Part shown: positions 1-35,549 of the stretch, one piece after another
Layout of the letters: each line of letters begins with the position of its first letter
How positions within the stretch are numbered: position 1 is the first letter of the stretch
From: Candidatus Saccharimonadota bacterium
GTDB taxonomy: Bacteria > Patescibacteriota > Saccharimonadia > Saccharimonadales > SZUA-47
Direction: 5' to 3'
DNA length: 35,549 nucleotides
Assembly (NCBI GenBank): GCA_035329185.1
Contig: DAOLHH010000001.1
Location: 1-35,549 of the forward strand
Notes under the pieces: generated by a model
The model's database searches: none
Told to the model about the DNA's origin: nothing
Seen by the model: the letters and a program-made list of their open reading frames with translations, nothing else
Program-made: the position numbers and the translations under genes

Positions 1-731
1 GTTAGATTCATGAAGCTCGTCCACATAAACGGCCTTCTTAAACTCCGCCAATTTGAACGAACATGAATATAATCGCGGTGAAGATCACCAAAAAGTTCTT
101 CGATGCGGTCAATATTAATAGTCTGACCTTTTTTGCGTAAAATATATCTAAACACTGCGTTAATAAGTTTTGGGAGCGCTGCCACGAACTGCTTAATACG
201 CATTTCGTCACCTATGATATAGATGAGCACGAGCGTCCCAAATATGATGATTGAGCTCAACGAGCTCGCGAGAAGCACGATGAAACGGCTCGCGGAACCA
301 AAAATAGACAGCAAAAATAACGCGACAAGTAGAAACATGATGAAAGAGAGAAAAGTAAGCATATGCCGAGAAGTCTGAAGTAAGGTTGCCTTTGACCCCT
401 TGACACCGAGCTTGCGCATGCGAATGCCCAAGTAGCCAAACCCACTTACTCCACCTGATGGGAAGACATTATTGACGAAATTCATTTCTAAACTTACTTT
501 ATACAGTTCACGCAAACGTATATGTTCACCGAGTGTTTGCAAATACGATTGATAAAACTTCGCGACGCTGAAATGATTTAGAAGTTGCAAAGGAATAACG
601 AGCGTAATCCAGAGGAGATTGAGATCTGCAAAGGTGCGAAAGGCTTGAACTACTTGTTCTCGTGCGAAGTAAACCAGCACAGCAAGCGCGACGAATGTCA
701 GTACATTTATCCAAAATTTGAATGATTTCAT
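1..731 (-). CDS. Integral membrane protein, N-terminal 243 codons only (3' end lies beyond the window edge); resembles UPF0104 / LPG-synthase-TM 'flippase-like' family
   Basis: Not in the ORF track because it runs off the edge. My translation from ATG (complement of 729-731) gives MKSFKFWINVLTFVALAVLVYFAREQ...NFVNNVFPSGGVSGFGYLGIRMRKLG...LTFLSFIMFLLVALFLLSIF, open to position 1 with several hydrophobic helices. Track ORFs 257-445 and 526-714 are out-of-frame shadows of it. Family assignment is from memory of the PSGG(V/I)G-type loop and is weak. Confidence 0.55.
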   Translation of the reverse strand, partial: MKSFKFWINVLTFVALAVLVYFAREQVVQAFRTFADLNLLWITLVIPLQLLNHFSVAKFYQSYLQTLGEHIRLRELYKVSLEMNFVNNVFPSGGVSGFGYLGIRMRKLGVKGSKATLLQTSRHMLTFLSFIMFLLVALFLLSIFGSASRFIVLLASSLSSIIIFGTLVLIYIIGDEMRIKQFVAALPKLINAVFRYILRKKGQTINIDRIEELFGDLHRDYIHVRSNWRSLRRPFMWTSFMNL

Positions 732-787
732 ATCTTACGTAACTTTACGAATCTTATCCTCGATTATATTTTGCAAGAGAATACATT

Positions 788-793
788 TATAAT
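788..793 (+). promoter_or_regulatory. -10 hexamer TATAAT placed 7 nt before the ATG at 801 (leaderless-type geometry)
   Basis: TATAAT-accagct-ATG read directly. No Shine-Dalgarno sequence and no convincing -35. Confidence 0.35.
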
Positions 794-800
794 ACCAGCT

Positions 801-2021
801 ATGTTTCAAACTATTGCAATTCATGGTCGCCAGCCCGCACTGGGCCGTGCTGAACTTGAGAGTCTTTACGGTGCCGACCGTTTGCGCGCCTTTGGGTCGG
901 TTGCAAGTCTCATGACTCCAGAAGTTACTGAGATAGATTTTGCTCGTTTAGGTGGTACGGTTCGACTCGCACGCATACTCACCGAACTTCCCAGTACGCA
1001 GTGGCGAGACATTGAAATGTATTTACTCGAAAAAACACCGGAACATGCATCGTACGTCAAAGGAAAACTTTCTTTCGGGTTGAGCGTGTATGGGCTTCAG
1101 ATTTCTCCGAAGAAACTTGCACACACCGCGCTTGCAATCAAAAAAGCAATTCGCATGAGTGGCGCTTCTGTGCGCATGGTGCCCCACACCGCACTTGAGC
1201 TCGGCAGTGCAACGGTCATACACAACAAATTGACCGGACCACAAGGTTGGGAGCTACTTATAGTATCTGATGGCAAAAGCGCCTATCTTGCACAAACAGT
1301 TCGTATACAAGATATTGAAAGTTATACCGCGCGTGACCAAGCACGGCCATACCGCGATGCAAAGGTTGGCATGTTACCACCAAAACTCGCGCAGATTATC
1401 ATAAATCTTGGGGTTGGGAAGATAGAGAAAAATAATCCGCCAGCTGGCGGAATGAAAAATGGATTGACTACGGAACGGATCCTCGACCCTTTCTGTGGGA
1501 CCGGCGTGGTTTTACAAGAAGCGATGCTCATGGATTACGACATTTACGGTACCGATTTGGAGCCCCGCATGATCCAATATTCGATAGATAACCTCGCTTG
1601 GCTCGATACAAAATACCCTCATGTCGGCGATTATCGCCGAATAGAAGTTGGTGATGCGAGTAAACACCAGTGGTATGAACCAGAGAAAATCACCACAGTC
1701 GCCTGTGAGACCTATCTCGGCAAACCGTTGTCTGCCCTACCACCCTCTGACCAACTAGCAAAAATCATGCAGGAAGTGAACGCTCTGCATCATCGATTCC
1801 TGCAAAATATTGGCTCGCAATTAAAAAGTGGCACCCGCCTCTGCCTTGCTATACCGACGTGGCGCGGTCGCCATGAGTTTTTACACCTCAGCGTGCTTGA
1901 TTTCTTGAGTGATTTGGGCTATAATCGTGTGAAGTTTACGCACGCTGGTAATAATGAACTTATCTACCACCGTGAAGACCAAGTAGTCGCCCGCGAACTA
2001 CTCGTCATTATTAAGAAGTAA
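801..2021 (+). CDS. SAM-dependent RNA methyltransferase of the Trm11/RlmL-like (UPF0020) class
   Basis: Motif I ILDPFCGTGVVLQEA, motif II acidic YGTDLEP, motif III VGDAS; motif IV position reads VACETYLG instead of (D/N)PPY. The track starts at TTG 771; I prefer the in-frame ATG 801 because of the TATAAT 7 nt upstream. Confidence 0.7.
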   Translation: MFQTIAIHGRQPALGRAELESLYGADRLRAFGSVASLMTPEVTEIDFARLGGTVRLARILTELPSTQWRDIEMYLLEKTPEHASYVKGKLSFGLSVYGLQISPKKLAHTALAIKKAIRMSGASVRMVPHTALELGSATVIHNKLTGPQGWELLIVSDGKSAYLAQTVRIQDIESYTARDQARPYRDAKVGMLPPKLAQIIINLGVGKIEKNNPPAGGMKNGLTTERILDPFCGTGVVLQEAMLMDYDIYGTDLEPRMIQYSIDNLAWLDTKYPHVGDYRRIEVGDASKHQWYEPEKITTVACETYLGKPLSALPPSDQLAKIMQEVNALHHRFLQNIGSQLKSGTRLCLAIPTWRGRHEFLHLSVLDFLSDLGYNRVKFTHAGNNELIYHREDQVVARELLVIIKK

Positions 2022-2161
2022 AACGATACGCACACTTGGCTTCTTTTCGTTAGATCGATACAACAAAGAAGCGAGTAGCGCAGTGAGTCGTATGAAACAT
2101 ACGGCGAGCGAGCATCGCAGATTCTGCGACAGTAGCGGTCAACGAAAAGGAGACAAGCAAA

Positions 2162-2434
2162 ATGTCACATGTGAAAGCTGGTGGAACCAGTAAAAACGTA
2201 CACGATAGTCCTGGACAACGCCTTGGTGTGAAGCGCTTTGGCGGACAAAAAGTGAACGAAGGCGAAGTTATTGTTCGTCAAGTCGGTCAGACCAAACTCT
2301 CTGGCAAAGGTACCTTCATGAGCCGTAACTACACTATTCATGCTGCAAAGGCTGGCGTCGTGAAGTTCATCACCCGTCGCAAGAAAAACTTCACCGGCAA
2401 AACCGTCACCCGCACCGAAGTTGTGGTTGAATAA
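2162..2434 (+). CDS. rpmA: 50S ribosomal protein L27
   Basis: MSHVKAGGTSKNVHDSPGQRLGVKRFGGQKV..IVRQ.G is the canonical L27 N-terminus. GGAG lies about 10 nt upstream of the ATG. Confidence 0.95.
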   Translation: MSHVKAGGTSKNVHDSPGQRLGVKRFGGQKVNEGEVIVRQVGQTKLSGKGTFMSRNYTIHAAKAGVVKFITRRKKNFTGKTVTRTEVVVE

Positions 2435-2455
2435 ACAGCTGTCACAATCGATACC

Positions 2456-2495
2456 AAAAAAGAGGCTTCACACCAGAAGCCTCTTTTCATTTTTT
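2456..2495. terminator. Bidirectional rho-independent terminator between convergent rpmA and the PP2C gene
   Basis: Stem aagaggcttc (2460-2469) / gaagcctctt (2476-2485), loop acacca, A-run before and T-run after, so it reads as stem plus U-tract on both strands. Confidence 0.75.
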
Positions 2496-2504
2496 AGTAG
2501 AAAG

Positions 2505-4136
2505 TTATTCAGTAATCGACACTTCTCCGGCTGCGTAACGTCGTTGCAATTCAGACAGATCATTTACTGGTATCGATTTTCTATACCCTTTCAGATTCCC
2601 GGTCGCAGGGTCTACAGAATCAAATCTGACCACTATATCTCTCCTCCCGATTTCTGGGTCGAAATTCGCTCGGAGAATTTGCGCCTGAGAAAATCTATCG
2701 CCATTCTTTCCTCGAGGTATTATGACTGACTGACCTAAATAGAGATCAGTACCCTGTATCATATGCCTCTTGTCTTTTTCTTGTGCCCACCATCGTTCGT
2801 TTTCTGGCAAAGTTTGCGGCAACGACGGCTTATCGCTATCCTTAAACACCGCCACGCTTGGCGCTCCCTCAAGCACCTGACGTGCCTTATTTAACATATT
2901 CTGTTGCATGCTCACTTGTTTATCAAAATCTTCTTGAGCTTTTTGGCTTTGCCATTGTTTAAATTCAGTCTCTTTAACAAACAATCTATCAGTGGCATTC
3001 CCATGGCCTGCTTTTTCTATGACATACATAACTACTGTTTCGCCCTTGTTTTGAAATTTCTGAATCTTTGCAACACGCCAAGAACTATCTTCAACCGTGC
3101 CATCACGAACGACTCGGAATTCCCCGTCGACAACACCAGCGCGCTCTGCATAACTTGGTTTCAGTGCGTGCTTATCTAATTGCGGGGCTCGATCACTAGT
3201 ACGACCGACTTCTACGACAACTGCAGAGCGATCGTCAATTTTTGGTTGGCGACCATTGGCTGTGCTACCTGCTGCTTGTACAAGTCGCTCAGCTTTTTGA
3301 GCCGGAGTCTCTTGTGGATTATTAAGCACTAGCTGTGCAATCGCCATTTCATTTGACTCACCTGGCATCAATTTCTGATGGGCATAATCTCCTGTTACAC
3401 CATCAGAAGCTACCACAATCTTGTCGCCTTTGCGAACTCGTATTTTTTTTAAGGTAGAAGGACCTTCGTACAGTCCCGCACCAAAACCATTACTAATTAC
3501 ATTTGGCGATGCGTGCGCACGTTGCATATACTCTGCATCCGTCTCTATTTTGTAATTCTGCATCGCTCGAGAAGGGTTCTTTGCATATTCCGAAAGCATT
3601 TCTTGCTCAAGCGTGTCATCGGTTGTTAACTGAGCAACCGCACCATCACTTCGCACTAAAAATATTGGTGAGTCACCGACGCTGGCGATAAATGCATCAG
3701 CATCACCATTCTCATCGAGCTCACCAATCAACACAACAGAACCAGTAGAGCCTCGCTTGACATCTACGGCAACAGCCTCCGCCATCTCATCGAATGTGGC
3801 GCTCAACTGTTCTAGGGTGTCTCCCGCGAACGTACCCTTGGTGACCTTCTCGTGGAGTACCTGACGAGCAGCCTGTGATGCTTCTTGTCCATGATCATGA
3901 CCCCCGACACCATCGAACACTGCTGCAATCGTGAACTTACCGTCTGCAGACACACCAGAATATATCGAATCTTCATTCCGTTCAGGATGGCCTTCGTGAG
4001 CTTCCTGCTTCATGCCGATGACTGCCTGTGGCGTTACCAGTTCTGGGCCAACCTGCAGCATGTATTTCTCTGCAGAGGTAAAGTGAGCAGCGACTAGACT
4101 GTTTGGTTGCGGTAGCTGACTTTCTGGTGATGGCAT
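2505..4136 (-). CDS. PP2C-family (PPM) Ser/Thr protein phosphatase with a ~230-aa uncharacterised C-terminal extension
   Basis: PPM motifs in order: AAVFDGVGGHDHGQEAS, GSTGSVVLI, ASVGDSPIFLVR, AQLTTDDT, GDKIVVASDGVTGD, KIDDRSAVVVEV. I cannot place residues ~311-543 in any family. Confidence 0.85.
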   Translation of the reverse strand: MPSPESQLPQPNSLVAAHFTSAEKYMLQVGPELVTPQAVIGMKQEAHEGHPERNEDSIYSGVSADGKFTIAAVFDGVGGHDHGQEASQAARQVLHEKVTKGTFAGDTLEQLSATFDEMAEAVAVDVKRGSTGSVVLIGELDENGDADAFIASVGDSPIFLVRSDGAVAQLTTDDTLEQEMLSEYAKNPSRAMQNYKIETDAEYMQRAHASPNVISNGFGAGLYEGPSTLKKIRVRKGDKIVVASDGVTGDYAHQKLMPGESNEMAIAQLVLNNPQETPAQKAERLVQAAGSTANGRQPKIDDRSAVVVEVGRTSDRAPQLDKHALKPSYAERAGVVDGEFRVVRDGTVEDSSWRVAKIQKFQNKGETVVMYVIEKAGHGNATDRLFVKETEFKQWQSQKAQEDFDKQVSMQQNMLNKARQVLEGAPSVAVFKDSDKPSLPQTLPENERWWAQEKDKRHMIQGTDLYLGQSVIIPRGKNGDRFSQAQILRANFDPEIGRRDIVVRFDSVDPATGNLKGYRKSIPVNDLSELQRRYAAGEVSITE

Positions 4137-4174
4137 TTTTATAGCGAATTTTTATTGTATTTAATTACATAAAT

Positions 4175-4203
4175 ATATTAACAAATTTTTGCTGTTTTGT
4201 CAA
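4175..4203 (-). promoter_or_regulatory. Sigma-70-type promoter of the PP2C gene: TTGACA-17 nt (ending TGt)-TAATAT
   Basis: Minus strand reads TTGACAaaacagcaaaaatttgtTAATAT; -35 = complement of 4198-4203, -10 = complement of 4175-4180. The leader to ATG 4136 is A/T-rich with no GGAG. Confidence 0.55.
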
Positions 4204-4213
4204 TGTACTTGAT

Positions 4214-5569
4214 CTATATATTACTTGCGTGCGGCCACCTGTTGGTTAGAAGCCCAGCCGCCGTATAACGGTGTTCACCAATGTTTGGGTCAAATCCTTG
4301 TTCTTGGGCTATAATATCGGTGTTTTTCGGGTCAAAACTTCCATCTATAAAAGATAATGCAATACATGCAACATAATCCCTACTTGGCATGGTCGAATTC
4401 TTACCGTATCGACGATGCGGAGCTTTTACTTCATCTCGACGACCCACCCTCGGAGGTAAAAGTGAACTATTATTTTCAACGAAATTGTCTAGTTTACGAA
4501 GTAATGAAACAGCCAACTGGTACCTCACCTGTTTATCTTCTCGAATCATTTTCATAACGTCTTGAACGCTATGGTCTGGCGATAACACTTCAGATGCCCT
4601 TTGCTGAATAATGCCTAGGACAATTGAGTCTTTAATTTGTGCAAGCATTTTTTCGCCAAACTTTTGACTTTCTTCAGTGGGTTCGCGGCCCATTACTTCA
4701 GAATCTCCTGCTCTCGCTTGTTGTGTAGATGCCGTGGAGTTGTCATAGCTCTTGTCAAAAAGCTTATCGTAGCTATTTTCTTTCGGCACTAACGAATCGA
4801 CCAAATCATCGAGTGTACCAGTTTCAGCCTTTTTTGGCTCATACGGTGCGAAGATGTCTCTTTCGTTCGTTGAAAGCATTGACGCAGCGAGTTCTAACTC
4901 AGACTCTTCTTTTGAAGCATCTATAAGATTACCGGATTCAGTTTGAGCGCGAAGCGTTACTTCTAACCCTTCCTCACCACGAGCACCAGACACAATGACA
5001 TTACTCCCGGCGATATGAGTAACCCCCTCGAGTATGTCTGAGCTTTTAGGTATCTGGTCGGGGCTATCTTGGCATATCCCGAGTGCGCTAATAGTTGGCA
5101 TACCTTCACGTTTTGCTTGCTCGTTGTAGTGATACACAACACCCGCGACGAGGCGCCCATCTCTTAGAGTCCACTCATCTTGTTCGTTGATGTATCCCTG
5201 CGCAATCATGACGTGTTGCTTACCGAGCATTCTTTCGTCACTCCCTACATAAGTAGTGAGGTTGGCATCGACGATGTATGGCTTGTCTCTAACGGGTATC
5301 GGTACGTCAGGTGTCGTATCTTCTGGTACCCCAAGGCCTATGCCAAATCCCTCACTAAAAAGTCTTCTATTTCGTTCTGTGGGCGACTCTATTTTTAACG
5401 CGGTTAATACTACCTCGCCTGCGTGTTCGTAAACCTCCCTCAATTCAATCGCAACCTCTGGCTGAGGCGGTTTTTCATGCAATACGATATCTAGCGCGCT
5501 TTGATTTGGACCCATTGCGCTTATACGATCGTTTGGACTATGAGGTGGAAAGTGTGAGAATTCGGACAT
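4214..5569 (-). CDS. Hypothetical protein, 451 aa, no recognisable family, no TM segment or signal peptide
   Basis: Long uninterrupted ORF with its own consensus promoter. Acidic, with a low-complexity middle section (ESELELAA..., STASTQQARAG). No motif I recognise. Confidence 0.6.
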   Translation of the reverse strand: MSEFSHFPPHSPNDRISAMGPNQSALDIVLHEKPPQPEVAIELREVYEHAGEVVLTALKIESPTERNRRLFSEGFGIGLGVPEDTTPDVPIPVRDKPYIVDANLTTYVGSDERMLGKQHVMIAQGYINEQDEWTLRDGRLVAGVVYHYNEQAKREGMPTISALGICQDSPDQIPKSSDILEGVTHIAGSNVIVSGARGEEGLEVTLRAQTESGNLIDASKEESELELAASMLSTNERDIFAPYEPKKAETGTLDDLVDSLVPKENSYDKLFDKSYDNSTASTQQARAGDSEVMGREPTEESQKFGEKMLAQIKDSIVLGIIQQRASEVLSPDHSVQDVMKMIREDKQVRYQLAVSLLRKLDNFVENNSSLLPPRVGRRDEVKAPHRRYGKNSTMPSRDYVACIALSFIDGSFDPKNTDIIAQEQGFDPNIGEHRYTAAGLLTNRWPHASNI

Positions 5570-5593
5570 TTTTTTGTTTTATAATGCATACTT

Positions 5594-5622
5594 ACAATAG
5601 CAAATTTTTGCTGTTTTGTCAA
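5594..5622 (-). promoter_or_regulatory. Sigma-70-type promoter of the 451-aa gene: TTGACA-17 nt (ending TGc)-TATTGT
   Basis: Minus strand reads TTGACAaaacagcaaaaatttgcTATTGT. Positions 5601-5626 are identical to 4182-4207 (26/26). Confidence 0.5.
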
Positions 5623-5695
5623 TGTAATGACTTGGGGGAGTTAACATTTGCCAACCTGAATGAATTTGATACACTACAGAAATTATGAGTTAAAT

Positions 5696-6853
5696 CTACT
5701 GCTTCTCAATGAGGTGTAGCGGCTTGAACGCATGCTCACCGTCTGGTCGCATGATTATCTCAACACTAGGAGAAATATCAAGTTCGTCATCAAAAAAACG
5801 ACCTACACTCTCTACTAATAAACCTATTTCATTCTGCACGTTACTAAACACCTGATCACTCGATTCCAGCGCAATCGTCAAAACTGGTTCTACAGTACCC
5901 TTGTCGTTCTCCCTATAGTCAAAAGTAGCACCTAGGCCTACATCGAAGCCTTTTATTTTAACCTTACGAAGCCCCGTATCCAGACCCTTTTCCATTAGTA
6001 AATAGTCGTGCATTTTCGCATACCCTTCGAGCCAATTTAACCGTAACTGCTCTTGGTCACGTACAATGATTTCTGTATCGGATTTATGTTGCGTGCGGAC
6101 TGAGGCTTGCTCTAATGAACCTAGTACAATAATTGTTCGACCGCCATCATGTCTCATCCGTTCGTGAGGAAGATTTACGAACGAGATACTGTTTCTAAAA
6201 CTCTCAATATCGGCAGATTTTTCATACTTTACTTCTCGCTCAGCTACACTGCTTATGATTTCGACTCCTACGTCTAGATGTGATAGAGCCGCGACTGAAT
6301 CGGCGAAATTCTTATTATAGGTATTGCTCAAATCGAGTAAGCGTTGCTGCACTACCGCAGTACGATTACCCTGAGCGTCTACCATAATGCGACCTCTCAA
6401 TATAGGGTTACCCATTGCACCGTCACCTAAATCAAATTGGCTGACTATGCCATAAAGTCCTGCCTTAGCCATTCTGGTCCTATTCTCATCATCACGAACT
6501 GCATGATTATCGCTCTCTTCACCTCGATAAATTTGCGCTAAGTTGTGTCCTGAATATTCGTTTACCGTACCAAAATATCTCGCGTATTCATAATCCATAT
6601 CTTCAATGGCAACAATAGGAACAAAATCATCCTCCTTAGTACGATGTAGCTCAAAGTAAATTCCAGCAGGATCATCATTATGTTCCTTTGCATATTCAAG
6701 CGAGGTGTTAAAAACATTAGATATCCATGCTTTTCTATCTGGCAACTGTTCGCTATTTCCTTGTTTTAAGATAAAGTTTGTGGCCGCGTCATGATGAAGA
6801 AATCCATAAAAGTGTTCTTTTTCAGGTGGTTGGGCGAGAGGAATTTCTGACAT
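5696..6853 (-). CDS. Hypothetical protein, 385 aa, no recognisable family, no TM segment or signal peptide
   Basis: Long uninterrupted ORF directly downstream of a perfect-consensus promoter. No motif I recognise. Confidence 0.6.
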   Translation of the reverse strand: MSEIPLAQPPEKEHFYGFLHHDAATNFILKQGNSEQLPDRKAWISNVFNTSLEYAKEHNDDPAGIYFELHRTKEDDFVPIVAIEDMDYEYARYFGTVNEYSGHNLAQIYRGEESDNHAVRDDENRTRMAKAGLYGIVSQFDLGDGAMGNPILRGRIMVDAQGNRTAVVQQRLLDLSNTYNKNFADSVAALSHLDVGVEIISSVAEREVKYEKSADIESFRNSISFVNLPHERMRHDGGRTIIVLGSLEQASVRTQHKSDTEIIVRDQEQLRLNWLEGYAKMHDYLLMEKGLDTGLRKVKIKGFDVGLGATFDYRENDKGTVEPVLTIALESSDQVFSNVQNEIGLLVESVGRFFDDELDISPSVEIIMRPDGEHAFKPLHLIEKQ

Positions 6854-6877
6854 ATTTGTGTTATTTTTGATTTGTAT

Positions 6878-6906
6878 ATTATAACAAATTTAATATTTTT
6901 TGTCAA
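6878..6906 (-). promoter_or_regulatory. Perfect-consensus promoter of the 385-aa gene: TTGACA-17 nt (ending TGt)-TATAAT
   Basis: Minus strand reads TTGACAaaaaatattaaatttgtTATAAT. It matches the 26-nt cassette of the other two promoters at 19/26 positions (6885-6910). Confidence 0.6.
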
Positions 6907-6914
6907 TTTTTACT

Positions 6915-6942
6915 TACAAAGAAAGACCCCTTTCGGGGCCTT
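6915..6942 (-). terminator. Rho-independent terminator after the receiver gene
   Basis: Minus strand ggcccc-gaaa-ggggtc followed by tttcttt, 27 nt after the stop at 6969. Confidence 0.6.
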
Positions 6943-6968
6943 ACTCTCTTTGCTATTTGATGGGTCTT

Positions 6969-7352
6969 TTACATACCGAGGTGCTGTTTCACACGTTCGA
7001 CGACGTCAGCAATCACTACTTGTGATTTCACCAAGTAATCATCGACGCCAAGATCGAGTGCGCGTTGCTTGTCGCTTTCCTGCGAAAGTGCGGTCAACAT
7101 AACGACGCGGACGTTCGCTGTTTCTGGCGTATTACGCAAGATATCAAGTACATCGAAACCGGATACTTTCGGCATCATAACGTCGAGCAAGATAAGGTCA
7201 GGCTTGTATTCTATAGTTGCGGCGAGGGCGTCTTCCCCATTTGGTACGCGCTTTACATCAAAGCCTTCGGCTTGGAAGCGGGTTACATATACTGACGCAA
7301 GACTGTCATCGTCCTCGACGAGTAAAATTTTCTTTGGTTTTTGATTGTCCAT
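6969..7352 (-). CDS. Stand-alone response-regulator receiver (CheY-like) protein, no output domain
   Basis: KILLVEDDD acidic pocket, DLILLDVMMP phospho-acceptor Asp, MLTA, and DYLVKS Lys. 127 aa in total. Confidence 0.85.
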   Translation of the reverse strand: MDNQKPKKILLVEDDDSLASVYVTRFQAEGFDVKRVPNGEDALAATIEYKPDLILLDVMMPKVSGFDVLDILRNTPETANVRVVMLTALSQESDKQRALDLGVDDYLVKSQVVIADVVERVKQHLGM

Positions 7353-7426
7353 GGTTTTTTAACCTTATTTTTGTTAGTTTGATGTGCTTGTTTCGGATAG
7401 ATTTCTATACCGAAGCTTATGAACAA

Positions 7427-7455
7427 ATGCTAGCATAAATATGCAAAAAAATCAA
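7427..7455 (-). promoter_or_regulatory. Candidate promoter of the receiver gene: TTGATT-17 nt (ending TGc)-TAGCAT
   Basis: Read on the minus strand. The 5' UTR then contains a 9-bp bulged hairpin (7392-7414). Confidence 0.4.
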
Positions 7456-7485
7456 TAGTGCTTATGTTTTTAGCTACATTTTTCG

Positions 7486-9096
7486 CTATTTATCACGAGA
7501 AATCAACGTGCTAATAAAGCCTGCAAACATCGGATGTGGACGGTTCGGACGTGATGCCAACTCTGGATGAGCTTGCGTTGCTAAGAAAAATGGATGGTCT
7601 ACGCCTTCGATCATTTCGACAAGATGACCATCTGGTGATACGCCACTTGCTCGAATGCCCCATTTTTCATAGGTATCACGGTAAGCATTATTGCATTCGT
7701 AGCGATGGCGATGTCGTTCTTGAACGAGATCTTTTCCATACACTCTGCGAGCGAGACTGCCTTTCGCAAGCACACACGGGTAATTTCCGAGTCGCATGGT
7801 TCCACCCATCTTGTCGATATACTTCTGATCTTCCATGATATGGATGACAGGGTCCTTCGTCTCTGTGTTGAGTTCAATGGTGTTTGCATCTGTAAGACCC
7901 GCATTTCTCGCTGCCGCGATAACGCCCATTTGTAAGCCGAGACAAAGACCGAGGTATGGTACTTTTTCACGTAGTGCATATTGCGCGGCAACAATTTTTC
8001 CCTCTAAACCTCGCTTACCAAAGCCCCCTGGTACGACAATGCCATCGACATTCTTTAGAAGATTGGCAACATTTGAGCTCGTTACCTTTTCTGCATCAAT
8101 CCATTCAATCTGTACCTGATAGTTCTCGTTCCACGCAGCTGCTTTCAATGCTTCAAAGACCGACATGTAGGTGTCTTGATTGTTCAAATATTTCGCAACA
8201 ACACCAACCCTCACCACCGGTGCATCTACATCCGTTGCTCGAGAAACAAGATCTGCCCATTTCTTTAAGTTTGGCTTGCCTACTTTAAGTTGCAGTTTAT
8301 TTGTGATGACCGAACCAATTCCTCGTTCTTCGAGCGTCAGTGGCACTTCATATATAGTTTTTGCATTTGGTAATAAGACAATCGCATCTGATTCAACACC
8401 GCTAAAGAGGCTCAGTTTCTGTATGACGTCTTCTGATGGTTCAATTTCACTTCTTGCCACCAAAACGTCTGGGACAATGCCGAGCCCGCGAAGATCACGA
8501 ACGGCATTTTGTGCTGGCTTAGTTTTTAGCTCACCGCTCGCGCCTAAATAGGGCAAATAAACGACATGTACAAACACGCAATTTTGGCGTCCCACGCGCA
8601 TAGCGAGCTCACGAATTGCCTCAACAAAACTAAGTCCTTCGTAGTCACCTACCGTACCGCCGATTTCTATAATATGAACATCGAACCCTTCGGCAGTTTT
8701 CATGATGTGATCGGCTATCGCGGTCGTGACATGCGGAATAATTTGGACTGTTTTGCCAAGATATTTGCCTGCACGTTCATCTTGAATCACCTGAAGGAGT
8801 ACGCGTCCACTCATCAGCGAGCTTGATTGTTTGAGCTCGATATCCATAAAGCGCTCATAGTGACCAAGGTCTAGGTCGGTTTCTGCGCCGTCAACCGTGA
8901 CGAAACATTCACCGTGTTCGCCTGGGTTTAAGGTACCTGCGTCAACGTTGAGGTAAGGATCGCATTTCTGTATATTTACCGAAAGTCCACGACTTTTCAG
9001 GATGTTACCAATCGAAGCGGCGGAGATGCCTTTGCCGACGCCCGATAAAACGCCGCCTGTTACAAACACATATTTGACCTCGCCTGATTTTCTCAC
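7486..9096 (-). CDS. pyrG: CTP synthase
   Basis: YVFVTGGVLSGVGKGISAASIG, KCDPYLNVDAGTLNPGEHGE, and the C-terminal glutamine amidotransferase GLCLGLQ plus HPE. The start as listed is GTG. Confidence 0.95.
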   Translation of the reverse strand: MRKSGEVKYVFVTGGVLSGVGKGISAASIGNILKSRGLSVNIQKCDPYLNVDAGTLNPGEHGECFVTVDGAETDLDLGHYERFMDIELKQSSSLMSGRVLLQVIQDERAGKYLGKTVQIIPHVTTAIADHIMKTAEGFDVHIIEIGGTVGDYEGLSFVEAIRELAMRVGRQNCVFVHVVYLPYLGASGELKTKPAQNAVRDLRGLGIVPDVLVARSEIEPSEDVIQKLSLFSGVESDAIVLLPNAKTIYEVPLTLEERGIGSVITNKLQLKVGKPNLKKWADLVSRATDVDAPVVRVGVVAKYLNNQDTYMSVFEALKAAAWNENYQVQIEWIDAEKVTSSNVANLLKNVDGIVVPGGFGKRGLEGKIVAAQYALREKVPYLGLCLGLQMGVIAAARNAGLTDANTIELNTETKDPVIHIMEDQKYIDKMGGTMRLGNYPCVLAKGSLARRVYGKDLVQERHRHRYECNNAYRDTYEKWGIRASGVSPDGHLVEMIEGVDHPFFLATQAHPELASRPNRPHPMFAGFISTLISRDK

Positions 9097-9158
9097 GCTT
9101 GTTCCCTTACACTCCTTTAAGCATTTATAGTAACAAATTAGGTAACAAAATACACTAC

Positions 9159-10877
9159 TTATCTTGTCATTGTCGCGTGAATTGCCTGAGTTAGTTCAGA
9201 AATTGCTTGAAAACTGGCTCCGTCGCTCAAAATAACCAAGGTATAAGGACGGTCTCCCCCTATGAAAGCGGTGTCGTGATTATTGCCATATAAAAATCCA
9301 ACTTTATCCTCGACGTAAGTGCCACCAACTCCCTTTGGTATACCGCTCCGATATATCTGTCGTGACATGTCTTCTCGTAAGAGTTGCAGGCTATCGGACG
9401 ATATGAGCTTACCTGATGCGAGATCTTGCATGAGTGCCATAGTGTCCTTTGCCGTCGTATATTTATCTCCCCCGTGACTATTGTCTACATCGGTCGCACT
9501 ATAACCGTTTGAAGTTACATATGACTGAATGGCGCTGTACCCAAAATTATTGAAAAAGTATGTTGGGCAAGCGTTATCAGAAACAACAATCATATCCTCG
9601 AGACATTGACCGTATGATTTACCCAGCGCAGTTTGACTATCAATATCAACATCGCCACTATCAATTTTGGAATACATATATGATGCTACGTATAACTTAT
9701 AGATACTTGCAGTCACGAAAGGTTCATCTGGATGAAGTTCTGCACGTATGCTTGAATCTGTGCCGTCTAAGATTGACACACCCCATTCGCCGGCATGCCC
9801 ACTGTCCCAATCTTTCAGTAGTAAATCGAGCCCAACCGCAGACCGAGAGTATCTTTTTTCTGTAACGGTTTCAATTGCTGCCGCAACCGTATTTCCGCGT
9901 ACATTTTGTGTATTTTGGCTGAATGCGGTCATTATTTTCTCGGTCAGATCTGATTCGTCCAATATTGAGCCTCTTACTCCCTGGGTAGTGCCCGAAACGA
10001 CTCCATCGGTCAGCATAATCTGCTCAGGAACTCCTGCTGTAGCCACCAGTGGCGCTATGGTGCCTGCAACGTATGATTGTACCAAGCCATAAGATAGTGC
10101 GAGTCGAGCTTCTGATTTTAGAAGGTCTGTATCAACAAGTGCAGTCATTGTGTTGCTATCAAGCTGAAACGTTTTGTCTCCTACTTTAATCTCAATACTT
10201 TCACGCGTATCAATAGAATCATATAAATCTGCGACTTTTTGTAGCTCAGCACCAGAAAATTCCGGTTCATCAACAGTTGATTTCACATATATTTTCTTCT
10301 CTGCTTTTGAGACTGCCTTCAGTAGCTCGGATCGTAATCCAGAAGCATCGATTTTTTTACCTATTTTTTCTTTTGTGATTACAGCCACATTGTGCATGAA
10401 CTCGAGTGTGGCATTTTTTGGTTTAACGTCATGCTCCGTTTGTATCGTAGCTATAAAAGTATCTAACTGCTCGGGATGCAGGTAGACCGGTACCGACTCG
10501 ATAGCTTCAAGACTTTTTGTAACTTTACTGACTGGCACCGTGTCGTCAAATAGCATAGTAAATAGTTTTTCGGCATCGTAATAGATACCGATATCAGTCG
10601 GTGAAAACTCAGCAACGGAGACGTCATCTACGTATAGCTCGTAGAGCGCTGATTGTTCCTGTTCAATCAGCTTTAACACATCATAGCGATTAGCCCAGCT
10701 AATCCGTTCGCCCCAAATAGTTTGCCAAGGAAAAGTGCGATCGAGCGTCCACCACGGTGAAAAAATACTTAGTGAAATGAGCGCAAATGATTCTAAATGA
10801 ACTCTTGAGACATGGTGTAGCGTATGAGACAAAAAGTTATGCTGAAATCTTTTCCCAATTTCTTTTATGCTCATCAT
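9159..10877 (-). CDS. Membrane-anchored serine hydrolase with a class A beta-lactamase / DD-peptidase-like C-terminal domain
   Basis: N-terminal hydrophobic segment FALISLSIFSPWW. C-terminal SxxK (TASIYKL), SDN (VVSDNACP) and a KxG-like triad (DKVGFLYG). The long middle region is unassigned. Confidence 0.6.
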   Translation of the reverse strand: MMSIKEIGKRFQHNFLSHTLHHVSRVHLESFALISLSIFSPWWTLDRTFPWQTIWGERISWANRYDVLKLIEQEQSALYELYVDDVSVAEFSPTDIGIYYDAEKLFTMLFDDTVPVSKVTKSLEAIESVPVYLHPEQLDTFIATIQTEHDVKPKNATLEFMHNVAVITKEKIGKKIDASGLRSELLKAVSKAEKKIYVKSTVDEPEFSGAELQKVADLYDSIDTRESIEIKVGDKTFQLDSNTMTALVDTDLLKSEARLALSYGLVQSYVAGTIAPLVATAGVPEQIMLTDGVVSGTTQGVRGSILDESDLTEKIMTAFSQNTQNVRGNTVAAAIETVTEKRYSRSAVGLDLLLKDWDSGHAGEWGVSILDGTDSSIRAELHPDEPFVTASIYKLYVASYMYSKIDSGDVDIDSQTALGKSYGQCLEDMIVVSDNACPTYFFNNFGYSAIQSYVTSNGYSATDVDNSHGGDKYTTAKDTMALMQDLASGKLISSDSLQLLREDMSRQIYRSGIPKGVGGTYVEDKVGFLYGNNHDTAFIGGDRPYTLVILSDGASFQAISELTQAIHATMTR

Positions 10878-10923
10878 TAATGATTTTGACGCCTCACCTT
10901 ATAACACGAATCCAGCTTATAGG

Positions 10924-12171
10924 TTAGAATTTTGATTTTGCGGCATCGAGCTGTGGGTCGCGACCGGCTTTTATGTCGTCAACGGTTCGCTCCACTTTCT
11001 CGTCTGGTTCAATACCCTCTTTATCAATATTCTTACCAGCAGGAGTATACCAGCGAGCGATGGTCACTTTGAGTGACCCGCCGTTTTTGAGATCTATCAA
11101 TTGCTGAACGCTTCCTTTGCCGTAACTCGTCTCGCCTAACAGTGTCGCTACCTTGTTGTCCTTGAGCGCACCTGAGACGATTTCGCTTGCACTCGCACTA
11201 CCTTCATCAATCATTACGATAGTCTTTACTCCTTCAAGGATAGGGCTTTCAGAAGTTGTAAATGTTTTGACCACTTCCCCACCACGCTTCTCTTCTAGCA
11301 CGGTCGCACCTTTTGGAAGCCAGACACTCGCTACCACTACCGCTTGATCAAGCAAGCCACCGGGATTACCACGAAGATCTAAGATAACGTTCTTGACTCC
11401 TTTGTCTGCAAATTCTCTTGCTGCCTTTTTAGTAAGCGTTCCCGTGTCATCTCCAAATCGAGAAATAGTAATTGTTCCTATACCGTTATCTACAGCCCAT
11501 TCAACGCTTGGAATATCGATAGTATCGCGAACAATTGAGACCTCAACTTCTTCACCTGCTCGAATAACCTTGAGTGTTACCGTAGTACCTTTTTCGCCCC
11601 GAATACGTTTTACAGCTTCTGATACGGTGATTCCCGTTGCCTTCTCACCATTAATCTCAGTTATGATGTCTTTTGCTTGAATGCCCGCTTTTTCTGCTGG
11701 CGCGCCTTTGATAGGTGCGATGATAACGACGAAATCACCTTCTTTGCCAAGTTCGGCACCAATTCCTTCAAAGGTTCCATTTAAATCTGAATTAAAATCT
11801 TTTGTTTCTTCGACATTAAAATATTCGGTATATGTATCGCCAACAGCTGCAACGAGTCCTTTTTTTAAGCCATCACTGAGTTTGTCTGCGTCAATGTCAC
11901 CATCATAGTTAGATTTCAGCTTGTCATAAATGTCTTGTATCCCATCGGTCGACAGATCGGTGGGTGCACCGGATTCATTTGATGCGAGCTCTGCAATTTT
12001 CTCAGCAGTGTTAAACCCGACTCGCCCACTTCCTATGGCCCAACCTGAACCGAACAATAAAATGGAGACGGCTGCAATTCGTACAGTTCTCACGAAACTA
12101 TTTTTCAATTTAGATTTTTTCACCGGTAATTGTCCAGGTTCATTCGAAACAGAGTCCACTCCCACGCTCAC
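10924..12171 (-). CDS. S41 family carboxy-terminal processing protease with PDZ domain
   Basis: GIGAELG...IIAPIKGAPAEKAGIQAKDIITEING (PDZ), DLRGNPGGLL, and GSASASEI with the catalytic Ser. Start is uncertain: GTG at 12171 or GTG at 12123 giving MKKSKLKNSF... plus a TM segment. Confidence 0.85.
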   Translation of the reverse strand: MSVGVDSVSNEPGQLPVKKSKLKNSFVRTVRIAAVSILLFGSGWAIGSGRVGFNTAEKIAELASNESGAPTDLSTDGIQDIYDKLKSNYDGDIDADKLSDGLKKGLVAAVGDTYTEYFNVEETKDFNSDLNGTFEGIGAELGKEGDFVVIIAPIKGAPAEKAGIQAKDIITEINGEKATGITVSEAVKRIRGEKGTTVTLKVIRAGEEVEVSIVRDTIDIPSVEWAVDNGIGTITISRFGDDTGTLTKKAAREFADKGVKNVILDLRGNPGGLLDQAVVVASVWLPKGATVLEEKRGGEVVKTFTTSESPILEGVKTIVMIDEGSASASEIVSGALKDNKVATLLGETSYGKGSVQQLIDLKNGGSLKVTIARWYTPAGKNIDKEGIEPDEKVERTVDDIKAGRDPQLDAAKSKF

Positions 12172-12245
12172 TTTCTTTTGCTATTTGAATAAAATACTCA
12201 TGTTCAATTGTACATCATGCAAACGGTTAAAAAATGCCCAACACT

Positions 12246-13367
12246 CTAAAAATGAACAAACCAAAGATCGTAGCGAGCGGACGGAACCGTTGCTTCACTA
12301 TATTGCCCTGTCAACTGTGCATTGTACTGGCTTACCCGCATGGTACCGTCGTTAAATACCCCTTCGACATATTGCACGTGTCCAAAGTAGCCACTCACAT
12401 ATACAGCGACGGCACCTTTTTCAGGTGATTGATCTACTCGATACCCTTCCGCTTCAGCGTGCCATTTCCAGTTTTTTGCATTGCCCCAGTACAAAGGCGC
12501 CTGTTTGCCCGAACGTTCGACTGCCCACGCTGCATATGACACACATTGTCGCGTACAATACCCCCAACGATCAGGACCGTCCCCCGCCGGACAACCCGGG
12601 GTTTCCATACTAAAGGGCCAATCATGATAAGGATACCCGCCATTGGTGCCATCTCCAGATTCGAGCTGAATTGCTGCAAACAACTGACGGTTTACTTCTG
12701 CCTGCTCTGCGGTCAGTTGCGCGACCATATTCTGATAGGCGGCTTCTTCTCCTTCTGTCTTCGCAAGAAGATCTGAACGCTCCTGCTTTGTGTCTTCAAG
12801 TCGCTGCCGTTCTTTCTCGCGCTCTTTGAGTAGTTTTTCTTGCTCTTCTTTTTGTGCTTTTATTTGCTTTGTTAGCTCAAGCACCTGATCTGCGGAATCT
12901 TTTACAGCACTTTGCAAACGTGCTAAATACTCTTGCTCACTAATAAAATCAGAAAAACTATCACTGGCAATGAGCAGTTCTACGGAAGAAGCACCTTGTT
13001 TTTGATACAGCGCACGAAGTGCTGATTTAAGCAAACCCTTTTGGCGTTCAAGTTCAGCTTGAGCTTTTTCGAGCTCATTTTGGAGTTCTTGAATTTTTAA
13101 TTCTATGAGTTCAATTTGTTTCGTCTGGCTATCAATTTCGATATCGAGGTTTTCAATGGTTCGACGAAGCGAACTCGCCTGCTCGGAAAGTTCTTGGGCT
13201 CGCTGTTTATTGGCATCAATTTGGGCTTGCAGGTCGTTAGACTGGCTACGAAGTTCTGTTGATGTCAATGCCGTTGCGGACGGCGCGATAATTGAAAATA
13301 CAAGAACCACACTTGAAAGCAGGTATGGAATTTTAATCAGGACTTTCGTTTTCAAGTAGGAAAACAT
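12246..13367 (-). CDS. Secreted coiled-coil + CHAP-domain peptidoglycan hydrolase (PcsB-like architecture)
   Basis: Signal-like N-terminus, then ~200 aa of heptad-rich Q/E/K/L sequence. C-terminal CHAP with Cys in YCTRQCVSYAAW and His in GHVQYVEGV. ATG 13367 is preferred over TTG 13385. Confidence 0.8.
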   Translation of the reverse strand: MFSYLKTKVLIKIPYLLSSVVLVFSIIAPSATALTSTELRSQSNDLQAQIDANKQRAQELSEQASSLRRTIENLDIEIDSQTKQIELIELKIQELQNELEKAQAELERQKGLLKSALRALYQKQGASSVELLIASDSFSDFISEQEYLARLQSAVKDSADQVLELTKQIKAQKEEQEKLLKEREKERQRLEDTKQERSDLLAKTEGEEAAYQNMVAQLTAEQAEVNRQLFAAIQLESGDGTNGGYPYHDWPFSMETPGCPAGDGPDRWGYCTRQCVSYAAWAVERSGKQAPLYWGNAKNWKWHAEAEGYRVDQSPEKGAVAVYVSGYFGHVQYVEGVFNDGTMRVSQYNAQLTGQYSEATVPSARYDLWFVHF

Positions 13368-13373
13368 AACCTT

Positions 13374-13382
13374 ATTATAGCA
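13374..13382 (-). promoter_or_regulatory. Extended -10 (TGcTATAAT) 6 nt before the CHAP-gene ATG (leaderless-type geometry)
   Basis: Minus strand reads TGCTATAATaaggttATG. No good -35. Confidence 0.4.
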
Positions 13383-13426
13383 CAAAATAGCTGGAAAATC
13401 TCCTTTGGCTTACGTATTTACGTACT

Positions 13427-14368
13427 TTACCAGTTTTTAAGGCGCAAATGTCTATTCATAGCAAGGAGGCTGGAAATTGCACCAATGGTGATACCGACTG
13501 CAATAACAGCTAGCCACATTATGACGAGGACATTTGTGGAAGAAAAATAGGTATATGTCGAGGCAAATTCTCGCTGTGTTGCTACTTTACGACCAAGTGA
13601 TAATACAATCGAAAACACCGTAACATTTGCAATAATCCCGGCAAAAACACCATATAATGACGCTTCGACGAGAAATGGTCCACGAATGTAGCCTGGGGTT
13701 GCGCCAATAAGTTTCATAATACGGATTTCGTCGCGACGTGTGTAGATTGCCATACGGATTGTATTAAAAATTATCATTATAGAGACTGCTGATAGCAAAA
13801 TGGCTGAAGCAATACTACTAATGTTAATGAATTTTTTTGCAGAAGTTGCCTTATCAATCGTTGCTTGAGCATCGGTTTGACCAAGCGAAACTGAGTCGAC
13901 CGTTTTACTATAGACATCTTGTTCAGCGAGCGATTTAATTTCTGGCATTCTATCTAAGTCTGTCACCGTTATCTTATAACTAGCTGGTAACGCATCTTCT
14001 CCTGCAAGTACAATCGCCTGAATCAGATCTGGATCATTTTCAAAATTTCCAGCGAGGTCTTTCTTGGCATCACTTTTTGTCACATACTCTATAGATTCTA
14101 CAAAATCGAGATTTTGTAGTGCTTTTTCAAGATTTTGGCGCTGAGAATCATTAACATCGTCTTTTAGATATACCTGCGCTTTTAAATCGCGCGCGAGCAC
14201 GTTTATGGCATTATTTGCTGTAACATTAAGCACGAACGCAATGGCGATAATCACCAACGCCACCACCATGACTGCCGTGGCGGCGATGGTTAACCAGGCA
14301 TTGCGAAAAAGATTTATAAAACCAGACTTAAATATTCGCTCAAATGTATACAGTTTACGGATATTCAT
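13427..14368 (-). CDS. ftsX: Cell-division ABC transporter permease-like protein FtsX
   Basis: TM1, a ~130-aa extracytoplasmic loop and three C-terminal TM segments, immediately downstream of ftsE. Carries a typical FtsX C-terminal region. Confidence 0.9.
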   Translation of the reverse strand: MNIRKLYTFERIFKSGFINLFRNAWLTIAATAVMVVALVIIAIAFVLNVTANNAINVLARDLKAQVYLKDDVNDSQRQNLEKALQNLDFVESIEYVTKSDAKKDLAGNFENDPDLIQAIVLAGEDALPASYKITVTDLDRMPEIKSLAEQDVYSKTVDSVSLGQTDAQATIDKATSAKKFINISSIASAILLSAVSIMIIFNTIRMAIYTRRDEIRIMKLIGATPGYIRGPFLVEASLYGVFAGIIANVTVFSIVLSLGRKVATQREFASTYTYFSSTNVLVIMWLAVIAVGITIGAISSLLAMNRHLRLKNW

Positions 14369-14394
14369 AACCGATACTCCGCACCGGCGCGGTC
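14365..14394 (-). repeat. Direct repeat copy A (ftsX-proximal): relic copy of the last 9 codons plus stop of ftsE overlapping the ftsX ATG
   Basis: tcataaccgatactccgcaccggcgcggtc matches 14499-14528 at 29/30; the single difference is a synonymous CGG/CGA. Confidence 0.9.
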
Positions 14395-14502
14395 ATCTCG
14401 CTTCGCTTTCGAGACAAACCTACGGTTTTTCTCGACGCGCAGGCAAGTGAATGAATCACTTGTCTGGCTGCTCTTTTCCCTTATTTTTACGCTATATATC
14501 AT
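14365..14502 (-). CDS. Candidate 45-codon ORF filling the ftsE-ftsX spacer, ATGA-overlapped at both ends
   Basis: My translation: MIYSVKIREKSSQTSDSFTCLRVEKNRRFVSKAKRDDRAGAEYRL*. Its ATG overlaps the ftsE TGA (14499-14502) and its TGA overlaps the ftsX ATG (14365-14368). It may simply be a by-product of the duplication. Confidence 0.3.
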   Translation of the reverse strand: MIYSVKIREKSSQTSDSFTCLRVEKNRRFVSKAKRDDRAGAEYRL

Positions 14503-14528
14503 AATCGATACTCCGCACCGGCGCGGTC
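14499..14528 (-). repeat. Direct repeat copy B: the functional 3' end of ftsE
   Basis: tcataatcgatactccgcaccggcgcggtc, 134 bp from copy A. Confidence 0.9.
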
Positions 14529-15179
14529 TTCGTACACGCGGCCATCCTTGATGGTCACGACACGGCGTTTGAGTTTATCTACGATTTCTTTATTATGCGT
14601 CGTAAGCAGCACGGTGGTGCCATAGCGATTAATTTTTTCGAGCACACGAATGACGTCCCACGCATGCTTTGGATCAAGGTTACCGGTGGGTTCGTCTGCA
14701 ATCAATATCTTTGGTTGACGCACAATTGCTCGCGCGATAGCAACTCGTTGTCGCTCGCCACCCGATAGTTCGCTTGGATAATTATCGCCTTTACCCTTTA
14801 GGCCAACAATGTCGAGCACTTTTGGCACCGTGTGACGAATTTCTTTATTGCTCATACCGACGATTTCGAGTGCGAAAGCAACATTTTCAAATACCGTTCT
14901 GTTCGAAAGTAATTTAAAATCCTGAAAGACAACACCTATTTTGCGTCGTAAAAATGGGATATCTTTATCTCTTAGGCGTTCGTAATCTATGCCACCGACG
15001 ATTATTTTGCCACTCGTTGGCTTTTCTTCTCGAGTTAATAGTTTTAGCAGTGTTGATTTCCCTGCGCCACTTTGTCCTACAATGACCACGAATTCTTTTG
15101 GTTCAACATGTAAATTGATACGCTCGAGTGCTGGCCCTTTTTTGCCATATGTTTTGGTCACCCTATCCAGCAGAATCAT
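14499..15179 (-). CDS. ftsE: Cell-division ABC transporter ATP-binding protein FtsE
   Basis: Walker A GQSGAGKST, signature LSGGERQR, Walker B ILIADEPTGNLD; adjacent to ftsX. Confidence 0.93.
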   Translation of the reverse strand: MILLDRVTKTYGKKGPALERINLHVEPKEFVVIVGQSGAGKSTLLKLLTREEKPTSGKIIVGGIDYERLRDKDIPFLRRKIGVVFQDFKLLSNRTVFENVAFALEIVGMSNKEIRHTVPKVLDIVGLKGKGDNYPSELSGGERQRVAIARAIVRQPKILIADEPTGNLDPKHAWDVIRVLEKINRYGTTVLLTTHNKEIVDKLKRRVVTIKDGRVYEDRAGAEYRL

Positions 15180-15187
15180 AAGCTCTA

Positions 15188-16270
15188 TTATACCAAAAGC
15201 TTAGCGTCAAGATACGCTTCAATAAAAAGATCGATTTCGCCATCTAAAACTTGCGATGCTTCAGTCGTTTCAGCGCGAGTTCTGGTGTCTTTTACCATCG
15301 TATATGGGTGCAGTACGTAGTTTCTGATTTGGTTGCCCCACGCTGCTTGTTCATTAGGTCCTTTTAGCTCAGATATTTTTTCTTTATGTTGTTCAAGCTG
15401 TAGCTGTGCTAATTTTGAACGAAGAATTGTCATAGCTGTTTCTCGATTTTGCAACTGTGAACGTTCATTTTGTATGGCAACAACAATGCCGGTCGGTATA
15501 TGGGTAATACGTACAGCGGAATCAGTCGTGTTAACACTTTGCCCGCCCTTGCCACCACTACGATAGACGTCGATTTTAAGATCTTTTTCGTCTATTTCAA
15601 TCAGTTCTGGTGACTCGACCTTTGGCACAACCTCGACACGAGCAAAGCTAGTTTGACGTAAGTTATCTGCATTAAAAGGACTGAGGCGCACTAAGCGATG
15701 CACGCCGTTTTCGCTTTGCAAACGACCATAGAGGAAACTATATCCCGAGAGTTCAAGTGTCACCGTCTTCAATCCCGCTTCTTCACCGGGCGACATATCT
15801 ATGGTATGCACCGAAACATCATGTTGTTCACACCATCGTGTGTACATTCTGAGCAACATACTGGCCCAATCCTGTGCTTCAGTGCCACCGGCCCCAGCAA
15901 AAATGCTTAAAATGACATCACTCTCATCGTATGGACCGCTGAACTGAAGTTCACGTTTAGCGCGTTGAAATGTTTTCTCGATTTCACTATATTGGTCATT
16001 AATTTCTGTTTGAAGCGACTCGTCGCCAAGCTCATGTAACTCACATAAATCACTAATTTTCGTTTGTAAATCCGACCAAAAGTCTATGCGCTTTTGAAGT
16101 GCTGATTGTTTTTTTGATATGGTTTGCGCGCGCTCATTATCGGACCAAAAATCTACTGCGAGCATTGCTTGTTTGAGGGATGCATTTTCTTCCTTCAGGC
16201 TTTCAATTTTAAGCGCATCACAAGCGTCATTTATTTGTTGTTTTAAGTCAGCAAGATCGGCATATGCCAT
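15188..16270 (-). CDS. prfB: Peptide chain release factor 2, single uninterrupted frame
   Basis: AGAGGTEAQDWASML, GVHRLVRLSPF (RF2-type SPF), and GGQSVNTTDSAVRITHIPTG (GGQ). Confidence 0.93.
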   Translation of the reverse strand: MAYADLADLKQQINDACDALKIESLKEENASLKQAMLAVDFWSDNERAQTISKKQSALQKRIDFWSDLQTKISDLCELHELGDESLQTEINDQYSEIEKTFQRAKRELQFSGPYDESDVILSIFAGAGGTEAQDWASMLLRMYTRWCEQHDVSVHTIDMSPGEEAGLKTVTLELSGYSFLYGRLQSENGVHRLVRLSPFNADNLRQTSFARVEVVPKVESPELIEIDEKDLKIDVYRSGGKGGQSVNTTDSAVRITHIPTGIVVAIQNERSQLQNRETAMTILRSKLAQLQLEQHKEKISELKGPNEQAAWGNQIRNYVLHPYTMVKDTRTRAETTEASQVLDGEIDLFIEAYLDAKLLV

Positions 16271-16276
16271 CGTGTT

Positions 16277-17578
16277 TTATACGTCACTTTCTTCTGGAAA
16301 AACCGATTCTATATACGACTTTAATTGTCGGGCAGGCTGCAACGAGATAGAACCTAACATGCCGATTCCATAACAATTTTGGTCAATGAGTTCACGCATA
16401 ATATCTATGCAGAGTTTTTTATCTATTTTTTTTGTCATTTTTGGTAGAAGATTTACGTTCTCGATAATATCATCTGCGTAGTAGCTTCCGTACCGTGATA
16501 CGAGTCCGCTCGCGGTTTGCCCTGCTCGCATCGTTTTGCCAAGTAGATGCTTACGAGCAGATTCAAATTCTTCGTCGTCTACCACCCCTTCATGCAACAA
16601 GACGAGCTCATCCCTGACAAGCCGAAGTAGCGGTGCGCTATTAGTCTTGCTCACTTGTGCTCCAAGCCACCAACCGGTTAAATCTTTTGCATACACAGCG
16701 CCTGATCCCATGCCGTAGACCCAGCCTTTTTCTCGAGCAGTACCAAAAATCCTAGAGTACATTGTTTCGGTCAAATATGTAGAGACGACTTGCATTGCTA
16801 TTCGCTCGCGTGCATTGAGTTGTCGGTGTAAGTACATGTCAAAGTACAGATAAATGTTTGGCACACTCGGTTTACGAAGCACGAGCGGGTCATCTAGCTT
16901 GAGCGGTACTTCGTCTGGCATTGCAATTCGCCCATTACCTTGTTTAAGCACGAGTCGCTCACGAAACATAGTTTCGATTGAAGTATAGTCTCCCTTAAAA
17001 TTACCGGCAATAATAAAGCGCGCATTTTCAATGGTGTGCGTTTCGCTATAGTGTTTCACAAGATCCTGACGAGTCACGTGATGCAGGAGCTCTACTCTTT
17101 CTTGATCAGTTAATGAGATCATGCCCATTGACTGACGCATCGCCGCATTCAGCGCTCGGAAGTGATTATTTGAGCGACTAATTAATTCTTCTCGTACATT
17201 ACTAAGCTCTGAATCGACTTCTTCTTGCAGAAATTTCGGCGTGCTAATCGCATCAAGCAACAGGCCAACAACTCGTTGCCATTCAAAATGTGCTGATTCT
17301 ATTTCGTAGGTAATATCGTATACGCTGGTGCTTGCATTCGAATAGGCGCCGTTTTGTTCGATAGCAGCTTGAAAATCACGTGCTTTCTTGAAATATTTGT
17401 TGGCACCGAGCAAAACATGCTCCATTAAGTGGGCTGTTTCCCATTTTTCTTTTTTCAGGAGAAATTCACCGGCTCGAAAGCTTACTTCACATACAACAAC
17501 CCCTGTCTTTGGCGTGTCGATGATGAGCCCTTTAAGGCCATTTTCTAAGGTAATTTCATGTATTTTATGTCTGAGCAC
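16277..17578 (-). CDS. M16 (pitrilysin/insulinase) family zinc peptidase
   Basis: Inverted zinc motif HxxEH in ETAHLMEHVLLG near the N-terminus; ~430-aa two-lobed length typical of M16. Confidence 0.8.
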   Translation of the reverse strand: MLRHKIHEITLENGLKGLIIDTPKTGVVVCEVSFRAGEFLLKKEKWETAHLMEHVLLGANKYFKKARDFQAAIEQNGAYSNASTSVYDITYEIESAHFEWQRVVGLLLDAISTPKFLQEEVDSELSNVREELISRSNNHFRALNAAMRQSMGMISLTDQERVELLHHVTRQDLVKHYSETHTIENARFIIAGNFKGDYTSIETMFRERLVLKQGNGRIAMPDEVPLKLDDPLVLRKPSVPNIYLYFDMYLHRQLNARERIAMQVVSTYLTETMYSRIFGTAREKGWVYGMGSGAVYAKDLTGWWLGAQVSKTNSAPLLRLVRDELVLLHEGVVDDEEFESARKHLLGKTMRAGQTASGLVSRYGSYYADDIIENVNLLPKMTKKIDKKLCIDIMRELIDQNCYGIGMLGSISLQPARQLKSYIESVFPEESDV

Positions 17579-17598
17579 GCCAGTTACAACTCCACTCG

Positions 17599-20217
17599 CT
17601 ATTTACGTTTGCGACTTGCTTTGCGATTTTTACGTTCAGCTTTACGCTTCTTTTTGCGTGTATTATGCACTTTTGCCGCTTGATTCGTCGCGGTCGATTG
17701 CTTCGTTACCGAAAAATCATCCTCATGAAATTCTTCATCTGTTAGTACGATTTTATCAGCATTGTCTACTGAGCTTCGAGCGGCACGTGTCAATTCAGTT
17801 TCAATTGGATTATCCATATCGTCAGCTTCCACGGGTCGCGCATGGAAAATCGCTCGAATCACGTCATGTCTCAACACACCTTGCATTTCTTCGAACATCA
17901 CTTTTGATTGTCGACGGTATTCAACGAGTGGATCGCGTTGACCAACAGAAATCCAGTGGATACCTTGTCGCAAGTGATCCATGTTTTCTAAGTGCTGCAT
18001 CCAAAGATTGTCCATGACTTGGAGATAAATATCGCGCTCGACTTTTTCCATGATGTCTTGACCGAATGCTTCGGTTTGTTGCTCGTAACGATTCAGCACT
18101 TCTTTCTGAAGAGCCTTTTCAAATTTATCTGCTTCGGTATCGAAGAGCTTGTCGAGCACGCTATCTTCTAGGCCAAATGTTTCTCGCAATTGCGCTTCGA
18201 ATGCATCAGAATAACTGTCTGGTGAGCTTACCATGAGCTTAACCTGTTCGCTCAAGAATTCTTTCACTTTATTAGTGATATTCGCTTGCTTTAAGACTTC
18301 TTTTCGTAGGGTATAAATCGCCACACGGTGACGGTTCATCACATCGTCGTACTGCACGACATTTTTACGCATATCAAAGTTAAAGCCCTCGACGCGTTTC
18401 TGTGCTGCCTCAAGACTACGACTAATGACGCGGTTTTGAATTGGCATGCTGTCGTCGATTTTCAGACGATTCATTACGGCCCTAATTCGATCACCACCGA
18501 AGACGCGCATCAGGTCATCTTCTGTGCTCACATAGAACTGTGTCTCACCTGGGTCACCCTGTCGACCAGAACGGCCTCGGAGCTGGTTATCGATTCGACG
18601 AGACTCATGACGCTCCGAACCAAGCACGTATAAACCACCGAGCTCTTGAACGCCTTCACCAAGGACAATGTCGGTACCACGACCGGCAATGTTGGTTGCA
18701 AGTGTCACCGCACCCTTCTGTCCAGCTTGCGCAACAATATGCGCTTCGCGCTCGTTGTTTTTTGCATTGAGCACCTGATGTTTGACACCTGCTTTAGTCA
18801 GCAAGCGACCTAGCTCTTCGTTATGTTCAATGGCGCTCGTACCAATAAGTACCGGCTGTCCTTTTTGTTGCAACACCTTTACATCGGCTACAATTGCAGC
18901 GTATTTACCCTTCTTTGTGCGATAAATTTTATCAGGCTTGTCGATACGTGCAAGCGTACGATTCGTTGGCACCGATACCACTTCGAGTTTATAAATCTGA
19001 TGAAATTCTTCTTCCTCCGTCTTTGCTGTACCAGTCATACCGGAGAGCTTTGAGTACAGACGGAAATAGTTTTGGAATGATATCGTCGCGAGCGTCATGC
19101 TTTCTTCCTGAACCTCAACATGTTCTTTTGCTTCGATTGCCTGATGCAAGCCTTCGTTGTATCGTCGTCCTTTCAAAAGACGTCCAGTAAACTCATCGAC
19201 AATGACAATCTCGCCATCGTTCGTGACAACATAATCTTTGTCGCGCTTGAACAGTGCTTCAGCCCGAAGTGCTTGATCGAGGTGATAGATCGTACGAATA
19301 TTTTCAGTATCATACAGATTGCTGATGCCGAGTGCTTTTTCAACAAAAGTAATACCCGCATCAGTCAGAGTGACCGCTCGGCGTTTTTCATCGACTTCGA
19401 AATGCTTATCGCGCTTGAGTTGACGTGCGAGTTTTGAAAATTGCTCATATGCTGCGCCACTCGTTGCCGAAGGAGCAGAAATGATAAGTGGTGTTCGGGC
19501 TTCATCAATCAAAATTGAGTCGACCTCGTCAACGATGGCAAAGTTCAGCTCACGCTGTCTAAGCTGACGAACTTCGCGTACCATGTTGTCGCGCAGGTAG
19601 TCAAAGCCGAATTCATTGTTCGTACCATAGGTAATATCTGCACCATACGCTTCTTGACGCGTACATGGCTTCAGGTGACGAAAACGTGGGTCTTCATGCT
19701 CTTCGTTTGTATAAGACTCATCGTAAATAAAACTATGGTCAGGAATGATGACTCCAACGCTCAAACCGAGCGCGCTATAGATTTGACCCATCCAACCTGC
19801 GTCACGCTGAACGAGGTATTCGTTTACGGTCACGACGTGGACACCCTTGCCCTGCAACGCATTCAAATAAACAGGAAGTGTTGCGACCAACGTCTTCCCT
19901 TCTCCGGTCCGCATCTCTGCGACCTTGCCCTCGTGAAGCACCATTCCACCAATAAGCTGAACATCGAAATGTCTTTGCTGAATTTGACGCCAAGCCATTT
20001 CTCGAACCGTCGCGAATGCCTCAGGTAAAATCGTATCGAGTGTCTGGCCTTTTTTCGTGAGCTTCTTGCGCAATTCTTCCGTTTTTGCTTTAAGATCTGC
20101 ATCAGATAGCTCTTTAAACGCTTCTTCGAAAGCATTTATTTCTTTAACGCGTTTTCTCAACCGCTTGAGTGTCTTAGCTTCTGGGTCGCCAAGTACTTTT
20201 TTGACCAGTTTTTTCAT
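17599..20217 (-). CDS. secA: Preprotein translocase ATPase SecA
   Basis: MRTGEGKTLVATL (Walker A), FAIVDEVDSILIDEARTPLIIS (DEAD-like), TNIAGRGTDI and GRSGRQGDPG. The C-terminus is polybasic (RKKKRKAERKNRKASRKRK) with no Cys-rich zinc motif. Confidence 0.96.
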   Translation of the reverse strand: MKKLVKKVLGDPEAKTLKRLRKRVKEINAFEEAFKELSDADLKAKTEELRKKLTKKGQTLDTILPEAFATVREMAWRQIQQRHFDVQLIGGMVLHEGKVAEMRTGEGKTLVATLPVYLNALQGKGVHVVTVNEYLVQRDAGWMGQIYSALGLSVGVIIPDHSFIYDESYTNEEHEDPRFRHLKPCTRQEAYGADITYGTNNEFGFDYLRDNMVREVRQLRQRELNFAIVDEVDSILIDEARTPLIISAPSATSGAAYEQFSKLARQLKRDKHFEVDEKRRAVTLTDAGITFVEKALGISNLYDTENIRTIYHLDQALRAEALFKRDKDYVVTNDGEIVIVDEFTGRLLKGRRYNEGLHQAIEAKEHVEVQEESMTLATISFQNYFRLYSKLSGMTGTAKTEEEEFHQIYKLEVVSVPTNRTLARIDKPDKIYRTKKGKYAAIVADVKVLQQKGQPVLIGTSAIEHNEELGRLLTKAGVKHQVLNAKNNEREAHIVAQAGQKGAVTLATNIAGRGTDIVLGEGVQELGGLYVLGSERHESRRIDNQLRGRSGRQGDPGETQFYVSTEDDLMRVFGGDRIRAVMNRLKIDDSMPIQNRVISRSLEAAQKRVEGFNFDMRKNVVQYDDVMNRHRVAIYTLRKEVLKQANITNKVKEFLSEQVKLMVSSPDSYSDAFEAQLRETFGLEDSVLDKLFDTEADKFEKALQKEVLNRYEQQTEAFGQDIMEKVERDIYLQVMDNLWMQHLENMDHLRQGIHWISVGQRDPLVEYRRQSKVMFEEMQGVLRHDVIRAIFHARPVEADDMDNPIETELTRAARSSVDNADKIVLTDEEFHEDDFSVTKQSTATNQAAKVHNTRKKKRKAERKNRKASRKRK

Positions 20218-20294
20218 CTTATTACTTCTACCCTTCTCTTCATGTTGGCATGTGGCGAGTTTTTAACATGCTTGCACGCACATTCCCACCACAT
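20214..20294 (-). CDS. Candidate 26-codon upstream ORF overlapping the secA start by ATGA
   Basis: My translation: MWWECACKHVKNSPHANMKRRVEVIR*. Its ATG lies 14 nt after a TATAAT (complement of 20309-20314) and its TGA shares the TG of the secA ATG. Confidence 0.25.
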   Translation of the reverse strand: MWWECACKHVKNSPHANMKRRVEVIR

Positions 20295-20329
20295 ACTCGT
20301 TTGCGGGTATTATACCGTATCAGTCATGC

Positions 20330-20707
20330 TCAACGCGAAAAGAATTTACCGATAGCACGACGAGCTTTCGAGTTCTCATGCTTGTCTTGCGATTGTGAAT
20401 GTTTTTCCTTATGCTTTTTTAGCTGATTTTGCAATTTTGTCTCAACAATGTCCACTGCTGCAAACATATTTATTGTTGATTCTACTGCGGTCAATCGCGC
20501 GCCAGGAATATGTAAAATGACTTCACAGGTACATCGTTTCCCATTTTTAACACTCGTCGATTCATTGAGCTTAACGTCTGCACGTACCTCAGATCGCTGA
20601 GATCGTTTAAGCCGTTTATCAAGCTTTCCAATCTTCTTTGTGATATATCGTTCCAACTCGTGGGTTACATCGGTCTTCATACCGGTGATTGCTATATTTT
20701 CTATCAT
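20330..20707 (-). CDS. hpf: Ribosome hibernation promoting factor (S30EA / RaiA family)
   Basis: MIENIAITGMKTDVTHELERYITKKIGKLDK is a typical HPF N-terminus; ~125 aa; ATGA overlap with the serS stop. Confidence 0.8.
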   Translation of the reverse strand: MIENIAITGMKTDVTHELERYITKKIGKLDKRLKRSQRSEVRADVKLNESTSVKNGKRCTCEVILHIPGARLTAVESTINMFAAVDIVETKLQNQLKKHKEKHSQSQDKHENSKARRAIGKFFSR

Positions 20708-22059
20708 ATGGTCGTCCTCCCTCCCATATATTTTTGTAAAACATCCGGAACACGTATTGTGCCATCCTCGTTCTGATAATTTTCTGTAATTGCGGCCAAA
20801 ATACGACTCATCGCAAAAGCTGTTGCGTCATTAGTGTGCACAAATTGAAGTCTACTTCCTGCTTCTTTGAAATCCGAGGCTTCATTATTGTTCACCTCTT
20901 TAGCGGGTTTGAAATCTCGATTTGTGGTTTTGATTTTGAGATCCCTCGCTTGATAGTCAGTCATATAGTCTGCGGTATGAGTTTCTATGTAACGATCTTG
21001 CCCCGGAAACCAGCAATTAATATCTATACCGGCAGCATTTGGCTTCCCGATATCGGCAGTTGATTTTTGTATGAATTGGTAATGTAGACCCAGCTGCTGC
21101 ACAAGATACTCTTGGATTGCATACATAAATTTATGCTCCTCCAGTCCTGTATCAGCATCGCTAAATACTTCCATTTCTAATTTATCGAATTGGTGTAATC
21201 GAATAATTCCTTCAGTATCCTTACCGTACGTTCCGGCTTCACGCCTAAAACTAGTACTGTAACCTATATATCTGATAGGCAAGCTCTCAGCAGATAGAGT
21301 TTCATTCCAGTACATGGTGCACAGCGTGTGCTCAGCGCTCGCGTTTAACCATAAATCATCATCTTCAAGTTTATAAGTCACTTCGGCTGCGTTTAATCTT
21401 GCGCTTGCTACATACGGCTCAGTCCTGAGCAATGCAGGTGGAAGTACAGGTACGAATGGTTTAGAGCTTATCGTGAGATTATTCTTCGAGATGATTTTAT
21501 TTAAAACATCTTCATCCATTAAACTATCCAAAACGAACTGAACAATTGCAAATTGAAGCTTTACTATTCCTCCCTTAAGGTAGGTGAACCTACTTCCGGA
21601 TATCTTCGACGCGCGTTCCTTGTCCATCATGTCCCGAGTAGCTAAAATCTCCCAGTGTGGTCTCGGTGTGAAAGAAAAAATCGGTTTATTTCCGACGGTT
21701 TTTGCCACTACATTATCGTCTTCAGTCTCTCCGACTGGTACATGTTCGAGCGCAATATTTGGAATTCTTTTCAGCTCATCGTTCAATTCCTGATCAAGCT
21801 TACCAAGCAATTCTTCTCTTTCATTTAACTCAACTTTGATTTGTTTGCCAACATCGATAAGCTGAGAATCCGGTTTTCCATTTTTCATTTGAGCACTTAT
21901 TTGGTTTCTCTTCTCACGTAGCTCATCAACAATTTTCTGCAATTCTCGACGCTTCTTATCGAGATCCACAAGTTTGACTGTATCCACCTCGACCTGCTTT
22001 TGTTTACTTTTTTCCCTAACAAACTCTGGTTGGTTTCGAAGTATTTGAATGTCTATCAT
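20704..22059 (-). CDS. serS: Seryl-tRNA synthetase
   Basis: N-terminal coiled-coil arm MIDIQILRNQPEFVRE..., class II core (FRREAGTYGKDTEGIIRLHQFDK.E), and C-terminal ENYQNEDGTIRVPDVLQKYMGG. Confidence 0.93.
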   Translation of the reverse strand: MIDIQILRNQPEFVREKSKQKQVEVDTVKLVDLDKKRRELQKIVDELREKRNQISAQMKNGKPDSQLIDVGKQIKVELNEREELLGKLDQELNDELKRIPNIALEHVPVGETEDDNVVAKTVGNKPIFSFTPRPHWEILATRDMMDKERASKISGSRFTYLKGGIVKLQFAIVQFVLDSLMDEDVLNKIISKNNLTISSKPFVPVLPPALLRTEPYVASARLNAAEVTYKLEDDDLWLNASAEHTLCTMYWNETLSAESLPIRYIGYSTSFRREAGTYGKDTEGIIRLHQFDKLEMEVFSDADTGLEEHKFMYAIQEYLVQQLGLHYQFIQKSTADIGKPNAAGIDINCWFPGQDRYIETHTADYMTDYQARDLKIKTTNRDFKPAKEVNNNEASDFKEAGSRLQFVHTNDATAFAMSRILAAITENYQNEDGTIRVPDVLQKYMGGRTTI

Positions 22060-22067
22060 ATAACTTT

Positions 22068-22073
22068 AGTATA
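22068..22073 (-). promoter_or_regulatory. -10-like TATACT 8 nt before the serS ATG (leaderless-type geometry)
   Basis: Minus strand reads TATACTaaagttatATG. No SD; weak -35 (TGTAAA at 17 nt). Confidence 0.3.
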
Positions 22074-22101
22074 GCGCGTACGGCAATCAGTTTACAGCTT
22101 T

Positions 22102-23103
22102 TTAAGACTTTATATAATTTATAACCAACACCAGAAAAACAATAAACAAAAGCAGTGTCATTGCTTTAAGTTGCCAACGAGTTCGTTTCAGCTCAAGTAC
22201 ATAAGATTTCCTATACTTGGCGTTCAACTTAGTGATTGCCTCAAGTTCTTGGCCTCGATATTCAAATTTTTTTCCAGATTCAAAGTTGAGGGTTCTTATG
22301 CGGTGCAACAATTCTTTTCTTAGTTTCTCACCTGCTATTAACATATTTTTCATTCGCTCATCGGTTCTCTGGTCATTTGTCGCTAGAACATAAAGCGCAT
22401 TGTCAACAATTTCGACATCAAATTCTTTGAAATGTGTTATCAATACTGCCATTACATCTGGAGAGAGTATACTCAACGCATCAGTGTATAGTCCTTTTTG
22501 AACAGATACAATGAAGTGTTTATTCATATCACCTTCTAACTCAATAGTTTCAAAACCTTTAGGTGCTTGCATTAAACCACCTGAATTTTTAACGCTATCA
22601 ATCGCTATGTATGGTAAATGTTTTGGCAACTCAGAATATAGAATAGTGTTAACAATTTTGCGGGAGTTTCGGCTATGTGATGTTTCGTACTGATAAGGTA
22701 TGATCACCCATTCTTCTGCTTTTATTGAAAAATCAAAAACACCTCTGTTTACCCCGACATGAAAAATACTCGGTGGAATAAACTTCTTGCTATATACACC
22801 TCTACTCCAGCCATTGATGCGCGCAAACTCATACCAATATTTCTTTCTAAGATCTGTGTACGAGTCAATTACATACGCATTAAAAAGGAATGTACCGAAA
22901 ATGATAATGAATGCGAGGAAGTTATTTTTTATATCAATTATTTCTAGCTCTATAAGTGCGTAGTTAATTACACCTAACAGAACGAATATACCGACACCGA
23001 GATACAGATTACGATTCTTAAATACATAAATGTATGCGTTCACAATTAATCGCGCTTTGGAAAGATTATTAAGCGGACTAAAATCTACTTCATCGATTTT
23101 CAT
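22102..23103 (-). CDS. Hypothetical membrane protein (2 N-terminal TM + 1 C-terminal TM), visibly lower GC than its neighbours
   Basis: ATG 23103 (MKIDEVDF...) makes an ATGA overlap with the upstream nuclease stop; the longer track start is unlikely. The central pattern IELEGDMNKHFIVSV...ALSILSPDVMAVL resembles DUF3137-type proteins, from memory and unverified. Confidence 0.6.
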   Translation of the reverse strand: MKIDEVDFSPLNNLSKARLIVNAYIYVFKNRNLYLGVGIFVLLGVINYALIELEIIDIKNNFLAFIIIFGTFLFNAYVIDSYTDLRKKYWYEFARINGWSRGVYSKKFIPPSIFHVGVNRGVFDFSIKAEEWVIIPYQYETSHSRNSRKIVNTILYSELPKHLPYIAIDSVKNSGGLMQAPKGFETIELEGDMNKHFIVSVQKGLYTDALSILSPDVMAVLITHFKEFDVEIVDNALYVLATNDQRTDERMKNMLIAGEKLRKELLHRIRTLNFESGKKFEYRGQELEAITKLNAKYRKSYVLELKRTRWQLKAMTLLLFIVFLVLVINYIKS

Positions 23104-23894
23104 TTCTTCCTCTTTTGTCGTAAAGCGTTCAATGTTAGTGTAGTGCGAGCCCGAGAGTATTCGCAAAAGTCGCATGGCCCACCCATTGCAGCAGTCCCGA
23201 TTTCAGGCATTTCATCGCTATCCATAACTTTCTTCATACGTACCAATACATCGTCGACCCAATCACTCTTACCGGTATGAGGTATGAGGTGCGTCTCGAA
23301 TTCGACGATATTATTGAATGCGTCACGGTTACTCGTACCCGTTGCGTAGACGAAGTACCCTGTATCGCTAACCTCGAAACCGTTTTGACGGAGGAGCCAC
23401 TGATACGTTTCCATCTGACGTCGATACATATCCTGCCACGTCCCTTCAGCACCGAGTGCCTTAACGGGTTTGTCTTTTGCGGTCGCTTTGTAGTCGACCA
23501 CAATTAGCTTGCCTTCATCGTCAATCCAAACATCATCGACTGCACCAAAAACGTGTAGGTTTGTCGGCTCATGCACATGCACGACTCCGACGAAATTTTC
23601 TCGCCACGTATCAATATCTTTGTGGGCAAATGGTACCGCTTTGATACCATTTTCTTTCATGAGCGGATGCGGTTCGCCACTAATACGATAGGTATCGAAT
23701 TCTTTTTTAAACAGCTCATCAATTGCTTTGTTGATGTTGAATGGTGGGCTTGATGGTCTTTTTATTTTCAGTCGAACATCAAGCCAAAAACAACGCGGAC
23801 ACTGCATAAACAACTCGATTTTACTGCGAGATACTTTGAATACCTCAGTTTGTCCCGGTTTGTACGGTTTGTTCCGTTCTTGCCAATACCCCAT
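23100..23894 (-). CDS. PD-(D/E)XK nuclease superfamily protein (Cas4/RecB-like) with four Cys
   Basis: N-terminal SRSKIELFMQCPRCFW, core DD..GKLIVVDYKAT (D...D/ExK), and C-terminal GGPCDFCEY. Confidence 0.7.
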   Translation of the reverse strand: MGYWQERNKPYKPGQTEVFKVSRSKIELFMQCPRCFWLDVRLKIKRPSSPPFNINKAIDELFKKEFDTYRISGEPHPLMKENGIKAVPFAHKDIDTWRENFVGVVHVHEPTNLHVFGAVDDVWIDDEGKLIVVDYKATAKDKPVKALGAEGTWQDMYRRQMETYQWLLRQNGFEVSDTGYFVYATGTSNRDAFNNIVEFETHLIPHTGKSDWVDDVLVRMKKVMDSDEMPEIGTAAMGGPCDFCEYSRARTTLTLNALRQKRKK

Positions 23895-23900
23895 TGAACT

Positions 23901-24596
23901 CTATTGTAGCAGTGTCGCAGCTGCTATCGCTGCGGTTTCGGCGCGAAGCGTGAAGTCGCTCAAGTCGAGATGCTTCAGTTGATGATCTTGAAATAACTGC
24001 TTTTCGCTATCTGACCACCCACCCTCCGGACCAATGAGCACGGCTAGTGGCTGTGATATCTGATATTTGATATTTGATATTTCGCTCGGAGAGCCTTGTT
24101 CTGCGACAAACAGTTCCGCTTTACCTTTGAGTTCTTTCAGGAGCGTTTCGGCGGTCAATGGCTCGCGCACACGTGGAATATCGGTGCGTCCACATTGTTC
24201 ACTAGCCTCTATGACGATTTTTTCTGCTCGCTCAACATCAAAGCCTGTTTTTTCGGTACGCTCGGTCAATAGCGGGATAAAGTGTCGTACGCCAAGCTCG
24301 GTACCTTTTTGCAAGACCCACTCATTTTTATCTTTTTTCAATAGCGCAAAGCACAGATATAATTCTCTTTTAGGCAACTGTGGCTCGCGTTCAGTCACTA
24401 ATACGAGTTTGACCGCGTTATCACCGTACCGCTCAATTCGGTAAAGTCGTTCTTCTAGTTTATCGTTGAATAACACAAGTTCTCTACCGACCTCAAAGCG
24501 CAAAACCTTCGACCATTGATGAAAAAGTCTTTCATCATCCATCCAGAACTCGTGGGTCAAATCGATGTTTGGTAGATAAAATCGGTGCAGTTTCAT
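23901..24596 (-). CDS. rsmE: 16S rRNA (uracil1498-N3)-methyltransferase
   Basis: MKLHRFYL... N-terminus, a PUA-like region, and the C-terminal knot motif LIGPEGGWSDSE ... LRAETAAIAA. Confidence 0.88.
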   Translation of the reverse strand: MKLHRFYLPNIDLTHEFWMDDERLFHQWSKVLRFEVGRELVLFNDKLEERLYRIERYGDNAVKLVLVTEREPQLPKRELYLCFALLKKDKNEWVLQKGTELGVRHFIPLLTERTEKTGFDVERAEKIVIEASEQCGRTDIPRVREPLTAETLLKELKGKAELFVAEQGSPSEISNIKYQISQPLAVLIGPEGGWSDSEKQLFQDHQLKHLDLSDFTLRAETAAIAAATLLQ

Positions 24597-25867
24597 AACT
24601 TCTCTAATACTACCAGAGATTCGATGTGCGGGGTACGGGGAAAGAAGTTATAGCCATCTAGCCTGAGAATCTTATATTTTTCGAGGAGCTTTTTAACATC
24701 GCGAGCCTGTGTACTTGGGTTGCAACTTAAGTACAAAATCTGAGGGGGTTCGGCCTCTAAAATACGTTCTACCACAGCTGTGTGTAGCCCAGCACGTGGT
24801 GGATCAACGATAAGTGCATGAGCGTCATCAATGTACTCGAGGGCAGTCTCACTTGTCGTATGAACGACTTGTATGGGTAAACTACCGACATTTTGTTTCG
24901 CCATACGGATATTGCCTGCATCAGCTTCGACCAAGACTTGAGTGCCACTGATTGGTATACCAATAGAGCCTACCCCAGAATACATATCTACAGTTGGCAA
25001 AGAACCGCTAAAGTGCTGTATGCGCTCAAGTACCTTCTCGAATATTGGGAGATTTACCTGAAAAAATGAGAATACGTCATATGTGATATTTTTGCCTAAG
25101 AGCTTGTCAGTCAGTGTTATATCACCGTTGATATAAATATCTTTCGTACGCACACTGGCGGGGCTTTTCGGGTTACTATAGACGACGGCAAGATTGTCAC
25201 ACTTCAGCTTTATAAAGTCTTCAGTCTTCACAAAAAGAGCACCGACAACTTTATGATGACTATTTTTTGTGCTCTGGCTACAGCGTAGTATGACCGACTT
25301 GATGTCGCCTGCTCGCACTTTCAGTTGGTTTAATTCAAATAAGAGTTTATCAGCATAATCAGCAATTTCATCAGGAATTAGCGTGCTATATGGGTATACC
25401 AGTTTAATCTTTATATGGGTCGCGCGAAGATAGTGTGCGAAGTGTAGACCCTCATCGTCCCCCCAAAAACTAAACTCAATTTTGTTGCGATAGCCAGTAA
25501 CACCACCTGCTGTTTCAATTTCCGGCACCGTAACTTCTACACCCTCTCGCCGGAATACTTCCTGTAAAATATCTCTTTTTGACTGAAGTTCGCTTCCGTA
25601 GTTCATGATTGTCCATGGAGCAACCGATAAATTGATATCTTTTCTTTCTAGAAAGTCAGCGCGGTCAGTGCTTTTTTCTATTATTTCTGTTGCATAGCCT
25701 TCGGCATAATCTTTTTTTGACTTGAATACTTCTATGCTAACGAGCTCACCCGGAAGTGCATTCCAGATGAACACCTTGCGCCCATCTTCAAGTGATCCCA
25801 TAGCCTGTCCACCATGAACGAGTTTTTCAATACGAATATTTTGATATATCTTTGACTGCATCTTCAT
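24593..25867 (-). CDS. 23S rRNA (uracil-5)-methyltransferase, RumA/RlmD-RlmCD family, with TRAM domain
   Basis: TRAM domain GGQAMG...VFIWNALPGELVSIEV, then VDPPRAGL, LYLSCNPSTQARD (catalytic Cys) and FPRTPHIESLVVL. No Fe-S cysteine cluster is evident. Confidence 0.85.
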   Translation of the reverse strand: MKMQSKIYQNIRIEKLVHGGQAMGSLEDGRKVFIWNALPGELVSIEVFKSKKDYAEGYATEIIEKSTDRADFLERKDINLSVAPWTIMNYGSELQSKRDILQEVFRREGVEVTVPEIETAGGVTGYRNKIEFSFWGDDEGLHFAHYLRATHIKIKLVYPYSTLIPDEIADYADKLLFELNQLKVRAGDIKSVILRCSQSTKNSHHKVVGALFVKTEDFIKLKCDNLAVVYSNPKSPASVRTKDIYINGDITLTDKLLGKNITYDVFSFFQVNLPIFEKVLERIQHFSGSLPTVDMYSGVGSIGIPISGTQVLVEADAGNIRMAKQNVGSLPIQVVHTTSETALEYIDDAHALIVDPPRAGLHTAVVERILEAEPPQILYLSCNPSTQARDVKKLLEKYKILRLDGYNFFPRTPHIESLVVLEKL

Positions 25868-26310
25868 AACAGCCCCATAAATTCTAGTGTATGCTTTGTT
25901 GGTGGTGAGAGTGATATGCGCGTCAAATCATCGAAAGACCACCATCTCGCATCTGTAAAATCGTCGGCTTCCTGCACATGGGCATCTTTAGTACTTACAG
26001 CTAGCGTAACTTTATAATTGAAAAAATCATATTCGCCAATAACTCGTTCACCCGTTTCTTTCAGTATTTTCTCACTCGTCCCCGTATGTCGAAGGGTCAA
26101 CGCTTCAACTTTCGCATTCGATATATTAATTCCCGTTTCTTCAAGAACTTCCCTGTACAATGCTTCTTCAGCTGACTCGCCCGCTTCTATGCCACCACCT
26201 GGCACAATCCACATGCCTTCATAGGTAGCACGATTACTCTTTCCTAGCAGTATTTTTTTATCTGCAGAAATGATAAACGCTCCGACAATATCTCGCTTGA
26301 TAGTTCTCAT
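25864..26310 (-). CDS. NUDIX hydrolase
   Basis: Nudix box GGGIEAGESAEEALYREVLEETGI. ATG 26310 (MRTIKRDIVG...) is used; the 219-aa track form would overlap the heliorhodopsin gene and cross its terminator. Confidence 0.85.
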   Translation of the reverse strand: MRTIKRDIVGAFIISADKKILLGKSNRATYEGMWIVPGGGIEAGESAEEALYREVLEETGINISNAKVEALTLRHTGTSEKILKETGERVIGEYDFFNYKVTLAVSTKDAHVQEADDFTDARWWSFDDLTRISLSPPTKHTLEFMGLL

Positions 26311-26327
26311 AGTTGTCTTATTGTAAC

Positions 26328-26358
26328 AAAAACCCCTCTCAAGACCGAGAGGGGTTTT
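26328..26358 (-). terminator. Rho-independent terminator after the heliorhodopsin gene
   Basis: Stem aacccctctc (26331-26340) / gagaggggtt (26347-26356), loop aagacc, T-rich tail on the minus strand, 25 nt after the stop at 26381. Confidence 0.75.
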
Positions 26359-26380
26359 AGATTCACTTAAGCAAATTGTA

Positions 26381-27382
26381 CTATGGGCGCAATGTGCCGG
26401 CAAATACCTGCCATGCGAGCGCGCTCTTAGCGACCAAGCTGAGGACAATATAGGCTTTTTCTCCGTAAAGATAATCGGCCCACTTGCCTTTCTTCTTATA
26501 CTGCAACCACATATTGAGTGCAAATACGTTGAAGAAGAGGAAGATACTTACTAAGATTGCGTATACAAAATCAGGTGGTCCACCGCCTTCACCGTATTGT
26601 GCACTTCCGTAAACGTACAATGCGTAGGTAACCCATGGGAGTATACCGGCAATACAACCGACTATGTAAGCAGTCCAGTCGATACTACCCCGCCCCGCAT
26701 TAACTTTTTCCATGACAAGTCCACAAAGATTCATCACTGCCGTTAGACCGAACATCATGATAAGCGTACTCAGGTCATAAATACCTGCAATCATTGCGAT
26801 AGCAATAATCATCGTACTCGCACTAAAACTATACTCAATCCAGCGAGCTTTGTTCATGCCTTGTTCAAGATTTGTTTCATATTTCTTGCGATACCATGTC
26901 GCAATAGAAAGATGTGCAATTGCTGACATAAAGAAAAATGCCGCAACAATATATGCCACGTTTACATCAAAAAGATGACGTGTCGCAGGAACCAACACCG
27001 GATCTCCTCCAGAAGTAAGCGGGTCTAGTGTTAAGTGGTCTGTGGTCACAGGGAATAAAACATTTTTGCTGAGCAACACCACTGCGACACCTTGTGCTGC
27101 ATGGAGAACCGTCATCGCAATATTCCATTTGCGTAAATTTTTTAATCTATCAAATACTTTTTTTGGAGCAGATGATTTTTCTGCTTTTTTCACTTCTGTC
27201 TTTACTTCGACAACCGGAGCTTTCGTTGCTCGTGACGCAGAAGCACTTTTCGCTTTTGCTGTTGCCGTTTTCTTCGTTACTGCAGTCGTTTTGGCGCGAG
27301 CTGCTGACGCCTTACCCTTGGTTGATTTCTGAGTGGTCGAAGCTCGCTTCGAAGCACCAGATTTTTTCTTCGTTGTAGCCAT
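26381..27382 (-). CDS. Heliorhodopsin (7-TM retinal protein) with an ~85-aa Lys/Ala/Thr-rich N-terminal extension
   Basis: Seven hydrophobic helices with a long TM1-TM2 loop. Motifs I recall from heliorhodopsins such as 48C12: RWIEYSFSAS (TM3 Glu), VGCIAGILPW, FVYAILVSIFLFFNVFALNMWLQYKKKGKW, and AYIVLSLVAKSALAWQVF (TM7 Schiff-base Lys). Confidence 0.8.
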   Translation of the reverse strand: MATTKKKSGASKRASTTQKSTKGKASAARAKTTAVTKKTATAKAKSASASRATKAPVVEVKTEVKKAEKSSAPKKVFDRLKNLRKWNIAMTVLHAAQGVAVVLLSKNVLFPVTTDHLTLDPLTSGGDPVLVPATRHLFDVNVAYIVAAFFFMSAIAHLSIATWYRKKYETNLEQGMNKARWIEYSFSASTMIIAIAMIAGIYDLSTLIMMFGLTAVMNLCGLVMEKVNAGRGSIDWTAYIVGCIAGILPWVTYALYVYGSAQYGEGGGPPDFVYAILVSIFLFFNVFALNMWLQYKKKGKWADYLYGEKAYIVLSLVAKSALAWQVFAGTLRP

Positions 27383-27389
27383 AGCAGTT

Positions 27390-27416
27390 ACTATAGCATA
27401 TACGGGAGTGTATCAA
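27390..27416 (-). promoter_or_regulatory. Candidate heliorhodopsin promoter: TTGATA-15 nt-TGcTATAGT, with -10 ending 7 nt before the ATG
   Basis: Minus strand reads TTGATAcactcccgtataTGCTATAGTaactgctATG. No SD. Confidence 0.45.
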
Positions 27417-27434
27417 GTAAATACTAAAGATTAC

Positions 27435-29198
27435 CTACGGACAAGGGTCCTTATTTGAGTAGCTAAAGTCATACTTTGCTTCAAGATAATTTTCGATGCC
27501 CTGTATTTCACTACAAATGAATGAGCGGTCGTAAACAATAATCTCAGCCACATCCATGTTTGCATAATCTGCTCCGGATGCGGTACTGCGTCTCCCGCCA
27601 ATGTAAATTTGGTTAATCGTATAGTTTGGCGTGAAGTGTGATCCATAGTTATCAGGTGTGCTATTTTTTAACAATCTTTCGGACGAAGAACCACTCATTC
27701 TTGAAGAATAGGTTCCCCACGTATCGTCTATGGCGCTCGATACTGTGCGACCTGTTGTCCCGTTATAATATTGTTGAATGGTAGTTGTTGATCCATTTCG
27801 CATAAAAGGAATCAATCCATTGGATGTATTATTATCGGCGTTCTGAGAAGAGTTCATAAGACTCAAAAAACGTGCACTCGAGGCTGAAGTCGTGCGAGGA
27901 CGCATGACCATAAATGCCATTAGCTCAGTATCAGAAACTGAACTTGCAAGTGATGAAAGCAAATTACCGTTGTTGCTAAAACGCACTGCGTTTAATCCGT
28001 TTATCTGATTCGTTTTGAGTACCGGTGCTGTTCCGTAACCTAGCACTGCGTTATTACCATTTCCAGATTTATCGTACCAAGCAACAACACTATCTGAATC
28101 GTTTGTGGCTTCTACGGTAGAACCGCTCTGCCATTGTATAAATAATGAAGGTGCTGCACTGGCGCCATCAGTTCCACTTCGAGCAGTTCGGATACCACTT
28201 CCTGTTATCCATTTTATACCGAACGCCATAGCGTTGTTTGGCGCCCAACCTGAACGGTTCACTAATTCTTGCACGATAGAAGTGACGTCAAGTCGCTCAT
28301 TGGCTCCACTCGCTCCTACTGTATTCCAGTTCGGTGGCTGCCATGTTATGATTGCGCTCGTTTTAGATGCGTTCGCCACGGCATATGTTCCGCTCCACGT
28401 ACTTGGGTTATCTGAGGCGACGCCGTATACCTCAAACTGAACCACGCCTGCAGATTTTGTCTCGTCGGTCGTGAACTGGATATACGCATTCTGAATGGTG
28501 GCATTTTTTGGCGTCGTTATTGATCTAAATCGCAGGCCGATTGTTTGATTCCCTTTTGAAGTACCATCATATGACATTTCCAAATCTTGATCGTTAAAGA
28601 GCAATGAACCTTTACTTGAACTTGCGTTACTTCCGCGTTCTTCAACTACATCTGCGTTTGAGGTGCCTGGTAGCGATAATTTTGTGAGCGTATTGGTGGT
28701 CGCAATTGATTCGTAGAGACTGTTTGGCTCATTTGCATCAAGCCAAAGGAGCGGATCGTAGGTCGCAGGGTCGGTCTGTCCAGCAGTCACAATGACTTCC
28801 CCGTTACGGATAATGGTAGATTTAATATCACGTACTACTTTAGCAGTGCTAGAGGTTTCTGGGATATACACCCGACCGATGCCTTGTACACGCTTAGCAC
28901 TCGAACCTTCATCATACAAAATGGTTACTTGTATGGTCGCTCTATAGAAATCGTTTACAAACAAGTCCTGTTCAGCCGTACCAGCATACGCTGCGTTAAG
29001 CTCATACTGCTCCTCGGCATAGTCAATGGCTGCCTTGCTGGCAATATGAGCGATTTGTACTTGTGAGTGCAAAACAGCCGAGCCATTTGTTTGCACCGAA
29101 TTCTCAATAATAGCCGCACCTACGATGCTTATGAGCACAATGAAAGTCAAAATCATTGGCATCGCGAAGCCTTTTTTAAAATGCGGACGTATACGCAT
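27435..29198 (-). CDS. PilX-N-like type IV pilus minor component fused to beta-sandwich and C-terminal LamG-like (Laminin_G_3) domains
   Basis: N-terminal KKGFAMPMILTFIVLISIVGAAII then QIAHIASKAAIDYAEEQY (PilX_N style). C-terminal WYDKSGNGNNAV...NAVRF...IYIGGRR...DVAEIIVYDRSF is a typical LamG-like lectin-fold signature. Confidence 0.7.
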   Translation of the reverse strand: MRIRPHFKKGFAMPMILTFIVLISIVGAAIIENSVQTNGSAVLHSQVQIAHIASKAAIDYAEEQYELNAAYAGTAEQDLFVNDFYRATIQVTILYDEGSSAKRVQGIGRVYIPETSSTAKVVRDIKSTIIRNGEVIVTAGQTDPATYDPLLWLDANEPNSLYESIATTNTLTKLSLPGTSNADVVEERGSNASSSKGSLLFNDQDLEMSYDGTSKGNQTIGLRFRSITTPKNATIQNAYIQFTTDETKSAGVVQFEVYGVASDNPSTWSGTYAVANASKTSAIITWQPPNWNTVGASGANERLDVTSIVQELVNRSGWAPNNAMAFGIKWITGSGIRTARSGTDGASAAPSLFIQWQSGSTVEATNDSDSVVAWYDKSGNGNNAVLGYGTAPVLKTNQINGLNAVRFSNNGNLLSSLASSVSDTELMAFMVMRPRTTSASSARFLSLMNSSQNADNNTSNGLIPFMRNGSTTTIQQYYNGTTGRTVSSAIDDTWGTYSSRMSGSSSERLLKNSTPDNYGSHFTPNYTINQIYIGGRRSTASGADYANMDVAEIIVYDRSFICSEIQGIENYLEAKYDFSYSNKDPCP

Positions 29199-29965
29199 CA
29201 GTTAACCTTCTTCATTGAAATTGATGTTGGTACAGTAATATCTTCGCCATAAATTTTTTCACCCAAAGTAAGGGTTAATTTGACGAGCTCAGCATTGTCC
29301 GGTGAAGTAAGTAATACATTATTATCGTCGTAATACGTTACTTGGAAATCGACTACTTTATCAGACAACTTGGAATCTTCACCGCTACATGGGCTTACCA
29401 CGAGGCCCGCAGGACATGTTTGGGTTTTATAATTCACCCCACATGTCGTGTATTGAGGTACGAGCGTTCGACGATAAAGTGTTCTGTAATTGTTACCTGT
29501 ATTTGCCTTCGTAAAATACATTAAATTATTAATGGCGATATTATAAGACGACGAACAACTACCAGACTTTTTATAAACAAATTCTCGATCAGGATCTCGC
29601 CTGTCTGCCGTCAAAGCTGTTTCGTAGACAATAAGTGTGTCCGTTGGCGAGGTGTTATACGTCCAGCCACCTGATGGTGCGTTTGTATCAGACAAATCAC
29701 TCGATTTCGTCGAAGCAAAATCGGTAGAAAACAGCAACTCGTCTTCAAGCGATAGAAGTAAAATCTCACCCTCCATTCGTAGTCGAGCATGCGCAGCACC
29801 TTGAAGCAAGCCACCATACTGGATAAAGATAGTGTTTGCCAAAACAATAGATAATATCGATGCAAGTGGAATCGCAATCAATATTTCGAGAATGGTGAAG
29901 CCTTTCTTGTGCTTGTATAAGAGAGAGCCTTTATTCAAAGTGAGTTTAAGCATGCGACGCGTCAT
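29198..29965 (-). CDS. Prepilin-type N-terminal cleavage/methylation domain protein (PilW-like minor pilin)
   Basis: KKGFTILEILIAIPLASILSIVLANTIF is a class III signal with Glu at +5. ATGA overlap upstream and a 1-nt overlap downstream. Confidence 0.8.
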   Translation of the reverse strand: MTRRMLKLTLNKGSLLYKHKKGFTILEILIAIPLASILSIVLANTIFIQYGGLLQGAAHARLRMEGEILLLSLEDELLFSTDFASTKSSDLSDTNAPSGGWTYNTSPTDTLIVYETALTADRRDPDREFVYKKSGSCSSSYNIAINNLMYFTKANTGNNYRTLYRRTLVPQYTTCGVNYKTQTCPAGLVVSPCSGEDSKLSDKVVDFQVTYYDDNNVLLTSPDNAELVKLTLTLGEKIYGEDITVPTSISMKKVN

Positions 29966-30414
29966 CTACCGACACCCCCTAATTGAATGTAGGTGCCGTA
30001 TTCAATCGTTCTCATACGTGCGCCGTACTTAAAATCAATAACAACTCGTAAGTTTATAAGTGATTCGGTCGTATCATTTGCATAGCTTGAATAGACCTTT
30101 GCGGTACCCTCTTTTACGTGCCCGTCAGTTATTGTAGGTAGCGAACTTGAAAAATCTTCTATTTCATAATCGTCTGCTTCGTCGCCAATCGTAATATTCG
30201 AGTACGTCTTATTTTCATATTCTTGAATTTTAGCAAATGCAGCTGCGTTGGCAGCAAGTAACGCTTCAGTACGTGCATTGAGCTGGCCTCCAACTGTTAG
30301 AAGCATGAAACCAACAATAAGCACAACAGATGCAAGGACGAGCGCAAACATAACCTCAACGAGACTAAATCCATTACGTATTCTTAATTTCTTACCACCC
30401 AGAGATTTGAACAT
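29962..30414 (-). CDS. Prepilin-type N-terminal cleavage/methylation domain protein (PilV/FimU-like minor pilin)
   Basis: RNGFSLVEVMFALVLASVVLIVGFMLL is a class III signal with Glu at +5. Confidence 0.8.
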   Translation of the reverse strand: MFKSLGGKKLRIRNGFSLVEVMFALVLASVVLIVGFMLLTVGGQLNARTEALLAANAAAFAKIQEYENKTYSNITIGDEADDYEIEDFSSSLPTITDGHVKEGTAKVYSSYANDTTESLINLRVVIDFKYGARMRTIEYGTYIQLGGVGR

Positions 30415-30457
30415 ATCAATATAAAGTATAGTACGAGTACAACTATAGTGCTAGCGT

Positions 30458-30760
30458 TTATTCAGTTACGATGACTCCGTTCCAGAAGGCATAATGATTA
30501 CTGAAATCTTTCTTGACTCGTTCTATAGCCGTAGGAAGCGGATGAGGATACCGAAACGCAACATCTTTACCGATGACTCCATCGACAGTCACATTATAAT
30601 ACTGGCAGTTGCCTTTCCATGGACACGTATACGGTGTAGGACTTTCCGTAAAGTATTCTGACTTTATAGCATCTCCAGGGAAATACCAATTGCCCTCTAT
30701 GTAAATGAGTTCTTCTTTTGGCGCTTCTGCAATTATTGTATTGTTCCAGGTTGCTTTCAT
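30458..30760 (-). CDS. DUF427 domain protein
   Basis: MKATWNNTIIAEAP..IYIEGNWYFPGDAI....FTES..PYTCPWKGNCQYYNV matches the DUF427 pattern as I recall it. GGAG lies 5 nt before ATG 30760. The track's GTG 30793 start lies inside the repeat and is rejected. Confidence 0.7.
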   Translation of the reverse strand: MKATWNNTIIAEAPKEELIYIEGNWYFPGDAIKSEYFTESPTPYTCPWKGNCQYYNVTVDGVIGKDVAFRYPHPLPTAIERVKKDFSNHYAFWNGVIVTE

Positions 30761-30783
30761 ATATGCTCCACTATTACTTTTAT

Positions 30784-30839
30784 CACTACTCACTACTCAC
30801 TACTCACTACTCACTACTCACTACTCACTACTCACTACT
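30784..30839. repeat. Perfect heptanucleotide tandem repeat (CACTACT)x8
   Basis: Counted base by base: eight uninterrupted units, with stop codons in all frames on the minus strand (AGTAGTG)n. It sits between the divergent starts at 30760 and 30881. Confidence 0.97.
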
Positions 30840-30842
30840 ATA

Positions 30843-30871
30843 TTGTATCAACATGTCGCTTACGCTATGAT
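30843..30871 (+). promoter_or_regulatory. Candidate promoter TTGTAT-17 nt-TATGAT for the plus-strand membrane protein gene, starting 4 nt after the repeat
   Basis: ttgtat-caacatgtcgcttacgc-tatgat; ATG 30881 lies 9 nt after the -10. Confidence 0.4.
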
Positions 30872-30880
30872 GTGGTAAGC

Positions 30881-31435
30881 ATGGCGAAAAAACAAAATTC
30901 AATAGATACATCCTTCTCATTAACTCAAGTATCTCGCACTTTATACGGACTACTTGGAGTCATGGCCCTTGCTACGGTTATTTTTGATGCTGGGAATCTC
31001 ATAACAAAAGAGGCGGTAATCGACCGATGGACAGCCTTGTTCATCCTTTTCGTGATTAATACGATTGCTTGGTTCATCGCAAGTGAAGGCACTGCTTTTA
31101 GTAAGCGGGTGCTTACGTTTTTGTTAAGCCTGACGCTTCTTGGATTTGCTGGGGCAATGACCTACTGGGAACGTGGCATGGCGAGCACTTCAACTATTTT
31201 ATATACCTTGCCACTCTTAAGCGTAGCTATCCTTAAAAATCGTCACGCACTTGTCGCAACAACGGGCCTCTGTATTGCTACGTACGCGTACACGAGCGTG
31301 AAATATTTTAACGATTACTTTAACGAAGGATACCGAATTCAATTGTGGGGTAGTATCGTCATGTATAGTGGATTGTTTGTCGTCGTTTCATGGATCATCA
31401 TGATACTGACTGGTCTTCGTAGAGATTCTAAATAG
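30881..31435 (+). CDS. Hypothetical polytopic membrane protein (5-6 TM)
   Basis: Hydrophobic helices throughout and no recognisable family. Alternative GTG start at 30872. Confidence 0.6.
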   Translation: MAKKQNSIDTSFSLTQVSRTLYGLLGVMALATVIFDAGNLITKEAVIDRWTALFILFVINTIAWFIASEGTAFSKRVLTFLLSLTLLGFAGAMTYWERGMASTSTILYTLPLLSVAILKNRHALVATTGLCIATYAYTSVKYFNDYFNEGYRIQLWGSIVMYSGLFVVVSWIIMILTGLRRDSK

Positions 31436-31437
31436 TA

Positions 31438-32952
31438 TCAGAGTTTTAACTCTGGATAAATTGACCGTGTCACCTCATCAATATCTGCACGGAGCTGCGG
31501 AAATGGTACGCCTTCGCGTGCACTTACGCCTTCGAAAATCCAAAAAACACGCTCGGAATAGCCCATACCACAGGTTGGGGGCATGCCATACTCAAGCATC
31601 TCAACATAATCTATATCGAGCATCATCGCTTCATTATCGCCACTATCACGCATACGTTGTTGTTCAACAAAACGATGTAGCTGATCTTGGGCATCATTTA
31701 GCTCTGAGAACATATTTATCAATTCACTTCCTGCAATGACCGCCTGTGCGCGTTCTGTCACTAATGGATTGTCTCGGTTCGCTTTTGCAAGTGGTGAAAT
31801 AAATGTCGGCGTATTAATGAGCCAAATTGGACCGGTAACACTTGCTCGAATTCGCTTCCAAAGCTTATCAATCCCACGCGGAATACTCTCTGTTTTCTCA
31901 ACTTCAAGTTTGTGGTTTTTCAGAGCAGTCTGTACCTCTTCGATTGTACAATTAAACACATCGATACCGTAATGATCACGAATGACGCCAGCGTAATCCC
32001 ATTGCTCCCACTCTTTGCTCATGTCAATTTGCATGCCATTGACCGTAAATTCCAACGTCCCAAATGTCTCTTTAAGAACATAGCGGAACATACGTTCCAT
32101 AAACGCCATACCATCTTTCCAGTCAGCATACGCCCAATACCATTCCATCGCCACATGCTCGGGTAAATGCTCGTCAGAATAGTTCTCATTCCGAAAGCGC
32201 GGACCCAAATCATAGACTTTTTCAAAACCAGCTCCTATGAGCCGTTTAAGAGGGAGCTCGTGACTGATACGCAAATAGAAATCCTGGTCGAGTGCATCCA
32301 TGTGCGTAACGAATGGGTTCGCGTCTGCACCACCGGTCGTGTGCTCCATCACGGGAATATTGATTTCCAGGAATCCTTCTTTGTTCAAAAAATCGCGTGT
32401 TGCTTGCCAAAACCTTGAACGTCGTACAAAACGATCACGCACGTCAAGATTGACATTCATATCAACATAGCGACGTCGAAGACGTTGTTCCTTGTCTGTA
32501 AAGCCTTCTTGTGCGCTCGGCATAGGTCGAAGCGCTTTCGTAAGTAGTCGTAGACTTCGACAAGCAACTGATAACTCACCCGTTTGCGTGCGTATCACCG
32601 GTCCTGCACAAGTAACGAAATCCCCCGTATCTAGTAGTGCTATTTCATCGGGCATTATAAGCTCACTGTTGCTACGGTCGACGTTTTGGTTCGTTTCACC
32701 ACTCCGAATAAAGAGCTGTAGCGAGCCACTCATATCACGGATGACAATAAATGCGAGCTTCCCAAATTTACGAATGGACATGATACGGCCGGCCACGGTC
32801 ACTTCTTGACCTTCTAATGAGTCAAATTGCTCTATAACCTCGCTAGCCATGTGATCACGGTGTGTTTCAGCAGGATATGGGTTAATCCCGAGCTCTTTCA
32901 AGCTTGCTAATTTACGTAATCGTTCGTCCCGAAAATCTTGTAGTGTTGCCAT
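31438..32952 (-). CDS. lysS: Lysyl-tRNA synthetase, class II
   Basis: N-terminal OB fold (VTVAGRIMSIRKFGKLAFIVIRDMSGSLQLF), class II motifs (FLEINIPVM, YLRISHELPLKRL, FRNE) and a C-terminal GMGYSERV-type motif. AGGAG lies 6 nt upstream. Confidence 0.93.
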   Translation of the reverse strand: MATLQDFRDERLRKLASLKELGINPYPAETHRDHMASEVIEQFDSLEGQEVTVAGRIMSIRKFGKLAFIVIRDMSGSLQLFIRSGETNQNVDRSNSELIMPDEIALLDTGDFVTCAGPVIRTQTGELSVACRSLRLLTKALRPMPSAQEGFTDKEQRLRRRYVDMNVNLDVRDRFVRRSRFWQATRDFLNKEGFLEINIPVMEHTTGGADANPFVTHMDALDQDFYLRISHELPLKRLIGAGFEKVYDLGPRFRNENYSDEHLPEHVAMEWYWAYADWKDGMAFMERMFRYVLKETFGTLEFTVNGMQIDMSKEWEQWDYAGVIRDHYGIDVFNCTIEEVQTALKNHKLEVEKTESIPRGIDKLWKRIRASVTGPIWLINTPTFISPLAKANRDNPLVTERAQAVIAGSELINMFSELNDAQDQLHRFVEQQRMRDSGDNEAMMLDIDYVEMLEYGMPPTCGMGYSERVFWIFEGVSAREGVPFPQLRADIDEVTRSIYPELKL

Positions 32953-32973
32953 AGTTGCTCCTATTTTACCTTA

Positions 32974-33312
32974 CTAAAGGGCTCGAGTCGATTTAATCGG
33001 ATGCCATAGCCCTAGTGAACCCTGCCAGAGCTCTTGTTTTACGATGGCAGGGCCCAGAACCATACCCCTATCACGTCTCGTACTGACCATTTCAAAACAA
33101 TGGCGAAGTACGCGCGGTGCAACTCCAATCGGCATGAGCATAAACTCTCCTAGTTGATAGCCGTTGCCCTTGTACATGGATTCTACTTCTTCTGGGTATG
33201 CTTGCACGATTCTTCCTACATCTTCAGCGCCCATATAAAGTTGATGTACGCCATATGGCGTTGGACCTTGTCCAAGTATTTCGTGCCATATTCCGTCGAT
33301 TTGAATTTTCAT
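32974..33312 (-). CDS. Hypothetical protein, 112 aa
   Basis: ORF with a purine-rich AAGGAAGGG ~12 nt upstream, 21 nt upstream of lysS. No recognisable family. Confidence 0.5.
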   Translation of the reverse strand: MKIQIDGIWHEILGQGPTPYGVHQLYMGAEDVGRIVQAYPEEVESMYKGNGYQLGEFMLMPIGVAPRVLRHCFEMVSTRRDRGMVLGPAIVKQELWQGSLGLWHPIKSTRAL

Positions 33313-33336
33313 TTTACTATTTTCCCTTCCTTGCCA

Positions 33337-33368
33337 ATAAAAAAATCCCCCGGTTTTGCCGGAGGATT
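33337..33368 (-). terminator. Rho-independent terminator-like hairpin 25 nt upstream of the 112-aa ORF and 164 nt downstream of greA
   Basis: Minus strand aatcctccgg-caaaa-ccgggggatt followed by ttttttt (9 of 10 stem positions paired). Confidence 0.65.
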
Positions 33369-33531
33369 CGTTGTTGGTCTGATTTATTATTTAATCGCGT
33401 CTGATTTTATGACCATAAGAAACACTCCGACTGATGTCAGTCTTTGTATTCTTATTATTTGTAGCAAATGCTCGTAAAATCATAGCTCTGCTAGTGTATG
33501 TGAAGTACCAGAAAAATGCAAATCGGTTTTG

Positions 33532-33990
33532 CTATTGAATGGAACCAATGGTGTATGAAGTGGTTGAAGCTGGGGTCTTTATTTCGACTGCTTCACCGAG
33601 CTTCTTTCCGAGCAATGCCTGTCCAATCGGAGATTCGTCTGATATTTTGCCTTCGAGTGGGTTTGCCTCAACAGAACCGACTATGGTAAACGTTCGCTCG
33701 CCGTCTTTGTTCTTTAATACGACAGTATTTCCGAGCTCAACCACATCTTTTTTCTTTGGTTGCGAAATAGTTTCAGCGTTTTTCAGAATAAAATCAATTT
33801 CGGCGATTCTTGCTTCTGCTCTTTCCTGTTCTTGACGAGCAGCACTGTACTCAGCATTCTCAGCTAAATCGCCAAATTCACGAGCCGACTTGATGCGTTC
33901 AGCGATATCGCTTCTATTAGCAATCAACACTTTGAGCTCTTGCTCTAACTCTGCGATTCCGTCTGCGGTCAATTTGTACTGTTTGTGCAT
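33532..33990 (-). CDS. greA: Transcription elongation factor GreA
   Basis: LT..G...L..EL..L, the coiled-coil REFGDLAENAEYSAARQEQ, and a C-terminal FKBP-like domain with SDESPIGQALLGKKLGE. Confidence 0.93.
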   Translation of the reverse strand: MHKQYKLTADGIAELEQELKVLIANRSDIAERIKSAREFGDLAENAEYSAARQEQERAEARIAEIDFILKNAETISQPKKKDVVELGNTVVLKNKDGERTFTIVGSVEANPLEGKISDESPIGQALLGKKLGEAVEIKTPASTTSYTIGSIQ

Positions 33991-34060
33991 TGTATAATTT
34001 CCTTTTCTTCTCTAGAATTCCTTGCTTACCATTACCGTCATACAACCCGATGATGTACTG

Positions 34061-34090
34061 ACTATACCAAACTAACGTTGATTATCCCAA
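34061..34090 (-). promoter_or_regulatory. Candidate greA promoter TTGGGA-18 nt (ending TGg)-TATAGT
   Basis: Read on the minus strand. AAAGGAA SD before ATG 33990. Confidence 0.4.
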
Positions 34091-34095
34091 ACAAA

Positions 34096-35352
34096 TTACT
34101 TCGATAAGCCGAGTTTTTCAGTCATAAAAGTAATGAGGTCGTTCTGTGAAATCATATATGCTTCCCCATCCATTCTCGTCACGACTTCGACGGTACCATT
34201 TTCGCTGTTTCGTTCACTGACGACGATACGATATGGGATGCCCATCAATTCTGCATCGGCAAACTTAGACCCTGGTCGTTCATCACGATCATCATAGAGG
34301 ACTTCTATGCCAGCATGCTGTAATTCGTTATATATCTTTTCTGCTTGTTCTGTAATGTTTCCGATGGATACGAGATAGACATGAAACGGTGCGACGTCCG
34401 AATGCCATACAAGTCCCTTATCGTCACTCATCATTTCAGCAATCACGCCCATGACACGGGTCACTCCAATTCCGTAGGATGCAACATACAATGGCTTTTG
34501 TTTGCCATCAGTATCTGTAAAGGTAAAATTCATCTTTTCAGACTTTTCGGTGCCGAATTTGAATATATTTCCTACCTCCGCACTCACGACTGGCTTCAAT
34601 AACGATTTGTCGATATTGAACTCTTTTGTCGCATCTTCCAAAACTTCTTCGTTTACGGCGATTGTTTGGTCGGCATTTACATACAGCGTGTCCTCGCCTG
34701 CATCACAGATAGTCTGGAATTCATGGCTGAATTTCGTAAACGCCCCGCCGCTCGCGAAAGTAACGAACGTCTTATCACCGATACCTAAACGATCAAACAC
34801 GCATTTATAAGCTTCGATGACTTGGTCGTAATATTGATCCATATCTTCCTGAGTCGTATGCACTGAATACATATCTTTCATCACAAATTCACGCCCGCGC
34901 ATAATGCCACTTTTACTTCGAAGCTCGTTGCGAAATTTTGTTTGGAACTGATAGACACTTTGAGGCAAGTCTTTATAGCTAGTAATGTGTTGCTTCATCA
35001 TTTCAATAATTGCTTCTTCATGCGACCATGCAAGACCTACTTCTTGACCGTCTTTTAGTTTTGTCTTGAACCATACATCAACAATTTCGTCATCCCACCT
35101 TCCCGTTCCCTGCCAAGTATCGGGCCTTTGAAGTGCGCTCATTATGAGCTCACCGCCGCGCACCTTATTCATTTCTTCACGTATAATTTGCTTTATATTC
35201 TCTAAGACTCGAAGTCCTAGCGGTGTATACGCATACACACCTGCCATTACTTTATGAACATACCCAGCACGAATAAGTAATTGGGCGTTTTTTGCTTGCT
35301 CGTCACTTGGTGCGTCTTTTCTTGTTTTTGTAAATAATTGTGAACGTTTCAT
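34096..35352 (-). CDS. proS: Prolyl-tRNA synthetase, bacterial-type core without the INS editing domain
   Basis: MKRSQLFTKTRKDAP..., FRNELRSKSGIMRGREFVMKDMYS (motif 2), and SHEFQTICDAGED followed after only ~35 aa by EVGNIFKFGT and SYGIGVTR (motif 3). GGAG lies 6 nt before ATG 35352. Confidence 0.9.
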   Translation of the reverse strand: MKRSQLFTKTRKDAPSDEQAKNAQLLIRAGYVHKVMAGVYAYTPLGLRVLENIKQIIREEMNKVRGGELIMSALQRPDTWQGTGRWDDEIVDVWFKTKLKDGQEVGLAWSHEEAIIEMMKQHITSYKDLPQSVYQFQTKFRNELRSKSGIMRGREFVMKDMYSVHTTQEDMDQYYDQVIEAYKCVFDRLGIGDKTFVTFASGGAFTKFSHEFQTICDAGEDTLYVNADQTIAVNEEVLEDATKEFNIDKSLLKPVVSAEVGNIFKFGTEKSEKMNFTFTDTDGKQKPLYVASYGIGVTRVMGVIAEMMSDDKGLVWHSDVAPFHVYLVSIGNITEQAEKIYNELQHAGIEVLYDDRDERPGSKFADAELMGIPYRIVVSERNSENGTVEVVTRMDGEAYMISQNDLITFMTEKLGLSK

Positions 35353-35549
35353 TAATATCTCCACTATGATTTTGAATTTATATAAATATGTTTAATACAA
35401 AGAATATATACGGCACGATGCCGGCATACTCATCAAGACTGACATTTGATACTTACGCATAATTTGTGTTTATTGTACCGAAATACCTATCAGCGTACAA
35501 ACAGCACATAAAAAGCGAGCGAATTTTTAAGCGCATGGAGCAACATGGC

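Follow-up and report, generated by a model that had tools for sequence, protein, structure and literature searches.

Results

The gene and its heliorhodopsin core

The window (the whole stretch of DNA that we analysed, 35,549 nucleotides long) holds on its minus strand a gene in which a polybasic N-terminal tail precedes a heliorhodopsin domain. The gene and the features discussed below are as follows.

26381..27382, minus strand: complete coding sequence from the ORF list, 333 amino acids plus a TAG stop, with the polybasic tail followed by the heliorhodopsin domain
27218..27382, minus strand: distal tail, residues 1-55, an acid-free K/A/T/S-rich polycation that starts MATTKKKS
27158..27217, minus strand: proximal tail or linker, residues 56-75 (PVVEVKTEVKKAEKSSAPKK), of mixed charge, just before the predicted juxtamembrane helix
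26390..27136, minus strand: heliorhodopsin domain, residues 83-331, with seven transmembrane helices and an extracellular beta-hairpin (Pfam envelope and model)
26834..26836, minus strand: GAG codon of Glu183, the counterion on helix C, which pairs with TaHeR E108 (HMMER against 6is6)
26426..26428, minus strand: AAG codon of Lys319, the retinal Schiff-base lysine in SLVAK on helix G, which pairs with TaHeR K238
27390..27398, minus strand: extended -10 element TGcTATAGT (TG at 27398-27397, TATAGT at 27395-27390), 7 nt from the ATG (27382)
27416..27411, minus strand: weak -35-like TTGATA, with a 15-nt spacer to the -10 element
26325..26356, minus strand: intrinsic-terminator-like element, with a hairpin at 26352..26333 (CCCCTCTC...GAGAGGGG) followed by TTTTTGTT

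By its sequence and its predicted structure, the protein is a complete retinal-type heliorhodopsin of a Saccharibacteria (TM7, candidate phyla radiation) bacterium. An earlier note on this DNA had named it a heliorhodopsin with the TM3 glutamate and the TM7 lysine in place, and our searches bear this out. Pfam PF18761 (Heliorhodopsin) matches the 333-residue protein with E = 3.2e-95 and a score of 318.5 bits, where the cut-off is 26.7, residues 83-331 spanning positions 1-242 of the 242 in the profile, and the best solved relative is the Thermoplasmatales heliorhodopsin 6is6 (TaHeR), with E = 4e-69. All four motifs that the note had quoted are found: RWIEYS at residue 180, GCIAGILPW at 242, LFFNVFALNMWLQYKKKGKW at 282 and SLVAKSALAWQ at 315. 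E183 of RWIEYS aligns to the Glu of RWFEYS in TaHeR, the single counterion on helix C, and Lys319 forms with S315 an SxxxK motif that aligns to the TaHeR lysine. SLVAK is reported to be the commonest motif in heliorhodopsins of the candidate phyla radiation (PMC9166423).

The AlphaFold2 model, which lacks Met1 and whose own numbering runs one below that of the protein, has a mean pLDDT of 86.8, rising above 90 in the core, and shows seven long helices together with strands at residues 108-118 and 129-140. Foldseek superposes it on 6is6 with a target-normalised TM of 0.95 and an rmsd of 1.5 A, and on 6su3 with a target-normalised TM of 0.90. With helix boundaries taken from the model, about 11 K/R lie in the inner loops and the juxtamembrane segment and 3 in the outer loops and C-terminus. 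This charge distribution is consistent with an N-terminus in the cytoplasm, the topology itself being taken from the solved heliorhodopsins; by homology with this N-in family, the tail should face the cytoplasm, as had been proposed. The note had also reported that retinal-biosynthesis genes are missing from the window, and indeed none of the 31 window ORFs that we scanned carries a retinal or carotenoid biosynthesis domain, which agrees with retinal scavenging by Saccharibacteria (PMC9296517).

Composition and predicted disorder of the tail

The tail comprises residues 1-75, is rich in K, A, T and S, and contains 22 K/R at a net charge of +19. Counted over residues 1-82, there are 20 K, 4 R, 17 A, 12 T and 10 S, with just 4 D/E, 2 Pro and no Cys; over residues 1-85, which take in L83-R84-K85, the number of K/R is 26, so that the earlier count of about 26 in 85 was exact. 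Residues 1-80 contain no hydrophobic segment (the highest 19-residue Kyte-Doolittle mean is -0.03), again as had been claimed, and the densest 40-residue window of the tail is free of hydrophobic and aromatic residues. In the AlphaFold2 model the distal tail is coil throughout, with pLDDT of 52-63, and the juxtamembrane helix is predicted to begin near residue 76. The tail is thus predicted to be intrinsically disordered. If the protein dimerises as the solved heliorhodopsins do, the net charge would be about +38 per dimer.

Is such a tail histone-H1-like, as the note had it? The likeness holds for charge and predicted disorder. It does not extend to the H1 or HU globular domain or to any tail homologue, neither of which we found. 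In composition, the heliorhodopsin tails taken together contain far more Thr/Ser and less Pro/Ala than the tails of H1 and HupB do. A search of 5.8 billion proteins with the tail alone gave 31 candidates and zero that scored, a search that, run without the core, missed even the protein's own orthologues. Scanned by itself against Pfam with hits allowed up to E = 10, the tail returned noise alone (Seryl_tRNA_N at E = 0.67, Mucin at E = 6.2). At the same threshold neither the whole protein nor the tail by itself matched the linker histone family PF00538, and Pfam scans found no HU/IHF fold (Bac_DNA_binding) in either and no MORN repeats in the tail.

We also passed 780 ORFs of at least 80 aa, from the window and 23 Saccharibacteria loci (about 400 kb of DNA), through a polybasic-ORF filter. 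Three kinds of ORF came through: the heliorhodopsin tails, SecA C-termini rich in K/R, and a pair of short ORFs (L011 and L062, about 100 aa each) that are probably spurious. Among the 780, the acid-free K/T/S/A-rich type was confined to heliorhodopsins.

Promoter, terminator and translation start

No Shine-Dalgarno sequence precedes the ATG at 27382, and the -10 box lies just 7 nt 5' of it, which implies a leaderless mRNA; the heliorhodopsin would then be transcribed as a leaderless single-gene message. The arrangement TGnTAtAgT, 7 nt and ATG is kept in 7 of 7 tailed genome loci as well as in L081 and L082, and L084 has a weaker version (TACAGT, 7 nt, ATG). The terminator hairpin begins 29 nt past the stop codon and is terminator-like on the plus strand too; a scan of the region found 8 terminator-like sites against 1.4±1.3 in shuffled sequence. 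The earlier description of the gene as an insulated single-gene unit stands as regards promoter-like and terminator-like elements of its own. It does not stand as regards insulation, since the scan found no terminator between the heliorhodopsin gene and the upstream pilin-like gene, and since a -10 box about 7 nt before the ATG also occurs at about seven other genes of the window. A -10 box close to the ATG is a common mode of expression in this genome and no special insulation device.

Could the tail be an annotation artefact, translation starting instead at the internal GTG codon 64? A start there would yield an N-terminus as long as that of tail-less heliorhodopsins, and it is one of only two in-frame candidates, the other being ATG codon 90 inside helix A. 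We regard this reading as extremely unlikely and have rejected it. GTG codon 64 is preceded by neither a Shine-Dalgarno sequence nor a promoter, the -10 box before the upstream ATG is conserved across tailed loci, and 109 of the 120 closest homologues have an open frame of 48-113 codons here, which begins with the conserved MATT. Moreover, non-synonymous differences in the tail are rarer than synonymous ones (pN<pS in six pairwise comparisons) and its codon periodicity is strong. Taken together, the conserved -10 box, the MATT start, pN<pS and the codon periodicity indicate that the tail is translated, in keeping with the earlier assignment of the start.

The tail among relatives

The earlier note had suggested surveying homologues for N-terminal extensions of similar composition. 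Such a survey finds the tail in the same 109 of the 120 closest homologues and in 46 of the 150 nearest 50%-identity clusters, so that an architecture which the note had thought unusual turns out to be normal within its lineage. To judge from these sequences, the tail is the dominant form of Saccharibacteria heliorhodopsins, lineage-wide, where for tailed representatives outside named genomes the taxonomy rests on synteny, and this for two of them only. Over 166 tails the length is 70±13 aa and the net charge +19±3.7, with D/E making up 0.8% of positions outside the last 25 residues and 6.8% of the 25 residues adjoining TM1. The pooled composition of the 109 tails is 29% K, 21% T, 13% S, 12.5% A and 4% P. 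The N-terminus, conserved as MATT(K/T)K, reads MATT[T/K/S] in 85 of these 109, and the enriched motifs are TTK, TKK and KKP, not S/TPKK; besides MATT and short TKK-type repeats, the tails have no conserved linear motif.

The tailed heliorhodopsins share one syntenic chromosomal slot in Saccharibacteria. Tail-less heliorhodopsins (L005, L006, L007 and L014) occupy the same slot in related Saccharibacteria, and the tail must therefore be dispensable in some lineages. Gains and losses are dispersed over the tree, and tail-less relatives carry short basic N-terminal stretches, for example MKKQSISLKKKQK and MAKKKKKKITIEG. Zinc-ribbon N-termini were confined, among the loci examined, to L021 and L023, both from Thermoplasmatales. 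The genes beside the heliorhodopsin gene are housekeeping genes, and we found no conserved DNA-repair or signalling partner among them. A Nudix gene, considered as a functional partner, was rejected, being missing from the same slot in 10 of 10 syntenic loci.

Amino-acid identity is 40-65% in the tail as against 62-89% in the core, and the tail changes at 3-4 times the rate of the core. Together with the narrow range of length and charge over the 166 tails, this pattern suggests that selection keeps the length, the charge and the scarcity of acids of the tail rather than its sequence.

The retinal-binding lysine is lost in about 39% of the 150 nearest 50%-identity clusters, and many of the Lys-less clusters retain the tail, the syntenic slot and the promoter. 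Loss of the lysine with retention of the tail appears to have happened repeatedly, and its loss in so many clusters is, on this sampling, a new finding. Since Lys-less orthologues keep the tail, the role of the tail would not require photochemistry in the same chain.

Discussion

Our analysis documents a large, phylum-wide subfamily of heliorhodopsins that carries a conserved arm, polycationic and predicted to be disordered, on its signalling face. The subfamily has no linked partner gene, and its members have repeatedly given up the retinal lysine but not the arm. To our knowledge the role of heliorhodopsins is still debated, with only a few partner-specific cases known. The subfamily raises the questions of what the tail binds and whether the seven-helix scaffold serves some purpose that needs no light, and the finding bears on the organisation of membrane and nucleoid in ultra-small episymbiotic bacteria. 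In the literature that we searched the tail is undescribed as such; it may be among the unnamed N-terminal variants ntv4-10 of Bulzu et al. 2021.

How does the protein compare with known systems? TaHeR, from the Thermoplasmatales archaeon SG8-52-1 (PDB 6IS6, 7U55), has 48-49% core identity and shares the fold (predicted here, at 1.5 A), the counterion Glu, the SxxxK lysine and, almost residue for residue, helix G and the C-terminus (SLVAKSALAWQVFAGTLRP); however, it is archaeal, has about 15 residues before helix A and lacks a polybasic tail. The heliorhodopsin 48C12 (PDB 6SU3, 6UH3) and the actinobacterial AbHeR belong to the same family and have the same N-in topology, but their core is about 42% identical and their N-terminus is short, of the MKPETKLG type. 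AbHeR signals by direct protein contact through basic residues of its cytoplasmic face (PMC9529153). The AbHeR/48C12 type has a glutamine synthetase partner gene in the same operon, whereas the Saccharibacteria gene has no linked partner. According to Bulzu et al. 2021 (PMC8612252), Znf-HeR (with a zinc ribbon) and MORN-HeR bear N-terminal cytoplasmic additions proposed as output or transducer modules, which are folded domains in small clades of 6 and 36 sequences. In contrast, the Saccharibacteria tail is of low complexity and predicted disorder, occurs in dozens of 50%-identity clusters, and has neither the Cys of a CxxC...CxxC ribbon nor a match to MORN.

The C-terminal tail of mycobacterial HupB, which is K-rich and disordered, and Chlamydia Hc1 are polycationic and bind DNA and/or polyphosphate. 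These two and Pseudomonas AlgP, all bacterial polycations of the histone-H1-like kind, resemble our tail in being long, disordered, Lys-rich and nearly acid-free. They differ in being soluble nucleoid or granule proteins with Ala/Pro repeats (KPAA, PAKKA), whereas the heliorhodopsin tail, with its many Thr/Ser and few Pro, belongs to a membrane photoreceptor of seven helices and has no sequence homology to them. AlgP, with its K-rich disordered tail, likewise binds DNA and/or polyphosphate (PMC9239181).

With such precedents in mind, we tentatively propose that the most likely role of the tail is that of an electrostatic tether from the membrane to a cytoplasmic polyanion, most probably nucleoid DNA or RNA. 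The tail would reach from the membrane to the polyanion and hold on by charge, the likeliest target being the nucleoid, either its DNA or the RNA on it, which should be close enough to the membrane in a cell that measures a few hundred nanometres. Once bound, the tail would keep the heliorhodopsin dimer up against nucleic acid or, seen the other way, keep nucleic acid at the membrane. In members that bind retinal, the changes of a slow photocycle at the cytoplasmic face, beside the juxtamembrane helix that bears the tail, could modulate the contact; in Lys-less orthologues the tethering would persist without light. A soluble polyanion suits the tail better than a bilayer does, since its densest 40-residue window offers no hydrophobic or aromatic residue. 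That the tail is needed for topology we have rejected, because K/R are already inside-biased in the loops of the core and tail-less positional orthologues exist.

Several observations weigh against a tether. Our searches detected neither a homologue of the tail nor a domain in it, and it is Thr/Ser-rich and Pro-poor, unlike the tails of H1 and HupB. Tail-less heliorhodopsins sit in the same slot, and the gene has no conserved neighbour that acts in DNA repair or signalling. Moreover, a polycation so near an anionic membrane will bind lipid headgroups too.

Indeed, the tail might act on lipids in the first place, binding PG and cardiolipin of the inner leaflet and so clustering the heliorhodopsin or localising it, perhaps to a pole or the host-contact site, or organising a lipid domain. 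A net charge of about +19 anchored right at the membrane, the predicted disorder, and the retention of the tail in Lys-less orthologues, which fits a structural or organisational role in the membrane, all speak for such binding. Characterised polybasic membrane anchors, however, usually contain hydrophobic or aromatic residues, of which the distal tail has none; some 70 residues are far more than is needed to reach the headgroups, and the part that adjoins the membrane is the acidic or mixed linker, not the most basic stretch. We therefore consider a primary role in lipid binding unlikely. Alternatively, the tail may have no specific ligand at all and represent a tolerated low-complexity expansion of the short basic N-terminus common to all heliorhodopsins, drifting in length by slippage and perhaps aiding leaderless translation or N-in insertion. 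The short basic stretches of tail-less relatives, the fast evolution of the tail, the dispersed gains and losses, and an AT-rich genome (43.5% GC) that favours Lys codons are what one would expect in this case. We find it improbable all the same, since charge and length vary little among more than 160 diverged tails, from which acids are nearly excluded, pN<pS holds in the tail, nothing comparable has expanded elsewhere among the 780 ORFs of the window and the 23 loci, and the core already obeys the positive-inside rule.

A different kind of ligand would be a protein. The tail could be a docking or regulatory region, serving as a long capture arm for an acidic partner, much as loops of heliorhodopsins bind glutamine synthetase, as a substrate of a Ser/Thr kinase whose phosphorylation would cancel the charge, or as both. 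Thr and Ser make up 34% of the pooled tails, the studied heliorhodopsins act via protein-protein contacts at cytoplasmic basic residues (PMC9529153), and the window contains a PP2C phosphatase gene (2505..4136). The phosphatase gene, however, lies 22 kb off, the neighbours of the heliorhodopsin gene are housekeeping genes with no conserved partner adjoining, and the tails share no linear motif beyond MATT and the TKK-type repeats; we judge docking to be quite unlikely.

A stronger form of the tether proposal would make the tail the output arm of a photoreceptor, binding nucleic acid directly, so that light changes the contact of nucleoid or RNA with the membrane, with the Lys-less orthologues as derived, light-blind tethers. 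We hold this to be a rather long shot. If true, an output by direct binding of a polyanion would be a first among microbial rhodopsins, and the heliorhodopsins of a whole phylum would gain a testable function. While there is no homology to the heliorhodopsin tail, the lamin B receptor and PEND provide an analogy, as membrane-to-chromatin tethers of eukaryotes and plastids in which a membrane protein, multi-pass or single-pass, exposes to the DNA compartment a basic N-terminal region that binds nucleic acid.

Heliorhodopsin core and tail

The gene under study and its immediate surroundings comprise the following features.

26381..27382, minus: heliorhodopsin, a single ORF at this site, 333 aa
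From 29 nt past the heliorhodopsin stop codon: terminator-like hairpin and T-tract (terminator scan)
25864..26310, minus: Nudix hydrolase, with its own TGtTACAAT box 9 nt ahead of the ATG
27435-30414, minus: pilin-like cluster, directly upstream of the heliorhodopsin gene

The earlier note had recognised a heliorhodopsin from its motifs, and this identification stands. Every quoted motif is present in the protein, the Pfam heliorhodopsin model aligns over its full length with residues 83-331 (Pfam scan, E=3.2e-95), and motif positions and alignment place the counterion Glu at residue 183 and the Schiff-base Lys at residue 319, within SLVAK, reportedly the commonest helix-G motif in candidate phyla radiation heliorhodopsins (PMC9166423). 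The closest solved structures are the Thermoplasmatales protein TaHeR (6is6, E=4e-69) and 48C12. An AlphaFold2 model, for which 96 homologues served as input, has a core pLDDT >90 and superposes on 6is6 with a target-normalised TM score of 0.95 and an rmsd of 1.5 A. The core is an ordinary heliorhodopsin, with TaHeR nearest to it.

Among residues 1-82 there are 20 K, 4 R, 17 A, 12 T and 10 S, and acidic residues number just 4. A recount gave 26 K/R among the first 85 residues, as claimed, and the reported lack of a hydrophobic segment is borne out by a maximal 19-residue Kyte-Doolittle mean of -0.03 over residues 1-80. The tail is bipartite, with an acid-free K/A/T/S stretch (residues 1-55) followed by a mixed-charge linker (56-75) that adjoins the juxtamembrane helix; in the AlphaFold2 model its pLDDT is 52-63, it is all coil to about residue 60, and the first predicted helix begins at about residue 76. 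The label histone-H1-like fits the charge and disorder of the tail only: with neither a globular domain nor homology, it does not belong to the H1 or HU families, and it differs from them in its Thr/Ser-rich, Pro-poor composition.

Translation and expression

Five lines of evidence indicate that the tail is indeed made. The 3' end of an extended -10 box, TGcTATAGT, lies exactly 7 nt ahead of the heliorhodopsin ATG with no Shine-Dalgarno sequence in front of that codon, which is the arrangement predicted for a leaderless mRNA with its 5' end at the start codon. The pattern TGnTAtAgT, 7 nt and ATG recurs in 7/7 tailed loci from named genomes and in two further loci, L081 and L082, with a weaker variant, TACAGT, in L084; apart from it, the DNA upstream of tailed genes is not conserved among the compared loci. 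The protein begins MATT[T/K/S] in 85/109 tailed homologues. The only in-frame internal starts of the window gene are GTG codon 64, which has no ribosome-binding site, and ATG codon 90, which falls inside helix A. Non-synonymous change in the tail is below synonymous change in 6 pairwise comparisons (dN/dS roughly 0.2-0.55, counting comparisons with unsaturated dS), and codon periodicity is strong in the tail DNA, where 51% of second codon positions are C.

Since a terminator-like hairpin follows the gene and the next gene has its own -10 box, the gene looks monocistronic from its sequence. The proposal of an insulated unit thus holds for the promoter-like -10 and the hairpin but not for the upstream side, where the terminator scan found no terminator between the heliorhodopsin and the pilin-like gene. 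Nor is the -10 a special insulating device, as leaderless-type boxes occur at about 7 other window genes. TAnnnT boxes, often with an upstream TG, lie 7-9 nt ahead of several starts without Shine-Dalgarno sequences, so that leaderless mRNAs may be common in this organism. The genes with such a box are:

14499-15179
20704-22059
23100-23894
23901-24596
25864-26310
29962-30414

Distribution of the tail

The suggestion that the architecture is unusual did not survive, for this lineage, a survey of similar extensions. Among the best 120 of 6,504 homologues, 109 are extended at the N-terminus by 48-113 aa (median 72), with 31% K+R, 3% D+E and a net charge of +12 to +26, so that the tail is ordinary within its own lineage. 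Four of the other 11 start inside or just before helix A on short contigs and look like truncated gene calls; the remaining 7 have short basic N-termini. In a second sample, the best 150 representatives of 50%-identity clusters, an extra length of at least 35 residues was seen in 65 and a clearly polybasic extension in 46. The N-terminal extension of one cluster, that of P0128, is instead acidic, with 22 D/E and 9 K/R in 69 residues.

The pooled tails (n=166) are 70±13 aa long with a net charge of +19±3.7. Acidic residues make up 0.8% distally but 6.8% over the 25 residues that lead into helix A. The motifs TTK, TKK and KKP are over-represented, and basic residues come in pairs with a spacing of about four. 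Among species-representative genomes, long polybasic tails occur only in Saccharibacteria, while in heliorhodopsins of Chloroflexota, Thermoleophilia, Nanopelagicales and archaea the N-terminus is 10-30 residues long or carries a zinc ribbon. A neighbour-joining tree mixes tailed with tail-less forms, which implies that the tail was gained or lost repeatedly, or that some starts are miscalled.

A polybasic filter applied to about 400 kb of Saccharibacteria DNA let through just three kinds of ORF: heliorhodopsin tails, a K/R-rich SecA C-terminus and two short ORFs that are probably spurious. The acid-free K/T/S/A type is thus no general habit of the proteome. The window SecA (17599-20217, minus) has 16 K/R in its last 40 residues, ending ...KKKRKAERKNRKASRKRK, and this K/R-rich end is also conserved in SecA at the syntenic loci L001, L002, L005, L007 and L008.

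Genomic neighbourhood

Synteny with related loci, from Candidatus Saccharibacteria metagenome-assembled genomes, extends over >20 kb in the order tRNA synthetases, GreA, DUF427, pilin-like cluster, heliorhodopsin, RumA-like methyltransferase, RsmE, PD-(D/E)XK nuclease, SerRS, HPF and SecA. The same slot holds tailed (L001-L004, L008, L071) and tail-less (L005, L006, L007, L014) heliorhodopsins. The Nudix gene, which lies between the heliorhodopsin and methyltransferase genes, is missing there in 10/10 syntenic loci; it is thus a local insertion and was rejected as a functional partner. In L082 and L084 a HAD hydrolase takes its position. The pilin-like cluster, which encodes 587-aa and 255-aa proteins without a Pfam match and a 150-aa protein with an N-terminal methylation motif, is also upstream in L001, L002, L004 and L071, and not in L082.

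No retinal or carotenoid gene was found in the window, as the earlier note had said of retinal biosynthesis, which fits the report that Saccharibacteria lack blh and presumably use host retinal (PMC9296517). A TCACTAC tandem repeat (30783-30839, 8.1 copies, 100% matches) abuts or overlaps the start of the DUF427 gene (30458..30793, minus), within the gap ahead of the divergent ORF 30872..31435; slippage of the 7-nt unit could shift frame or promoter spacing. A stand-alone response-regulator receiver is encoded at 6969-7352, minus.

Relatives without the retinal lysine

In the core alignment the helix-G lysine is missing from 59/339 family members, even though ALAWQVF beside it is intact, and most of these 59 also lack the counterion Glu. 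All but one (58 of 59) belong to the set of 150 cluster representatives and make up about 39% of it. For two such proteins, P0270 and P0194, the source contig was identified:

L082:8001-8972, heliorhodopsin without the lysine
L084:648-1580, heliorhodopsin without the lysine

Both lie in the syntenic slot of the window gene and retain the tail; the full -10 box is kept in P0270, and P0194 has the weaker TACAGT variant. In L006 a canonical tail-less heliorhodopsin with its Lys (10001-10765) is followed 60 nt downstream by a divergent tailed paralogue (10828-11748, Pfam E=5.5e-28) in which Arg replaces Lys and Asp replaces Glu; since heliorhodopsins are dimers, a heterodimer of the pair is conceivable. 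Counting this paralogue, 32/59 lysine-less sequences have a polybasic tail. The retention of tail, slot and promoter indicates that scaffold and tail have a role that outlasts chromophore loss.

Novelty and possible function

Published N-terminal fusions are of MORN and zinc-ribbon types, and the paper on them (PMC8612252, with its preprint) also mentions other extensions without matches. Surveys of candidate phyla radiation heliorhodopsins mention neither the tail nor lysine-less forms, and we found no description of the latter in the literature, nor of the tail under disordered, positively charged or N-terminal heliorhodopsin features, 2024-2026 papers included. The tail is thus ordinary in its lineage, not previously described in the literature searched, and accessible to experiment.

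What could such a tail do? We tentatively propose, as a reading that is plausible rather than probable, that the tail tethers the protein electrostatically to a cytoplasmic polyanion, the most likely target being nucleoid DNA or RNA. Alternatively the tail could bind lipid, or be a near-neutral expansion of a short basic N-terminus. A tether is favoured because charge and length are conserved and sequence is not, because the distal tail lacks bilayer-favouring hydrophobic residues, and because topology does not need the tail. It is favoured also because known bacterial tails of this kind bind DNA or polyphosphate, that of HupB among them. AlgP is a further precedent (PMC9239181).

The tail might instead be a region for partner docking or Thr/Ser phosphorylation. 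Since it is Thr/Ser-rich, a PP2C-type Ser/Thr phosphatase of 543 aa encoded in the window at 2505-4136, minus, is of possible interest.
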